This document shows positions 1 through 64,000 of a DNA stretch of 64,000 nucleotides, in pieces. Positions within the stretch are counted from its first letter, which is position 1, and each line of letters starts with the position of its first letter. Where the stretch lies: NCBI GenBank assembly GCA_963761695.1, contig CAVXIB010000001.1, positions 200,057 through 264,056 on the forward strand, given 5' to 3'. The position numbers and the translations under genes are program-made. The DNA is from an uncultured Actinomycetota bacterium. Lineage in GTDB: Bacteria; Actinomycetota; Actinomycetes; Mycobacteriales; SCTD01. The notes under the pieces are model-generated. The model had not been told where the DNA came from and did not search any database. It saw only the letters and a program-made list of their open reading frames with translations.

Positions 1-1102
1 GACCGCAGGTCGACCAGCAGGTGCACGTCGCGGCCGGTCAGGTCGACCGTGGCGGGGTCCTGGGCGGGCGCGGAGTCGCGGCAGACCTGCACCCCGTTGA
101 TCGAGACGTCGAGGGCGTCCGGCGCGAAGGCCGCCTGGGTGGTGCCGACCGCCGCGAGGACGCGGCCCCAGTTCGGGTCCTGGCCGTGCAGGGCGCACTT
201 GAGCAGGTTGCTGCGTCCGACCGCCCGGGCCACCTGCAGGGCGTCGTCCTCGGTGGCGGCCCCGACCACCTCCACCGCGATCTCCTTGGAGGCGCCCTCG
301 GCGTCGGCGACCATCTGCCGAGCCAGCCCGGCGCAGACATCGGTGACCGCAGCCGTCAGGGCGGCCTCGTCCGCCTGCACCCCGCTCGCACCGCTGGCCA
401 GCAGCAGGACGGTGTCGTTGGTGGACATGCAGCCGTCGGTGTCGACCCGGTCGAAGCTGTGCCGGGTGGCCGCCCTCAGGACGCGGTCGAGCACCTCCGG
501 GTCGGCGACGGCGTCGGTCGTGACGACGGCGAGCATCGTGGCCAGTGCGGGCGCGAGCATGGCGGCGCCCTTGGCCATACCGCCGACCACCCAGCCGTCG
601 CCCGGGGCGGAGGCCGTCTTGGCGACGGTGTCGGTGGTGCGGATGGCCTCGGCCGCAGCCGGACCGCCGTCGGCGGACAGGGCCCGGACGGCCTCGTCGA
701 TCCCCTGCAGGAGGCGGTCCATGGGCAGGCGGACGCCGATCAGCCCGGTGGAGCAGACCGCCACCCGTGCGGCACCGGTTCCGAGCCCCGGGCCACCGCC
801 TCCGCGGTGCGGTGGGTGTCGCCGAACCCCTCCGGACCGGTGCAGGCGTTGGCCCCGCCGGAGTTGAGGACCACCGCCTCGACCTGGCCGGAGGTCAGGA
901 CCTGCTGGCTCCACAGGACGGGAGCGGCCTTGACCCGGTTCGCGGTGAACACGCCGGCCGCCGCGTGGACCGGGCCGTCGTTGACCACGAGCGCGAGGTC
1001 GGGCAGTCCGCTGTCCTTGAGGCCGGCCGTGACCCCGCTCGCCCGGAACCCCGGGGCCAGCCAGGGGGTGGGCGCTGCCGCCGTGCGGTCCGCGCCGCTC
1101 AC
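1..1102 (-). CDS. argJ: Bifunctional ornithine acetyltransferase/N-acetylglutamate synthase (3' truncated by window; apparent frameshift near 780)
   Basis: GTG overlapping the argC stop. [22 protein letters not shown]...[10 protein letters not shown], then in a shifted frame [43 protein letters not shown]. Confidence 0.95.
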
Positions 1103-2115
1103 GGGGCGATCCCGCAGGCCGACAACCCGGCGGTCTCGTCGAGCCCCAGGGCGACGTTGGCGCACTGCAGGGCCTGACCGGCCGCGCCCTTGCCGAGGTT
1201 GTCGATCGCGCTGACGACCACGGCACGGCCGGCGTCGACGTCGACCGTGACCTGCAGCTGGCAGGCGTTGCTGCCGCTGACCGCCGCCGTGTGCGGCCAG
1301 CGCCCCGCCGGCAGGACGTGGACGAAGGGCTCGGCGGCGTACCGCTCCACCAGCGAGCGGCGCAGCGCGTCCTCCGTGGCCGTGGTGCGCGCCGTGCAGG
1401 TGGCCAGGATGCCGCGTGGCATGGGGGCCAGGACGGGGGTGAAGTTCAGGGTGGCGACCCGGCCGGCAGCCCGGCCCAGCGTCTGCCGCATCTCCGGCGT
1501 GTGCTGGTGGGCGCCCACCTTGTAGGCCGTCAGGTCGCCCATGGTCTCGCTCCCGAGCAGGGCCGCCGAGGCCGTCCGCCCCGCACCGCTGGTGCCGCTG
1601 GCGGCGACCACCACGACGTCGTCGACCTCGATGAGCCCCTCCTGCGCCAGGGGTGCGAGCGCCAGTGCCACCGAGGTCGGGTAGCAGCCGGGGGCGGCGA
1701 TGCGGCGGGCGTCGACGAGGTCGCGACGGAAGAGCTCGGGCAGGCCGTACGGCCACTGACCGGCGTGAGGAGTGCCGTAGAAGCGCTCCCAGGCCGCAGC
1801 ATCGGCGAGCCGGTGGTCAGCCCCGAGGTCGACCACCAGCACGTCCGCCGGGAGGGCGGCGGCCACCGCGGCGCTCTGGCCGTGCGGCAGCGCGAGGAAG
1901 ACGACGTCGGCCAGAGCGAGCTCGGCGGGGTCGGTGTCGGTGAAGACCCGGTCGGCGAGCTGCGGCAGCTGCGGGTGCAGGTCGGTCACCGGGCGGCCGG
2001 CGCTGGTGCCGGCGGCGAGGGCGCCCAGGCTCAGGTCGGGGTGGCCGAGCAGCAGGCGCAGGAGCTCGCCGCCCGCGTACCCACTCGCTCCGGCGACGGC
2101 GGCGGTCAGACCCAT
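1099..2115 (-). CDS. argC: N-acetyl-gamma-glutamyl-phosphate reductase
   Basis: [27 protein letters not shown] and [12 protein letters not shown] motifs. ATG 2115 preferred because TATGAT lies 6 nt upstream. Confidence 0.97.
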
Positions 2116-2135
2116 AGGCTGATCATACACACTTC

Positions 2136-2149
2136 TGCATGACTATGCG
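2136..2149. promoter_or_regulatory. ARG box (ArgR operator) upstream of argC
   Basis: AT-rich imperfect palindrome TGCATGACTATGCG just upstream of the argC -10 box, matching the actinobacterial TGCATnnnnATGCA consensus. Confidence 0.8.
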
Positions 2150-2939
2150 TCAGGCGTCGCGCTCGGTCTCGGCCCACGGGACGATCCGCAGCGTCCCGGC
2201 CAGCGGGTCGACAGCACCGAGCGCCTGCGCGACGTCGTCCCGGGACCGGATGAAGCGGCCGTGCAGGTCGTCGAGGTCGCCCGCGACGATCCGCCGCAGC
2301 AGGTGCACGAACGACGACGCCGGGGTCCAGGCACCGGCGTCGGGGGCGACGAGGTCGGGGCGCAGGGCGAGAAAGCCCGCCGGAAAGCCGTGCGTCATGT
2401 CGGTGGGCACCATGCCCGGGCTGACCGCGAGCACCGTGACCCCGGTGCCTTCGAGCTCGGCCGCCACCGTGTCGACCAGCCGCAGGACGGCCGCCTTCGA
2501 CGCGGCGTAGGCCGATGCCCCCGCGCGTCGGGGCCGTGCCGAAGCCGCTGCCCATCACCACCACCCGGCCGCTCCCCCGGGCCACCATCGCCGGGAGCGA
2601 CGCCCACAGCGCGAGCGCCGGACCCCGCAGGTTGACCTCGGCGTCACGCCACCAGGTGTCGGGATCGGTCTCCCAGAGCCGGCCCCCGGCCGCGAACGCG
2701 CCGGCGTTGGCCAACAGGAGGTCCAGCGGCTCGGCGGCCGCGACGGCGGCACGTACGTCGTCGGCGCTCGTGGCGTCGCCCGCCACGGCCCGGGCGGCCT
2801 GCCCGGCGTCGACGACGGCCTGCAGCGCGCTCGCGTCGCGGCCGGTGACGGTCACGTCCCACCCGTCCGCGGTCAGGGCTGCGGCCGCCTCGCGACCGAG
2901 TCCCCGGCTGCCCCCGGTGACCAGGGCCCGGCGGGTCAG
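2150..2939 (-). CDS. Short-chain dehydrogenase/reductase (apparent frameshift near 2515; probable CTG start)
   Basis: ALVTGGSRGLG Rossmann motif, LLANAG, and catalytic YAASK in the shifted frame. Confidence 0.85.
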
Positions 2940-5375
2940 CGCAGCACCGCCCCGAACCGGCTCCCTGCCTCGGCGACGGCGGCGTCGCGGGCCGCCAGCA
3001 CGTCGAGGTCGGTGAGGGTCCGGTCAGGCGCCCGGAAGCGCAGGCCGAAGGCCAGCGACCGGCTCCCCTGCTCCACCTGCGGTCCGGTGTAGACGTCGAA
3101 CAGGCGCACGTCCTCGAGCAGCTCCCCGGCGCCGGCCCGCAGGGCCGCACCGACGTCGGCGGCGGCCACGTCGGACCGGACCACGAGGGCGACGTCGACC
3201 GAGCTCGGCGGGTAGTGCGACACGACGGGGGCGCGGACAGGCCCGCGCTGCGCCGCGGCAGCGACGACGACGTCGAGGTTCACCTCGCCGGCTCCCGTCC
3301 GGGCCGGCAGGCCCAGGGCCGCCACCACCCGCGGGTGCAGCTCGCCGGCGACCCCGACCCGGCGGCCGTCCAGCAGAAGCTCCGCGCAGCGCCCGGGATG
3401 GAACGGTCCGTGCTGGACCGCCCGGGGGGCAGCTCGAGCCCGAGGGCGCGCCCCAGCGCGACCAGCGCCTCGACCGGCCGCTCCCAGCTGCCGCCGCTGA
3501 GCGGCGACGGCGGCGTGCCGCGGCTGCGCCGGGAGCGCGGCGTCGAGGGCGGCCCGCTGCGCGGGGGTCGGTGGTCCCTGCACGCCGGGCGGCTCCACCG
3601 TCGTGCCCGCGCCGAGGAAGACCGAGCCCACCTCGAACAGCGCCACGGCCGCGGTGCCCCGGGACGCGTTGCGGGTGAGCGCCGCCAGCAGACCGGGCAG
3701 CAGGCTGGGCCGCAGCAGGGACTGCTCGGCCGACAGGGGGTTGGTCAGCCGGGGCGGCGTGCTGACTGCGGCGTCGTCGCGGTTGCGGAGCACCTCCAGG
3801 ACGTCGTCGCCGACGAACGGCTGGCGTCAGCACCTCGACCAGCCCGGCGGCAGCGAGCGCCCGCGACGCCGTCCGGCGCAGCCGCTGCTCCACCGTCAGC
3901 CCCCGGCCCGCGGGCGCCGTCGGCAGCGCCACCGGGATCGTGTCGTAGCCCTCGAGGCGGACCACCTCCTCGACCAGCTCGGCGGGACCGGTGAGGTCCG
4001 GGCGCCAGGTCGGCGGCACGACGAGGACGACGTCGCCGGACCCGGTGACGGCGCAGCCGACGTCGGTGAGCCGCCGCACGACGACGTCGCGGTCGTAGGG
4101 CCGGCCGGCGACGCGTTCGGGCGCCGCGACCGGGAACGACACCGCCGGCGCGGGCGTGCGGGCATCGACGTCGGTCAGGGCGCCCGCAAGGGCGCCGCCG
4201 TAGGTGCACAGCAGTCGCACGGCGCGCTCGGCCGCAACGGCTGCCAGCGCCGGGTCGACCCCGCGCTCGTAGCGCTTGGACGCCTCGCTGGGCAGGCGGT
4301 GCCGCCGGGCCGTCCGGGCGATGGTGACCGGCTCGAAACGGGCGCTCTCCAGCAGCACCGTCGTCGTCGTCGCGGTGACCTCGCTGGTCGCGCCGCCCAT
4401 GACCCCCGCCAGGGCGACCGCGCCGGTGTCGTCGGCGATGACGAGGTCGGCGGGGTCGAGCGCACGGTCCCTGCCGTCGAGGGTGGTGAGGCGCTCCCCC
4501 GGCACGGCCCGCCGCACGGCGATCCCGCCCTGGAGCGCCGCGGCGTCGAAGGCGTGCAGCGGCTGACCCAGCTCGAGCATGACGTGGTTGGTCACGTCGA
4601 CGGCCAGGCTGATCGGGCGCATCCCGGCGAGGACGAGACGCCGCTGCAGCCACGCGGGGCTGGTCGCCGCCGGGTCGAGCCCGGTGACCAGGCGGGCGAC
4701 GTAGCGGTCGCAGCCCGCGCCTGGACCGGACTCGGCGAGGGTCACCGAAGGGCCGCCCGGCGCGGCAGCCGGCACCGCTCCGACGCCGGGGTCGTCCAGT
4801 CCGAGCCCGAACGCGGTGGCCGCCTCGCGGGCGACTCCTCGGACCGACAGGGTGTAGCCGCGGTCGGGCGTGACGGCGATGTCGAGGACGTCGTCGCGCA
4901 GGCCGAGGTGCTCGACCACGTCGACGCCGAGCGGCGCGTCCGGCGCCAGCACGAGGATGCCGGGAGAGTCCTCCGCCATGCCCAGCTCGGCCTCGGAGCA
5001 GATCATCCCGTCGGAGGTGCGCCCGTAGGTCTGCCGCGTCGCGATGGCGAACCCGCCGGGCAGCGTCGCGCCGGGCAGGGCGAAGGCCACCCGGTCGCCC
5101 GCGGCGAAGTTGGTCGCGCCGCAGACCACGTCGTGCACCCGCGGGGCGGACCCGTCGGGGGTCACCTCCACGTGGCAGAACCGGATCGGCTTCTTGAACC
5201 CGGTCAGCTCCTCGACGTCGAGCACCCGGCCGACCACCACGCCGACGACGTCGTCGCCGTAGCGGTGCACCTGCTCGACCTCCAGGCCGGCGCGCACCAG
5301 AGCGGCGGCGATCTCCGGCGAGGACGCGGTCAGGCCGGGCACGAGGGAACGGAGCCACGAGATCGGGACGCGCAC
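2936..5375 (-). CDS. pheT: Phenylalanyl-tRNA synthetase beta subunit (apparent frameshifts at ~3420-3500 and ~3820)
   Basis: MRVPISWL, VVCGATN, TPDRGY, SKRYERGVDP, WRPDL, LRPSLLPGLL, FHPGRCA, SLAFGLRFRAPDRTLTD. Confidence 0.96.
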
Positions 5376-5376
5376 G

Positions 5377-7541
<2,165 letters not shown>

Positions 7542-7596
7542 GTCGGCCTCCTCCCCTGCTCGCGTGGCGACACTGTACGAGTCGCGACGCCGGGCG

Positions 7597-8391
7597 TCAG
7601 GCGGCCCGGTGGGCGCGGGCCGACGCGTACAGGCACACCGCGGCCGCCGAGGCGAGGTTGAGCGACTCCGCCCGACCGTGCAGCGGCACCCGCACCCGCC
7701 GGTCGGCCAGCTCCAGGGCCGCCGGGGTCAGCCCTGCGGCCTCGTTGCCGAACAGCCAGGCGGTGGGGGCCGCCAGCACCCCGTTGTCGGCGAGGTCGTC
7801 GAGGTCGTCGGCCCCGGCTCCGGTGGTGGCCAGCACCTGCAGCCCGGCGTCGCGCAGGGCCGCGACGACGTCGACCAGCGCGGGGCCGGACACCACCGGG
7901 ACGTGCCACAGCGAGCCTGCGGTGGCCCGCACGCACTTGCCGTTGTGCGGGTCGACCGAGCCGGCGGTGAGGACCACGGCTCCGGCGCCGGCGGCATCGG
8001 AGGTCCGCAGCACCGTGCCGGCGTTGCCCGGGTCGGCCACCTCGTGCAGGACCGTGACCAGGCGCGGCCGGTCGGCCAGGGCCACCCGCAGCGGGACGTC
8101 ACGCAGCGGAGCGACCCCGACCACGCCCTGCGGCGTCACGGTCTCGCCGAGCGCCGCGAGCACGGCCTCGGTGACCGGCACGAGCGGAACTCCGGCCGAC
8201 CCGGCCGCCGCTACGACCTCGGTGCAGCGACCGGGAACGTGGAACAGCACCTCGAGGTCGGCCAGGGCCTCCCGCACCGCCTGCGGGCCCTCGACGACGA
8301 ACCGCCGCTCGGCCTCCCGGGCCGAGCGGCGGTGCAGTCGTCGGACGTCCTGGACCCTCGCGTTGCGGGTCGAGGAGAGGACCTCAGGCAG
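7597..8391 (-). CDS. TrmH/SpoU-family RNA methyltransferase (probable CTG start)
   Basis: N-terminal [49 protein letters not shown]. Confidence 0.92.
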
Positions 8392-8782
8392 CGGGCGCGT
8401 CCGAGACGGCCGGCGTCTGGGCGTCCTGCGGCAGGGACTCGCGGGCGAGCTCGACCAGGGTCGCGAACACGGCCGGGTCGGTGACCGCGAGGTCGGCGAG
8501 GACCTTGCGGTCGACCTCGAGGCCGGAGGCCTTCAGGCCCTGCATGAAACGGTTGTAGGTCATGCCGTTGAGCCGCGCCGCGGCGTTGATGCGCTGGATC
8601 CACAGGCGACGGAAGTCGCCCTTGCGCTTCTTGCGGTCGCGGAAGGCGTACGTCTGGCTGTGGAGCAGCTGCTCCTTGGCCTTGCGGTACAGCCGGCTGC
8701 GCTGCCCGCGGTAACCGCTGGCGGCCTCCAGGACCTCACGGCGCTTCTTGTGGGCGTTGACCGCCCTCTTGACGCGTGCCAC
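8384..8782 (-). CDS. rplT: 50S ribosomal protein L20
   Basis: [15 protein letters not shown]...[14 protein letters not shown]. Confidence 0.99.
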
Positions 8783-8833
8783 TGATCTACCTGTCTCTCA
8801 AGTCGTGGGGTGGGACGAAGCGTGCGGGAAGGA

Positions 8834-9028
8834 CTAGCGGCCCAGCATCTTCTTGACGGCCTTGACGTCGTTCTTGGCGACCTCGACCGTGCCGGTCAGA
8901 CGGCGGGTGAGGGTGCTGGACTTGCGCTCGAGCAGGTGGCGCTTGCCGGCCTTCTCGCGCAGCACCTTGCCGGTACCGGTGATCTTGAAGCGCTTCTTCG
9001 CACCGCTGTGCGTCTTCTGCTTGGGCAT
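8834..9028 (-). CDS. rpmI: 50S ribosomal protein L35
   Basis: [21 protein letters not shown]. Confidence 0.99.
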
Positions 9029-9109
9029 GGCTGTCCTTCTCTGGCGTTCGTCGTGCGTCGGCCCGGAGGCGGGCTGGGCCCCGGGGTCGTGCGGTCCGAG
9101 TCGTGCGGG

Positions 9110-9757
9110 TTACTGGGCGGGCTGCTCGGAAGGCTGCTCGGCGGGCGCCGGTGCGGCCTGGACCGTGGCGGCGTCGTCGGCGGCGGGCACCGCGTCGGAC
9201 GCGGCACCGTTCTTGGTGTCCTGCGCGAGCTTCTTGAGGTCGGCGGCGTTCTTGTGGGGCGCCAGGACCATGATCATGTTGCGGCCGTCCTGCTTGGGCG
9301 AGGACTCCACGAAGCCGAGGTCCTTGACGTCCTCGCCGAGGCGCTGCAGCAGGCGAAAGCCCAGCTCGGGGCGGGACTGCTCACGACCGCGGAACATGAT
9401 CGTGATCTTGACCTTGTCGCCCGCCTTGAGGAAGCGGACCACATGGCCCTTCTTCGTCTCGTAGTCGTGCGGGTCGATCTTGGGACGGAGCTTCATCTCC
9501 TTGATGACCGTGAGCACCTGGTTCTTGCGGCTCTCACGGGCCTTCTGCGCCGTCTCGTACTTGAACTTGCCGTAGTCCATGAGCTTGCAGACGGGCGGAC
9601 GCGCCATGGGCGCCACCTCGACCAGATCGAGGTCGTTCTCCTGGGCCAGCTTGAGGGCCTCGTGGAGCGCGACGATGCCGACCTGCTCGCCGGCAGGGCC
9701 GACCAGCCGGACCTCGGGCACACGGATCCGGTCGTTGATGCGGGGCTCAGCGCTGAT
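9110..9757 (-). CDS. infC: Translation initiation factor IF-3 (non-canonical ATC start)
   Basis: In-frame ATC-AGC-GCT-GAG-CCC-CGC-ATC-AAC ([12 protein letters not shown]) after a GAGGAGG Shine-Dalgarno. Also [15 protein letters not shown] and MFRGRE. Confidence 0.97.
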
Positions 9758-9836
9758 GGGGCCTCCTCGTAGGACTTCCTGGGATCGCGGCCCGGCGCTC
9801 CCCCCTCGCTCCCGGCAGCCGATGCTGTCCGGACAC

Positions 9837-9867
9837 GAAAGAGGGCCCCGCGCTCAGCGCAGGGCCC
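9837..9867 (-). terminator. Terminator/attenuator-like hairpin in the infC leader
   Basis: Minus strand GGGCCCTGCGC-TGA-GCGCGGGGCCC followed by TCTTTC, about 80 nt upstream of the infC start. Confidence 0.6.
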
Positions 9868-10087
9868 ACCAGGTCAGCTCTGCCCCGAGGAGCAGAACAC
9901 GGTCCACGGCCCCGACGTCGCCGTCGGGGGGGACCGGACCGGACCCTGGCGCCTGTCGTTCAGGTCGTACCGCGTGCAGGCGGCGCCGAGGGTGGGAGGT
10001 GGGACCTCCGCTTGACGACCCCCGCATCTCGTCCTGCCGGAGCAGGGCGGGGCACAGGAGCCGGGTCGCGTCTGCGAGCGTAGCAGG

Positions 10088-10465
10088 GTGCACCCCTCCG
10101 AGAACGACACCACTGCATCCGTCCCGTCCGCTCCTGTCCCGTCCGCTCCTGGGCCGTCGGCGGAGCGCGACCTGGCCGACGTCCCCGCCGCCGAGGTGAT
10201 CGCCCGGACCGCGGTCCACCTGATGAGCGCGGCCGCTGTGAAGACCGGGCTGGGTGAGGAGGGCCCCGCCGCCCTCGACCTCGACGAGGCGCGCAAGCTC
10301 ATCACGGCCCTGGCCGGCCTGGTCACGGCCGCCCGGCCCGACCTCGGTATCCATGCCGCCCCGCTGCGCGACGGCCTGCAGGCCCTGCAGCGGGCCTTCC
10401 GGGAGGCCAGCCCCCTGCCCGACGCCCCCGGCGAGGGCCCCGGCGAGCGGCTCGGCCGGGCCTGA
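10088..10465 (+). CDS. DUF1844-family protein
   Basis: RDLADVPAAEVI, LMSAAAVKTGL, DLDEARKLITALAGL, PDAPGEGPGE. Usual position divergent from infC. Confidence 0.88.
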   Translation: MHPSENDTTASVPSAPVPSAPGPSAERDLADVPAAEVIARTAVHLMSAAAVKTGLGEEGPAALDLDEARKLITALAGLVTAARPDLGIHAAPLRDGLQALQRAFREASPLPDAPGEGPGERLGRA

Positions 10466-10476
10466 CCGGCCACCGG

Positions 10477-10550
10477 TCGTCGGGCATCGGTCGTCTGGCA
10501 TCGGTCGTCGTGTCGGCGTCGGGTGTCGGGTGTCGGGCGTCGGGCGTCGG
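10477..10550. repeat. Degenerate short tandem repeat (GTCGGGY / GTCGTC units) between convergent genes
   Basis: gtcgtcgggcatcggtcgtctggcatcggtcgtcgtgtcggcgtcgggtgtcgggtgtcgggcgtcgggcgtcgg. Confidence 0.7.
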
Positions 10551-10551
10551 C

Positions 10552-11421
10552 TCAGGTCCCGGAGCGGCGGCGGAGCAGCCCGCGCCGTCGCGCCAGCGGG
10601 ACCGGCTGCCCGACGCCGTCGGCCCCCACCTGGGCCAGGTCGAGACCGTCGGCCGGGAGCGCCCCCCGCGTGCGGTCGAGCACCCGGGCGGCCAGCGCCG
10701 CGAGGTCGGCCGCCCCCAGGGCCGGTCCGCTGACGCCGAGGACCAGGCCGTCCGGCCCCTGCAGCAGACGGGCCGTGGTGACCGGTTCGTCACGCAGGGC
10801 CTCGGCCAGGGCCTCGACGAGGCCGGCCGGGACCGGCGAGGACGGCTCGGACAGGACGGCGTCCGCGCGCCGGACCTCCAGGCCGTCGCTGCCGGACACC
10901 GGGACGTAGCCCTCGGCGAGGGCGCGCAGCTCCCCCGCGGTGACCACGAACGCGGCGCCGGTGGGGTCGAGAAGCAGCACGTCGGCGCCCTGCACCCGGG
11001 CCGACGCACAGGCCTGTGGCCCGGCCATCGGGACCGGCCGGGCGTCAGGCTGCCAGCGTTGCACCTCGTGGCCGTCGGTGAACACCGGGACGGCGAGCGC
11101 CCCCTCCTGCGAGCGCAGGCAGACGATCGACATCTCGGCGGTCGACTCGCGGCGCAGCCCGCCTGCGGGCTGCTCGGTGGCCGTCGCCTGCGCCCGCAGG
11201 GCCACGAAGACCCGGGCTCCGGCGAGGGCGGCCAGCACCTCGGCGCGCGCAGCGGGGGTGCCGTCGGCGGCGGCCAGGGCCGCGGCCAGGCGGACGTCGA
11301 CCGCGCCGTCGTCGGGGGCGCCTCCGGGCAGCGGCCGGCCCGCGGGACGCGCACCGCCCCCGTCCAGGGGACGGCTGCTCGGCGCGCCGGGAACGCCGGC
11401 GCCGGCCTGGTCGTCGGTCAT
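10552..11421 (-). CDS. SseB-family protein
   Basis: DDGAVDVRLAAAL, ARVFVAL, LAVPVFT, WQPDARPVP, LLLDPTG. Usual neighbour of DUF1844. Confidence 0.8.
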   Translation of the reverse strand: MTDDQAGAGVPGAPSSRPLDGGGARPAGRPLPGGAPDDGAVDVRLAAALAAADGTPAARAEVLAALAGARVFVALRAQATATEQPAGGLRRESTAEMSIVCLRSQEGALAVPVFTDGHEVQRWQPDARPVPMAGPQACASARVQGADVLLLDPTGAAFVVTAGELRALAEGYVPVSGSDGLEVRRADAVLSEPSSPVPAGLVEALAEALRDEPVTTARLLQGPDGLVLGVSGPALGAADLAALAARVLDRTRGALPADGLDLAQVGADGVGQPVPLARRRGLLRRRSGT

Positions 11422-11495
11422 CGACGCACCGTAGTCACTGCCCGGTGCCCCGTGCCGCGCCATGCCGGACGGCGCCGGCCAGCCGGCCGGTGCTG

Positions 11496-12794
11496 CTAGT
11501 CGGTGCTCGACGCCAGGACGACGGCGGCCCGGTCCATCGCGAGTCGGGCCTTGGCGCTGTCTGCGGCACCGGTGAGCACGAAGGAGAACCGCACGGCGCG
11601 CCCGCTGCGGGTGGTGGCGTACCCCGACAGCGCCGCGACACCGGTGAGCGTCCCCGTCTTGGCCCGGACCGTGCCGGCCGCGGGCGTGCCGCACATCCGC
11701 TTCTTCAGCGTCCCGTCGACGCACGCCACGGGCAGCGCCGACCGCACGGAGGAGGCCGCGTCCGAGGAGGCCATCGCCCGCAGGAGGGTCACCTGGCCGG
11801 TGGTCGTCTGGCGGTCGTGGGACGACAGCCCCGACCCGTCCGCGCCCGGTCCGACGCTGACGCCGCGCGCCCCGAGCACCTGGCCGACGGCGGCCAGTCC
11901 GGCCCTGGTGCTGCCCTGGCCGCCCACGACCCGGCCGAGCTCCTTGAGGAGCAGCTCGGCGGCGAAGTTGTCCGAGGCCTTGGCCAGGCGGGCGGCGACC
12001 GCCGGCAGAGGACCGGACACCCGTTCGGCCACGGTGGTCGCCTGGGCCGGCCGCCGCTGGCGCGCGACGCTCCCCTGCACGAGGACCCCCTCGGCCTTGA
12101 GCAGGTCGCGGAAGCGGACGGCGTTCGGCAGCGCCGGGTCGCGCAGGTACGCGGCGTCCCGGCGGCCGGCGTTGCGGTCGAGGGCGAACGCCGACAGCGG
12201 CCCCAGCTCGTCGGGGACCCACGTGCTGCGCCACCCCGGGTTGCGGCGCAGCCCGTCGTAGCGGCTGTCGTCGAGCTTGAGGTCGCCCTGCACGACGGTG
12301 ATGCCGGCCTCCCGCACCGACCGCGCCAGCGAGCGCAGCGTCGTCGACGTCAGGTACGGGTCGCCACCGGGCACGAGCCAGAGCGGTCCGGCGAGCACAC
12401 CGGCCGTGGCCGTGGCGGTCGCGGCGACCTCCGTGCGGAACCGGTGGTCCGGGCCGAGGGCGAGCAGCGCCGCCGAGACGACGTAGGTCTTCTGGGTGGA
12501 GGCCGGCGGCAGCGCGTGACCGGCGTCGCGGCGCAGCACCGCACCGAGCCCGTCGACGTCGACGGCGGCCGAGACCGTGCGGGCCGTGCCGGCCGACAGC
12601 GCCGCGCTGACCCGTCCGCCGAGGCTCGCCGTCGCCGACGGTCCGGCGCCCTGCACTGCCTGCGGGGCGGCCACCAGGCGGGTCGAGACGACCTCGGGGA
12701 CCGGCTCGACGGCGTCGGGCAGGGAGGCCATGGCCGGCCCGGCGCCGGCCAGCAGGGCCGTCAGGCAGGCGGCAGCGATCGTGCGGGAGGTCAT
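11496..12794 (-). CDS. dacB: D-alanyl-D-alanine carboxypeptidase/endopeptidase (PBP4, peptidase S13), secreted
   Basis: Signal peptide, SxxK (PASTQK), GGDPYL, SDN, DGSGLS, AKTGTL. Confidence 0.9.
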   Translation of the reverse strand: MTSRTIAAACLTALLAGAGPAMASLPDAVEPVPEVVSTRLVAAPQAVQGAGPSATASLGGRVSAALSAGTARTVSAAVDVDGLGAVLRRDAGHALPPASTQKTYVVSAALLALGPDHRFRTEVAATATATAGVLAGPLWLVPGGDPYLTSTTLRSLARSVREAGITVVQGDLKLDDSRYDGLRRNPGWRSTWVPDELGPLSAFALDRNAGRRDAAYLRDPALPNAVRFRDLLKAEGVLVQGSVARQRRPAQATTVAERVSGPLPAVAARLAKASDNFAAELLLKELGRVVGGQGSTRAGLAAVGQVLGARGVSVGPGADGSGLSSHDRQTTTGQVTLLRAMASSDAASSVRSALPVACVDGTLKKRMCGTPAAGTVRAKTGTLTGVAALSGYATTRSGRAVRFSFVLTGAADSAKARLAMDRAAVVLASSTD

Positions 12795-12900
12795 GTCCAC
12801 GTCCGGGGTCTCGGCAGCCCGCGACCCGGGCAGGAGTGTCGACGGCTGCAGTCTGTCCTGCACGACCGCGCCTTGTCCGCTCCTTCGGGCGACCGGCGCG

Positions 12901-13338
12901 TCAGCTCCGCGAGGCGGCGAGCAACCGGCGCAGGGCCAGGACCGCCTCCACAGCATGCTCGCGGTCGTTGGCCTGCACGGCGAGCAGCGCCGCCGTCTCG
13001 TCGTCCTGCAGCACCAGCTGCGCCCACGGCGCGCCGGGCGGCAGCGCCACCCCCACCACCACCCCCCAGGGCAGGAAGCGCTCCCCCAGCCCGTTGCGCA
13101 CCCAGACGCCGCGGGCGTCGGCGGCGACCCGGACGCGGGTGAAGGCGAGCGGGACCGCAGCCACGAGCAGGCCGAGGCCGAAGAAGGCCACCTGGTCGGT
13201 CGGTCCGAAGCTGGCCGTCTCGCTCTGCCCGGTGGGCAGGAGCAGCGCCAGGACCCCGAAGACCAGCACCACCAGCGCCGCGGACAGCCGGCCGACCACC
13301 TTGAGCCGACGGGGACGGATCACCAGCTGCCCGCTCAT
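12901..13338 (-). CDS. Bacterial PH-domain membrane protein
   Basis: Two TM helices then RVRVAADARGVWVRN...PW. Typical hisG-downstream gene. Confidence 0.8.
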   Translation of the reverse strand: MSGQLVIRPRRLKVVGRLSAALVVLVFGVLALLLPTGQSETASFGPTDQVAFFGLGLLVAAVPLAFTRVRVAADARGVWVRNGLGERFLPWGVVVGVALPPGAPWAQLVLQDDETAALLAVQANDREHAVEAVLALRRLLAASRS

Positions 13339-13964
13339 GCGATCGCCGGTCCGGACGGCGAGGGACCGGGTCGCCGTGCGGGCGTCTGCCGCAGCAGCCG
13401 GAACGCCACCTGGACGGCCGGTCCGATCCCGACGGCGAAGGCGAGCGTGCCCAGGCCGACGGGCCCGCCGAGCGCCACGCCGAGGACGAGCACGCCGCAC
13501 TCGAGCAGCGCACGGCAGCGGCCCACCGACCATCCCGTCCGCTGCACGAGCGCCACCATGAGGCCGTCGCGCGGCCCGGGGCCGAGGTGGGCGCCCAGGT
13601 AGAGGGCCGAGCCCACGGCGACCGTGGCGATGCCGGACGCCGTGGCGAGCAGCCGGAGGCCGACGGCGCGCTCGCCGAGGCCGGACAGGAAGCCCTGCCC
13701 GAGGAGCACGTCGACGGTGGCGCCGACGACGAACACGTTGAGCACCGTGCCGATCCCGGGACGGACGCGGCAGGCCAGCCCGACCAGCAGCACGACCACG
13801 GAGATGCCGATGGCGGTGCGGCCGAACGGGGTGCCGAGCTGCTGGGACAGCCCGCCGGTCAGGACGTCCCAGGGGCCGACGCCGAGCTCGGCCACCAGGC
13901 CGAGCCACAGGCCGGTGCCGAACAGGACCAGTCCGGCCATGAGCTTGACCAGGCGCCAGGTCAT
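13335..13964 (-). CDS. YczE/YyaS/YitT-family membrane protein
   Basis: LGVGPWDVLTGGL, RPGIGTVLN, LGPGPRDGLM, GPVGLGT. Confidence 0.88.
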   Translation of the reverse strand: MTWRLVKLMAGLVLFGTGLWLGLVAELGVGPWDVLTGGLSQQLGTPFGRTAIGISVVVLLVGLACRVRPGIGTVLNVFVVGATVDVLLGQGFLSGLGERAVGLRLLATASGIATVAVGSALYLGAHLGPGPRDGLMVALVQRTGWSVGRCRALLECGVLVLGVALGGPVGLGTLAFAVGIGPAVQVAFRLLRQTPARRPGPSPSGPAIA

Positions 13965-14896
13965 CGTCGTCCCCCGAGCCCGGAGACACCCACGGCGGCC
14001 AGGGTGAGCGCCACCCCCGCGACGGTGGCCGCGCCGATGCGGACCGGTCCCAGCGGCACGACGAGGTCGAGGGCGAGCGCCCCGATCACCTGGCCGGACA
14101 CGATGGCCAGGTTCATCCGCAGCACTCCCAGCGACCGGACCACCAGGGCGGCCACCGACACGAAGCCGACCCCGAGGACGCCACCGGTGTAGAGCCACCA
14201 GCTGCCGGGGCCCGGCCACGACGGGCTCGGCAGCCCGCTGTGCAGCAGGCGCAGGACGAGCCCGAGCACGAGCGCCCCGAGGCCGACCAGGAAGTTCAGC
14301 GTCGTGGTGACGGCGACGTCGCCCGTGGTGGCCCGGACGCGGCCGTTCAGGGCCGCGCCGACCGACAGCCCGAGGCCGGCCAGCAGCACGAGGACGAGCA
14401 GGACGGGGTCGGCCTCGCCGGCGCCTCCCGGCCCGGCCAGGCCCACGGCCACCAGGCACAGGGCGGCCCCGGCCACCCGGGGCGGCGCGAGGCGGTGGGC
14501 CTGTCCCGGGCCCAGGCCCACCCGGTCGACCAGCAGCCCGCCGACGGTCTGCCCCGCCACCAGGCCGAGCGTGAGCAGCGCGACGCCCAGGACCGGCACG
14601 GCCGCCGCCGACACCCCCACCAGCAGGGCCCCGCTCAGTCCGCCCGCCCGCTGCCAGACCGGCACGTCGCGGACCCGCGACCAGGCCGCGCGCGAGGCGG
14701 GCCGCCCCGCGGCGACGGCGCCGACCAGGACGAGCCCGCCCACGAAGGACACGACCGCGGCCAGCAGGGCGTCGTCGAGGGCGACGCGGAGCTGACCGTT
14801 GACCCGCGCCTGGACGGCGCCCGCCACACCGGCCCCGCCCGCGAGCAGCAGCGCGACGGTCGGCAGCGCCGTGCGTCCGGGTGGTGCCGCGAGCAC
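13961..14896 (-). CDS. DMT-superfamily transporter (YdcZ/DUF606-like, duplicated)
   Basis: AVQARVNGQL and GGLSGA motifs repeated in the second half; about 10 hydrophobic segments. Confidence 0.85.
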   Translation of the reverse strand: MLAAPPGRTALPTVALLLAGGAGVAGAVQARVNGQLRVALDDALLAAVVSFVGGLVLVGAVAAGRPASRAAWSRVRDVPVWQRAGGLSGALLVGVSAAAVPVLGVALLTLGLVAGQTVGGLLVDRVGLGPGQAHRLAPPRVAGAALCLVAVGLAGPGGAGEADPVLLVLVLLAGLGLSVGAALNGRVRATTGDVAVTTTLNFLVGLGALVLGLVLRLLHSGLPSPSWPGPGSWWLYTGGVLGVGFVSVAALVVRSLGVLRMNLAIVSGQVIGALALDLVVPLGPVRIGAATVAGVALTLAAVGVSGLGGRR

Positions 14897-14898
14897 CC

Positions 14899-15774
14899 CT
14901 ACTCGACGATCTTGCTGATCGGCAGCTCGAGGATGTCGCGGGCGCCGGCCGCCTTGAGCGCGGGGATGAGCGTGTTCACGCCCTTCTTCGGCACGACGGT
15001 CTCGACCGCCTTCATGTCCCCCGAGGCCAGCGGCATCACCGTGGGGCTGCTCATGGCCGGCAGCTCGGCCAGGACGGCCGCCAGTCCGGCGTCGGGGACG
15101 TTGAGCTTGAGGAGCACGTGGCCGCGGGCCCGCAGCGCGCCCTGCAGCAGCAGGGTGATGTCGTCCATGGCCGCCCGCTTGGCCGGGTCCTCGTAGGCGG
15201 CCCGGTTCGCCAGCAGCTGGGTGCGGCTGGTCAGGAGCGTGTCGATGATCTTGAGCCCGGCCTTGCGCAGGCTGCTGCCGGTCTCCGTGAGGTCGACGAT
15301 CGCGTCCACGATGTCCGGGATCTTGGCCTCGGTGGCCCCGTGGCTGGTGAAGACCTTGCCGTCGACGCCGTGCTCGGCCAGGAAGCGGCGCGTCGTCTCG
15401 GGCATCTCCGTGGAGATCCGCACCCCTGGCGGCAGGTCCGCGACGCTGTTCCAGGGCGACTCCTTCGGCACCGCCAGAACGACGCTGACCAGCGCCTCGC
15501 CGGCCCGTCCGCCACCGATCTCGCCGAGGCTGACGACGTCGGCGCCCGTCTCGGTGACCCAGTCGTGGCCGCTGATGCCGAGGTCGAAGATGCCCTGCTC
15601 GACGTAGGTGGGGATCTCCTGCGGCCGCAGGAAGCGCACCCGGTCGACGCGGGGGTCGTCGACCCGGGCCTGGTAGTCGCGGTCACCGCCCCGGATGACG
15701 GTCAGGTCGGCGCTGTCGAACAGCTCCAGGCACTGCTTCTCGAGGGAGCCCTTGGGCAGGACGAGGGAGAGCAA
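14899..15774 (-). CDS. hisG: ATP phosphoribosyltransferase (long form)
   Basis: LPKGSL, RPQEIP, GATEAKIP, DAIVDLTETGSSLR, and a C-terminal regulatory domain. Confidence 0.96.
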   Translation of the reverse strand: MLSLVLPKGSLEKQCLELFDSADLTVIRGGDRDYQARVDDPRVDRVRFLRPQEIPTYVEQGIFDLGISGHDWVTETGADVVSLGEIGGGRAGEALVSVVLAVPKESPWNSVADLPPGVRISTEMPETTRRFLAEHGVDGKVFTSHGATEAKIPDIVDAIVDLTETGSSLRKAGLKIIDTLLTSRTQLLANRAAYEDPAKRAAMDDITLLLQGALRARGHVLLKLNVPDAGLAAVLAELPAMSSPTVMPLASGDMKAVETVVPKKGVNTLIPALKAAGARDILELPISKIVE

Positions 15775-15776
15775 CG

Positions 15777-18150
<2,374 letters not shown>

Positions 18151-18151
<1 letters not shown>

Positions 18152-19223
18152 CACGTGCCTTCTCTCGGGGGTTGCGGGCGAAGTGTCAGTCTCACGTCGT
18201 CGCCGAGGCGCGTCACGTCCTCGAGACGCAACCGGAGCGCCCCGTCGATCGTTCCCACACCGAGGTCGCCGAGCGCCGCGGCACCGGCGCCGAGCAGCGC
18301 CGGAGCGACGTAGCCGACCACCCGGTCGACCAGCCCCGACCGCAGGAACGCCGCCGCCAGCGTCGGTCCGCCCTCGAGCAGCACGCTGACGACCCCCCGC
18401 CCGTGCAGGGCCGACAGCAGGGCGCGCAGGTCGACCCGGCCGTCGGGGCCGGGCGGCAGGTCCAGGGCGTCGTCGGCCCGGGCGCCGACCACGGCGTGCA
18501 GCGTCGGGGCGGCGTCGTCGAAGCAGCGGCTGTGGCGCGGCGCCCTGCGGCGGCTGTCGACGACCACGCGCAGCGGCTGCCGTCCGGGGTCGGGGCGCAC
18601 CGTCAGCTGCGGGTCGTCGGCGAGGACGGTCCCGATCCCGACGACCACCGCGTCGGCCTCGCGGCGCAGCCGGTGCACGTCGGCGCGGGCGGCGTCGCCG
18701 GTGATCCAGCGGCTGGTGCCGTCCGTGGCGGCGCTGCGGCCGTCGAGGGTGGCGGCGTACTTCCAGGTCACGAAGGGACGACCGGTGCCACGGCTGGTCA
18801 GCCACGCCTGCAGGGGGTCGCCGTCGGGCAGCACGGGCCTGGGCAGTGCGGTCCCGACGAGGTCGACCGTGACCCCGGCCGCGCGAAGCAGGCCGACACC
18901 GCCGCCGGCCAGCGGCGTCGGGTCGAGCGCGCCCACGACCACCCGGGCGACGCCGGCCGCGAGGACGGCGTCGGTGCACGGGCCGGTGCGGCCGGTGTGG
19001 GTACAGGGCTCCAGCGTGCACACGAGCGTCCCGCCGCGGGCCCGCTCCCCCGCCTACGCAGAGCCGTCGCCTCGGCGTGCGGACCACCGACCGGCGCCGT
19101 CGCGCCCTCACCGACGACGCGGCCGGCGACGTCGAGGACCACCGCGCCCACCGGCGGGTTGGGGCTGGTGGTCCCGAGCACGGACGCCGAGAGCGCGAGG
19201 GCCCGGCGCAGGTGCTGCTCCAC
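18151..19223 (-). CDS. ribD: Riboflavin biosynthesis deaminase/reductase (apparent frameshift near 19050)
   Basis: TSPNPPVGAV, HAE, TLEPCTHTGRTGPC, KYAATLDG, EGGPTLA. Confidence 0.95.
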
Positions 19224-19349
19224 GTCCCCTCCTCGTCCGAGGCGGACCGGGCGCGGCGCGCAGGTCCACGACACTGTGGCACGCAGCCCCCGTCCCGGCC
19301 GCCCGTGCGCGACGTGGCAACCGTCACGTCGGGGCGGACCGGTGCGGGC

Positions 19350-20006
19350 TCAGGCCGAGGCGGCGGCGCGCAGTCGCTGGATGGCCTCGGCGGGGTCGGC
19401 CGCCCCGTAGACGGCGCTCCCGGCGACGAGCACGTCGGCCCCCGCCTCGACGCACCGTTCGACGGTCGCAAGGCTCACGCCGCCGTCGACCTGGAGCCAG
19501 ACGTCGAGGTCACCGATCGCCGCCCGGGCCCGACGGATCTTGGGCAGGACGACGTCGAGGAACGCCTGCCCGCCGAAACCGGGCTCCACGCTCATGATCA
19601 GCAGCATGTCCATCTCGCCGAGCAGGTCGAGCCAGGGCTCGACGGGGGTCGCGGGCTTGAGCGCCATCCCGGCACGCGCCCCCTTGCGGCGCAGCTCCCG
19701 GGCCAGCCGGACCGGGGCCTTCGCGGCCTCGACGTGGAAGGTGACGCTGCCCGCGCCGGCCTCGGCGTAGGCCGGCGCCCACCGGTCCGGGTCCTCGATC
19801 ATCAGGTGGCAGTCCACCGGCGTCGTGGTGCTGCGCAAGATGGCCTCCACCACCGGCAGCCCGAGGGTCAGGTTGGGGACGAAGTGCCCGTCCATGACGT
19901 CGACGTGTGCCCAGTCGGCGGCACCCTCGATACGCGCCAGCTCGTCGGCGAGGCGGGCGAAGTCGGCGGACAGGATGCTGGGGTTGATCTGCAGATGACG
20001 GGACAT
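19350..20006 (-). CDS. rpe: Ribulose-phosphate 3-epimerase
   Basis: [37 protein letters not shown]. Confidence 0.97.
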
Positions 20007-20092
20007 ACCCCCATCCTGCCGTTGGTCGGGCCGGCGGGGGCCACGGTCGTCGTGGCCGGTACCAGCGGCGCCCGGCAGAATCAGGGGGGTTC

Positions 20093-21551
20093 GTGGGACC
20101 GGCCGGACTCGTGCGCACCGCGGTCCGGGCGCTGCACCCCCTCGTCGCGGCCCTCGACCCCTGCCCACCCGTCGGCGACGCCGACCAGGTGCTGGCACAG
20201 ACCCCGCACTTCTACGTCGCCCTCGACGACGACGGCGTGGTCCTGTCCTGGAACCAGGCCGCCACGGACCTGTTCGGGTACCCGCCTTCGTACGCCCTCG
20301 GCCGAAGCCTCGAGGACCTCATCGTCCCCGCGAGGCACCACGCGGCCCATCGGGCCGGCATCGAGCACTACCGCCGGACCGGCCGCGGGCGGGGCATCGG
20401 CAGCGCCGTCGAGGTCGAGGCCCTGCGGTCCGACGGGAGCGTGGTCCCGGTGTCGCTGAGCATCTGGGCCCAGCACTCCGGCTCGACCACGGTCTTCCAT
20501 GCCCTGGGCCACGACCTCAGCGGACGCCGCCGCAACGACGACGCCCTGCGGCTGCTCGCCCAGCACCGGCAGGCCCTCCTGGTCACCGACAGCCCGGTCG
20601 GGGTGCGCGACGTCCTGTGCCGGACGGTCCGCGAGGTCGCCTCGTGCGAAGGGGTCTACCTCTACGAGCCTGACGGCCGCCGGGAGGACGGCCTGCACGT
20701 CCGGCTCACGGCCCAGGCCACCACGCTCGGCGCCCCCGGTGCGAGCGGCGTCGTCCTCGACGACGCCCTGCTGGCCCAGCTCGACGACCGTGACGTGCTG
20801 TCCGGCCTCGCCCGCCCCGCCGTCCCCGGACGACCGTCGGGCCGGCGGGGGACGGGGGTCACCCCGGACCGCTTCACGGCCGCGGACGGGGCCGACGCCC
20901 TTCGCCGCACCGGCCTGCAGACCTTCGTCGTGCGGCCGCTGCGCCACGACGGTGAGCTGGTCGGCGTGCTGCTCCTCGGCTGGATCGCCGACCGCCGGCC
21001 GGTCGGCGACCCGCAGGTCCTGGACCTGCTCGCCTCCGAGGCGATCCTGGTCCTGGACAGGCTGTCGACGCACGCGCGGCTCCAGAGGGCCGCGCGGACC
21101 GATCCCCTGACCGGGGTCTGGAACCGTCGCGAGTGGGGGCTGCGGCTCGACGACGCGGTGCGCCGGGCCGAGCAGGACGGGACGCCGCTGACGCTGCTCG
21201 TGATGGACCTGGACCGCTTCAAGGCCTACAACGACGACCACGGCCACCCCGCGGGCGATGCCCTGCTGGTCGAGGCCACCGCGCGCTGGCAGGAGGTGGT
21301 GCCCGGCGAGGGGCTGGCCCGGACCGGTGGCGACGAGTTCGCGGTCGCGCTGCCCGGCCTCGACGCCACCGGGGGCGGAGGCGGTCGGACGGGCGCTGCA
21401 GGACGTGACGCCGGTGGCGGTGGGACTGACGCTGGGCCTGGCCGAGCGCGCGAACGGCGAGTCCAGCGACCAGCTTCTGCGCCGGGCCGATGCCGACCTC
21501 TACGTGCGCAAGCGGGCCCGCCCGGTCAGGGCCGACGGCGCAGCAGGCTGA
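20093..21551 (+). CDS. PAS-GAF-GGDEF diguanylate cyclase (apparent frameshift near 21375)
   Basis: PAS ([11 protein letters not shown]), GAF-like middle region, [34 protein letters not shown], and [10 protein letters not shown] in the shifted frame. Confidence 0.88.
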
Positions 21552-22937
21552 GGTGCATGGCGTCGGTGCCGTGCCGGTGCGGCCACAGCTGCACGGCGGG
21601 CCCGGCGCCGAGGTCGGGGACGCCGGCCAGGAGCGGTCGGGCATCGAGCTGCTCGAGACCGGGATGACGCCGCAGGGCGTCCAGAACGGGGACCACGGTC
21701 TCGGCCAGGTGCGGGCTGCAGGTCGCGTACAGCAGGACGCCGCCCGGACGGAGCAGCCGGACGGCGGCGTCGAGCAGCTCGCCCTGCAGCCGGGTCAGGC
21801 CGGGCAGGTCCGCCGGCTGCCGCCGCCACCGGGCCTCGGGCCGGCGGCGCAGGGCACCGAGCCCGCTGCACGGCGCATCGAGCAGCACGCGGTCGGCCGA
21901 GCCGTCCCGCAGCGGCAGCGCGCGGCTGTCGGTGGTGAGCACGTGGCGCACCCCGGACTGGCGCACCAGCCGGGCCCGGTGGGGCTGCACCTCGCACGCG
22001 AGCAAGGTCGCGCCGACGTCGTCGCCCAGGGCCTGCAGCAGGCTGGCCTTGCCGCCCGGTCCGGCGCACAGGTCGACCCAGAGCCGGTCGGGCCCCTCGA
22101 GCGGGGCCGCAGCGAGGGCGAGGGCGACGAGCTGGCTGCCCTCGTCCTGCACGCCGGCGCTGCCGTCCCGCACCGCCCGCAGGTCCCCCGGGTCGCCGCC
22201 CTCCTCCAGCCGGACGGCGTAGGGCGACCACGGGCCGGGCGTGCCGCCGCTGGCGGCGAGCAGGTCGTCCCGGCGCGCCGTCCGGGCGACCAGGTGCACC
22301 TGCGGGCGGGCGTCGTCGGCCGCCAGCGCCTGCCCGGCCTGCTCGAGGTCGCCGCCCAGCGCGTCCCGGAAGGCCTGGGCGATCCAGCGGGGGTGGCTGT
22401 GTCGCAGGGCCAGCGCGGCGAGGGGGTCGGACGGGTTCTCGAGCTCGGCGAGCCAGCCGTCGAGGTCACGCGCCGCGACCTTGCGCAGCACGGCGTTGAC
22501 GAAGGCCGCGGGTCCGGCGGTGGTCACGCGGCGGGCGAGGTCGACGGTGGCGCTGACCGCCGCGTGCACCGGCGTGCGCATCCGCAGCAGCTGGTGGGCC
22601 CCGAGCCGCAGCACGTCGAGCACCGGGGGGTCGACCCGCGCCAGGGGGCGGTCGACGCACTCCTGCAGCACGGCGTCGAGCAGGCCCTGCCCGCGCAGGG
22701 CGCCGTAGGCCAGCTCCGTGGCGAAGGCCGCGTCCCGGGTGTCCAGCCGCCGCGCGCGCAGCAGGCCGGGCAGGACGAGGTTGGCGTAGGCGTCCCGCTC
22801 CCGGACGGCCTTGAGGACGTCGAAGGCGGCCTGCGCGCGGGTCGCGGGGGCCGGGCTGGGTGTGCGCAGCTGGGGGCGCTTGCGCGCCGCGTTGGCCCGG
22901 CCCTTGCCGCGCCGCCGCGGGTGGGTCGGGGGCTCAC
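21526..22937 (-). CDS. rsmB: 16S rRNA m5C967 methyltransferase (NusB-like + RsmB/Sun; probable indel near 5' end)
   Basis: [46 protein letters not shown]. Confidence 0.92.
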
Positions 22938-23845
22938 GCGAAGGCCTCGCCGTCGCCGGGTCGCAGCCCGCGCAGCCAGTCGGCGGCCCCATCGCGCCCT
23001 TGCCCTCGGGCCGCACCTCGCCCAGGCGGACCGCGTCGGTGGCCGTTCCCACGAGGTCGCCCTCGAGCGCGCCCGGGCGCGAGGCGCTCCTCGGTGTGCG
23101 CCACCGGACCGAGCTTGACGCGGCGTGCCGCGCAGGGTCGTCCAGGCCCCCGGGCGCAGGGGTGCAGGCCCGGACCAGCCGGTCGACCCGCAGGGCCGGC
23201 GCCGACCAGTCGACCCGGGCGTCGTCCACCGAGATCTTCGGGGCCAGCGAGACGCCGTCGGCCGGCTGTGGCACGGCCTGGACCTCGCCGGCCTCGAGCC
23301 CGTCGAGCACCGCCGCGAGCAGTCCGGCGCCGGCGGTCGGCGAGCCGGTCGAGCAGGTCGGCCGAGGTGTCGGTGGGGCGGACCGACTCGGTGAGCACGC
23401 CGAAGACCGGACCGGTGTCGAGCCCCTCCTCGAGCCGGAAGACCGAGGCGCCGGTGGTCTCGTCGCCGGCGAGCAGGGCGTGCTGCACCGGGGCGGCGCC
23501 GCGCCAGGCCGGCAGGAGCGAGAAGTGCAGGTTGACCCAGCCGAGCCGGGGGACGTCCAGTGCACTCCGGGGGACGAGCGCGCCGTAGGCCACGACGGGG
23601 CAGCAGTCCGGGGCGATCTCCCGCAGTCGCTGCTGGAAGTCGTCCTCGCGCGGGTGGCGCGGCGTGAGGACCTCGAGCCCGTGCTGCTCGGCGAGCTCAC
23701 GGACGGGGCTCGGCCGCAGCGACCGTCCCCGCCCGGCCGGCGCGTCCGGGCGGGTGATGACGGCCGCGACCTCGTGCCGACTGTCCAGCAGCGCCTGCAG
23801 CGAGGGCAGCGCCGGAGCGGGGGTGCCCGCGAAGACGAGCCTCAC
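22934..23845 (-). CDS. fmt: Methionyl-tRNA formyltransferase (apparent frameshifts at ~23060-23340)
   Basis: [41 protein letters not shown]. Confidence 0.95.
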
Positions 23846-23855
23846 CGCCGAGGCC

Positions 23856-24399
23856 TCAGCGGGCCCGCCCGAACAGCGGGTGCGGGCTCTGCTTGACCGT
23901 GACCGGCTGGGCCCAGTCGGCCAGGCGCACGGCCTCGAGCGCTGCCCGCTTGGTCTCGGGATCAAGCCGGTCGACGAACAGGATCCCGTCGAGGTGGTCG
24001 GTCTCGTGCTGGACGCAGCGCGCCAGCAGGTCGCGAGCCCTCGATCGTGACCGGGTCGCCGTAGACGTTCTGCCCGTGCGCGACGACGTGCTGCCGGCGA
24101 CGGCAGTCGAAGGTGAGGTCGGGCAGCGACAGGCAGCCCTCGGGCCCGTCCTGCTCCTCCTCGCTCGGGAAGTGCAGCACCGGGTTGATGAGGTGGCCGT
24201 AGGTCTCGTCGACGTCGTAGACGAAGACCCGCAGCGCCACGCCGATCTGCGGCGCCGCCAGGCCGACGCCGGGAGCGTCCAGCATCGTGTCGGTGAGGTC
24301 CTTGACGAGGCGGCGCAGCTCCTTGTCGAACGTGGTGACCACGGCGGCGGGGGTGCGCAGGACGGGGTCGCCCATGAGGCGGATCGCTCGGGTGCTCAC
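23856..24399 (-). CDS. def: Peptide deformylase (apparent frameshift near 24040)
   Basis: [15 protein letters not shown], and QHETDHLDG in the shifted frame. Confidence 0.96.
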
Positions 24400-24415
24400 C
24401 CGGCGAGTCTAGGCG

Positions 24416-26427
24416 TCAGAGCAGGGCCGCCGGGTCGAGCTCGATCCGCACGGCGAGGCCTTGCGCGCGCTGCGACGGGCCGCCGCGCGCCTGCAGGGCC
24501 GCGGCCAGCTCTGCACCTCGCTCGCGCGGGACCCGCACCAGCAGGCGCTCGCGGTCCGGGTCGCCGCGCCGAGGTCACCGGACCGAGGACGTCGGCGCCG
24601 TCCGGCAGGGCCAGGTCGGCGAGGACTCGGCGAGCGCCTGCGGCGGACCCGTCGACCACGGCCATGCGGGTGGCCGGGGGGAAGCGGAGCTCGGCCCGCG
24701 CGGCGAGCTCGCGCTCGGCCGCCCCGGTGGGGTCCCAGCGCACCAGCGCCTGCACCGGTACCAGCCCCCGGTCGGCGACGACCACGACCCGTCCTCCCTC
24801 CGAGGCGGGCCGGGCGAGCGCGGCGGCTGCGGCCCAGCGGCGCAGCGCCTCCTCCCCGGCCCGCAGCTCGGCGCGGCCCAGCGCCGCCCAGCCGTCGAGC
24901 AGCAGGACCGCCCCGTAGGCCGACGCCACCGGCTCGGCGCCCGGCGTGCAGACGACCAGGGACGCCGCCGCGGGACGCCTCGTCGAGCACACCCTCGCGC
25001 CCGCTGGTGCGCACCGGCACTCCCGGGAAGGCGCGCCCCAGCTCCTCGGCGGTGCGCCGGGCCCCGACGACGACCGCGCGCAGCGCGCGGCCCCCGCACG
25101 CGGGGCAGGTCCAGGCCCCCGCGAGCCGGCCGCACCAGCCGCAGCCCGCCACGGCCGATCTCGCCGTCGTGAGAAGCGGGCCGGAGCACGCCGGGCAGCG
25201 GGCGGGGGTGCGGTCCCGCGCGCAGGCCAGGCTGGGCACGTAGCCCCGCCGGGGCACCTGGACCAGCACCGGCTCGTCACGGGCCAGCGCCTCACGGGCG
25301 GCGGCGAAGGCCGCGGCCGGGAGCCGGGCGGCGCGGGCGAGGGGGTCGCGGGCGAGGTCGTCGTCGGAGACCCCCTCGACCCGGGGAGCCGCCGCGCGCA
25401 CCTGCCCGCGGTCGGCCTCGAGCGGCCGGGCCCAGCCGCTGTCCACGAGCAGCTGCCCCTCGGCGGTGCGGACGTGTCCCCCGACCAGAGCGCCCGCTCC
25501 GGTCAGGTGCGCCCGCAGGACGAGCACGTCGCGGACGGTGCAGTACGGGGCGCGCGGCTCGGCGTGCCCGTCGTCGCCGTCGTCCCAGACGACGACGAGC
25601 CCGAGGTCGGCCACCGGCGCCCAGGCCGCCGCACGGGTGCCGATCGCGACGCGGACCGCGCCCCGCCTGACCGACAGCCACCGGCGGTACCGCTCCGCCG
25701 GGCCGAGGTCGGCGGACAGCACGGCGTGCGGGAGGTCGTCGAGGGCGGCGGACAGCCGGGCGACGTCGCGGCCGTCGGGCAGCACGACCACGGCCCCCCT
25801 CCCCGAGGCGGCACAGGCCCGGACGGCCGCCGCCAGCTCGGCCGGCCAGCCGAGGGCACCGGGCAGGGCGGACCACACCGCCCGGGGCGACCGGCCCTGC
25901 GCCAGGGCCTGGAGCAGACCGGGTCCGGCGGGGTAGCGGGCCCAGCCGCCCGGCGCGGGCGCTGCGGCCGGTTCCGGCGGTGCTGCGGGCCCGCGGGGCG
26001 GCTCCGCCTCGACGCGGGCGTGCCGCGGGGGGAGTGCCAGCCGCAGCACGTCGTAGAGCGACCCGGCCCAGCGGTCCGCCGCGGCCCGGGCCAGAACCGC
26101 CACCTCCTCGGACAGCACCGGCTCGGGGCTGACCAGCGAGGCGAGCGGGGCCAGGGCCCGCCCGCTGTCCGAGCGCTCGGCCCGGGCCAGGACGACGCCG
26201 TCCACGAGCCGTCCGGCGAAGCGGACCCGGACCCGGCACCCCGCGACCGCGGTGTCGGCGACCGACGCCGGTACCGCGTAGTCGAAGACCCGGTCCAGGT
26301 GCGCCAGGCCACTGTCGACCGCGACGCGCGCGACCGGCAGCAGCGCGGCGATCGGCGCCGCGGTCCTGGCCCGCGCGGGGCGCGGGGCGAGCCCGGGCAG
26401 CGCGGGCTCGGGCGGGGCTGGGGTCAC
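24416..26427 (-). CDS. priA: Primosomal protein N' (actinobacterial form; several apparent frameshifts at the 3' end)
   Basis: HLDRVFDY, VRVRFAGR, GTRAAAWAP, VPRRGY, zinc-finger cysteines, GARRTAEELGRAFP, C-terminal RIELDP. Confidence 0.92.
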
Positions 26428-26433
26428 GGCGCG

Positions 26434-26455
26434 AGGCTAGGACGGGGGTCGGACA
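26434..26455 (-). promoter_or_regulatory. PafBC/RecA-NDp-like promoter for priA (leaderless)
   Basis: Minus strand TGTCCG-N10-TAGCCT-N6-GTG. Confidence 0.6.
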
Positions 26456-26484
26456 GATCCGGCCGCGGCGTTGCACCCCGAACC

Positions 26485-26506
26485 TGTCGGTGGCCGCACG
26501 TACCGT
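26485..26506 (+). promoter_or_regulatory. PafBC/RecA-NDp DNA-damage promoter for the RecB-family nuclease (leaderless)
   Basis: TGTCGG-tggccgcacg(N10)-TACCGT-N7-ATG, an exact match to TGTCGG-N10-TANNNT. Confidence 0.8.
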
Positions 26507-26513
26507 CGTCGCC

Positions 26514-27398
26514 ATGACCGCCGTCGACCTCGAGCTCCCCGTCCTGGGCTCGCTCAGCCCGTCGCGGGCGGGTGATTTCATGACCTGCCCGCTGCTGTTC
26601 CGCTACCGCACCATCGACCGGCTCCCCCAGGCACCGTCGTCGGCCGCCACCCGCGGCACCGTCGTCCACGGCGTGCTCGAGCGCCTGTTCGACCTGCCCG
26701 CCGCCGAGCGCACGGTGCAGGCGGCGGCCGCCCTGCTGCGGCCGGAGTGGGAGCGCCTGCGCGACGCCGAGCCGGAGGTCGCCGGCCTGTTCGCGGACGA
26801 GACCGAGCTGCAGACCTGGCTCGACTCGGCCCGCACCCTGCTCGAGGGGTACTTCACCCTGGAGGACCCCACCCGCCTGGAGCCGGCCGAGCGCGAACGC
26901 CTCGTCCAGGTGGTGCTCCCCGGGGGGCTGCGGCTGCGCGGCATCGTGGACCGCCTGGACGTCTCCCCCAGCGGCGAGGTCCGGGTCGTCGACTACAAGT
27001 CCGGCCGCAGTCCGGGTGAGGCGTTCGAGGGCAAGGCCCTGTTCCAGATGAAGTTCTACGCACTGGTCCTGTGGCGGACCACCGGTCGGGTTCCCCGACT
27101 GCTGCAGCTGCTCTACCTCGGTGACCGCGAGGTCCTGCGGTATGCCCCGGACGAGGCCGACCTGGTGGCCACCGAGCGCAAGCTGCTGGCCCTGTGGACC
27201 GCGATCGAGCGGGCGACGCAGCTGCGGGAGTTCGTCGCGCGTCCCTCCAAACTGTGCGGCTGGTGCGACCACCAGGCGCTGTGCCCGTCCTTCGGGGGCA
27301 CGCCCCCGCCCTTCCCCGACGTCGTGCCCGGCCCGGACGTCCCGCTCCCGCACCAGGCGGCCGCGGTCGAGCGGGAGGCGGCGCGCACGCTCGGCTGA
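26514..27398 (+). CDS. RecB-family PD-(D/E)xK exonuclease with Fe-S cysteines (Rv2119-like)
   Basis: [49 protein letters not shown]. Confidence 0.9.
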
Positions 27399-27463
27399 GC
27401 CCCCGTCGGGCGCGCGTCCGGAACGCCCGGCCGGCCCGCCAGGACCCGCTACGCTCCGCCGCG

Positions 27464-28411
27464 ATGACCACAGTCGTGACGGGCGGCGCCGGTTTCCTCG
27501 GTTCCCACCTGTGCGAGCGGCTGCTGCAGGACGGCGCGCGGGTGGTGGCGCTCGACAACTTCCTCACCGGCCGGCCGTCCAACGTCGGGCACCTCATGGG
27601 TCGCGACGGGTTCAGCCTGCGCAAGGCCGACGTCACCGAGTACGTCCACGTCCCGGGACCGGTCGAGCAGGTCCTGCACTTCGCCAGTCCGGCCAGCCCG
27701 ATCGACTACCTGCAGCTCCCCATCGAGACGCTCAAGGTGGGCAGCATCGGCACCCTGCACGCGCTGGGGCTGGCCAAGGAGAAGGGCGCCCGCTTCCTGC
27801 TCGCGAGCACCAGCGAGACCTACGGCGACCCGCAGGTCCACCCCCAGCCGGAGACCTACTGGGGTCACGTCAACCCCGTGGGCCCGCGCGGGGTGTACGA
27901 CGAGGCCAAGCGCTACGCCGAGGCGCTGACCATGGCCTACCGGCGCACGCACGGCGTCGACACCGCGATCGTGCGCATCTTCAACACCCACGGCCCCCGC
28001 ATGCGACCGAACGACGGACGGGCGATCCCGACGTTCGTCACCCAGGCCCTGGCCGGCCGCCCCATCACGGTGGCCGGCGACGGCTCGCAGACGCGCAGCA
28101 TCATCTACGTCGACGACCTGGTCGAAGGCATCCTGCGGCTGCTGAGGAGCGACCTCGAGGGTCCGGTCAACATCGGCAACCCGCACGAGGTCTCCGTGCT
28201 GCACATCGCCGAGACCGTTCAGCGGCTCGCCGGCAGCGCCAGCGACATCGTCTTCGTGCCCCGCCCGGTCGACGACCCCAGTGTCCGGCAGCCGGACATC
28301 ACCCTGGCCAGGCGCGAGCTCGGCTGGGAGCCCCGGGTCGGGTTCGAGGACGGCCTGTCCCGCACCCTGGCCTGGTTCGCGGAGCAGCCGCGGCTGCCGG
28401 CGCCGGGCTGA
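27464..28411 (+). CDS. UDP-glucuronate decarboxylase-family NAD-dependent epimerase/dehydratase
   Basis: [49 protein letters not shown]. Confidence 0.92.
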
Positions 28412-28541
28412 CCGGGCCGGGCGAGGACGTCGGACGGCGGTGGACGTGACGTCGGGGGGCAGCGTCGTCCACACTCATGGCAGTCAGGTACGACCGACAG
28501 GCGGCGTCGACCGCCGGGGCACCCACCGCGGGAGGACGCGC

Positions 28542-29406
28542 ATGAGCATCACCGAGCAGGAGCAGGGCACAGCGCAGGCCCACGCCGATGAGCTGGTCAG
28601 CGCAGCGGTCACCGACGCCCCGGGCGCGGGTCGCCAGCTGAGGATGGCGCTCCCCCAAACGTTCGACACCGTCGAGCAGGAGCGTGCGCACCGCAAGGCC
28701 AAGCTCGCAGCGGCGTTCCGGATGTTCAGCAAGGCCGGCCTGGACGAGGGCGTCGCCGGACACATCACCGTCCGCGACCCGGCCGAGCCCGACACCTTCT
28801 GGGTCAACCCCTTCGGCATGCACTTCAGCATGATCAAGAGCAGCGACCTGATCCGGGTCAGCCACGAGGGCGAGGTCGTCGAGGGCGACCGCGCGGTCAA
28901 CGGTGCCGCGGTGGCCATCCACTGCGCGGTGCACGCGGCCCGCCCCGACGTCCTGGCCGCCGCGCACGCACACGGGCCCTACGGCAAGACGCTGAGCAGC
29001 CTGGAGATGACCGTCGAGCCCCTCACCCAGGACGCCTGCGCCTTCTACGACGACATCGGCGTCTACGACGACTTCACCGGCGTCGTGCTCGACCGGCGCC
29101 GAGGGCGAGCGGATCGGCAAGGCGCTGGGCGCCCACAAGGCGGTCATCCTGCGCAACCACGGCATGCTGACGGTCGGCGAGAGCGTCGACAGCGCCGCCT
29201 GGTGGTTCCTCACCCTGGAGCGGACCGCCCAGTCCCAGCTGCTCGCGTACGCGGCCGCGGCCGGACTGGGCGCCAAGCCCCGCCAGATCCGGCCGCACGA
29301 GGCCGAGCAGACCCGCGGTCAGGTCGGTTTCGAGCTCGCCGGCTGGTTCCAGTTCCAGCCGATCTGGGAACGGATCAGCACCGACAACCCCGACATCTTC
29401 GCCTGA
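28542..29406 (+). CDS. Class II aldolase/adducin-family protein (apparent frameshift near 29095)
   Basis: EGVAGHITVRDP, FWVNPFG, IH..VH, AHAH, LRNHG. Confidence 0.9.
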
Positions 29407-29436
29407 CCGAGCCGGCGCGGCCGGTGGGACCAGCTC

Positions 29437-29727
29437 TCACCGGCCGCCCCGCAGGTCGACGGCAAGGAGCACGGCCAGGCCGACACCGACCGCCGAGAGC
29501 AGGTCGCCGAGGGTGAGCCCGTGCCCCTGCGTGACCACGAACAGGACGGCACCCTCGAGCGGCGCGTTGACGAGCGCCCAGGCGGGCGCGGCGAGCCCGC
29601 ACAGGATCAGGGCGGGAAGGCGCAACCGCCGGACCCCGGTGAGGGCCACCCCGCCCGCACCCAGCCCGGCGAGCAGGGGCAACAGGGCCGACACCGCCAG
29701 CAGGGTGCCGTCGGGCAGGTCGCTCAC
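29437..29727 (-). CDS. Small hypothetical membrane protein
   Basis: Three hydrophobic segments, N..LEG.VL....HGLT..DL pattern, GTGA-coupled to the HAD gene. Confidence 0.6.
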   Translation of the reverse strand: MSDLPDGTLLAVSALLPLLAGLGAGGVALTGVRRLRLPALILCGLAAPAWALVNAPLEGAVLFVVTQGHGLTLGDLLSAVGVGLAVLLAVDLRGGR

Positions 29728-30398
29728 GCCGCAGGGGCGCCGGCCAGCGAGCGCAGCAGGGCGACGTCCACCTGCTCCAGGCTGTCCACGACGAACCGGC
29801 GCCGGGCGGGCTCGAACAGGACACCTCGCACGCTGGGGACGGCCACCACGGCGCAGCCCGCCGCCTCGCCCGAGGCGACCCCGGCCGGGGAGTCCTCCAG
29901 GACCACGCACCGCGTCGGCGACACCCCGAGCCCGGCTGCGGCGGTGAGGTAGGGCTCCGGGTCCGGCTTGCCGCGGACGACCTCGTCGCCGGCGAGGGTG
30001 AGGTCGAAGGGCCCGAGACCGGTGGCCAGGGCGGCGTCGACGAGCGACCGGTAGGACGAGGACACCAGGGCCACCGGCACGCCCTCCTCACGCAGAGCGG
30101 TCAGCAGGGCGTGCACCCCGGGCAGGACCGGAAGCGTCTCGGTGAACAGCTCGACCATCCGGGCCAGCAGCGCGGCGCTGGTGGTCGCGACCGTCTCCGG
30201 CGTCGGCGCGACCCCGTAGTGCCGCAGGATCGCCGGCACGGCCACCTCGAGCCGGGTGCCCACGACCTGCGCCTTGATGGCGTCGTCCCACGCTCCGCCG
30301 AACTGCTCGGCGAGCTCCTCCTCGGCCACCGTCCAGAGCGGCTCGGAGTCGATCATGAGCCCGTCCATGTCGAACAGGACGGCGGCCAGGCCGGTCAC
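29724..30398 (-). CDS. HAD-family phosphatase
   Basis: FDMDGLMIDSEPLW, KPDPEPY, VLEDSPAG. Confidence 0.93.
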   Translation of the reverse strand: MTGLAAVLFDMDGLMIDSEPLWTVAEEELAEQFGGAWDDAIKAQVVGTRLEVAVPAILRHYGVAPTPETVATTSAALLARMVELFTETLPVLPGVHALLTALREEGVPVALVSSSYRSLVDAALATGLGPFDLTLAGDEVVRGKPDPEPYLTAAAGLGVSPTRCVVLEDSPAGVASGEAAGCAVVAVPSVRGVLFEPARRRFVVDSLEQVDVALLRSLAGAPAA

Positions 30399-33300
30399 CG
30401 GGCCGCGAAGTACTTGGCCTCGGGGTGGTGGAGGATGATCGCGCTGGTGCTCTGCTCCGGCGTGAGCTGGTGCTCCTCGCTCAGCTCGACGCCGATCCGC
30501 TTCCAGTCGAGCAGGACCTCGAGCTTGTCCTGGTCCTCGATGTTCGGGCAGGCGGGGTAGCCGAAGGAGTAGCGCGAGCCCCGGTAGGCCTGCTTGGACA
30601 GCTTGGCCTGCAGGTCGGCGGCGTCCTCGGCGCCGAACCCGAGCTCGGCCCGCACACGGGCGTGCCAGAACTCGGCCAGCGCCTCGGTCAGCTGCACCGA
30701 CAGGCCGTGCAGCTCCAGGTACTCGCGGTAGGCGTTCTTCTCGAACAGCACGTTCGCGACGTCGGACACATGGCGGCCCATCGTCACCACCTGGAAGGCG
30801 ACGACGTCGGGCTCGCCGGACTCCTGTCCCCGGAAGAAGTCGGCCAGGCACAGCCGCCGGTCGCGGCGCTGGCGAGGGAAGGTGAACCGGCAGCGCTCGT
30901 CGCCGGAGTCGGGGTCGAGCACGATCAGGTCCTCGCCCTTGCTGACGGCGGGGAAGTACCCGTGGATGACGGCCGCCTGCATGATGCCCTCGGTCTGCAC
31001 CCGGCTCAGCAGCTCGCGCAGCCGGGGGCGTCCCTCGGTCTCGACCAGCTCGTCGTAGGAGGCACCCTCGGTGCCCCGGCCGCTCTTGAGGCCCCACTGC
31101 CCGTTGAACAGGGCGCGCTCGTCGAGCCAGGAGCTGTAGTCGGCCAGCGGGATGCCCTTGGTGATGCGCGAGCCCCAGAACGGCGGCGTCGGCACGGCGT
31201 TGTCGGCGGCGACGTCGGAGCGGCCACCGATCACCGGCTCGGCCTCCTCCTTCTCGGCCCGGGCCTGCGCGATGGCCCTCGAGCGGTCGTGCCGGGCCTT
31301 GGTCTCGGCCTTCTTCGCCGCCTTCTCGGCCGACTCCTCGGGCGTGACCTCACCGCGCTTGACCGCCATCAGCTCGTCCATGAGGTGCAGCCCCTCGAAG
31401 GCGTCGCGCGCGTAGCGGACGTCGCCGTCGAACACCTCGGCGAGGTCGTTCTCGACGTAGGCGCGGGTGAGCGCGGCGCCCCCGAGGATGACCGGGAAGT
31501 CCGTCGCCATCCCCCGGGTGTTCATCTCGACGAGGTTCTCCTTCATCACCACCGTCGACTTGACCAGCAGCCCGCTCATCCCGACGACGTCGGCCTTGTG
31601 CTCGGCCGCCGCCTCCAGGATGGCGTTGACCGGCTGCTTGATGCCGAGGTTCACGACGTCGTAGCCGTTGTTGCTCAAGATGATGTCGACGAGGTTCTTG
31701 CCGATGTCGTGCACGTCGCCCTTGACGGTGGCCAGCACGATGCGGCCCTTGCCGTCGTCGTCGGTCTTCTCCATGTGCGGCTCGAGATAGGCGACCGCGG
31801 TCTTCATGACCTCGGCGCTCTGCAGCACGAACGGGAGCTGCATCTGGCCGGACCCGAAGAGCTCGCCCACCGTCTTCATCCCGCCGAGCAGCGTGTCGTT
31901 GACGATCTGCAGCGGCTTCTGCCCGGCGGCCATGGCGGCGTCGAGGTCGGCCTCGAGGCCGTTCTTCTCCCCGTCGATGATCCGCCGGCCGAGCCGCTCG
32001 TCGAGCGGCAGCTCCATCAGCAGGTCGTTGCGGCTCTTGCCGCCGGTGTCGGCCTGCACCCCCTCGAACAGGTCGAGGAAGGCCGTCAGCGGGTCGTAGC
32101 CCTCGGGCTCGGCGTCCGAGGCCGGGCGGCGGCGGTCGTAGACGAGGTCGAGCGCGACCTCGCGCTGGTCGTCGGGGATCCGGTTCATCGGCAGGATCTT
32201 CGAGGCGTGCACGATGGCGCTGGTGAGGCCGGCCTTCTGGCACTCGTGCAGGAACACCGAGTTCAGGACCACCCGGGCGGCCGGCTTGAGGCCGAAGCTG
32301 ATGTTGGACAGGCCCAGCGTGGTGCCGACGCCGGGGCGGCGCTGCTTGAGCAGCTTGATGGCCTCGATCGTCTCGATGCCGTCGCGCCGCGACTCCTCCT
32401 GCCCGGTACCGAGGGTGAAGGTGAGGGTGTCGACCAGGATGTCGCCCTCGCGCATCCCGTACTCCCCCACCATCGCGTCGATGGTGCGCTCGGCGATGGC
32501 CACCTTCTTGTCGGCGGTGCGCGCCTGACCCTCCTCGTCGATGGTCAGCGTGACGACGGCGGCGCCGTGCTCCTTGACGATGGGCATGATCTTGCGGAAA
32601 CGGCTGTCCGGACCGTCGCCGTCCTCGAAGTTGACCGAGTTGATGACCGCGCGCCCGCCGAGGCACTCCAGGCCCGCCTCGATCACCGGCGGCTCGGTGG
32701 AGTCGAGCATGATCGGCAGCGTGCTCGCCGTGGCCAGGCGGCTCGCGGCGTCGCGCATGTCGATGGCGCCGTCCCGGCCGACGTAGTCGACGCACAGGTC
32801 GATCATGTTGGCGCCCTCGCGCACCGCCTCGCGGCCGATGTCGACGACCTTCTCCCAGTCGGCCGCCAGCAGCGCCTCACGGAAGGCCTTCGAGCCGTTG
32901 GTGTTGGTGCGTTCGCCGACCATGAGGACGCCGGCGTCGGGCACGAACGGGACGGCCTGGTAGAGCGACGCCGCGCTGGGCTCCACCTCGGGGGTGCGGG
33001 CCGGCACCGCGCGGCCGCGGACCTTCGCCACCACCGCGGCGATGTGCTCGGGCGTGGTGCCGCAGCACCCGCCGACCAGGCCGACGCCGTACTCGTCGAC
33101 GAAGTCGCTGACGGCGTCGGCCAGCGCGTCCGGACCCAGGGGGTAGACCGCGCCGTCCTTGCCGAGCTCGGGCAGACCGGCGTTCGGCATGACCGACAGG
33201 GGCACTGTCGCGTGCCGGGACAGGTAGCGCAGGTGCTCGCCCATCTCGGCCGGGCCCGTGGCGCAGTTCATGCCGATGACGTCGATGCCCAGCGGCTCCA

Positions 33301-33958
33301 GCGCCGTGAGCGCCGCCCCGATCTCCGAGCCGAGCAGCATCGTGCCGGTCAGCTCGACGGTGACCTGGGCGATGAGCACCACGGTCGTGCCGGTGACCGC
33401 CATGGCCCGCTTCGCGCCGACGATGGCGGCCTTGGTCTGCAGGAGGTCCTGGGAGGTCTCGACGAGGATCGCGTCGACGCCGCCCTCGATCATCGCCTCG
33501 GCCTGCTCCTGGTAGCCGTCGCGCAGGGTGGCGTACGGCACGTGGCCGAGGGTCGGCAGCTTGGTGCCGGGTCCGACCGAGCCGATCACCCACCGCGGGC
33601 GGTCCGGGGTCGAGAACGCGTCCGCGGACGCCCGGGCGATCTGCGCCCCGGCCAGGGCGGTCTCGCGGATCCGCTCGACGATCCCGTACTCGCCGAGCCC
33701 GGCCCAGTTCGAGCCGAACGTGTTGGTCTCCACGGCGTCGCTGCCGGCCTCGAAGTAGGCGTCGTGGACGGCCCGCACCACGTCCGGGCGGGTCACGTTG
33801 AGGATCTCGTTGCAGCCCTCGTGGCCCTGGAAGTCGACCTCGATGTCGAGACCGAGCCGGTCGCCCGCGCTCTGCAGCATGGTGCCCATGGCCCCGTCGG
33901 CGACGACCACCCTGGTCTTCAGGGCGTCGAGCAGGTCAGGGCGGGGAGAGGCGGACAC
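30395..33958 (-). CDS. metH: Cobalamin-dependent methionine synthase
   Basis: DGAMGT, NCATGP, GGCCGTT, GERTN, DVHDIGKNLV, RYSFGYPACP. Confidence 0.98.
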   Translation of the reverse strand: MSASPRPDLLDALKTRVVVADGAMGTMLQSAGDRLGLDIEVDFQGHEGCNEILNVTRPDVVRAVHDAYFEAGSDAVETNTFGSNWAGLGEYGIVERIRETALAGAQIARASADAFSTPDRPRWVIGSVGPGTKLPTLGHVPYATLRDGYQEQAEAMIEGGVDAILVETSQDLLQTKAAIVGAKRAMAVTGTTVVLIAQVTVELTGTMLLGSEIGAALTALEPLGIDVIGMNCATGPAEMGEHLRYLSRHATVPLSVMPNAGLPELGKDGAVYPLGPDALADAVSDFVDEYGVGLVGGCCGTTPEHIAAVVAKVRGRAVPARTPEVEPSAASLYQAVPFVPDAGVLMVGERTNTNGSKAFREALLAADWEKVVDIGREAVREGANMIDLCVDYVGRDGAIDMRDAASRLATASTLPIMLDSTEPPVIEAGLECLGGRAVINSVNFEDGDGPDSRFRKIMPIVKEHGAAVVTLTIDEEGQARTADKKVAIAERTIDAMVGEYGMREGDILVDTLTFTLGTGQEESRRDGIETIEAIKLLKQRRPGVGTTLGLSNISFGLKPAARVVLNSVFLHECQKAGLTSAIVHASKILPMNRIPDDQREVALDLVYDRRRPASDAEPEGYDPLTAFLDLFEGVQADTGGKSRNDLLMELPLDERLGRRIIDGEKNGLEADLDAAMAAGQKPLQIVNDTLLGGMKTVGELFGSGQMQLPFVLQSAEVMKTAVAYLEPHMEKTDDDGKGRIVLATVKGDVHDIGKNLVDIILSNNGYDVVNLGIKQPVNAILEAAAEHKADVVGMSGLLVKSTVVMKENLVEMNTRGMATDFPVILGGAALTRAYVENDLAEVFDGDVRYARDAFEGLHLMDELMAVKRGEVTPEESAEKAAKKAETKARHDRSRAIAQARAEKEEAEPVIGGRSDVAADNAVPTPPFWGSRITKGIPLADYSSWLDERALFNGQWGLKSGRGTEGASYDELVETEGRPRLRELLSRVQTEGIMQAAVIHGYFPAVSKGEDLIVLDPDSGDERCRFTFPRQRRDRRLCLADFFRGQESGEPDVVAFQVVTMGRHVSDVANVLFEKNAYREYLELHGLSVQLTEALAEFWHARVRAELGFGAEDAADLQAKLSKQAYRGSRYSFGYPACPNIEDQDKLEVLLDWKRIGVELSEEHQLTPEQSTSAIILHHPEAKYFAAR

Positions 33959-34066
33959 CCGTCGAGTCTACCGAGGGCGCCCAGGCTTCCCGGCCGGTCG
34001 GCCGAGGGGTCGGTCACAGCCGCGCTAGGTTCAGCACCAACCCTGTTTCGCACCGCGAGGAGCCCC

Positions 34067-34537
34067 GTGAGCGCCAGCCCCTACGCCACCGTCCTCGTCG
34101 GCACGGACGGCTCGGACTCGAGCTTTCGCGCCGTCGACCGCGCCGCGCTGATCGCCCGCGACGCGGGGGCGCTGCTCCTGCTCGCCACCGCCTACCGCCC
34201 GATGTCCAGCCGCGAGGTGCAGGACGCCCAGCAGGCCCTCGGCGGCGAGAGCTACAAGGTGGCCGGGTCCACCCCTGCCGACGACGTCCTGCGTGACGCC
34301 GCCGACCGGGCCCGCGCCCTCGGGGCGACCGAGCTCGACACCCTCGCCGTCGAGGGCGACCCGGTCGACGCGCTGATCGAGCTGGTGAAGAGCCGGGGGG
34401 TCGACCTGCTGGTCGTCGGCAACCGCGGTCTGAACAGCCTCGCCGGGCGGCTGCTGGGATCGGTCCCGGCGAACATCAGCCAGCGGGCGCACTGCGACGT
34501 CCTCATCGTGCACACCACCGGCAAGGGCGCCAAGTAG
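34067..34537 (+). CDS. Universal stress protein
   Basis: VLVGTDGSDSS, LLVVGNRG...RLLGSVP...CDVLIV. Confidence 0.93.
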   Translation: MSASPYATVLVGTDGSDSSFRAVDRAALIARDAGALLLLATAYRPMSSREVQDAQQALGGESYKVAGSTPADDVLRDAADRARALGATELDTLAVEGDPVDALIELVKSRGVDLLVVGNRGLNSLAGRLLGSVPANISQRAHCDVLIVHTTGKGAK

Positions 34538-34539
34538 CG

Positions 34540-35427
34540 GTGCAGCCGCTGGGCGTCCGTCCACCCGTCGCCGCAGGCCTGGACCTCGACGTCCCGGGCG
34601 TCGACGTCCGGCTCCGGGCCACCCGCTGGCCGGGCGCGGGCGTGCCGGTGCTGCTCCTGCACGGTCTGGCCTCCACGCGGCACATCTGGGACCTCGTGGT
34701 CCCGGGCCTGGCCGGTCTGCCCGTCGTGGCGATCGACCAGCGGGGGCACGGCGACAGCGACCGCCCCGAGGGCCCCTACGACGGCGACACGGTCGTCCGC
34801 GACGTCCTGCTCGCCCTCGACGCTCTCGGGCTGTCCCGCGTGGTGGTCGCCGGGCACTCCTGGGGGGCGTGGACGGCCCTGCGGCTGGCCGCGCAGGCCC
34901 CCGAGCGGGTGCTGGCCGTCGTCGCGCTCGACGGTGGGGTCGGGCCGGCCCGCCGACCCGACGAGCCCCGCGAGGTGACCCGCGAGCGGATGCGCCCGCC
35001 GGCCACCGCCCTGCCTCCTGACGACCTGCTCGCGCGCATCCGCAGCGGACCGCTGGCGCCCTGGTGGTCCGACGACGTCGCGGCGTGCGTCCTGCCGCTG
35101 TTCGCCGTCGGCGACGACGGCCTGGCCCGGGCCCGGCTCCCGATGCAGGCCCACATGGCGATCGTGGACGACCTGCTCGACGTCGACGCCGAGGCGCACC
35201 TGCCCGATGTGCGGTGCCCCACCTGGCTCGTGTCCTGCAGCCCCACCCCGGAGCGCCGGCTGGCCCTCGACAGGACCGCCGGACGGCTCGCCCGGCCGCG
35301 GGCCCAGATCTGGGACGGCGCGCTCCACGACGTCCCCCTCCAGTGGCCGGCGCTGGTGGCCGGACTCGTGCGGGCCGCCGCCGACGAGGCGGCGTCCGGC
35401 CTCGGCGGGGACCGGGGCGCGCCGTGA
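34540..35427 (+). CDS. Alpha/beta hydrolase
   Basis: LLHGLAS, DQRGHG, GHSWG nucleophile elbow, C-terminal His (HDVP). Confidence 0.88.
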   Translation: MQPLGVRPPVAAGLDLDVPGVDVRLRATRWPGAGVPVLLLHGLASTRHIWDLVVPGLAGLPVVAIDQRGHGDSDRPEGPYDGDTVVRDVLLALDALGLSRVVVAGHSWGAWTALRLAAQAPERVLAVVALDGGVGPARRPDEPREVTRERMRPPATALPPDDLLARIRSGPLAPWWSDDVAACVLPLFAVGDDGLARARLPMQAHMAIVDDLLDVDAEAHLPDVRCPTWLVSCSPTPERRLALDRTAGRLARPRAQIWDGALHDVPLQWPALVAGLVRAAADEAASGLGGDRGAP

Positions 35428-36278
35428 GGCTGCCGGCCCGTCCCGAGGGTGTCCCGCCGCTGCGCCGGCCGGTGCTCGTCGCGGCCTTCGAGGGGTGGAA
35501 CGACGCGGGCGACGCGGCGACGTCGGCCGTCGAGCACCTCGAGACGGTCTGGGAGGCCACCCGGGTGTGCGAGATCGACCCGGACGAGTACTACGACTTC
35601 CAGGTCAACCGCCCCACGGTCCAGCTCGTCGACGGCGAGACCCGCCAGATCACCTGGCCCAGCACGCGGTTCTCCGTCGGCCGGCTCGACACGCAGGACC
35701 GCGACGTCGTGCTCGTGCGGGGGCTGGAGCCGAACATGCGCTGGCGGGGCTTCTGCACCGAGCTGCTCGCCATCGCCCAGCTGCTGGGCGCGCAGCAGGT
35801 GGTGACGCTCGGGGCGCTGCTCGCCGACAGCCCGCACACCCGACCGGTCCCGGTCAGCGGCACGTCGTCGGACCCGGCGCTCGCCGACAGCCTGGGGCTC
35901 GAACGGAGCAGGTACGAGGGGCCCACCGGCATCGTCGGGGTGTTCCAGGACTTCTGCACGCAGGCGGGCATTCCCGCGCTGTCGTTCTGGGCGGCCGTGC
36001 CGCACTACGTCGCCCACCCGCCGTGCCCCAAGGCGACGATCGCGCTGCTGCACCGGGTGGAGGACGCCCTGGACCTGCCCATCCCGCTCGGCGACCTCCC
36101 CGAGCAGGCGCGGGCCTGGGAGCGGCAGGTCGACGAGCTCGCCGCCGACGACAGCGAGGTCGCGGCCTACATCGCCACCCTGGAGGAGCGTGAGCCGGCC
36201 ACCGACCTGCCCGAGGCGTCCGGCGAGGCGATCGCCAAGGAGTTCGAGCGCTACCTGCGCCGTCGGGGCGACGAGTAG
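35424..36278 (+). CDS. PAC2 (proteasome assembly chaperone-like) family protein
   Basis: AFEGWNDAGDAA, EYYDFQVNRP, EPNMRW, SRYEGPTGIVG, WAAVPHY, EFERYLRRR. Confidence 0.92.
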   Translation: MRLPARPEGVPPLRRPVLVAAFEGWNDAGDAATSAVEHLETVWEATRVCEIDPDEYYDFQVNRPTVQLVDGETRQITWPSTRFSVGRLDTQDRDVVLVRGLEPNMRWRGFCTELLAIAQLLGAQQVVTLGALLADSPHTRPVPVSGTSSDPALADSLGLERSRYEGPTGIVGVFQDFCTQAGIPALSFWAAVPHYVAHPPCPKATIALLHRVEDALDLPIPLGDLPEQARAWERQVDELAADDSEVAAYIATLEEREPATDLPEASGEAIAKEFERYLRRRGDE

Positions 36279-36293
36279 CGGGAGCTCCCTGCG

Positions 36294-37511
36294 CTAGAGG
36301 GCGACGCCGAGCAGGGCGTCGACCACGTCGCGCACCAGGGCGGGGGCGGTTACGTCGTCGCCCTCGGCGCTGCACCAGGCGTCGACGGCGGCGAGGGCCG
36401 TCGGGGTGTCCAGGTCGTCGGCGAGAGCGGCCCGGACGGCCTCCAGCACTGCCGCGCCACCCGGCCCGCTCGACCGGTCGACGGCCGCGCGCCAGGCCGC
36501 GAGACGGGCCTCACCCGTGGTCAGGGAGGCCGCCGTCCACTCCCGGTCGGCCCGGTAGTGCTCGGCCAGCAGCGCCAGGCGCACGGCCCCCGGATCGGTC
36601 CCGCTACGACGCAGCACCGAGACGAACACCAGGTTGCCGCGGGACTTGCTCATCTTCTCGCCGTCGAGCCCGACCATGCCGGCGTGCACGTAGGCCCGGG
36701 CGAAGGGCCACTGCCCGGTCAGCGCCTCGGCCTCGACGGCGGAGTGCTCGTGGTGGGGGAAGGCGAGGTCGCTGCCACCGCCCTGGACGTCGAGGGTGCC
36801 GCCCAGCCGGTTCAGGGCGATCGCGGCGCACTCGACGTGCCAGCCGGGCCGGCCCCGCCCGAGCGGACTGTCCCAGGCCGGGTCGTCCGGGCGCTCGGCC
36901 TTCCACAGCAGGGCGTCGAGCGGGTCCTTCTTGCCGGGCCGGTCCGGGTCACCGCCCCGCTCGGCGAACAGTGCGGTCATCGTGGCGGCGTCGAGCCCGG
37001 CGACCTCGCCGAAGTGCGGAGCGGCGCCGACCGAGAAGTACACGTCGTCGTCGACCCGGTAGGCCACCCCCGCGTCGAGCAGCTGCACGACGGCCTCGGC
37101 GATCTCCTGCATGGCTTCGACCGCGCCGATGTAGTGCGTGGGGGGGAGCACGCGCAGGGCGGTCATGTCCTCGCGGAACAGGTCGGTCTGCTGCTCGGCC
37201 AGGCCCACCCAGTCGACCCCGTCACGAAGGGCCCGCTCGAGCAGCGGGTCGTCGATGTCGGTCACGTTCTGCACGTAGAGGACGTCCAGTCCGCGGTCGC
37301 GCCAGACCCGCACGAGGGTGTCGAAGGCCAGGTAGGTGGCGGCATGGCCGAGGTGGGTCGCGTCGTAGGGCGTGATGCCGCAGACGTAGAGCCGGGCGGT
37401 CCCCCGGGGGTCCAGGACGACACGGCCCCGGGCGGACGAGGAGTGCACGCGAACCGCCGACAGGGGCCCTTCGGGCAGCACGGGGACGGCGGTCGAGGGC
37501 CAGGACTGCAT
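36294..37511 (-). CDS. mshC: Cysteine:GlcN-Ins ligase (mycothiol synthesis)
   Basis: [46 protein letters not shown]. Confidence 0.96.
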
Positions 37512-37533
37512 GCGGCCAGCCTAGGTGCCCGTC

Positions 37534-38247
37534 CTAGAAGGGCGGCCAGGGGATCGCGGGCCAGTCGGGTGACGGCTCGGGGTGCCGCCGCGACAGCAGC
37601 AGGCCGTCGACCCGCTCCACGGTGCGCCGCACCTCGGTGAGCGTGAGGTGCTCGGCCAGCGCCTCCCCCAGCGGACCCTCGAGGTCGGCGCGCAGCAGAC
37701 CGAGGACGAACACCGCCTCCTCGGTCAACGGCTCGGACCGCCACTGCCACAGCAGCGTCCGCAGCTTGTCCTCGGCGGAGAAGCAGATGCCGTGGTCCAC
37801 CCCCTGCACCCGCCCGTCGTGCCGGGGCAGCAGGTGGCCACCCTTGCGGTCGGCGTTGTTGACGACGGCGTCGAAGACCGCCATGCGGCGCAGGTCAGGG
37901 TGGTCGCTGCGGGCCAGCTGCGCCAGGTCGACGGTCTCGTCGACGTCGACCCACAGCTGGCACATGCCCGGCCCGAACGGGCCCTCCCGCAGCACGGTCG
38001 GGGGGACGACGTCCCAGCCGCTGGCCTCGCTGACCAGGTAGGTGGCGACCTCGCGCCCGGCCAGCGTGCCGTCGGGGAAGTCCCACAGCGGTCGCTCGCC
38101 GCGGACCGGCTTGTAGACGCAGGTGGCCGTGACGCCGTCGAGCGTGGTGGTGCAGTACAGGGTGGCGTTGCTGGCGTCGACGAGGCGACCCTCCACCGAC
38201 AGCTCGCCGCGCCGGAGCAGGGTCAGGGCGTCCTCGAGCTCCAGCAC
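37534..38247 (-). CDS. SCO1664-family PI3/4-kinase-like protein
   Basis: ASNATL, YKPVRGERPLWDFPDGTLA, NNADRKGGH, DHG, IPWPPF. Confidence 0.92.
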   Translation of the reverse strand: MLELEDALTLLRRGELSVEGRLVDASNATLYCTTTLDGVTATCVYKPVRGERPLWDFPDGTLAGREVATYLVSEASGWDVVPPTVLREGPFGPGMCQLWVDVDETVDLAQLARSDHPDLRRMAVFDAVVNNADRKGGHLLPRHDGRVQGVDHGICFSAEDKLRTLLWQWRSEPLTEEAVFVLGLLRADLEGPLGEALAEHLTLTEVRRTVERVDGLLLSRRHPEPSPDWPAIPWPPF

Positions 38248-38267
38248 GCCGTCATCCTGCGGCAGGT

Positions 38268-38825
38268 CTATCGCCGGTGCCCGTTCTGGCGCGGGCAGAT
38301 GTGGCCCTCGGGGTCCAGGGGCAGGGCGCAGAGCGGGCACGGCGGGCGCCCTGCCGCGACCACCCGCTGCGCACGCCTGACGAAGGCGCGGGCCTGCTCG
38401 GCCGTGAGCACGACGCGCAGCAGGTCGGGGCCCTCCGAGGCGCCGGACAGCGGCTCGACCTGGGCCTGCGCCTCGTCCTCGGGCTGGGCCAGCGCCTCGA
38501 TGACCACCCGCTCGGTGTCGCCGTCCCAGGCGAGCCCGAGGGCTCCGACCCGGAACTCCTCCTCGACCGGCGCGTCGAGCGGCGCGGTGTCCTCCAGCTC
38601 GCGTGGCACGACCACGGGCACGTCGGCGTCGGTGGTGCGGCGCACGGTCTCGAGCAGCTCCTCGAGCCGCTCGGCCAGGATCGACACCTGCGCCTTCTCC
38701 AGGGCGACCGAGGTGGTGCGCCCGCGGGCGCCGGCCTGCAGGTAGAAGGTCCGGTCGCCCGGCTGGCCGACCGTGCCGGCGACGAAGCGCTGCGGCGGGT
38801 CGTAGGCGAAGACCTGGCGGGGCAT
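38268..38825 (-). CDS. DUF3090-family protein
   Basis: RFVAGTVGQPGDRTFYLQA, LEKAQV, AGRPPCPLC..PLDPEGHICPRQNG. Confidence 0.92.
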   Translation of the reverse strand: MPRQVFAYDPPQRFVAGTVGQPGDRTFYLQAGARGRTTSVALEKAQVSILAERLEELLETVRRTTDADVPVVVPRELEDTAPLDAPVEEEFRVGALGLAWDGDTERVVIEALAQPEDEAQAQVEPLSGASEGPDLLRVVLTAEQARAFVRRAQRVVAAGRPPCPLCALPLDPEGHICPRQNGHRR

Positions 38826-38834
38826 CCGTCGAGC

Positions 38835-39533
38835 CTATGCCGGGAGGCCGGTGCCGCCGCCGACGACCGCGTCCGAGGCGCCCTTGCGGCTGCGGCCCTT
38901 CTTCTTCGGCGGGAGCAGGTCGAGCACCCCGCCGCCCGTGTCGTTGGTCCGGACCACGAACGGCCGCTGCTCGGTGTAGCGGATCACCGTCACCGAGCAC
39001 GGGTCGGCCTGGATCCGCTGGAAGCTGTCCAGGTGCAGGCCGAGGGCGTCGGCGACGATGGCCTTGATGACGTCGCCGTGCGAGCACGCCAGCCAGGTCG
39101 CGTCCGGGCCGAGCCGTGCGTTCCAGTCGCGCACGGCCGCGACCGCCCGGTTCTGGGTCTCCCGCAGCGGCTCGCCCTCCGGGCCGGGGAACACGACGGC
39201 CGAGGGGTGGTTCTGCACGACCTTCCACAGCGGCTCCTTGGCCAGCTCCTTGAGCGGACGGCCGGTCCAGTCGCCGTAGCGGCACTCCCCGAGGCGGTCG
39301 TCGACCTGGAGCTCGACACCCTCGCGGCCCTCGAGGACGTACCCGGCGGTGTCCAGGCAGCGGTCCAGGGGGCTGCTCACCACGGCGTCGAACGGCACCG
39401 GGCGCAGCCGCTCCGCGACCGCCAGTGCCTGCTTCACCCCCCGGTCGTCGAGGTGCAGGCCGGGGGTCCAGCCGGCCAGCACCGGGCCGGTCATGGCGGT
39501 GAGGCCGTGGCGGACGAGCACGAGGGTGGTCAC
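38835..39533 (-). CDS. Histidine phosphatase (MSMEG_4193-like)
   Basis: LVRHG, SSPLDRC, ECRYGDWTG, SHGDVIK. Confidence 0.92.
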   Translation of the reverse strand: MTTLVLVRHGLTAMTGPVLAGWTPGLHLDDRGVKQALAVAERLRPVPFDAVVSSPLDRCLDTAGYVLEGREGVELQVDDRLGECRYGDWTGRPLKELAKEPLWKVVQNHPSAVVFPGPEGEPLRETQNRAVAAVRDWNARLGPDATWLACSHGDVIKAIVADALGLHLDSFQRIQADPCSVTVIRYTEQRPFVVRTNDTGGGVLDLLPPKKKGRSRKGASDAVVGGGTGLPA

Positions 39534-39624
39534 GGCCGCACGCTATCGGTCCGGACCGGCCCCGGCCGACCGGCACAGCCGCCCCGGCGGCGACGGCGGC
39601 ACCCGGGTGGAGCACCATGGGGCT

Positions 39625-40233
39625 ATGACGATCATCACCGTGTCGGCCTCCTACGGCGCAGGCGGCAGCGTCGTGGCCCCCGAGGTGGCCCGTCGCCTGG
39701 GCGTGCCGTTCGTGGACCGGGCCATCAGCGCCGAGGTCGCCCGCGAGCTCGACCTCACCACGGAGGAGGCCGAGGCGGGGGTCGTGCACCGCACCTGGCT
39801 GGAGCGGATGACCTTCGCCATGAGCCCGCTCGCCGACGTCGGCGGGGGATTCCTGCCGCCCGAGCTGGAGGACGAGCAGTCGCTGCGCCGCGTCTCCGAG
39901 CGGGTCCTGCGCGAGGCGTCCCGCGACGGCGCCGTGATCCTCGGACGCGCGGCCACCTGGGCCCTGGCCGGCTCACCGGCCCTGCTGCGGGTGCGCCTGT
40001 ACGGCCCGGCGCAGGCCCGGGAGCACCAGGCCTGCCGCCTGGAGGGCATCGACCTCCCGACGGCGGGCGAGCGCCGCGAGTCGGTGGACCAGGCACGCGC
40101 CGACTACGTCCGCCGCCTGTACGGCCGGTCGGTCGACGAGCCGGACCGCTACGACCTGCAGGTCGACAGCACCCGGATGCCGCTCGACGCCGTCGCCGAC
40201 CTGGTGGTCCAGGCAGCCCGCACCGTCGCCTGA
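39625..40233 (+). CDS. Cytidylate kinase-like family protein
   Basis: ITVSASYGAGG..VA..VARRLG..FVD, AVILGR, YDLQVDS. Confidence 0.85.
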   Translation: MTIITVSASYGAGGSVVAPEVARRLGVPFVDRAISAEVARELDLTTEEAEAGVVHRTWLERMTFAMSPLADVGGGFLPPELEDEQSLRRVSERVLREASRDGAVILGRAATWALAGSPALLRVRLYGPAQAREHQACRLEGIDLPTAGERRESVDQARADYVRRLYGRSVDEPDRYDLQVDSTRMPLDAVADLVVQAARTVA

Positions 40234-40240
40234 CCCGGCG

Positions 40241-41062
40241 TCAGGTGACGGCCACGCCGATCAGGACGGCGAGTCCGAGCCCCACCCGGTAGGGCACGAA
40301 CGCCACGATCGAGTGGCGCGCGACGAAGCGCAGCAGCAGGGCGATCGTCGCGTAGGCGACCACGAACGCCACGGCGGTCCCGACCACGACGGGGACGAGC
40401 CCCACCGGACCGCCCAGGGCGTCCTTGAGCTCCAGCAGCCCGGCGGCGGTGAGCGCCGGGATGGCCAGGAAGAACGACAGCCGGGTGGCCGTCACCCGGT
40501 CGATGCCCCTCAGCAGGCCCGCGGAGATGGTCGCCCCGGAGCGGGAGACCCCCGGCACGAGGGCGATGCACTGCGCGGTGCCGATGACGAGGGCGTCGAC
40601 CACGGTCAGCTCGGCCTCCCCCCGGTCCTGGGTGGCGCGCCGCTCGGCGACCACGAGCACGACGCTCCAGGCGATGAGGGCGATCCCGACGGTCACCAGC
40701 GAGCGCAGGACCGGCCCCTTGACGACGTCGCGCAGCAGCAGTCCGACGACCCCGATGGGCACCGAGCCGACGAGGACCACCACGGCGGCCCGCCAGGCGT
40801 CGGTGTCACGGCCGGGGGCCGAGCGCAGGCCGGTGAGGAACCCACCGACGAAACGGGCGATGTCCCTGGCGAAGAACAGGAAGGTCGCCACGATGGCGCC
40901 GGTCTGGATGACCGCGGTGAAGGCCGTGACCGAGGGGTCGTCCACCTTCAGCCCCAGCAGCCCCTCGGCAATGGTCAGGTGTCCGGTGCTGCTGACGGGC
41001 AGGAACTCGGTGAGCCCCTCCACGACGCCCAGCACGACGGCATCGACGATTCCGAGGCTCAA
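40241..41062 (-). CDS. uppP: Undecaprenyl-diphosphate phosphatase
   Basis: EGLTEFLPVSSTGH, PGVSRSGAT, SFFLAIP. TTG start overlapping the upstream stop. Confidence 0.95.
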   Translation of the reverse strand: MSLGIVDAVVLGVVEGLTEFLPVSSTGHLTIAEGLLGLKVDDPSVTAFTAVIQTGAIVATFLFFARDIARFVGGFLTGLRSAPGRDTDAWRAAVVVLVGSVPIGVVGLLLRDVVKGPVLRSLVTVGIALIAWSVVLVVAERRATQDRGEAELTVVDALVIGTAQCIALVPGVSRSGATISAGLLRGIDRVTATRLSFFLAIPALTAAGLLELKDALGGPVGLVPVVVGTAVAFVVAYATIALLLRFVARHSIVAFVPYRVGLGLAVLIGVAVT

Positions 41063-41793
41063 CGCAGGTCCTTCCGATGACGCACCGCGACGACCGCGGC
41101 GAACGCCAGACGGTAGAGCGCCGGGCCCCGCAACCCGGACGGGGCGCGCCGGACCGCGAGCGCCGCCGCCACCGCGGCCGCGGGGACAGCGACGGCGAGA
41201 GGGCCGCGCAGGTCGTGCAGCGCACGGCGGTCGGCCCGCAGCAGCGCGTAGCCGGCGGCGCCCGCGGTGACCGGCAGCGACAGCACCAGGGAGAACCGGG
41301 CGGCCTCGGCCCTGCCCACCCGGGCAGCGCGCAGCGCCGTGGCGGAGGCGCCGGCGCGCGAGACCCCGGGCGCCAGCGCCGCGACCTGGGCGAGCCCTGC
41401 CAGCAGCCCCTCGCGCGCCCCCACCGGTCTGTCCTGCGGCCGGCGGTCGGCCAGCGCGAGCAGGGCGGCGGCGCCGGCCATCAGCGCCGAGGTCGGCAGC
41501 GGCCGCCCGAGCCGGGCTTCGACGGTGTCGTGCACGAGCAGTCCGGCCAGCGCGGCGGGCGCCGAGGCAGCGGTCGCCACGGCGAGGTCATGCACGGTGA
41601 GCTCGCGCCGCAGAGCCCAGAGCAGACCGGCGCACGAACCGGCGTGCAGCGCCGCGGCGAAGGCGGTCCGGTCGGCGGGGGGCTCCCAGCCGAGCAGCCC
41701 CGGCAGCAGCGCCAGGTGGGCCGACGAGCTGACCGGGACGACCTCGGTCACGCCCTGCACGACCCCCAGCACGGCGGCCTGCAGCGGCGTCAG
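41059..41793 (-). CDS. Second, shorter undecaprenyl-diphosphate phosphatase paralog (probable CTG start)
   Basis: QGVTEVVPVSSSAH, LHAGS, PGVSRAGAS, RFSLVLSLP. Confidence 0.85.
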   Translation of the reverse strand: MTPLQAAVLGVVQGVTEVVPVSSSAHLALLPGLLGWEPPADRTAFAAALHAGSCAGLLWALRRELTVHDLAVATAASAPAALAGLLVHDTVEARLGRPLPTSALMAGAAALLALADRRPQDRPVGAREGLLAGLAQVAALAPGVSRAGASATALRAARVGRAEAARFSLVLSLPVTAGAAGYALLRADRRALHDLRGPLAVAVPAAAVAAALAVRRAPSGLRGPALYRLAFAAVVAVRHRKDLR

Positions 41794-42839
41794 CCTCCGG
41801 CGCCCGACAGCTCGAGGGCCTCCAGGGCCGTCTTGAGGGTCGCCTTGCGCTCGTCCAGCGTGCCGACGAAGGGCGACACCGTGAGGGTGGTGACCCCGCT
41901 GGCCTGGAGCACCTTCATCTTCTCGGCGATGCGCTCCTTGCTGCCGAGCAGCGCGGTGGCGTCGAGGAACTCGAACGGCACCGCGGCGGCCGCCCCGTCG
42001 TAGTCCCGCGCCAGGTAGAGGTCCTGGATCTCCTTGGCGGCGTCCTCGAAGCCCATGCGCACGGCTAGCTGGTTGTAGAAGTTCTTCTCCCGGCTGCCCA
42101 TGCCGCCGATGTAGAGCGCGGCGTACCAGCGGATCGGGTCGGCGCAGGCCCGGGGGTCCTCGCCCACCACGATCGGCACGGTCGGCACGACGTCGAAGCC
42201 GTCCATGGTCTTGCCGGCCCTGGCGCGGCCCGTGGCGATCGAGGCGAGCTGGTCGGCGGCGAAGTCGGGCGAGTAGAAGATGGCCAGCCAGCCGTCGAAC
42301 TTCTCCCCGGCGAGCTCGAGGTTCTTCGGGCCGACCGCGGCGAGGTAGGTCGGGATGTGCTCGCGCACGGGATGCACCGTGAGCTGGAGGGCCTTGCCGG
42401 GGCCGTCCGGCAGCGGAAGCACGTAGTGCTGGCCGTCGTACTTCACCTTCTGGCGCGACAGCGCCATGGTCACGATGTCGATGTACTCGCGGGTGCGTCC
42501 GAGCGGCTTGTCGAAGCGCACGCCGTGCCAGCCCTCGGACACCTGGGGACCGGACACGCCGAGGCCCAGGCGGAACCGGCCGCCGGACAGGGTGTCGAGC
42601 GTGGCCGCCGTCATGGCGGTGTTGGCCGGGGTGCGGCCCGGGATCTGGAAGATCGCCGAGCCGATGTCGATCTGGCGGGTCTGCGCGCCCACCCAGGCCA
42701 GCACGGTCGGCGCGTCCGAGCCGTAGGCCTCGGCGACCCAGGCCACGGCGTAGCCGAGGTCGTCGGCCTCCTTGGCCAGCGCGAGGTTGTCGGCGTCGTT
42801 GCCGGCGCCCCAGTAACCCATGTTCAGCCCGAGCTTCAC
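41790..42839 (-). CDS. LLM-class F420-dependent oxidoreductase
   Basis: LGLNMGYWG, AEAYGSDA, SGGRFRLGLGVSGPQVSEGWHG, YIGGMG. Confidence 0.92.
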   Translation of the reverse strand: MKLGLNMGYWGAGNDADNLALAKEADDLGYAVAWVAEAYGSDAPTVLAWVGAQTRQIDIGSAIFQIPGRTPANTAMTAATLDTLSGGRFRLGLGVSGPQVSEGWHGVRFDKPLGRTREYIDIVTMALSRQKVKYDGQHYVLPLPDGPGKALQLTVHPVREHIPTYLAAVGPKNLELAGEKFDGWLAIFYSPDFAADQLASIATGRARAGKTMDGFDVVPTVPIVVGEDPRACADPIRWYAALYIGGMGSREKNFYNQLAVRMGFEDAAKEIQDLYLARDYDGAAAAVPFEFLDATALLGSKERIAEKMKVLQASGVTTLTVSPFVGTLDERKATLKTALEALELSGAGG

Positions 42840-42944
42840 AGCCACTCTCCCCGCATCCGTCGTCGACGACCGGAACCTAGCCTGACCGGTGGTGCCCGGC
42901 CCGGCGGGCGCGGCGCCGCGGAGGCGGGCGATACCGTCCGGAGT

Positions 42945-43955
42945 GTGAAGCAGCGACACCTCGGACGCAGCGGCCTGGTCGTCTCGCGGCTGGCCCTCGG
43001 CACGATGACCTGGGGCCGGGACACCGACGAGGACGACGCCGCCGCCCAGCTGCTCGCCTTCGTCGGGGCCGGCGGGACGCTCGTCGACACCGCCGACACC
43101 TACTGCGGGGGTGAGAGCGAACGGGTGCTCGGGCGGCTGCTGGCCGACGTCGTCCCCCGCGACGAGGTCCTGGTCGCCACGAAGGCCTACGGCGTCGTCG
43201 GCAAGGGTCCGATGGGCCGCGGCACGAGCCGGGGCCACCTGCTGTCGGCCCTCGACGCCAGCCTGGCCCGGCTGCAGCTGGACCACGTGGACCTCTGGCA
43301 GCTGCACGCCTGGGACCCGGTGACCCCCTGGGAGGAGGCCATGGCCGCCGTCGACACGGCGGTGCAGTCCGGACGGGTGCGCTACGCCGGCGTCAGCAAC
43401 TACTGCGGCTGGCAGCTCGGGGCGACGTCGTCGTGGCAGCGCGCGCTGCGCCAGGCCCCGCTGGTGAGCGACCAGGTCGAGTACTCGCTGCTCCAGCGCG
43501 GCGTCGAGCGCGAGGTGGTGCCCGCGGCCCTGGAGCTCGGCATCGGGCTGCTGCCCTGGTCCCCGCTCGGCCGCGGCGTGCTCACCGGCAAGTACCGCGG
43601 GGGCTCCCCCGCCGACAGCCGCGGCGCGTCCGAGCACTACAAGCGCTTCGTGGAGACCTACCTCGACGACGCCGCGACCTCCGTGGTCGACGCCGTCGTC
43701 ACGGCCGCCGACGGGCTCGGCACCTCCCCGGTCGCCGTCGCCCTGGCCTGGGTCCGGGACCGCCCCGGCGTCGTCGCGCCGGTGGTGGGAGCCCGCAGCG
43801 CCGCCCAGCTGCAGGGTTCGCTGGCCTCGGAGGACCTCGTGCTGCCGGAGGAGATCCGCAAGGCGCTCGACGACGTCTCGGCTCCGGGCTCGGGCTACCC
43901 CGAGCAGATGCCCCGCTGGTCCAGCCCCGACCTCGAGACCGCTCCCGGGACCTAG
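42945..43955 (+). CDS. Aldo/keto reductase
   Basis: LGRSGLVVSRLALGTMTWG, DTADTY, WSPLGRGVLTGKY. Confidence 0.93.
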   Translation: MKQRHLGRSGLVVSRLALGTMTWGRDTDEDDAAAQLLAFVGAGGTLVDTADTYCGGESERVLGRLLADVVPRDEVLVATKAYGVVGKGPMGRGTSRGHLLSALDASLARLQLDHVDLWQLHAWDPVTPWEEAMAAVDTAVQSGRVRYAGVSNYCGWQLGATSSWQRALRQAPLVSDQVEYSLLQRGVEREVVPAALELGIGLLPWSPLGRGVLTGKYRGGSPADSRGASEHYKRFVETYLDDAATSVVDAVVTAADGLGTSPVAVALAWVRDRPGVVAPVVGARSAAQLQGSLASEDLVLPEEIRKALDDVSAPGSGYPEQMPRWSSPDLETAPGT

Positions 43956-45833
43956 GTGCTCCTCCAGTCCTTCGCCGAGGCCCTGCTGTGGCCCGGGCTC
44001 GGCAGCACCCTGGCGGCGGCCCTGCCCGAGGCCGCCATCACCTCCCCCGACGACGTGACCGTGCGCCGGCTGCAGGCGCTGCCCGGCGTGTCGCCGATGC
44101 GGGCCGAGCGGCTGGTCGCCTCCTTCGGGGCGGCAGGCACGGTGTACGAGGTGGCCGGCCTGCTGGCCGACGCGGGCGTTCCCCTGGCCGCCGCCGCCGC
44201 CGTCGTGCGCGCCCACGGCCCGGAGAGCCCGGCGCTGCTGCGCGAGGACCCGTGGCGGTTGCTCGACGCGGCCGGCGTCACCCTTGCCCAGGCCGACACG
44301 CTGGCCCGCTCGCTGCTGCCCGGGGCCTCGCCCACCGACCCGCGCCGCGGCGCAGGGCTCGTCGGCTTCCTGCTGCAGCGTGCCGCCCGGGAGGGCTCCA
44401 CCTGCCTGCCCCTGCCCGAGCTCGCGCGCGCCCTCGGCGAGCACGGCTGGGCCGATCCCGAGTCGGCGCTGCGCGCGGCCGACGCCGGAGAGCGGGTCAC
44501 CGTGACCGACGACGGCGCGGCCGCCCTCGTGAGGTACGCCATCGCCGAGGACGCCGTCGCCGAGGGGCTGGCACGGTTGCTCGCGACGGCGGAGCCCCTG
44601 GCCGACCCGGCCGCGGTGGGCGCCGTCGGCCAGCAGCTCGACGCCGCGCAGCGCACCGCCGTCGCCGTGGCGATGACCTCCGGCGTCAGCGTGCTCACGG
44701 GCGGTCCGGGCACGGGCAAGAGCCGCACCGTGGCGGCCCTGGTGAAGCTGGCGCAGGCACGCGGCCGGACGGTGGCGCTCGCCGCGCCCACCGGTCGGGC
44801 CGCCAAGCGGCTCGAGGAGCTCTGCGGCGCCCCCGCCACGACGCTGCACCGCCTTCTGGGTGCGACCGCCGGGCCGGCCGGGGCGGGGGCCTGGCAGTTC
44901 ACCCGGGGCGAGGCCTGGCCGCTCGACGAGCAGGTGGTCGTCGTCGACGAGGCCTCCATGCTCGACACCGAGCTGGCCGCCGCGCTGGTCGAGGCGGTTC
45001 CCGACGGCGGTCACCTGCTGGTGGTGGGCGACCCCGCGCAGCTGCCGAGCATCGGTGCCGGTCGGGTGCTCGGCGACCTGGTCGACAGCGGGGCCGTCCC
45101 GGTGACCGAGCTGACCACGCTGTACCGCTCCGACGCCGGCGGCGGGATCGCCCGGCTGGCCACGGCCGTGCGCACCGGCGAGCTCCCCCCCGTCGACGAC
45201 CCCACCCGCGAGGTCGTCGTCGTGCGGGCGGGGTCGGCCCAGGAGGCGGCGCACCGGACCGTGCAGCTGGTCGGCGACGCCATCCCCCGGGTGCTCGGCA
45301 TCGCGGCCGACGAGGTGCAGGTGGTGACCCCCGTGCACCGCGGCCCGGCCGGCACCCAGGCGCTGAACGTCGCTCTCAAGGAGCGGCTGAACCCCGGTCC
45401 CGGTCAGGTCGGCGGGTTCGACGTCGGCGACCGGGTGGTGGCCACCGCCAACCACCTCGACGACGGCTGGGCCAACGGCGACCTCGGCCGGGTCACGGCC
45501 GTCAAGGAGCGCGGTCTCGTCGTGACCTTCGCCGGAACCGGACCGGTCGACGTGGGGGCGGCCTCGCTCGGCGATCTGCGGCACGGCTGGGCCATCACGG
45601 TGCACCGTGCCCAGGGGTCGGAGTTCCCCGCGGTGGTCGCGGTCCTGCCGGCCGAGGCGGGCGGCCTGCTGTCGCGGCCGCTCGTGTACACGGCGTTCAC
45701 GCGGGCCCAGCGACACCTCTCGGTGGTCACGTCGGCCGGGCCGGCGGTGGCCCGGGCCGTCCGCGAGGTCGGTGCCCAGCCCCGCCGGACCCGGCTGGCG
45801 CTCCTGCTGCGCGAGGCCGTCGACCAGCTGTGA
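43956..45833 (+). CDS. RecD2-like SF1B DNA helicase with HhH region
   Basis: GGPGTGKS, APTGRAAKRL, VDEASM, GDPAQLPSIG, NGDLG, AITVHRAQGSEF, YTAFTRA. Confidence 0.9.
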   Translation: MLLQSFAEALLWPGLGSTLAAALPEAAITSPDDVTVRRLQALPGVSPMRAERLVASFGAAGTVYEVAGLLADAGVPLAAAAAVVRAHGPESPALLREDPWRLLDAAGVTLAQADTLARSLLPGASPTDPRRGAGLVGFLLQRAAREGSTCLPLPELARALGEHGWADPESALRAADAGERVTVTDDGAAALVRYAIAEDAVAEGLARLLATAEPLADPAAVGAVGQQLDAAQRTAVAVAMTSGVSVLTGGPGTGKSRTVAALVKLAQARGRTVALAAPTGRAAKRLEELCGAPATTLHRLLGATAGPAGAGAWQFTRGEAWPLDEQVVVVDEASMLDTELAAALVEAVPDGGHLLVVGDPAQLPSIGAGRVLGDLVDSGAVPVTELTTLYRSDAGGGIARLATAVRTGELPPVDDPTREVVVVRAGSAQEAAHRTVQLVGDAIPRVLGIAADEVQVVTPVHRGPAGTQALNVALKERLNPGPGQVGGFDVGDRVVATANHLDDGWANGDLGRVTAVKERGLVVTFAGTGPVDVGAASLGDLRHGWAITVHRAQGSEFPAVVAVLPAEAGGLLSRPLVYTAFTRAQRHLSVVTSAGPAVARAVREVGAQPRRTRLALLLREAVDQL

Positions 45834-46894
45834 CGGCGACCGAGCGCGAGCCCTGGCCGGACGCCGCCAAGGGGGTGCTGATCGTCCTGGTCGTGCTGTG
45901 GCACACGACCCGCAAGCACTACCGGCACCTGCCGTGGGTGCCCGATCAGGCCCTGGCCGGCTGGCAGGTCGTCAACGCCCTGCTGCAGCCCGTGCGCGTG
46001 CCCCTGTTCTTCCTCGTCTCGGGCTACCTCGCGGCCCGGGCGGTCCGCCGGCCCTGGGGGGTCCTGCTCCGTACCAGGGTGCGTCGCGACTACTGGCTGC
46101 ACCTGGTGTGGTTCCTGATCGCCTCGGCCTTCTTCGGCCTGGTGCCCGGCCTGACCACGAGCACGGCGCACTCCGGCCGCGAGGTGGCCCTCGGCGTCGT
46201 CGTGGGGTACAGCAACACCTGGTACCTCTACGCGCTCGCGGCCTACGCCGTCGTCGCCAAGCTCTGCCTGCGGCTGCCCGTTGCGGTCTCCTTCGGGGTG
46301 GGGGTCGCCCTCGCGCTGCTGGCCGAGGTCGAGGCCGTCCCGAGCCTCGGCAACACCGAGTCGCTGCTGGCCGGGCTCCTGCCGTTCCTGGTGGGCTGCC
46401 TGCTCCCGGAACGGATCGCCGCGGTGGTGGCCCGGGCCACGTGGCGGCGCACCCTGCTGGCCGCCGCCGCCTTCCTGCCGCTGGTCGGCGTGGCCGGAGC
46501 GCTCGGGATCCGGCGCGAGGTGGTCGCCACCGTCGTGCTGGCCGCGGCGGGGAGCGCCGCCGGTCTCCTGCTCGCCGCCCGCGCCACCCGGGCCTTTCCG
46601 GCAGCAGCCCTGTCGCTGGGCCGGCTGGGCCGGCTGACGCTGCCCGTCTACGTGCTGCACCTGCCGCTGCTGGCGCTGCTGCACCGGGTCGTCTCGCCGG
46701 TGGCGCTCGACCCCGGAGGCGTCACGAACACCCTGGCCGTGCTGTACCCCGCCGCTGCCGTGGCGCTGCTGGTCGCCTCCAGCCTCGTGCTGCACCGGAC
46801 CCTTGTCCGGCTGGGGCTCGGCGTCCTGTTCCGGCTGCCCACCGGCGGGCGCTCCCCCGCTAGCCTGCCCGCCATGACGAGGACGCGCGCGTGA
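45830..46894 (+). CDS. Acyltransferase-3 family membrane O-acyltransferase
   Basis: [35 protein letters not shown]. Confidence 0.88.
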
Positions 46895-47757
46895 AGGGCA
46901 TCGTGCTGGCCGGCGGCTCGGGCACCCGGCTGTACCCGCTGACCCAGGGCGTGAGCAAGCAGCTGCTGCCGGTCTACGACAAGCCGATGATCCACTACCC
47001 GCTGTCGACCCTGATGCTGGCCGGCATCCAGGACATCCTCATCATCACCACGCCGCACGACCAGGAGCAGTTCGTCCGGCTGCTCGGCGACGGGTCGCAG
47101 TTCGGCTGCTCGTTCTCCTACACGGTCCAGCCCGAGCCGAACGGCCTGGCCGAGGCCTTCCTGCTCGGTCGTGACTTCGTCGGGACCGACCGCGTCAGCC
47201 TCGTCCTCGGCGACAACATCTTCTACGGCCACGAGTTCGGCCGGCAGCTCAAGCAGTACCGCGAGGTCGACGGCGGCGCGGTCTTCGCCTACCACGTCGC
47301 CGATCCCGAGCGGTACGGCGTCGTCGAGTTCGACGAGCAGTTCCGGGCCGTGTCGGTGGAGGAGAAGCCGGAGAAGCCGCGGTCGAGCTACGCGGTGGTG
47401 GGGCTCTACTTCTACGACAACGACGTCCTGGACATCGCGGCCTCGATCGAGCCCAGCGCCCGGGGCGAGCTCGAGATCACCACCGTCAACAACGTCTACC
47501 TCGCCCAGGACCGGCTCCAGGTGGCCGTGATGGACCGCGGCACCGCCTGGCTCGACACCGGCACGTTCGCCTCGCTCATGCAGGCCGGCCAGTTCGTCCA
47601 GGTGATCGAGGAGCGACAGGCGCTGAAGATCGGCTGCCTGGAGGAGATCGCCTGGCGCGAGGGCTGGATCGACGACGAGGGCCTGGAGCGCCTCGCGGCG
47701 CCGCTGCACAAGAGCGGCTACGGCCTCTACCTGTCCGGCCTGCTCGAGCGTCGCTAG
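46891..47757 (+). CDS. rfbA: Glucose-1-phosphate thymidylyltransferase
   Basis: [45 protein letters not shown]. Confidence 0.96.
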
Positions 47758-47778
47758 GACCTGCGGCCGACAACCGTC

Positions 47779-48222
47779 GTGAACCTGCCGTCGGAGCGGG
47801 CCGCCGCCCGGGTCGCCGGTGGCGGTGCCCTGCGTGGTCTGGCCGCGGGAGCCGGCTACGCGGTGCTGCTCAGCCTGGTCCTCGCCGTCGAGGACCGGGT
47901 CGCGGGGGTGCCCGACGCGGTCCCGGGCGGGCTGGCCGTCCTGCTCATCGCCCTGGTGGTCGCCGCACCCGTCGGCGCGCTGGCAGGGGCACTGCTCGGT
48001 CTGGTGCTGTGGCCACTTGCCCGCGCGGTCGCCCCGGCGGCGGCCGCTGCTGTCGCCGCCCTCCTGGTCGGCGGGCTGGGGCTGCTGGCGTTCCCGCAGG
48101 CGGTGATCGGGGGGAGTCGCCTCGAGGTCGGCGAGGTCCTCACGCTGCGGCTGCTCCCGGCGGCGCTGGCGGCCCTCGCAGCTGCCCGGCACGCGTGGGT
48201 GACCGCTCAGGACGCTCGGTAG
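47779..48222 (+). CDS. Hypothetical membrane protein (about 4 TM)
   Basis: Hydrophobic ORF filling the gap between rfbA and DUF5703. Confidence 0.55.
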   Translation: MNLPSERAAARVAGGGALRGLAAGAGYAVLLSLVLAVEDRVAGVPDAVPGGLAVLLIALVVAAPVGALAGALLGLVLWPLARAVAPAAAAAVAALLVGGLGLLAFPQAVIGGSRLEVGEVLTLRLLPAALAALAAARHAWVTAQDAR

Positions 48223-48267
48223 TTCACCACCACCGGACCGGCGTCGCGGCGTGGTTATCGTGGCGGC

Positions 48268-48462
48268 ATGGCCGAGTACGAGTACCGGCGGGTGCCCATC
48301 CCCGCGGACGCCGACCGCCAGAAGACCAAGGAGCTGCTCGTGCTCCACGCCGAGTTCGGCGACTGGGAGCTCGCCCGGCACCGGATCTGGGCCGGCGGCC
48401 GCCGCGAGATCACGGTGCGGCGCCGGGTGCGCGCCGAGCCGATGCCGCCCCTGATGACCTGA
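48268..48462 (+). CDS. DUF5703-family small protein
   Basis: EYEYRR, AEFGDWELAR, GGRR..VRRR. Confidence 0.85.
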   Translation: MAEYEYRRVPIPADADRQKTKELLVLHAEFGDWELARHRIWAGGRREITVRRRVRAEPMPPLMT

Positions 48463-48538
48463 CGGCGCCCTGGTCTGGCGCCCTGGTTGCCGCCTCGCTG
48501 ACGGCGCCGCGGTCTGGCGCCTTGGTCCTGGCGCCGCG
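48459..48538. repeat. Degenerate direct repeat (two ~29 bp copies built from GGCGCCnnGGTCT units) between convergent genes
   Basis: ctgacggcgccctggtctggcgccctggt at 48459 and ctgacggcgccgcggtctggcgccttggt at 48498; five GGCGCC hexamers. Confidence 0.6.
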
Positions 48539-48549
48539 GCCGCACGATG

Positions 48550-49864
48550 TCAGCAGGCGTCGAGGAAACGGTCCAGCACCCGGGTGCCGAAGCTGCAGGG
48601 CGTCGAGCGGCACGCGCTCGTCGACGCCGTGGAACATCCCGGAGAAGTCGAGGTCCGAAGGCAGGCGCAGCGGAGCGAACCCGAACCCGCGGATGCCGAG
48701 CCGGCTGAAGCTCTTGGCGTCGGTGCCCCCGGACAGCGTGTAGGGCACCGGGCGCGCCCCCGGGTCCTCCGCCTTGAGCGCGCCGACCATGGCGTCGACC
48801 AGCTCGCCCTCGAACTCGGTCTCCAGCGCGATGTCGTAGTGGACGTACTCCCGCGCGATCCTGGGCCCCAGCACGGCATCGAGCTCGCGTTCGAAATCGT
48901 CCTGGTGCCCGGGCAGGAAGCGGCCGTCGACCATGGCGTGCGCCCGCTGCGGGATGACGTTGTGCTTGTAGCCGGCATCGAGCATGGTCGGGTTGGCGGT
49001 GTTGCGCAGGGTGGCCCCGACGATGCGGGCGAGCGGGCCGAGGAGCTTGACCGTCGCCTCCATGTCCTCGGCGTCGAGCTCCACGCCGAAGGCGTCGCTG
49101 ACCTCGTCGAGGAAGCGCCGGACGGTCTTGGTCACGTGCAGCGGGAACTGGTGCCGGCCCAACCGGGCGACCGCCTCGCAGAGCTCGGTCACCGCGTTGT
49201 CCGCCGAGAGCATCGAGCCGTGACCGGCGGTGCCGTCGGCGGTCAGCCGCATCCAGGCCATGCCCTTCTGGGCGGTCTCGATCATGTAGAGCCGGACGTC
49301 GTCGGAGACGCTCAGGGAGAAGCCGCCCACCTCGCTGATGGCCTCGGTGCACCCCTCGAACAGCTGCGGCTGGGTCTCCACCAGGTGTTGCGCGCCGTAG
49401 ACGCCGCCCGCCTCCTCGTCGGCGAGGAACGCCAGCACGACGTCGCGGGGCGGCTTGCGCCCGGATCGCAGCCGGTCCCGGACCACCGCCAGGACCATCG
49501 CGTCCATGTCGAGCATGTCGACGGCGCCCCGGCCCCAGAGACAGCCGTCGGCGATCTCGCCGGCGAAGGGGTCGTAGGTCCACGCCTTCGGCTCGGCCGG
49601 GACGACGTCGAGGTGGCCGTGGATCAGCAGGGCGTCGCGCGCGCTGTCCTCTCCGGCCCAGCGGGCGACGACGCTGGTGCGGCCCGGCGCAGACTCGAAC
49701 AGCTGGGGCTCGAGCCCGACCTCGCTGAGCTTTTCGGCGACGTACTCCGCGGCCCGTCGCTCGCCGGGACCCCGTCCGGTGCCGTCGTTGACGCTCTCGA
49801 ACCGGATCAGGTCGCGGCACAGGTCGACGACCTCGTCCTGGGCCGTGGGGACGGGCTGGGTCAC
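48550..49864 (-). CDS. M20/M25/M40-family metallopeptidase (apparent frameshift near 48595)
   Basis: HGHLDVVP, GRGAVDM, ADEEAGG, GHGS, SGGTD, HGVDERVP. Confidence 0.93.
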
Positions 49865-50016
49865 GGGGGCTCCTCGCGGTCCGGGTCTCCGCACGGTACG
49901 TGGGGCGCGGCCTCGCCGGTCGACCGGTCCGGGCACGCGGCGGCCAGGTCTGGCAGGGTCTGCGCGGACAGACCGGCGGCACGGACCGGGCGCGGGCGAG
50001 GCAGGAGGACGGTCGG

Positions 50017-50880
50017 GTGCTGATCGAGGTCGAGACGTCACAGGACCTGCTGTTCGACGACGGGGCGCCGGTGCGGGGCGGTTCTGCCCTGGCCCGGCTC
50101 GGCGACGGCTGGCTGGTCGCCCAGGACCAGGACAGCCACGGGGCCTGGGTCCGGCCCTCGGGCACGCAGCGGCTTCGCCTGCTGCCGGACCGGGCGCCGG
50201 CCGACCACGACGGCCCCGCGCCGGGTCCCGACCTGCAGGCGGCCTGCGGCCTGACCGGCCCCGCCGGCACCGGGGTCCTGCTGCTGGGGTCGGGCGCCAC
50301 CCCGGACCGCTGCGGGGCCGTCGTCGTGCTGGAGCGGGACGGCGCCGTGCAGGTGGCCTCCCGGGACCTCAGCGGCCTCTACGCAGCGGTGGCGCGGGAG
50401 CTCGGGCTGCAGCCCGGACAGCTCGATGTCCAGGGCGTGGCCCGCAACGGCGACGTCCTGCGCTGGTGCTCCCGCGGAGCGGACGGGGCGCCCGACAGCA
50501 GCCTCGACGTCGGCCTGCCCGGCCTGCTCGAGGCCGTGCGTGGCGAGCGCGACCCCGGCGAGGTCCCCGTGCGAGGGCCCCGCAGGTACGCGCTCGGCGA
50601 GCTCGCCGGCGCCCGCCTCAGCGCGACCGACGCGGTGGCCCTGCCCGACGGGAGGCTGCTGCTGAGTGCGGCGGGCGGGGCGGCAGCAGCCCTCGTCCTG
50701 CTCGACGGTGACGAGGTCCTGGACCGCCAGGCCGTCCCTCCGGTCGAGGGCAGGTCCGCGCGGGTGCAGGGCCTTGCCGTGCTCGAGGTGCTCGACGACG
50801 GCGTCCGCCTGATGGCTGTCGTCGACGCCGCGGCCGCGGCGGACCCGTCGCGCGAGCTCGCCCTGCGGGTGCGCTGGTAG
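50017..50880 (+). CDS. Conserved hypothetical protein (DUF6910-like, possible beta-propeller)
   Basis: LLFDDGAPVRGGSALA..GDGWLVAQD, LLLGSGATPDR, LSATDAVAL; rich in predicted beta strands. Confidence 0.6.
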   Translation: MLIEVETSQDLLFDDGAPVRGGSALARLGDGWLVAQDQDSHGAWVRPSGTQRLRLLPDRAPADHDGPAPGPDLQAACGLTGPAGTGVLLLGSGATPDRCGAVVVLERDGAVQVASRDLSGLYAAVARELGLQPGQLDVQGVARNGDVLRWCSRGADGAPDSSLDVGLPGLLEAVRGERDPGEVPVRGPRRYALGELAGARLSATDAVALPDGRLLLSAAGGAAAALVLLDGDEVLDRQAVPPVEGRSARVQGLAVLEVLDDGVRLMAVVDAAAAADPSRELALRVRW

Positions 50881-50881
50881 G

Positions 50882-51478
50882 TCAGCGCGGCCGGCGCGTC
50901 ATCGGCAGCACCACCGGGCACCCCGCCGGCACCGGCAGGGGGTCGCCGGACACGAAGCCGAGGCGCCGGTAGAAGGTCCAGTTGCGCGGGTTGCTGCTCT
51001 CCAGGTAGGCGGGCACGCCGTCGTCGTCGCACCGGTCCAGCACCGGCTGCACCACGCGCGGACCGACCCCCGTGCCACGCGCCGCCGGGAGTGCCCCCAG
51101 CGCCTCGAGGTACCAGTGCGGCTCGCGGGGGTGCAGACGCTCGACGACGGCCTGAAGGCGCAGCGCGCGCACCACGCCGGCGCCCAGGGCACGGCCCGCG
51201 GTGGGCAGCTGCCGGGCGGTCTCCCGCAGACCGCCCTGCCAGTGGCCCGGCGGCAGCCAGACGGCCGCCGCGGACCGCTCGGGTGTGACCAGCACGAGGC
51301 CCCCCTGGGTGCGGGCTGCGGTCGCCGCGAAGGCACCGAAGACCAGGGCGAGGCGTCGCTCGCGGTCAGCGCCTCGCAGCACCCAGGCCCAGACCGGGTC
51401 CTCCACGAAGGCCGCGCCGAGGACGGCCCCCGCGTCACGCTCGGCGGGCCGGCCGGAAAGCTGCTCGACGTCGGACAC
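50882..51478 (-). CDS. GNAT-family N-acetyltransferase
   Basis: AF.EDP, AAAVWLPP, HWYLEALG, RGTGVG, AYLESSNPRN..FY.RLGF. Confidence 0.9.
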   Translation of the reverse strand: MSDVEQLSGRPAERDAGAVLGAAFVEDPVWAWVLRGADRERRLALVFGAFAATAARTQGGLVLVTPERSAAAVWLPPGHWQGGLRETARQLPTAGRALGAGVVRALRLQAVVERLHPREPHWYLEALGALPAARGTGVGPRVVQPVLDRCDDDGVPAYLESSNPRNWTFYRRLGFVSGDPLPVPAGCPVVLPMTRRPR

Positions 51479-51665
51479 GGGGGCAGCCTGCCGGTTCCGG
51501 GCGGCGCCGTCGAGGGCCGACCGCTGGGCGGCGTCGTGGTCGCGGACGCGGCGTGCCCGCGCCGGCGACCGGTCTGCGACACGCGCCGGGCGTTCGATCT
51601 GCCCGAGCGCCCCCACGACGGCCGGAGAATGGACATACTGCGCCGATGAGCACCAGTGGACGGTC

Positions 51666-52256
51666 GTGAGCGACCGACGCCCCGGGGACGACACCCCCAG
51701 CCGCGGCTTCGGTGCACCCGGCTTCGGCGCCCCGACCGGTGGCCGCGGCTTCGGTCCCCCCTCGGGGGCGCCCGTGCCCGGGTTCGGCGGTGGCCCGACG
51801 CCCTCCGGCCCTGCTCCCGGCGCCCCCTCGTTCGGACCCCCGGCGACCCCTGCAGGACCGGGGGGCTTCGGGCCCCGGCCGCAGGCCCCTGCGGCGTCGG
51901 GCGGCCCCGGCTTCGGTGACCGGCCCGGTGGCTCGGTGCTCCCGGAGACCACCGACGCCGTCACGGCACCACTCGGTCTGCTGGCGCTCGCCGGCGGGCT
52001 CGTGGCCGTCGGGCTGCTGCTCGCCGCCCTCGCCCACGGCCGACCGGTGCTCGCCGTGCTGGCCTGGTTGCTCGCCGGCTTCGGGGCCATCGGCGCCCTG
52101 GGCGTGTTCACCGTGACCGACGCCCGGCGGCGCACGGCGCCCTGGTACACCGGCACCGCGTCGGCCGGCCTGCTCCAGGCGGGGCTCGCCGCGGCCGCCG
52201 TCCTGGTCGTCGCGCTCGCCTCCTACCAGTTCGCCGACTGGCTGGCCCGCCGGTGA
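51666..52256 (+). CDS. Operon gene A: membrane protein with GFG/Pro-rich disordered N-terminus and 3 TM helices
   Basis: Repeated GFG/SFG motifs followed by three hydrophobic segments. The stop overlaps the next start (GTGA). Confidence 0.75.
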   Translation: MSDRRPGDDTPSRGFGAPGFGAPTGGRGFGPPSGAPVPGFGGGPTPSGPAPGAPSFGPPATPAGPGGFGPRPQAPAASGGPGFGDRPGGSVLPETTDAVTAPLGLLALAGGLVAVGLLLAALAHGRPVLAVLAWLLAGFGAIGALGVFTVTDARRRTAPWYTGTASAGLLQAGLAAAAVLVVALASYQFADWLARR

Positions 52257-54994
52257 CCCGGGTCCTGCGTGCCGCACTGGCCACGCTCCTGCTCCTCGGT
52301 GCGGTCGTGCTCCTGACCGCGACACCGACGACCGCCGCACCCCGGCTCCCCACCCCGCTCACCACCCCTGCTCACCACACCCCGGGCTCAGGCCGCCACC
52401 GGTGACGCCGTCCAGCAGTTCGGCGCCTGCCTCAGCGAGCAGAAGAAGGGCGACCTGCTCCTGATGCTGGACCAGTCCGGGAGCCTGCGCCAGACCGACC
52501 CGGAGGACGTCCGCGTCTCCGCGTCGGCCTTCCTGCTCAAGCAGCTCAGCCAGACGGCCGCCGCGGCGAAGGCGTCCCTCGACGTCGCCGTCGCGGGCTT
52601 CGACGTCGGCTACCAGCGCACCGTCGCCTGGCAGCGACTCGACGCGGCCTCCCTGCCGGCCGTCGTGCGCGGCGTCGAGGCCTACCGCGACCGTGACAGC
52701 GGCATCGACACCGACTACGTCAACGCCATCGCCGGGGCCCGCGACGAGCTGCGTGCGCGCCAGCGCTCCGAGGGAGGTCGCTGCCAGGTCCTGGTCTGGT
52801 TCAGCGACGGGCAGTTCGACCTCGACGTCCGCACCACCGCGAGCAAGGCCGAGCGGTACGGGACCAGCAAGGCCTACGCCCCCGGAGCCGACCTGCGCAC
52901 CGAGGCGGGGACCACGCGAGCCGTGCAGGCCGGGACCACCTCGCTGTGCCGCAGCGGCGGGGTCGCCGACCAGCTGCGCGCCGCCAAGGTGCTGACCTTC
53001 GCCGTCGGGCTCGGCAAGCAGGAGCAATACGGCCTCATGCGCAGCATCGCCGTCGGAGCCGATCCGCAGTCCGGCCCGTGTGGCGCGCAGCCGGCCGGGG
53101 TCGTCGGGGACTTTCGCGCCGCGGACGAGGTCTCGGACCTGGTCTTCGCGCTGAACAGCTACACCGGGCTGGTCCCCCCGTCGACACGACCAGCGGCGTC
53201 TGTGCCCGCACCTCCTGTGCCGGAGCGGCCCGCACCTTCGTCCTGGACGCCTCGATCCGCGACGTCGACGTCCTGGCCGGGACGACGGCGCCGAAGGTCG
53301 ACATCCTGCTGAGCGGACCGGGCGGCGGCAGCTCGGCCCGGTTCCACTTCGAGACGCCGGGGGTGGTCGCGACGCAGACCGTGAGCGGCCAGCAGGTCGG
53401 CGCGGAGTGGCTCAGCGACCGCCAGGTGCAGATCGACCTGTCGCGGGCCGACCTCAAGGGGTGGGGCGGGCAGTGGACCCTCGTGCCCGTGGCACCGCAG
53501 GGTGCTCCCGCGGGCACCCGGGCCCGTACCCAGCTGCGCATCACGGGCGACCTCGTGCCCCGGCTCGACGGCGCGCCCGAGCTGCGGGCCGACGCGGACG
53601 CCCGGGTGGCCGTCGGCATCGGCAGCGAGCGCGACGGCAAGCCGGTCGCGGTCACCGAGGTCCTGGGCACCGCACGCGTCTCCGCGAGCCTGGTGTCGGC
53701 CGGGGGTCCGGTGAAGCCGATCGCCGAGGGAGTGGGCCTGGCGACCGCCGCGGCGGGACTGGGCGTCGACCTCAGCGGCTTCCCCCCGGGGCCCGCCGTG
53801 CTCGAGCTGCGCCTCCTGGTGCAGACCGCCGGAACGACGGTCGGGGGCCGGGCGGTGGCGGGCACGCGACTGGCCGAGCGGCGCACCACCGTCCCCGTGA
53901 CCGTCGTTCCACCGCGGGAGTTCCCCCGGGTCACCTCCGCCACCCTCGACCTCGGCCGGCGGGAGGGTGTCGGTCCGCACGACGCCGCCCTGCCGCTCGC
54001 CGGACCCGGGTGCGTGTGGCTGGAGAAGGCCGACGTCAAGACCGGTCCCTCCGGAACCGGGGCTGCCCTCACCTCGACCGCCCGCAGCGCGGACACCTGC
54101 CTGGAGGTCGACGGCACCGGGAGCCTGCCGCTGGCGCTGCGGCTGGACGACAGCGGCAACGGGACCCTGTCCGGGTTGCTCACCGTGCGGCTCGCGCCCG
54201 AGGGGGAGCCGGGGCGGGCGCTGTCGACGACCGTGCCGTTCGTCGGCGACCTCGTGCGGCCCCTCAACACCTCGGTGCTCGGGCTGACGTTCGCGCTCGC
54301 CCTGCTCCTCGGGATCGGGCTGCCGCTGCTGTTCCTCTACGCCCTGCGCTGGTGGACGGCCCGGATTCCCGGCGAGGCCCTGCGGGTCGGCACCGTCCCG
54401 GTGCGGCTCGTCGGCCGGGACGTGCAGCGCGACGGCGGGCCCTTCCAGCTCGACCTCGCCAGGGACACCCGCTTCCAGGGGGTGCCCGAGTCCGGCTTCC
54501 GGCGCCTGGACGTCGAGGGACTCGTGCTGCAGACCCGCACCGGCGTGTCCCCCACCTCGACGCCGTGGACCGAGGTGACCGCCGCGGGCTCGGTCGTCGT
54601 CACGGCCGACGGCGCGGGGCGGCTTCCCCTCGGGGTCCACGGGTCATGGGTCGCCCTGCTCGACCCCGGCCGGCCGGCCGAGGCGAAGGTCGTGGTGCTC
54701 CTGCCCACCGACGCCAGCCCCGCCATGCTCGACCAGGTGGCCCGCGAGATCCGCAGCCGGTTGCCCCAGCTGGCCCAGGAGGCCCGTGATCTCGTGCCGT
54801 CGCCGGGCGCCGGACCCGAGGGCGACGGCGGCTCCCCCGCGCCCGGCGGGTTCGGCACGCCGCCTCCCGGGTCCCCGATGCCGGGCGGGTTCGGCACGCC
54901 GCCCCCCGGGTCCCCGCCTCCAGGGTCTCCACCTCCCGGGGAGTTCGGCGCGCGACCACCCGGTGGGTTCTCCCCTCCCCCCGCGGCTCCCTGA
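52253..54994 (+). CDS. Operon gene B: signal peptide + vWA (MIDAS) + beta-rich ectodomain + TM + cytoplasmic Pro/Gly tail (apparent frameshifts at ~52370 and ~53175)
   Basis: MTRVLRAALATLLLLGAVVLLTA signal peptide, DLLLMLDQSGS (DxSxS), DTDY, VWFSDG, TM LGLTFALALLLGIGLPLLFLYAL, PGGFGTPPPGSP repeats. Confidence 0.85.
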
Positions 54995-55045
54995 CCGACC
55001 GGGCCCCGGCCCGACCTCGCTCGTCCCCTCTCGATCGGAGCTCCT

Positions 55046-58000
55046 GTGCGTCCCTTCCTCCTCGTCGGCTGCGGTGGGTCCGGCGGCGTCACGCTGCAGT
55101 TCCTGCTGGACCAGCTGGCCGCCGACCTGTCGCTCAGGGGTGTGACAAGGTCCCGGACGCCTGGCAGTTCCTGCACGTCGACGTGCCCGTCTCCCCGGAC
55201 GGCGTCCGGGCGGGGCTGCCGCCGGTCGTCGACCGCGCACCCCAACGGGACCTACGCCGGGCTGGCCCCCGCCGCCGGCTCCTACGCGGGAGTCGCCAAC
55301 GCCCTGGTGCAGCAGCTTCTCGCCGCCGACAGCTACGCGCAGCTCGCCACCTGGTTCAGCAACCCGGCCAAGGTACCCCGTGCCCATCGGCGAGGGCGCC
55401 GGTCAGCGTCGCGCGGTCGGCCGCGTGGTCACGCTCGCCCGCCTCGCAGGTGCGCGACGGGCTCGCACCGCCGTCACCAGCATGAACGCCGCCGGGGTGC
55501 GGGGGGAGCTACGGACGCTCGGCCAGCAAGGTCTCGCCCGGGGAGCGAGGCCTGGTCGACAGCCCGCCCCTGGTCGATCGTGGTGTCGTCCATGGCCGGT
55601 GGGGCCGGCGCCAGCATGGTGCTCGACGTCTGCCGCGTGCTCAGCCAGCAGCCGAGCGTCGACCCGGCGTCGACGGCACTGTTCCTCTACACGCCCGAGA
55701 TCTTCGAGCACTGCCCGACAGCCGCGTCAGCGGCGTCCCCGGCAACGCCCTGGCGATGACCGGGGAGCTGCTGCCACCCAGCTCGGCGCGGCTGCCGCCG
55801 ACGACGTCGACATCTTCGAGGCGCTCGGGCTGGGGCAGGGCGCGTGCCGGACGGTCCGCGCCGTTCGGCCGCGTCTTCCCGATCGGGGCGCGCATCGGCG
55901 AGAGCGGCGCCGCCTTCGCCGACGGCAAGCTCGACCAGATCTACCGCGGCATCGGCCGCGGGCTGGCGGCCCTGATGCTCAGCGGCGAGGCCACGCAGCG
56001 CTGGGTCGGCTTCGACCTGACCAACGGCGGCGGCGCTCGACCCGATCGGGCCGACTTCGGCTGGTGCGCCGCCGAAGAAGGACCTGCAGTGGGGCTCGTT
56101 CGGCTTCGCCCAGCTCAACATGGGACGCGACCGGTACGCCGAGTACGCCGCCCAGCGACTGGCCCGCGCAGGGGGTCCAGCAGCTGGTCGCACGGGCACC
56201 TCCAGCCGGGCGACCCCGGGACGGACCAGGAGCAGCGCGACCGGCTGGTGGCCGAGCGGCTCCCGGCCTTCATCGCTGCGCCTGGGCTCCCGGCTCCGGG
56301 TCAGAGCCTCGAGCACTGGTTCGACGGGTCTTCGTCAACGCCAGCTGGGCCAGCGGCGCAGGCGACTCGTCGACCGACACGTCGAGCGCGAGCTCGCCGC
56401 AGGTGCCGGCGGCGCAGCTGCAGCAGTGGCTCGCCAACGTGCAGAACGCCGTCGCAGACACGGCGCCCCGGCTCACGACGACGCCGCCAGCCGAGCGGCT
56501 ACCGACATCGTCTACGCCTGGTACGAGCGGACCCTGCCCACGACCGAGGCGCCGTCGAGCGGGCCGTCAGCACCTTCGGCCTGCCGGCGACGCTCGCGAT
56601 GCTCGAACCGCGTCGGGCGCGGCCTCGACGCCATGGCCCGGGCATGACGCGAGCGCGGCCCAGGGCTCCGGCAGCGACGCCGCGCTGTCCGACCCGACGT
56701 GTGCGCCAGAGCCGCCGCCGTCGGCAGGGCAACATCGGCCTCGCGGCACGGATCCGTGCAGCTCGTCCGGGACGGGCTACGCGCGACGTCCTGCGACCGG
56801 GCCGTCGCTCGGACACGCCGCGGCCAAGCTCGCGGAGGTGCTCGGCGCGCTGCGCGAGCGAGCTACCTCGCGCCGCTGCGCGCGGCGCTCGGCGACGCGT
56901 CCGCACCGCTGCGAGACGCGGTCGGGAGCGCCGCAAGCGCGGCGCCCTCGCTGCAGCTGCGCACCGACGAGTTCGCCGAGTGGCCGGTCGAGCGCTGCGA
57001 CCAGCCGGTGCCCGCGCCGGTTCACGCACGCGCAGAACGAGGTGCTGCTCATCGACGCCGCCCAGTTCGCCGGGCAGTTCGACCAGCACGTGCTGCGCAC
57101 CATGAGCCTCACCGACCGTCCGGTGCTCGAACGCCCCGGACGCCCTCGACCTCGCCGCCCGCGAGATCGTGCTGGCCCAGTGGCCCACCACCGGGGCCCC
57201 GGTCGTGGAGCGGCTGCTCGAGCAGCGCGTGCGCTGGCGCCCCTCGGCGTTGTCGACCGAGCCGGGCGGCAACGAGCCGGTCGCCACCAAGCGCGGTCAG
57301 TACCGGCTGGCCGTGGACCCGAGGGAGGTGCTCGACCGGGCCCGTCGTGGACGGGGCGGCCGACGTACCCGTTCGAGCAGTTCGTCAGCACAGCCCTGCG
57401 CGACTACGTCGGCGCCGAGGAGCTCGGCGAGTCGGTGCGGGCCGAGCGGCTCGAGGAGGTCGCGCGCAAGTTCCGCGAGCACCCTGCAGCTGGCCCACCC
57501 GCTGGTGGCCGTCAACCCCGAGCTGGTGTCACGGCTGCACGGGGGGCAGCAGGCGCGGGTCGCCTACAAGTTCAGCGACGTCCCGTTCCAGGGCCTGGCC
57601 CTCGCCGACGACCTCAAGCGCTTCCTGGACGCGCCCGGCACGCACCCCTCCTCGGTGGACTTCCTGGACAGCGCCCTGCGGTCGACGTCGTCCGCGACGA
57701 GGATCGACGTCTTCGGCTCCTACCCGCCACTGGCCCCGCTGGCCTTCACCTCGCTGCTGACGCCCCTGGCCAGCGGCTGGGCCGAGGCCAACCTGCCCGC
57801 GGCGCGGGAGTCGTTCTACAGCGGGCGACGGTCCCGGCGCCTGGCCGGCGCGCTGCCGATGAACGAGCGGCAGCGACGGGCGATCGTGGCCGGCTGGTTC
57901 GTCGCTCGTCTGACCGGGCGGCTGCGCCTGCCGGGAGAGGTCAGCGGCGTGTCTGCCGTCCAGGTCTGGGACGACGCCGACAACGGCTGGCTGTCGTTCC

Positions 58001-58551
58001 CCCACCCCCTCATCGTCCCAGCCCTCGAGCTCAACCGGACGCCCAACAACTACCTGCCCGCCGTGCTGCTGTCCTACCTGCTGGCCGCCGCGCAGGCGAC
58101 GGCCAACGAGAGCCTGCTCCCGCTGCGTCCCTACACGCTGCTGCGCAAGCACTGGGACAGCTCGACCGAGGGTGTCGACCTCCGCGTCGACGACAACCCG
58201 GCGCTGCTGACCGCCACCGAGCGCTTCCGGGCCCACTTCGCCGGCGGCCGCATCCCCGACGGCGCCCCCAAGGCGTACGCGACGCCGCCGACCGGCGACC
58301 TCGTGGTGGACAAGAAGGCGGTCGTCGACCGGCTGGTCGTGGTCCGCGACACCGTCGCCGCCGACTACCTGCCCCCCGCAGAGGGGGCGTCGCAGACCGC
58401 GGGCCGGTTCGCGACGCTGAAGCGACCGGACGACCTCTGGTCGATCCCGCTGTTCCACGAGGTCGCCCCGGACGTCCACTGGGCCACCTCGCAGCTCATC
58501 CGGGTCATCCAGGACGGCGTGGGCGCCGCCGAGTCCGACGTGCTGATCTGA
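55046..58551 (+). CDS. Operon gene C: large FtsZ/tubulin-like GTPase (Tubulin_2/FtsZ-like family; many apparent frameshifts at 55.1-57.5 kb)
   Basis: FLLVGCGGSGG, WQFLHVDVP, GAGQRRAVGR, VVSSMAGGAGASM.LDV, LFLYTPEIF, then a long helical C-terminal region. Confidence 0.85.
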
Positions 58552-61335
58552 TGGGCCGCGCCGTCGTCGTGGTCCTCGCGCCACCCGGAGCCGTGCCCGC
58601 CGCCGTCCGCGACGTCCTGCGCGACTGGGTCTCGCTCGGGCTCGTCCAGCCTTTGGTCTGGGTGGAGGCGGTCGACGTCGATCCGGGCGGCGCGCTGTCG
58701 AGCGTCGTCGGGACGCACCTGCTCCCCGGCGACGCCCCGCGCGTCCGGGTGCAGGACCACCTCGCGAACGAGCGCTCGCTGGAGGTGCTCCGCCTCGTGG
58801 CCCTCGGGTCGGTCGGCGCGGAGACGACGCTGGTCCCGGCCGCGCTCGCCGGCCACCTGAACACCCAGCTGAGCGCGGCCGCCCCGGGCCGGCTGGTGGC
58901 CCTGCAGTGCGTGCTGACGAGGCAGGGCGCCGGGGGGTGGGAGCCCGACCTCGCCGTTCCCGGCTGGCGCACGCTCGTCGTCGCCCCGGAGGACTCCTGG
59001 AGCCCGGGGCGCACCACCACGGAGTTCGCCGTCGACGGCAACGACGCGGAGTTCGTCGCCCACGCCGCGGCCGGGCTGGCCTCGGTGGCCGGTCTGTGGA
59101 CGGGCGTCGGCCAGGGACCGTTCGACGGCGCGTCCTCGGCCAGCGACGAGCCGCAGGTGGTGCGGGCGTACCTGCGGCGCCTCGACACCGCGGCGCTGAC
59201 CAGCCGGCTCCGGCGCACCCTGACCGACGTCTCGGCCGGCCTCCCGCTCCCGCAGAGCACCCAGGGCCGGATCGAGGCCATGCAGGACCCGGCGGCCGGC
59301 GTCGGCCAGGTGGCGCAGGCGCTGGTCGACCAGCACCCCGCGCTGTTCGAGGTGGCCTGGGTGCAGGCCGAGCAGGTCGCCAAGAAGCGGATCACCGCGT
59401 GGGCCGCGATCGCGCTCTTCTTCGCCTTCCTGTGGAGCGCGCTGCGGGGGGCTCCGGGCAACCTGCTGGCCCGGCTGCAGGACCGCGGGGCGATCGCCAT
59501 CGCCCGTCGGGTGCAGGCAGCCCTGTTCGGGGGCGACAGCCGCTACGAGGTGGTCATGCGCGGTCTGGACGCCTCCGGCCAGACGGCGGGCGTCGGAGAC
59601 CTGTCGGCCGCGGCCGACGACGTCCGCGACCGGCTGGCGACCGTCGTGCCGACCGAGGGCGCCGCCACCGACCTGTCCGGCTTCTGGAGCGACGTCGCCG
59701 CCGGCGGCCTGTCCCTCGCCGACGGCGGCAACCACGGCTCCACCGTCGGTCCGCTCACCGTCGCCGGCACGCCCCGCGTCGTGCGCGACACGGCCCACGT
59801 CGCCCCCGCCCCGACCGACGCCTTCCCGCTTCCTCCCGCGGTGGCGGCCAGGCTGGGAACGCCGTCGGTGTCGCCCTACGACCAGCTGGCCCAGCAGCAG
59901 GCCGCCGAGGTCCTGGCTCAGGTCGCCCCCAGCGATCCCGCCAACGAAGCGCTGGCACGGTGGCGGCAGCGGACGGCGGCCAGCTACACCGGCCTGCTCG
60001 GGGCGCGCCTGTCGGGCGACGTCGAGTTCCGGCGGCAGTCGCTGAGCAGCCTGCTCGACCAGCTCCGGGTCGACGGCGACGGCGTGGACGAGTCCGAGCT
60101 CGCCCGCCCGCTGCGCGCGGCCAGGAGCATCCTGCTCAGCAGCCTGATCGGCCTCGTCGTGATCGCCGGCCTCACCTACCTCGTGCACCGGCTGGAGCTG
60201 CTGACCACCCTGGTGCTCACGCTGTCGGTCGTCGTGCTGGTGATCGGCTGGCTGGTCAGCCAGGTGCTCGCCCTGCTGGCGGAGCAGCGCAAGGTGTTCG
60301 CGCTGATGAACGCCCAGACCAGGCGCGACGAGGCGCTCGCCCTGGCCGGGCGCAACGTGCCCATCGCCGCCGCGGCGCTGTACCTGTCGACCACCCTCTA
60401 CCAGCAGTACCTGGCCTGGGCACCGGTGCTCGGTCGCTTCCTGCGCGAGCCCTTCGGTCCCGTGCCGGAGCCCGCTCCGGCGACCCGCCTGCACGGCACC
60501 CTTCCCCGGGCGGTCGGGTTCGGCGTGGCCGACACCGACGACGAGCGGCTGGCCGCCGTCGCCCACGACCTGGGGGGAGTGGTCTTCGACCGCGGCTGGC
60601 TGCAACCCCTGTGGGAGGCGTTCCTGGCCGAGGCCCCACGGCTGCTCGGCACCGAGCGGACTGGCCCTGCGCGACGACCCGCGCCTGCTCTACCAGGACT
60701 CCGCCCGCGACGAGGACGGCCTGCTGCGCCGCTGGTCGGCCGCCGTCGTCGAGCAGGGCGTCCCGGCAGGAGCCGGCGACGCCCTGTGGCGCCGGGCCCG
60801 GGCCGCCCTGGTCGGCCGGGGCGCGGCACGCCTGTCGGAGGACCTGCTGACCCACGTCGAGGTCCAGGCGCAGCAGTCCCACGGCATCACCGAACCGGTC
60901 ACCGGCAGGCAGTTCTTCACCGAGCTCACCGACGCGCTCGCCGACGTGGACCGCCACTACCTGTCGCCGCGCAGCTTCACCGACCTCGCGGTGACGCAGG
61001 ACCGGCATCGGGTCGCGGCCACGGTCGCGCTGGGTCGCAGCGACGTGGCGACCCTCGGCACGGCTGGTACGACGTCGACCGGCGTCCGCTGGGTGGAGCC
61101 GCAGGAGCGTGAGGACGGCGATCTCGACCAGTTCCTCGTCATCGTGCAGACCACCTCCGCCCTGTCCGGATCGCTGCTGACCCTGGCGTCCCGGCCGGAC
61201 GCACCGGCGGACTTCTCGACCGGGCCGGTGACCCGACCGACCGGCCGCTTCGGTGCTCCCGGCGCTCCCGAACCCAGCGGTTTCCGCCAGCCCGACGTCC
61301 AGACCACCTCCGCCGACGAGACCCCCCTCATCTGA
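58551..61335 (+). CDS. Operon gene D: large protein with alpha/beta N-terminal domain, helical stalk and TM hairpin (apparent frameshift near 60665)
   Basis: ATG overlaps the gene C stop (TGATG). MGRAVVVVL, GW.TLVVAPED, TM pair at ~60130-60280, ends DETPLI. Confidence 0.8.
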
Positions 61336-61336
61336 C

Positions 61337-62347
61337 GTGGTCGACTCCCTGCCCTCCCTCTGCTCGGCGCAGCCTCGTGCTGCTGCTCCTCACGGCTGCC
61401 CTGTTCTGGGGCGTGGCCGGGGCGGCCGCGGCCCGGCGCTCGGGTCGGTCGCGGCTGCTGGGCGCTCGTCGGCGGGCTCCTGCCCGGACTCGGCGCGCCC
61501 CTGATGCTCCTCCCGAGGGCCGGTGTCCGCACGGACCGCGCGCCCGCCGCGGCGGCTGTCCCCACCCTGCCGGAGCGGACCCTCCCCGCCGCGCCGTGGC
61601 CGGTCCCTGAACCCGGCCCCGGTTCTCCCCGTCGCCGGCTCGGGCTTCGCGCAGCAGGCGAGGGGCGGTGGGTTCGCCAGTCGCACGTCCGGGCGGGCGG
61701 TCGCCCCTCCGAGCACCGGCTTCGCGTCCACAGCCTCCGCAGCTCCCGGTCTCGGTGCTCCCGGTGCCGGTGCTCCCGGTGCCGGTGCCGGTGCCGGTGC
61801 CCCCGGGTTCGCCGTCGCCGCCCGGCGGACCGTGGCGCCCCCGGTGGTCAGCGCGGGTCCCTTCCGCGGCAGCGGGGTCGGCGCACCGCGGGGGCCTGGT
61901 CGCTGCTGCTCGCCCTCCCGGCGGCGCTCGCGGCGCTCGCCCTGCTGTCGGCATCCGCTCAGCCGTGGCTGGTCGTGCAGGCCTCCACCGTGAAGGCAGC
62001 GGGATCGGGGCCGGCACGTTCGGCTTCTCCGGACTGCTGGTCGTCGTCGGCCGCGCTCGCCATGGTGGCCCTCGCCGTCGCGCAGGTCGCCCGCCCGCGC
62101 GGCAGCTGGCCCGTGCTGGGGGCCGCCGTCGGAGCCACCGCCCTGCTGGTGTCGCTGGAGATCCTGCTGGCCACGGACACCGCCCGCGACCTCGTCGCGC
62201 TCGCCGGAGACCGCGTGCCCCGCGGCACCGGCGTCCGCTCCGGCGCTGGCGCCCGGTCGCTGCTGCTGGCCGGCGCGCTCGCCTCCCTCTGGTCGGTGCT
62301 GGCGATCGCCACCTGCCCTGCCCGCGTCGATCTCGCCCCGGCGCTAG
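61337..62347 (+). CDS. Operon gene E: multi-TM membrane protein with central Gly/Ala/Pro/Phe low-complexity linker (several apparent frameshifts; end approximate)
   Basis: Hydrophobic segments stitched across frames (LLLLTAALFWGVAGA; WSLLLALPAALAALALLS; WPVLGAAVGATALLVSLEILL; SLLLAGALASLWSVLAIA) and (GCCGGT)n repeats. Confidence 0.55.
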
Positions 62348-62374
62348 CCCGACCCGTTCAGGAGCCGCACCCTC

Positions 62375-64000
62375 ATGTCCGATCCCCGCCTGCTGCAGGC
62401 CCTGCTCGCCTGGCGTCAGGACCAGCTGGACTCGGCGCGGCCGAGGCCGCCCTGCCTCTGGTCGGCGACCTCACCACCATCGCCTCGACCGAAGGGGTCA
62501 ACCGGGCGGCGCTCGACACGCTGCCGCTGCAGCGGCTCGACCTCGTCCTGCAGTTCGCCCCCGGGGTGCTCAGCACGCTCCGGCAGGCGCGCAAGGCGGT
62601 AGAGGCGGCCGGACCGCTCCCGGAGCCGGTTCCGCCGTCGGCCGAGCCGGCCCGGTCCCCGGCGCAGAACCCCCCAGGAGTCGCCGCGTTCGCGCCGCCG
62701 GGCCGGCGCCGCCCCGACGCCGGCCCCGCCCGCCGCTGACCCGGGATTCTTCGCGTGGAGCAACCGCGAGACTCCCGCTGCGGAGGTCGCCCCGCCCCGG
62801 AGGCCGGGAGCCGGTCGGGGCCGGTCGACGGCGACGGCCCCGTCCCGTCCTCGCGCCGGCAGTCCCGCCAACGCGGCCCCGAACGCGACGAGCCGTCGCT
62901 GCGCGCGGAGGGCTTCGCCGCGTTCGACCTCGCCGCAGCCGTACCCGCAGAGGTCGGCCGGCCGCGGACCACGCCGACCGACCAGGGCATCCGGCTGAGC
63001 GTGGGAGCCCGACTCGCCCCCGGGCAGACGGTGCTGTACCGGGTGGTGCACCGGGACGACTTCGAGGTGTGGAGCCCGGACGAGGCCACCGTCCTGTCGG
63101 TCACGACGACGACCGCCGCAGTCGACCCGGGACCGTTCAGCGCCGCCGTGCGCTTCTACGCGGTCTGGGTGAACGTGGCGCGGACGAGGCCGCGGCCCGC
63201 GGCGGCCCAGCCCAGGCTGCTCGTCAAGGGGGAGGTGGTCGGCCGCCCCCACGCGGGTCCGGGTCGAGCAGGACCATGGCACGGTCTACGTCTCCTGGGA
63301 CGCCGTCGGGGCGGTCGAGCGGGTGGAGGTGCTCAGGGTGCCCGTCGCGGAGGCGGCGACGTCCACCGGCTACCAGCGCAGGTTCTCCGTCGGCGAGGTG
63401 CGCGGTCGCCGCAGCTACCAGGACGACGGCTGCGAACCCGGCACCGAGTACGAGTACCGCCTGTTCGCCGGCTGGACCGACCCGGCGACCGGCCTGGAGC
63501 GCACCAGCGCGCCGGCGACCGCGCGGGTCCTCGTCGGCACGGTGCTCACGCCGGTGCGGCGGCTCGACATCGCCGAGCGCGTCGTCGGCGACCGGACCGT
63601 CGTCGACCTCGCCTGGGACCAGCCCAGCCGCCACGACGTGGTCGTGTACCGGACCGCGACCCCTCCCTCCACCGGGGCGGCCCTGGCCGACCTCGACGTG
63701 TCGGCCCTGCCCGGGGCCGGACTGCCCGACGACCAGCGGCTCAGGGCCGAGCCGCACCTGGACGCCGGCCGGGCCGGGCTGTCCGGCATCGCCTGGCCGC
63801 AGGACTGGCCCCGGGTCCACTTCACCGCCGTCTCGATCAGCGGGACCGCTGCCCGCATCGGTGACACGGCCACCCTCAGCCGCACCAGCCGGGTCGAGGA
63901 CATCCGGATCGTGGAGCGGGTGGACTGGCAGCTGCTGACCTTCAGCTGGCCGTCCGGGGCGGTGTCGGTCTCCGTGTCGACCACGCCCCGGGGCATGACG
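62375..64000 (+). CDS. Operon gene F (3' truncated): HRDC-like N-terminus, Pro-rich linker, tandem FNIII-like beta-sandwich domains (several apparent frameshifts)
   Basis: AGGAG Shine-Dalgarno then ATG. MSDPRLLQALLAWRQ; VLYRVV; VYVSWD..VERVEVLR; Y.D.GCEPGTEYEYRLFA; VDLAWDQP..VVVYRT; LLTFSWP. Confidence 0.7.

What the first reader, a model, noticed from the sequence alone, without database searches (positions are those of the whole stretch)
51666..64000. Large vWA / tubulin-like GTPase / TM-hairpin / FNIII operon: candidate membrane-remodelling or conflict system
Seen: at least six co-directional genes with overlapping or near-abutting junctions (GTGA at 52253, TGATG at 58549, 1 nt gap at 61336), covering more than 12 kb and running off the window. 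They encode a surface vWA protein with an intact MIDAS, a ~1150 aa FtsZ/tubulin-like GTPase, three membrane proteins and an FNIII-like protein. Established: divergent FtsZ-like (Tubulin_2/PF13809) proteins occur in operons with vWA and membrane proteins, and actinobacterial FNIII-repeat proteins occur in TRAFAC-GTPase/GAP1-type predicted conflict systems. As far as I know, neither has been characterised experimentally. Inference: an extracellular vWA sensor (phage or cell contact) is coupled across the membrane to a polymerising GTPase and an effector.
Basis: partly seen in the sequence, partly recalled or inferred. Interest (0 to 1): 0.9.

Follow-up and report, generated by a model that had tools for sequence, protein, structure and literature searches.

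The report
Actinobacterial tubulin–vWA–GAP1 GTPase conflict operon
This is a divergent copy of a gene cluster already predicted by comparative genomics in 2020 to be an actinobacterial defence system built around a tubulin-like GTPase, and its many frameshifts look like assembly errors.

Summary
From 51666 to the window end lie co-directional genes for a small membrane protein, a signal-peptide vWA protein with an intact DxSxS motif, a ~1168-codon Tubulin_2/FtsZl1 protein, a ~930-aa membrane protein, a 4-TM protein and an FNIII-like protein. All three quoted junctions are exact.

GAP1 (GAP1-N2 + GAP1-M), a second vWA protein and a two-zinc-ribbon DO-GTPase follow directly. The locus is therefore the [quoted passage not shown] of Kaur, Burroughs, Iyer and Aravind (eLife 2020). 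The FtsZl1/vWA operons were first seen by Makarova and Koonin (2010).

Gene order is conserved: 63 of 69 other actinobacterial loci with enough flank carry all four downstream genes. Against a same-genus relative, the whole set sits in a ~24 kb insertion.

The frameshifts are real features of the assembly. The assembly is indel-prone genome-wide, but the first 2.4 kb of the tubulin gene is an unexplained hotspot.

Two things are new, both from AlphaFold models of orthologues. The "uncharacterised C-terminal domain" appears to contain the rest of the tubulin fold after a helical insertion. The neighbouring membrane protein appears to be a cryptic tubulin-fold protein without GTP motifs.

Function remains untested. 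Verdict: new member of a known, computationally described kind.

The parts
50881..64000 (.). Left part of a ~23.95 kb insertion relative to a same-genus genome. It continues past the window to about 74830 in window-equivalent coordinates (contig C1 about 250937-274886).
   Evidence: In G002, window 50877 aligns to C2:878716 and window 74850 aligns to C2:878770, only 54 bp apart. An imperfect 15-nt direct repeat, GGTCAGC[G/C]CGGCCGG, lies at 50880 and 74805; 5 of 300 shuffles reach 14 of 15 matches.
50885..51440 (-). GNAT acetyltransferase gene at the left end of the insertion. It is probably cargo rather than a core part of the system. The start coordinate is approximate.
   Evidence: Acetyltransf_1, E 1.6e-8. 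The GC3 path is on the minus strand over 50900-51548.
51666..52256 (+). Gene A: a small membrane protein of 196 aa with a Gly/Pro-rich N-terminus and three hydrophobic segments.
   Evidence: Translation and hydropathy. No Pfam family. Weak similarity to the ORF upstream of the vWA gene in G379, E 5e-4.
52253..54994 (+). vWA protein of about 914 codons. In order it has a signal peptide, an extracellular vWA domain with DQSGS, a beta-rich region, one TM segment, a cytoplasmic domain and a Pro/Gly-rich tail. The frame changes at about 52330-52400 and at 53166-53174.
   Evidence: VWA_2 E 1.9e-7 and VWA E 9.5e-6. Orthologue alignments run in frame 0 and then frame 2. The second break sits at a C7 run and the first among C4-C5 runs. 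TM segment from hydropathy.
55046..58551 (+). Tubulin_2 / FtsZl1-type GTPase with a long C-terminal region, about 1168 codons. There are at least 10 frame changes between 55046 and 57483 and none from 57484 to the stop.
   Evidence: PF13809, E 8.3e-8. A profile built from 42 orthologues covers positions 2-1155 across three frames. The motifs GCGGSGG, GAGQRRAVG, SSMAGGAGAS, NALAM and GRDRYAEY are all present but lie in different frames. Orthologues have open frames of 1126-1256 aa, apart from one cut short at 590 aa.
58551..61335 (+). Gene G: a membrane protein of about 928 aa with a hydrophobic helical hairpin in mid-protein. Frame 0 changes to frame 1 near 60640-60700. It is a candidate cryptic tubulin-fold protein without GTP-binding motifs.
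   Evidence: Orthologue alignments. No Pfam family. The Atlas search gives actinobacterial hypothetical clusters only. The model of the G417 orthologue has pLDDT 86, and its top structural matches are CetZ, FtsZ and tubulins, Z 7.8-9.9.
61337..62347 (+). Gene I: a membrane protein with about 4 TM segments and a low-complexity repeat at 61742-61806. It has at least 2 frame changes, and its end is uncertain.
   Evidence: Three-frame translation compared with the G417 orthologue. Tandem repeat.
62375..64000 (+). FNIII-like repeat protein. Its N-terminal helical region corresponds to the HRDC-fused FNIII component of Kaur et al. It runs off the window and stops at 64554-64556 in window-equivalent coordinates. 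It has at least 3 frame changes.
   Evidence: fn3 E 0.0017, below the cut-off. Alignments to the G417 orthologue fall in frames 1, 2 and 0. Start and stop.

Best explanation
The locus is a divergent member of the actinobacterial, tubulin-containing subtype of the GAP1-N2 'DO-GTPase' conflict systems. It was acquired as part of a ~24 kb insertion.

Shown here: the parts list and its conservation.
- Small membrane protein A.
- A membrane-bound protein with its vWA domain outside the cell.
- An FtsZl1/Tubulin_2 GTPase.
- Membrane protein G.
- 4-TM protein I.
- A cytoplasmic FNIII-like repeat protein.
- GAP1 (N2 + M domains).
- A second, TerF-like vWA protein.
- A DO-GTPase with two zinc ribbons.

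Inferred mechanism, following Kaur et al. 2020 and the models made here:
- The variable FNIII repeats, and possibly the outside vWA domain, bind an invader-derived or envelope-derived ligand.
- GAP1 passes this signal to the DO-GTPase switch.
- The switch licenses GTP-dependent assembly of the tubulin-like protein at the membrane.
- The tubulin-like protein meets protein G there. G appears to be a nucleotide-free tubulin-fold protein anchored by a hydrophobic helical hairpin.
- The resulting membrane-bound assembly contains the infection or kills the cell.

The frameshifts are most likely assembly indels, so the genes are probably intact in the organism.

Odds: identity as this system about 0.93. 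A conflict or defence role rather than housekeeping about 0.6. The specific order of events about 0.3.
For: Identity:
- GAP1-N2 E 1.5e-18 and GAP1-M E 4.6e-7, directly after the FNIII gene.
- A GTPase with CPHC and CPxC ribbons, GARASGKS, DVAGE and GKFD. Of 19 aligned members, 17 hit DO-GTPase2.
- Tubulin_2 E 8.3e-8 on the window piece and E 1.5e-36 on the G417 orthologue.
- vWA with DQSGS.
- Passages of sections 6, 27 and 29 of PMC7159879 describe this exact set.

Conservation, among 79 other loci:
- vWA upstream in 69 of 69 loci with at least 3.5 kb of upstream flank.
- Among the 69 loci with at least 9.7 kb of downstream flank: G in 69, FNIII in 69, GAP1 in 66, DO-GTPase in 66, and all four in 63.

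Mobility:
- A ~24 kb insertion relative to G002.
- GAP1-N2 found in 0 of 24 same-family genomes searched and in 1 of 16 genomes from other families of the order.

Fold:
- The tubulin orthologue's model (pLDDT 86.4) matches CetZ at Z 21.9 with 313 of 342 residues aligned. Sixteen further FtsZ/tubulin-superfamily chains score Z 11.8-20.4. The next, unrelated chain scores Z 7.8. Foldseek gives probability 1.00 to FtsZ, CetZ and TubZ.
- The G orthologue's model (pLDDT 86) has CetZ, FtsZ, CetZ2, Odin, Asgard, BtubA, alpha/beta- and gamma-tubulin as its nine top matches, Z 8.7-9.9, with 229-262 residues aligned.

Frameshifts as artefacts:
- 3 of 14 conserved genes are frame-broken relative to a relative, 0.27 changes per kb.
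- Genome-wide there are 0.52 stop-less frame switches per kb, against 0.17 in a complete relative.
- The vWA breaks lie at C runs.
- All tubulin motifs and the full profile length are retained.
Against: - No experiment on any member was found. Literature searches returned only computational work.
- None of the 10 proteins matched a PADLOC model.
- The window's own GTPase does not reach Pfam DO-GTPase1 or DO-GTPase2.
- FNIII is supported only by a sub-threshold hit, and 0 of 17 orthologues hit any Pfam family. The HRDC domain was not detected.
- The neighbours are ordinary metabolic genes, not a defence island.
- The tubulin N-terminal 2.4 kb has 4-5 frame changes per kb but only 3 homopolymers of 5 or more bases. 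It is the 6th longest stretch without a readable frame in the genome. Real decay of this gene is therefore not excluded.
- G's tubulin likeness rests on a predicted model and a middling Z. Helical-hairpin matches reach 7.5-8.7 on the same model. It has no support from profiles.
- This system is conserved and common within mycobacteria, which also fits a housekeeping role.
Confidence: 0.6

Rival explanations
1. This is a housekeeping membrane-remodelling or envelope machine, the original FtsZl1 proposal of Makarova and Koonin 2010. The tubulin-like GTPase, vWA and membrane proteins would shape membranes, vesicles or the cell wall during growth or differentiation, and the GTPase/GAP1 pair would regulate it. 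No invader is involved.
For: - Passages of PMC2875224 propose membrane remodelling and vesicle biogenesis for vWA/FtsZl1 operons.
- Most components here are membrane proteins.
- The system is widespread and strictly syntenic in Mycobacterium, Gordonia, Nocardia and Propionibacteriaceae.
- There is no recognisable toxin or nuclease effector and no PADLOC match.
- The tubulin model gives weak stalk-like matches to BDLP and Drp1.
Against: - The distribution near the window's organism is sporadic: 0 of 24 same-family genomes carry GAP1-N2.
- The locus is a clean ~24 kb insertion relative to a same-genus genome. Both points suggest an accessory, laterally moving function.
- Kaur et al. report rapidly evolving FNIII repeats and mutual exclusivity with VMAP systems (passages).
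Confidence: 0.25
2. In this organism the system is a decaying relic. The frame changes, at least those in the tubulin GTPase domain, would be real mutations, and the operon no longer works.
For: - There are at least 10 frame changes in 2.4 kb of the tubulin gene, against 0.27-0.52 per kb genome-wide.
- Only 3 homopolymers of 5 or more bases lie in that stretch.
- The GC3 signal there is weak.
- No reads could be obtained to check.
Against: - The assembly breaks conserved genes too, sometimes in clusters: one 405-aa gene lies in 3 frames.
- A same-genus genome shows 1.35 such events per kb.
- The full orthologue profile, positions 2-1155, and all nucleotide-binding motifs are still present, with no deletions.
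- The last 1.07 kb of the same gene and 3.2 kb downstream have no break. Uniform neutral decay does not predict that pattern.
Confidence: 0.15
3. This is an envelope-stress or Ter-type stress-response module. TerD, the TerF-like vWA protein, the RDD membrane protein and the Hsp70/DnaJ pair in the same insertion would point to a chaperone-assisted response to membrane or metal stress rather than to invaders.
For: - TerD, E 5e-83.
- A weak vWA-TerF-like hit on protein X, E 0.0076.
- RDD, Hsp70 and DnaJ+TPR lie in the same insertion.
- TerD lies next to the system in 7 of 69 other loci.
Against: - Hsp70, DnaJ and RDD were not found in the flanks of 80 other loci or in three fully read loci, so they are not core.
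- Kaur et al. already list Hsp70/DnaJ/TPR as accessory parts of GAP1-N2 conflict systems (passages).
Confidence: 0.08
4. These are two unrelated operons, vWA-tubulin-membrane and FNIII-GAP1-GTPase, that merely abut in this genome.
For: None beyond the lack of transcript data. Promoter and terminator scans were uninformative.
Against: The same order and strand recur with all of G, FNIII, GAP1 and GTPase downstream of the tubulin gene in 63 of 69 loci from many genera. Gene junctions overlap or abut.
Confidence: 0.02

Closest known systems
GAP1-N2-type GTPase-centric (DO-GTPase) conflict system, actinobacterial tubulin theme (Kaur, Burroughs, Iyer, Aravind, eLife 2020, PMC7159879)
   Same: - One tubulin gene with a long C-terminal region.
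- A membrane-bound protein with vWA plus a beta-rich region.
- A separate FNIII-repeat protein.
- GAP1 with N2 and M domains.
- A DO-GTPase with two N-terminal zinc ribbons and a Walker B glutamate.
- TM-containing extra components.
- Sporadic, mobile distribution.
   Different: - Protein identity to any of 80 other loci is at most 43%.
- The window's GTPase falls below the Pfam DO-GTPase models.
- HRDC and FNIII are not confirmed by profiles.
- This island also carries Hsp70 and DnaJ+TPR. The paper treats those as a separate, non-overlapping theme, although its overview does mention GTPase + tubulin + HSP70 systems.
- The paper counts one tubulin gene in actinobacteria. The models here suggest a second, cryptic tubulin-fold protein, G.
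FtsZl1 (FtsZ-like 1) / Pfam Tubulin_2 operons with vWA proteins (Makarova and Koonin, Biol Direct 2010, PMC2875224)
   Same: - A Tubulin_2 domain with T1- and T4-type glycine loops.
- An adjacent vWA protein with an intact MIDAS motif.
- A diverged GTPase and many membrane proteins in the operon.
   Different: That paper could not find the T6-H7 elements or a tubulin-type C-terminal domain in FtsZl1. The model of the orthologue here aligns 313 of 342 CetZ residues over model residues 2-991. This implies that the C-domain is present after a helical insertion of roughly 270 aa.
FtsZ, CetZ, TubZ, PhuZ and tubulins (solved structures)
   Same: The fold of the tubulin-like protein's orthologue matches: Z 14.8-21.9 for the 16 full-length superfamily chains, and 11.8 for one further FtsZ chain with 162 residues aligned.
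   Different: - Sequence identity is 10-14%.
- A large coiled-coil insertion is present.
- The protein totals about 1150-1250 aa.
- Polymerisation and GTP hydrolysis are untested.
- HMMER with the family profile finds no FtsZ or tubulin chain in the PDB.
ClyA-family alpha-pore-forming toxins (MakA, SmhB, AhlB) and dynamin-like proteins (BDLP, Drp1)
   Same: Long helical hairpins, with a hydrophobic tip in protein G. Foldseek matches are weak: E 0.011-0.039 for G and E 0.016-0.018 for the tubulin protein's stalk.
   Different: TM-scores are at most 0.19 and the probabilities are low. These are resemblances of helical hairpins only, and no membership is claimed.

Membership tests
GAP1-N2-type DO-GTPase system (Kaur et al. 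2020) | GAP1 protein with GAP1-N2 and GAP1-M domains | tested here: met
   PF20013 E 1.5e-18 and PF20014 E 4.6e-7 on the ORF starting at window-equivalent 64553. It is the only GAP1-N2 match in the genome.
GAP1-N2-type DO-GTPase system (Kaur et al. 2020) | GAP1-C domain | not tested
   No Pfam hit other than N2 and M was returned. I did not search a GAP1-C model by accession.
GAP1-N2-type DO-GTPase system (Kaur et al. 2020) | TRAFAC GTPase with a conserved Glu in Walker B and two N-terminal zinc ribbons | tested here: met
   CPHC...C..C and CPRC...CPTC ribbons, GARASGKS, DVAGE, GKFD and SALG. The protein is 37-43% identical over its full length to 18 orthologues.
GAP1-N2-type DO-GTPase system (Kaur et al. 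2020) | Match to the Pfam DO-GTPase1 or DO-GTPase2 models | tested here: inconclusive
   The window's protein gives no hit at E 0.1 or better. Of 19 aligned members, 17 hit DO-GTPase2, best E 3.7e-10. The G417 orthologue scores E 5.8e-7.
GAP1-N2-type DO-GTPase system (Kaur et al. 2020) | Protein with rapidly evolving FNIII repeats | tested here: inconclusive
   fn3 E 0.0017, 19 bits against a cut-off of 25. Of 17 orthologues, 0 hit any Pfam family. The protein is present at the expected position in 69 of 69 loci.
Actinobacterial tubulin theme of that system | HRDC domain fused to one FNIII protein | tested here: inconclusive
   No Pfam or PDB-sequence hit. A conserved helical N-terminal block exists in the family consensus. 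That it resembles HRDC is my recollection only.
Actinobacterial tubulin theme of that system | Single tubulin gene with a long C-terminal region | tested here: met
   PF13809. An orthologue profile covers positions 2-1155. Orthologue open frames are 1126-1256 aa, apart from one cut short at 590 aa.
Actinobacterial tubulin theme of that system | Membrane-bound protein with vWA and a beta-strand-rich region | tested here: met
   VWA_2 and VWA hits, a signal peptide and one TM near the C-terminal third. It lies upstream of the tubulin gene in 69 of 69 loci. The beta-rich content was not modelled.
Actinobacterial tubulin theme of that system | Mobile, sporadically distributed neighbourhood | tested here: met
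   A ~24 kb insertion relative to G002. GAP1-N2 is found in 0 of 24 same-family genomes and in 1 of 16 genomes from other families of the order.
Actinobacterial tubulin theme of that system | Mutual exclusivity with VMAP ternary systems in the same genome | not tested
   No VMAP search was run.
FtsZ/tubulin superfamily (the tubulin-like protein) | Glycine-rich nucleotide-binding loops of the T1 and T4 type | tested here: met
   GCGGSGG at 55067 and SSMAGGAGAS at 55589. The equivalent columns are invariant in 42 orthologues. The loop names are assigned from memory.
FtsZ/tubulin superfamily (the tubulin-like protein) | Tubulin/FtsZ fold including the C-terminal domain | tested here: met
   Tested on the G417 orthologue, not on the window's broken copy. 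CetZ Z 21.9 with 313 of 342 residues aligned at rmsd 3.8. Alpha/beta-tubulin Z 18.9 with 367 of 427 aligned. The next unrelated fold scores Z 7.8.
FtsZ/tubulin superfamily (the tubulin-like protein) | GTP hydrolysis and polymerisation (T7 loop function) | not testable with these tools
   Needs biochemistry.
FtsZ/tubulin superfamily (protein G) | Tubulin/FtsZ fold | tested here: inconclusive
   The nine best matches among 48,161 chains are all from the superfamily, Z 8.7-9.9, with 229-262 residues aligned over model residues 1-888. Helical-hairpin matches on the same model reach Z 7.5-8.7. Foldseek found none at E 0.001 or better.
FtsZ/tubulin superfamily (protein G) | Glycine-rich nucleotide-binding loops, or sequence-profile similarity | tested here: not met
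   The consensus of 45 sequences has no such loops. hhalign against the tubulin family gives probability 0.2. There are no FtsZ or tubulin hits in PDB sequences, although the true tubulin family has none either.
Known anti-phage defence systems in PADLOC-DB 2.0 | Match to any PADLOC protein model | tested here: not met
   None of the 10 proteins or frame pieces matched at E 0.01 or better.

The most novel reading that the evidence does not exclude
The actinobacterial system contains two tubulin-fold proteins, not one.

- The FtsZl1 GTPase carries a complete tubulin fold split by a coiled-coil stalk.
- The conserved neighbouring membrane protein G has the same split topology, lacks nucleotide-binding loops and has a membrane-inserting helical hairpin at the tip of its stalk.

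The two would pair like the halves of a tubulin heterodimer. Under control of the DO-GTPase/GAP1 switch, that pair would nucleate or cap a membrane-anchored polymer. This would be a bacterial membrane-bound 'pseudo-tubulin plus tubulin' machine used in conflict.
Probability: 0.25. Interest if true: 0.7.

Novelty: new member of a known kind. Interest (0 to 1): 0.42.

Why it matters
FtsZl1 tubulin-like proteins have had no known function since they were described in 2010. The GAP1/DO-GTPase systems that contain them were predicted in 2020 to be immune systems of multicellular bacteria. In the papers I could search, neither has been tested at the bench.

This window adds a divergent member and a clean example of the whole set moving as one ~24 kb insertion. 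The survey shows a strictly conserved gene order across many actinobacterial genera, which gives a firm parts list for experiments.

Both Tubulin_2 and GAP1-N2 also ring in the Corynebacterium glutamicum control genome. That points to a tractable laboratory host.

The model-based suggestion would, if it holds, change how the machine is pictured. It proposes that the tubulin fold is complete but split by a stalk, and that the conserved membrane protein next door is a nucleotide-free tubulin-fold partner.

The window's own copy is a poor experimental handle because the assembly is full of frame errors.

Tried and rejected
- **DNA search in relatives.** I searched 51000-64000 against 40 relatives. 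Only the first 425 nt and low-complexity repeats matched, so it gave no synteny information. Two of those genomes, G005 and G030, are flagged unpublished. They enter only the negative counts.
- **PADLOC.** No hits.
- **Pfam on gene pieces.** No family for the pieces of A, G, I and the tubulin C-terminal part.
- **Sequencing runs.** A search for runs holding 54900-58600 listed none. Read laying was therefore not used, and the frameshifts could not be checked against reads.
- **Locus search with the 9-sequence alignment.** A 3-sequence alignment worked.
- **Foldseek on the G model.** Nothing at E 0.001 or better.
- **Sequence-level tests of G against tubulin.** hhalign of the G family against the tubulin family gave no similarity. 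HMMER of the G and tubulin family profiles against PDB sequences gave only helical-bundle noise for both, so sequence tests cannot decide G's ancestry.
- **Complex prediction.** Complex prediction with the G N-domain, G C-domain and tubulin N-domain returned 'no answer', score 0.01 against a mark of 0.32, and controls were not run. This is no evidence either way.
- **HRDC.** Not detected by Pfam or by PDB sequence search.
- **Promoter and terminator scans.** At chance level.
- **Integration hotspot idea.** I tested whether the insertion site is a defence hotspot in G003. The 33 kb there encodes transporters, acyl-CoA dehydrogenases and a LuxR regulator, so there is no support.
- **Hsp70, DnaJ and RDD as core parts.** Not found in three fully read loci or in 80 flanks, so I treat them as accessory cargo.
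- **Supplements.** The supplementary tables of both papers were not available. Figure 1-source data of PMC7159879 may already list close relatives of this locus, or protein G's family.

Full report
**What is in the sequence**

The window has about 75% G+C, so long ORFs occur in all six frames. I called genes from third-position GC, stop-to-stop frames and alignments to intact orthologues.

From 51666 onward one run of + strand genes is seen:
- A, 51666..52256.
- A vWA protein, 52253..54994.
- A tubulin-like protein, 55046..58551.
- Membrane protein G, 58551..61335.
- A 4-TM protein I, 61337..~62347.
- An FNIII-like protein starting at 62375 and leaving the window.

Pfam results:
- VWA_2/VWA on the second gene. 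The motif DQSGS fits DxSxS, and a signal-peptide-like start lies at GTG 52253.
- Tubulin_2 on the third gene, E 8.3e-8.
- Only a sub-threshold fn3 match on the last gene, E 0.0017.

**Beyond the window**

The window is C1:200057-264056 of a 401,716-bp contig in a 3.2-Mb draft with 23 contigs at 76% completeness. Reading on, in window-equivalent coordinates:
- The FNIII gene stops at 64556.
- GAP1 runs from 64553 to about 67217, with GAP1-N2 E 1.5e-18 and GAP1-M E 4.6e-7.
- Protein X runs from about 67201 to 68456. Its G417 orthologue carries a DLSAS motif, and the window's C-terminal part gives a weak vWA-TerF-like hit, E 0.0076.
- A GTPase runs from 68494 to 69672. It has two zinc ribbons, GARASGKS, DVAGE and GKFD.
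- Then come TerD (E 5e-83), an RDD membrane protein, an Hsp70 lacking the end of the profile, and a DnaJ+TPR protein.

**What it is**

The only paper in the searchable library that contains 'GAP1-N2' is Kaur, Burroughs, Iyer and Aravind, eLife 2020. I read section 27 in full and passages of sections 6, 29, 35 and 36.

It defines GTPase-centric conflict systems by two features:
- A TRAFAC 'DO-GTPase' with a Walker B glutamate, often with two N-terminal zinc ribbons.
- GAP1.

The GAP1-N2 type adds a protein with rapidly evolving FNIII repeats.

The paper describes the actinobacterial tubulin theme as follows:
- A single tubulin gene fused to an uncharacterised C-terminal alpha-helical domain.
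- One FNIII protein fused to HRDC.
- One membrane-bound FNIII protein fused to vWA and a beta-rich domain.

That is this locus.

Makarova and Koonin 2010 (passages) had earlier described FtsZl1 operons with vWA proteins, diverged GTPases and membrane proteins, and proposed membrane remodelling.

I found no experimental study. A 2026 preprint mentions DO-GTPases only in passing (passages).

**Is the gene set conserved?**

The C-terminal part of the tubulin protein was found in 9 of 400 other genomes of the class. The open frames are 1126-1256 aa, apart from one cut short at 590 aa.

I read three intact loci in full. The closest, G417, has in order:
- TerD.
- vWA protein, 1046 aa.
- Tubulin_2 protein, 1151 aa, E 1.5e-36.
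- G homologue, 924 aa.
- 4-TM protein.
- FNIII-like protein.
- GAP1.
- X.
- DO-GTPase2, E 5.8e-7.

A scan of one genome per species gave 281 relatives, of which 80 loci were kept. They come from Mycobacterium, Mycolicibacterium, Nocardia, Gordonia, Rhodococcus, Propionibacteriaceae, Kineosporiaceae, Corynebacterium, Brevibacterium, Nocardioides, Microbacterium and others.

Leaving out the query's own genome:
- The vWA gene lies upstream on the same strand in 69 of 69 loci with at least 3.5 kb of upstream flank.
- Among the 69 loci with at least 9.7 kb of downstream flank, G is present in 69, the FNIII protein in 69, GAP1 in 66 and the GTPase in 66. All four are present in 63.
- Three of the six incomplete loci have GAP1 so far downstream that the GTPase would lie beyond the fetched flank.
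- I and X were not detected with the G417 queries in any of the 69. TerD was found in 7.

The window's proteins are at most 43% identical to any of these.

**Mobility**

GAP1-N2 was found in 0 of 24 same-family genomes searched, three of them from the same genus, and in 1 of 16 genomes from other families of the order. Several of those genomes are incomplete.

Against same-genus genome G002, window 50877 aligns to C2:878716 and window 74850 aligns to C2:878770. About 23.95 kb is therefore inserted in this genome between two convergent genes, one a DUF6910/6929 gene and the other a ceramidase.

The insertion carries a GNAT gene on the minus strand, the whole system, and TerD, RDD, Hsp70 and DnaJ+TPR.

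A 14-of-15 direct repeat flanks the insertion. Five of 300 shuffles do as well, so this is only suggestive. No integrase was seen.

In G003 the same flanks are separated by 33 kb of transport and metabolic genes, so the site is not a defence hotspot there.

**The frameshifts**

Orthologue alignments and a family profile show that the window's genes change frame without stops:
- The vWA gene changes twice.
- The tubulin gene changes at least ten times between 55046 and 57483.
- G changes once.
- I changes at least twice.
- The FNIII gene changes at least three times.
- GAP1 and X change once each.

The assembly as a whole does this:
- Three of 14 conserved genes are frame-broken relative to a complete same-family genome, 0.27 changes per kb.
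- A GC3 hidden Markov path counts 0.52 stop-less frame switches per kb genome-wide. The same method gives 0.17 in the complete relative and 1.35 in a same-genus draft.

The vWA breaks sit at a C7 run and among C4-C5 runs.

In the tubulin gene, all conserved motifs and the full profile (positions 2-1155) are present, though scattered over three frames.

I therefore read the breaks as assembly indels. The hotspot in the tubulin N-terminal 2.4 kb is not explained by homopolymers, since only three runs of 5 or more bases lie there. No reads could be listed. I give real decay of that gene about 0.15.

**Folds**

Because the window's copies are broken, I folded the intact G417 orthologues with alignments of 42 and 45 unaltered orthologues.

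The tubulin protein (pLDDT 86.4, pTM 0.81):
- Foldseek gives probability 1.00 to FtsZ, CetZ and TubZ.
- In the all-against-representatives search, CetZ scores Z 21.9 with 313 of 342 residues aligned at rmsd 3.8. Sixteen further superfamily chains score Z 11.8-20.4. The next, unrelated chain scores 7.8.
- The aligned range runs from residue 2 to about 913-1032. The tubulin C-terminal domain therefore seems to lie after a helical insertion at roughly residues 390-650.
- This is more than either paper reported for this region.

Protein G (pLDDT 86.0, pTM 0.79):
- There is no Foldseek match at E 0.001 or better.
- The nine best of 48,161 representatives are CetZ, FtsZ, CetZ2, Odin and Asgard tubulins, BtubA, and alpha/beta- and gamma-tubulin. 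They score Z 8.7-9.9 with 229-262 residues aligned over model residues 1-888. TubZ and PhuZ follow at 7.8-7.9.
- Helical-hairpin matches to the central stalk reach 7.5-8.7 on the same model, so the margin is small.
- The G family has no glycine-rich loops and no profile similarity to the tubulin family.

I rate a tubulin-like fold for G at about 0.7. If it holds, G is a nucleotide-free paralogue anchored by a hydrophobic helical hairpin.

A complex prediction gave no verdict.

**How it most likely works**

The parts, their order, their conservation and their mobility are shown. The rest is inferred.

Following Kaur et al., the variable FNIII repeats are the likely sensor, GAP1 the coupler and the DO-GTPase the switch. 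The vWA domains and the tubulin would build a regulated, cytoskeleton-like assembly at the membrane.

My models add a concrete picture: a stalked tubulin GTPase meeting a stalked, membrane-inserted tubulin-fold partner.

Whether the outcome is containment, membrane damage or something unrelated to invaders is open. The housekeeping reading of 2010 keeps about a quarter of the odds.

**Verdict**

The untested biology and the two model-based structural points keep it moderately interesting.

Noticed in passing
whole genome G000; examples C5:30125-31239, C5:122655-123505, C12:184424-185138: The assembly is indel-prone. Three of 14 conserved genes change frame relative to a same-family genome, and there are 1521 stop-less same-strand frame switches in 2.9 Mb of coding sequence. 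This probably explains the 76% completeness of a 23-contig genome. A same-genus draft (G003) looks worse, at 1.35 events per kb.
   Followed up: partly
window 50880-50894 and window-equivalent 74805-74819 (L002:12805-12819): An imperfect 15-nt direct repeat, GGTCAGC[G/C]CGGCCGG, lies at both ends of the ~24 kb insertion. Five of 300 shuffles match as well. No integrase or tRNA was seen at the ends.
   Followed up: partly
window-equivalent 69762-74739 (L002:7762-12739): TerD (71% identical to the TerD next to the G417 system), an RDD-family membrane protein, an Hsp70 matching profile positions 1-480 of 599, and a DnaJ+TPR protein lie inside the same insertion. They were not found next to the system in 80 other loci. 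The coding-like signal continues in another frame to 74739, so the DnaJ+TPR protein may be longer.
   Followed up: partly
window 61742-61806: A tandem repeat with periods of 6, 9, 15 and 21 nt lies inside gene I. It encodes Gly/Ala/Pro- or Pro/Val-rich low complexity, depending on frame. It is the reason for many 88-93% identical short DNA hits across unrelated actinobacterial genomes.
   Followed up: no
window 46864-48462: Three consecutive ORFs lie in the same frame (46864..47757, 47758..48222, 48223..48462), separated only by single stops. The first is a sugar-nucleotidyl transferase. The in-frame stops may be further assembly errors or real gene ends.
   Followed up: no
window 54840-54963: Tandem repeats of 39 and 54 nt encode the Pro/Gly-rich tail (GGFGTPPPGSP...) of the vWA protein. 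Gene A has a similar Gly/Pro-rich N-terminus.
   Followed up: no
control genomes: Corynebacterium glutamicum is the only one of 14 control genomes that rings for both Tubulin_2 and GAP1-N2. A laboratory workhorse therefore probably carries a version of this system.
   Followed up: no
G003:C1:181001-215000 (L125, L126): In the same-genus genome G003, the genes flanking the insertion site are 33 kb apart. They are separated by ABC transporters, acyl-CoA dehydrogenases, an AMP-binding enzyme and a LuxR-type regulator.
   Followed up: partly

Follow-up and report, generated by a model that had tools for sequence, protein, structure and literature searches.

Tubulin and vWA operons of Actinobacteria

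Operons pairing the FtsZ-like protein FtsZl1 with a vWA protein were described by Makarova and Koonin in 2010 (PMC2875224), who proposed membrane remodelling. An actinobacterial tubulin theme was set out among the GAP1-N2 DO-GTPase systems by Kaur et al. in 2020 (PMC7159879), in whose text the FNIII protein carries an HRDC domain, the vWA protein contains FNIII repeats, and the DO-GTPase has zinc ribbons and a glutamate in Walker B. A conflict system or membrane remodelling are the cellular roles predicted in these publications.

The window, a 64,000-nt stretch of a contig from an uncultured actinobacterium, contains such an operon, with genes A to F all on the plus strand as delimited by a simple in-house gene caller. 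Gene A (51666..52256) encodes a small protein with three transmembrane segments (P0001; E 9e-25 against a core HMM built from homologues), and 92 further homologues were collected. Gene B (52253..54994; frameshifts near 52400 and 53190) encodes a membrane-bound vWA protein, identified by Pfam VWA_2 above the cut-off and by tblastn to its L020 counterpart, with a signal peptide, a vWA domain bearing DQSGS, a beta-rich ectodomain, one transmembrane segment, and a cytoplasmic beta domain (predicted model, pLDDT 90.6) followed by a helix and a tail. Gene C (55046..58551) encodes an FtsZl1/Tubulin_2 protein (PF13809, 32.5 bits against a Pfam cut-off of 27) with a helical middle and a conserved C-terminal domain; the assembly contains several frameshifts there, tblastn pieces match L020 and L007, and homologues of 1,100-1,200 aa combine the tubulin domain with a C-terminal helical region. 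Gene D (58551..61335; frameshift near 60700) overlaps gene C via TGATG and encodes an N-terminal alpha/beta domain, long helices, a transmembrane hairpin and a tail. Gene E (61337..62378, ends approximate), a multi-transmembrane protein spread over several frames, matches L144 E by tblastn (E 1.5e-8), and gene F (62375..64000, running past the window end) encodes an FNIII-repeat protein (tblastn to L020 F, E 3e-52), L020 F itself matching Fn3_SaeA clusters at 0.96.

After gene F, the order in L001 is GAP1-N2/GAP1-M, a vWA/TerF-like gene, a zinc-ribbon GTPase, TerD, RDD, Hsp70 and DnaJ/TPR. Both GAP1 domains were above the Pfam cut-off (PF20013, E 2.6e-18; PF20014, E 7.6e-7), and GAP1-N2 is single-copy in the genome. 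In the GTPase of this genome, four CxxC-type motifs and a DVAGE sequence were seen. Its identity to the L020 GTPase is 42% (E 4e-76), and the L020 protein itself matches PF19993 below the cut-off (E 3.7e-5); the window genome's GTPase had no direct Pfam match. The locus shares with the system in the text of PMC7159879 a tubulin with a C-terminal helical region, a membrane vWA protein, an FNIII-repeat protein, GAP1-N2/M and a putative zinc-ribbon GTPase, and with the operons in PMC2875224 an FtsZ-like domain joined to a coiled coil and a helical domain, a vWA domain with DxSxS, a GTPase and many transmembrane partners. By contrast, Hsp70 and DnaJ/TPR genes here follow the GTPase, whereas in the text of PMC7159879 the tubulin theme and the Hsp70 theme do not overlap. 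A general Pfam search gave no match for HRDC on the FNIII protein or for FNIII repeats in the vWA protein, and an NCBIfam search of 10 proteins gave no matches. We conclude that this is a tubulin (FtsZl1)/vWA/GAP1-N2/DO-GTPase operon of the actinobacterial type. A search with the tubulin alignment found no match in 77 further genomes from the window's family, many of them incomplete, viral contigs searched with GTPase patterns gave no match, and among plasmids two Rhodococcus megaplasmid records came up.

Phenylalanine motifs in the tails of the operon

The original prediction placed Phe-Gly tails on genes A, B, D and E, and all motifs were found in place, with the proviso that the frame of gene E needs two compensating indels. 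The N-terminal Pro/Gly tail of gene A (51666-51962, plus strand) contains seven Phe in 99 residues (51708-51912), each followed by Gly (six GFG, one SFG). The C-terminal Pro/Gly tail of gene B (54791-54994, plus strand) contains four Phe, in GGFG twice, EFG and GGFS, and includes an internal duplication (PGGFGTPPPGSP twice); its nearest homologues show GGFG motifs (P0006) and GWG motifs (P0007). The gene D tail has three Phe motifs, DFS, RFG and GFR (SGF within), and such internal motifs are weakly conserved, at least two Phe/Trp occurring in 13 of 36 homologues. The gene E linker (about 61600-61860, plus strand) has SGFA, GGFA, TGFA and PGFA in the inferred frame of ORF 61523-61993. A competing frame, ORF 61504-62739, has no stop within the linker, where it translates as Arg/Cys runs; in this indel-rich assembly we favour the GFA frame because the L144 and L205 E homologues have an aromatic, Trp-type linker at the same place. 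All 18 motif Phe codons are TTC. The window's tails contain no [DN]PF and no acidic or Pro prefix before the aromatic, their style being G-F-G. The regular spacing that had been proposed did not hold, the intervals being 5-16 residues in gene A and 8-18 in gene B.

Phe was likewise expected to exceed the background set by GC content and genome, which was borne out: the operon's six Pro/Gly segments (344 aa) contain 4.4% Phe and 8 GFG, against 0.63% Phe and 6 GFG in 671 other Pro/Gly low-complexity segments (32,791 aa). Ranked by Phe count, the A tail came first among Pro/Gly segments, B fourth and D sixth, the latter two tied with others. When the background was tightened to 205 segments (Phe 1.16%), the Poisson P was 2e-4 for A, 8e-3 for B, 0.02 for D and 0.02 for E. 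Within-tail shuffles gave 0.5 GFG against 6 observed in gene A (p 5e-5), and 0.3 against 2 in gene B (p 0.025; FG p 0.06). An artefact of high GC was rejected, given Phe above the genome background and B Pro/Gly tails maintained at 46-50% GC.

Aromatic tails among homologues

Whether the motifs persist in homologues had been named as decisive for the original prediction, and the answer is divided: the aromatic motif class is retained, while the literal GFG, present in 7/32 A tails and 6/32 B tails, is not conserved. At least two Phe/Trp occur in 67 of 69 A homologue tails (Phe 3.7%, Trp 3.3%, Tyr 0.9%), and Trp is dominant in 27 of the 69. Styles include [D/N]P-F, W-type or G-W-G and rarely Tyr, near the free terminus, with a median of five Phe/Trp per tail. 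The order statistics come from the 32 operons left after dereplication at 70% tubulin identity. [DN]P[FW], found in 18/32 A tails and 17/32 B tails, occurred 27 times in A tails against 2.4 in shuffles and 58 times in B tails against 2.9; [FW]G occurred 61 times against 28 and 91 against 37, respectively. The first Phe/Trp lay at most 10 residues from the A start in 29/32 operons and the last at most 8 from the B end in 28/32, a terminal-position count that may be flattered by the hand-trimming of seven A starts and the extension of others by rule. FNIII linkers contained 0.9% Phe and no [DN]P[FW]. The tails carry about five Phe or Trp, with Tyr rare, starting near the free terminus; the local order is fixed and often reads [D/N]P-F/W-[G/D].

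The sample is mostly Mycobacteriales, and Streptomyces/Micromonospora-type loci (L010-L018, L146-L154), with no match to the A, B-cytoplasmic and D models, were excluded from the statistics. Many B tails of those loci end in DPF/DDW-like words.

In three mycobacterial genomes, [DN]PF was counted by eye in 10/10 operon-linked DUF4190 tails versus 1/13 unlinked paralogues, the linked ones forming one subfamily and hence not being independent. A, B, E and the operon-linked mycobacterial DUF4190 proteins are unrelated membrane proteins with Pro/Gly-rich aromatic tails whose style is matched per operon. Among eight four-gene cassettes, the B tail of four (L021, L022, L024, L026) contains no Phe/Trp, and motifs are kept in L007, L008, L023 and L025. 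The genomes of these last cassettes lacked a match to GAP1-N2 and/or the GTPase, so that the receptor is more likely to be sought among A-D.

An analogy with FG nucleoporins and condensates had also been drawn. As in the text on a model Nup98 FG domain (52 motifs, about 1 per 12 residues; PMC8938434), FG dipeptides sit here in Gly/Pro/Ser spacers, and the A tail, at about 1 per 14, approaches that density. By contrast, the tails have 4-7 motifs rather than about 50, Phe is exchangeable with Trp, and the context is often acidic in homologues. The nuclear-pore likeness is therefore weak, and clustering or condensation is the part of the analogy that we retain as a possible outcome, since the A and B tails co-vary in their spacers as well.

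Matched tail styles within operons

We compared A and B tails after dropping loci in which either was shorter than 25 residues, which takes motif-less cassettes out of these tests, together with fragments or frameshifted loci (L019, L034, L051, L057, L066, L214, L220) and short or uncertain A tails (L024, L222, L231). The A-B cosine of aromatic type was 0.93, against 0.79 when permuted (p 5e-5). In phylogenetic independent contrasts over 31 operons, Trp share (r 0.54, p 0.002) and P-aromatic share (r 0.58, p 0.0006) co-varied, and G-aromatic share did not significantly (r 0.25, p 0.18). A nearest-relative control was modest for aromatic type (20 better versus 9 worse of 32; 3-mers 10 versus 13), and a binary independent-pair test of Trp type, underpowered with two pairs, was not significant. 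Two genomes, each with a pair of operons, have differing, matched styles per operon (L007/L008; L063/L094). This joint shift of style from operon to operon suggests docking tags linking each group of membrane proteins with the machinery of its own operon, rather than nuclear-pore-like repeats.

We rejected copied DNA as the source of the A-B match, the longest common substring being 9.2 versus 8.9 in 26 operons. Gln co-varied with all linkers tested, a genome-level effect, and A tails showed no other co-variation with FNIII linkers; for B, the Phe fraction did co-vary with the FNIII linker (r 0.41, p 0.04). Low-complexity drift, slippage or genome composition could produce such tails as a neutral by-product, a reading consistent with the B duplication, the Gln effect and the motif loss in some cassettes, yet already disfavoured, and to our mind very hard to sustain, in view of the enrichment over genome background and shuffles, the tails at 46-50% GC and the absence of shared DNA.

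The A and B tails also co-varied in spacer composition (Gly r 0.51, Ser 0.51, Pro 0.37), with a strength equal to that seen for the aromatics, an effect mostly restricted to this pair and mostly absent against the FNIII linker or D tail, and one that a simple pocket does not predict. The main rival to docking, receptor-free sticker condensation, accommodates it: A, B and E tails would cohere through their aromatics into a two-dimensional condensate, with composition matched for mixing, and the A-tail FG density and the loose motif context (P, G, S or D precedes the aromatic) are in keeping with this. Against it stand a median of five aromatics per tail versus 52 in the model FG domain, a strict [DN]P-aromatic order 10-20 times above shuffles and the terminal placement of the motifs. 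Tyr, a common sticker residue, is avoided, and this reading does not account for the match between the free C-termini of C and D. We therefore regard receptor-free condensation as unlikely.

Matched ends of proteins C and D

Gene C ends in VLI (58540-58548) and gene D, with a matching end, in PLI (61324-61332). The last residue of C and that of D are identical in 26/38 clusters, a count that retains the frameshifted mismatch of the L157 D end, and in 10/18 deep lineages versus 6% expected off-diagonal (p 2e-5), and the C end did not significantly match the ends of A, B, F or G. The nearest-relative control for the last residue was modest (12 better versus 9 worse of 38), and the binary independent-pair test was underpowered (6 pairs, p at least 0.125). 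In their last 1-3 residues, C and D carry a second matched signal, distinct from the aromatic one. The FtsZ C-terminal peptide and the SSB C-terminal tail are short hydrophobic docking motifs that end a flexible linker; here, by contrast, the terminal motif is common to two operon proteins and its identity varies between operons.

The predicted model of the D N-terminal domain (pLDDT 83) aligned with OdinTubulin (Z 8.3, 174 residues aligned, rmsd 4.7), the top non-helical entry among the matches, and an atlas search placed D with a Tubulin_2 cluster at 0.84, a lead only. A profile comparison of D with C was negative (hhalign probability 0.5%), and Foldseek gave nothing for this domain at E 0.001. 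The domain is possibly a degenerate tubulin fold.

A proposed docking model and the search for a receptor

The proposal that the tails act as a common docking motif gains support from their being enriched, ordered, near a free terminus, common to unrelated membrane proteins and co-varying between A and B. On balance, we lean towards the reading that they are multivalent short docking motifs clustering membrane components on an operon-encoded scaffold. The tails, which probably face the cytoplasm, would be bound weakly and repeatedly through their aromatics by a folded pocket, most likely on the tubulin-like C or its partner D, and the membrane proteins would thereby be collected into a patch beneath the vWA receptor, with the matched C/D ends docking at a second shared site. 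Drift of the pocket would carry along all tails that use it, and two operons in one cell would in this way also be insulated from each other.

A screen for pocket columns lost in motif-less cassettes gave no signal over the reverse control (9 versus 8 in C, 8 versus 7 in D). The best fold-search score for the B cytoplasmic domain was Z 4.5, and no match reached E 0.001; the beta-adaptin appendage, at Z 3.5, did not exceed background. Complex prediction of the L063 B cytoplasmic domain and tail with the C C-terminal and D N-terminal domains scored 0.00 against a mark of 0.32, uninformative either way. A host receptor encoded outside the operon (a chaperone, a protease or a protein of division or elongation), with the C/D ends as possible degradation or sorting signals, would fit this silent screen, the Hsp70 and DnaJ/TPR genes just downstream and the similar Phe-punctuated Gly/Pro tails that we take to be DnaJ G/F regions, the IF2 linker and the SSB tail of this genome. 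However, two operons of one genome differ in style (L007 versus L008; L063 versus L094), and unlinked DUF4190 paralogues of the same genomes mostly have no motif, so we consider a host receptor improbable. Still less probable, in our judgement, is that the aromatics dip into the inner membrane face to tether or curve the bilayer with no protein partner: the motif bearers are membrane proteins, Phe and Trp interchange, and the text of PMC2875224 predicts remodelling, but lipid insertion would need neither an operon-matched style nor an acidic [DN]P prefix, and by inspection the tails have no basic amphipathic pattern.

The working principle of docking on an operon scaffold would resemble the NPF/DPF networks of clathrin-mediated endocytosis and Eps15 EH domains, as presented in the texts of PMC12370899 and PMC2238750, in which multiple Phe motifs in disordered regions meet a promiscuous folded pocket with clustering as the outcome; multivalent docking and clustering would then operate together. 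By contrast, the present system is bacterial, its motifs are borne by integral membrane proteins, fold searches of the B cytoplasmic domain identified neither an EH nor an appendage domain, and the window has GFG where homologues do carry the NPF/DPF triplets. The likeness is presumably convergent.

More tentatively, this tubulin system may be scattered horizontally and use two operon-specific codes. One would be the aromatic repeats of the membrane proteins, the other the matched free C-terminus that the tubulin shares with a membrane-anchored pseudo-tubulin twin. Such codes would co-evolve with their pockets and insulate paralogous systems, new membrane genes such as DUF4190 arrays might join via a three-residue tag, and multivalent binding might condense an endocytosis-like patch.

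Significance

The aromatic tails are an unreported feature of a known, predicted system. Literature searches for the motif or an experimental study returned only PMC7159879 and PMC2875224 as relevant, both comparative. In PMC7159879 no description of tail motifs was found, low-complexity, short linear and DUF4190 being absent from its text and DPF/NPF from two supplementary files, and a term search of the text and six supplements of PMC2875224 gave no tail motifs or matched C-termini.

The motifs provide the first residue-level handles on operons predicted in 2010 and 2020, and assembly of the system becomes directly testable through the tail motifs and C/D ends. An experimental host probably exists, as Corynebacterium glutamicum was above the cut-offs for Tubulin_2 and GAP1-N2 in control searches. 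If docking is correct, these operons would offer an unusually clean case of bacterial motif-receptor co-evolution, with short motifs co-varying among several proteins that share an operon but no ancestry, and would parallel NPF/DPF networks by convergence.

Results

A single operon on the + strand (window 51666-64000 and its continuation, L001) encodes, in order, a 3-TM protein (A), a vWA protein with one TM (B), a Tubulin_2 protein (C), a TM-hairpin protein (D), a multi-TM protein (E) and an FNIII-repeat protein (F), followed on that strand by GAP1-N2/M, a vWA/TerF-like gene, a zinc-ribbon GTPase, TerD, RDD, Hsp70 and DnaJ/TPR. The assembly is actinobacterial, indel-rich and 76% complete, and the closest named homologues came from a Frankiales MAG. 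The locus fits a predicted tubulin-theme system: among the GAP1-N2 DO-GTPase systems of PMC7159879 it is the actinobacterial tubulin theme, and in PMC2875224 the FtsZl1/vWA operon, both computational predictions. Although PMC7159879 gives the tubulin and Hsp70 themes as non-overlapping, TerD, RDD, Hsp70, DnaJ/TPR and one TM coiled-coil gene here occupy L001:9741-14781 (G000:C1 about 269800-274840) after the GTPase on the same strand; the RDD protein has a Tyr-Gly tail without the Phe pattern, and gene-call inspection revealed no apparent TerD-to-DnaJ/TPR block directly after the GTPase in loci L235-L237. A Pseudonocardia MAG has, ahead of gene A, genes for a PP2C-like phosphatase and a stand-alone vWA protein (L105:923-6578), possibly another mixing of described themes. 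Corynebacterium glutamicum, a control genome, yielded Tubulin_2 and GAP1-N2 matches, both above cut-off.

The FG-type motifs of the A, B and D tails and the E linker lie where the original prediction placed them, and Phe exceeds the genome background, with 4.4% Phe and 8 GFG in 344 operon residues compared with 0.63% and 6 GFG in 32,791 residues of 671 other Pro/Gly segments, out-of-frame noise included. The A tail has the highest Phe count of all Pro/Gly segments in the genome, and a stricter background (205 segments, 1.16% Phe) gave P = 2e-4 for A, 8e-3 for B, 0.02 for D and 0.02 for E. The proposed regular Phe spacing was not borne out, the spacing being irregular, and the tails are not an FG-nucleoporin domain, with too few motifs and non-conserved Phe. 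The E motifs are readable only with two compensating indels, an alternative frame being open across the linker; the predicted frame is favoured because in homologues L144 and L205 the corresponding stretch is a linker punctuated by Trp. The D motifs are present in the window, but only 13/36 D homologues have internal Phe motifs, and the conserved D signal is therefore its terminus rather than FG. Two DPF motifs open an unrelated protein of the same genome (G000:C16:280608), ahead of a Tyr-Gly tail.

Homologous loci came from genome searches, 80 named genomes (mostly Mycobacteriales) and 80 metagenome contigs, with genes called by a simple script; the 162 loci formed 50 clusters at 70% tubulin identity, 32 of them with A and B tails both at least 25 residues long. 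Literal GFG was kept in just 7/32 A and 6/32 B tails, but an aromatic in a set context was conserved: [DN]P[FW] occurred 27 times in A tails (2.4 in shuffles) and 58 times in B tails (2.9), and [FW]G at about twice the shuffled level, with no enrichment of G[FW] over shuffles in homologue tails. Since the nearest B homologues have GGFG (P0006) and GWG (P0007), G-aromatic-G is the usage of the window lineage. At least two F/W were found in 67 of 69 independent A tails (50%-identity representatives), with Phe dominant in 32, Trp in 27 and Tyr at 0.9%. The first aromatic lay within 10 residues of the A start in 29/32 and the last within 8 of the B end in 28/32 (some A starts trimmed by hand), with a median of five aromatics per tail. 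The B Pro/Gly tail is kept at 46-50% GC, aromatics present or absent. An origin of the motifs by drift seems extremely improbable, and insertion of the aromatics into lipid very unlikely. A more distant subtype (L010-L018, L146-L153) lacks gene A, has a different D and carries acidic DPF/DDW/NPW words at B ends and sometimes C or D ends; L018 D has an inserted PPGGFG repeat, and a PycTM gene lies upstream at L010.

A and B are unrelated proteins, and their tails match in aromatic style within operons, with a cosine of 0.93 against 0.79 after permutation (p 5e-5) and a rho of 0.63 for Trp fraction. The match held under independent contrasts across 31 operons (r 0.54 for Trp share, r 0.58 for P-aromatic); binary pair tests, which are stricter, had too little power, and nearest-relative controls were mixed. 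The two tails share no DNA beyond chance. The aromatic motif is absent from the FNIII linkers of the same operons, with which the A tail co-varied only in Gln and B Phe fraction weakly. Two genomes with two operons each have a different matched style per operon (L007/L008, L063/L094). In three mycobacterial genomes, DPF/NPF tails occurred in 10/10 DUF4190 proteins beside the operon, a single subfamily, and in 1/13 unlinked paralogues (a further match lay upstream of the likely start), several of which have Tyr-rich tails instead. The mycobacterial operon at L020 and L237 (G329:C162 about 63100-67200, 83600-85000) is bordered by DUF4190 membrane genes in arrays of as many as six, all with NPF/DPF tails and one fused to PknH_C.

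Within an operon, C and D also match in their final residues, with an ending that varies between operons: VLI (window 58540-58548, +) and PLI (61324-61332, +) here, and DFN/MYN, ERF/FRF, QIW/SIW, GLM/LVM, PGL/PDL, IFV/TFV and EEE/EDD elsewhere. The very last one was identical in 26/38 clusters and in 10/18 lineages picked mainly by tree position, the latter compared with 6% for off-diagonal pairs (p 2e-5); L211, L212, L217 and L222 are among the mismatches. The C end matched none of the A, B, F and G ends. The D N-terminal domain, as modelled, is possibly a degenerate tubulin fold, with Z 8.3 against OdinTubulin and an atlas lead; profile comparison of C with D gave no match.

Discussion

We lean towards reading the tails as multivalent docking motifs, because of their fixed order, terminal position, low valency, uptake by linked genes and operon-specific style; an operon-encoded pocket would read them. 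We infer the cytoplasmic tail location, the receptor and any clustering. A column screen found no receptor. Eight loci (L007, L008, L021-L026) are A-B-C-D four-gene cassettes with no FNIII, GAP1 or GTPase nearby; in L007, L023, L025 and L026, D is made up of two separate ORFs. Some keep the motifs in genomes giving no match to the GAP1-N2 or GTPase queries used, so the receptor candidates are C, D or the B cytoplasmic domain. That domain (window 54350-54790) is confidently folded (pLDDT 90.6), and fold searches gave it no clear match (best Z 4.5). Aromatics are lost in 4/8 cassettes, and the motif is thus dispensable for the minimal unit. Docking on a host partner is unlikely.

Receptor-free condensation, with the aromatics as stickers, is doubtful; its best point is that Gly, Ser and Pro content also matches between A and B tails. 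By analogy, docking and condensation would not be mutually exclusive, because Eps15 EH domains are promiscuous binders of NPF and further Phe motifs and also form condensates (PMC12370899).

Term searches of the accessible text and supplements of PMC7159879 and PMC2875224 found no mention of tail motifs, and literature searches, mostly covering journals outside subscription, found no experimental paper on the system. As far as shown, the GFG/GWG variant, the controlled operon-matched co-variation, the contrast among DUF4190 proteins and the terminal code of C and D are new. The FG-tail observation is real and conserved in kind, and the tails, unrelated by descent to the endocytic motif family, may work in a similar way.
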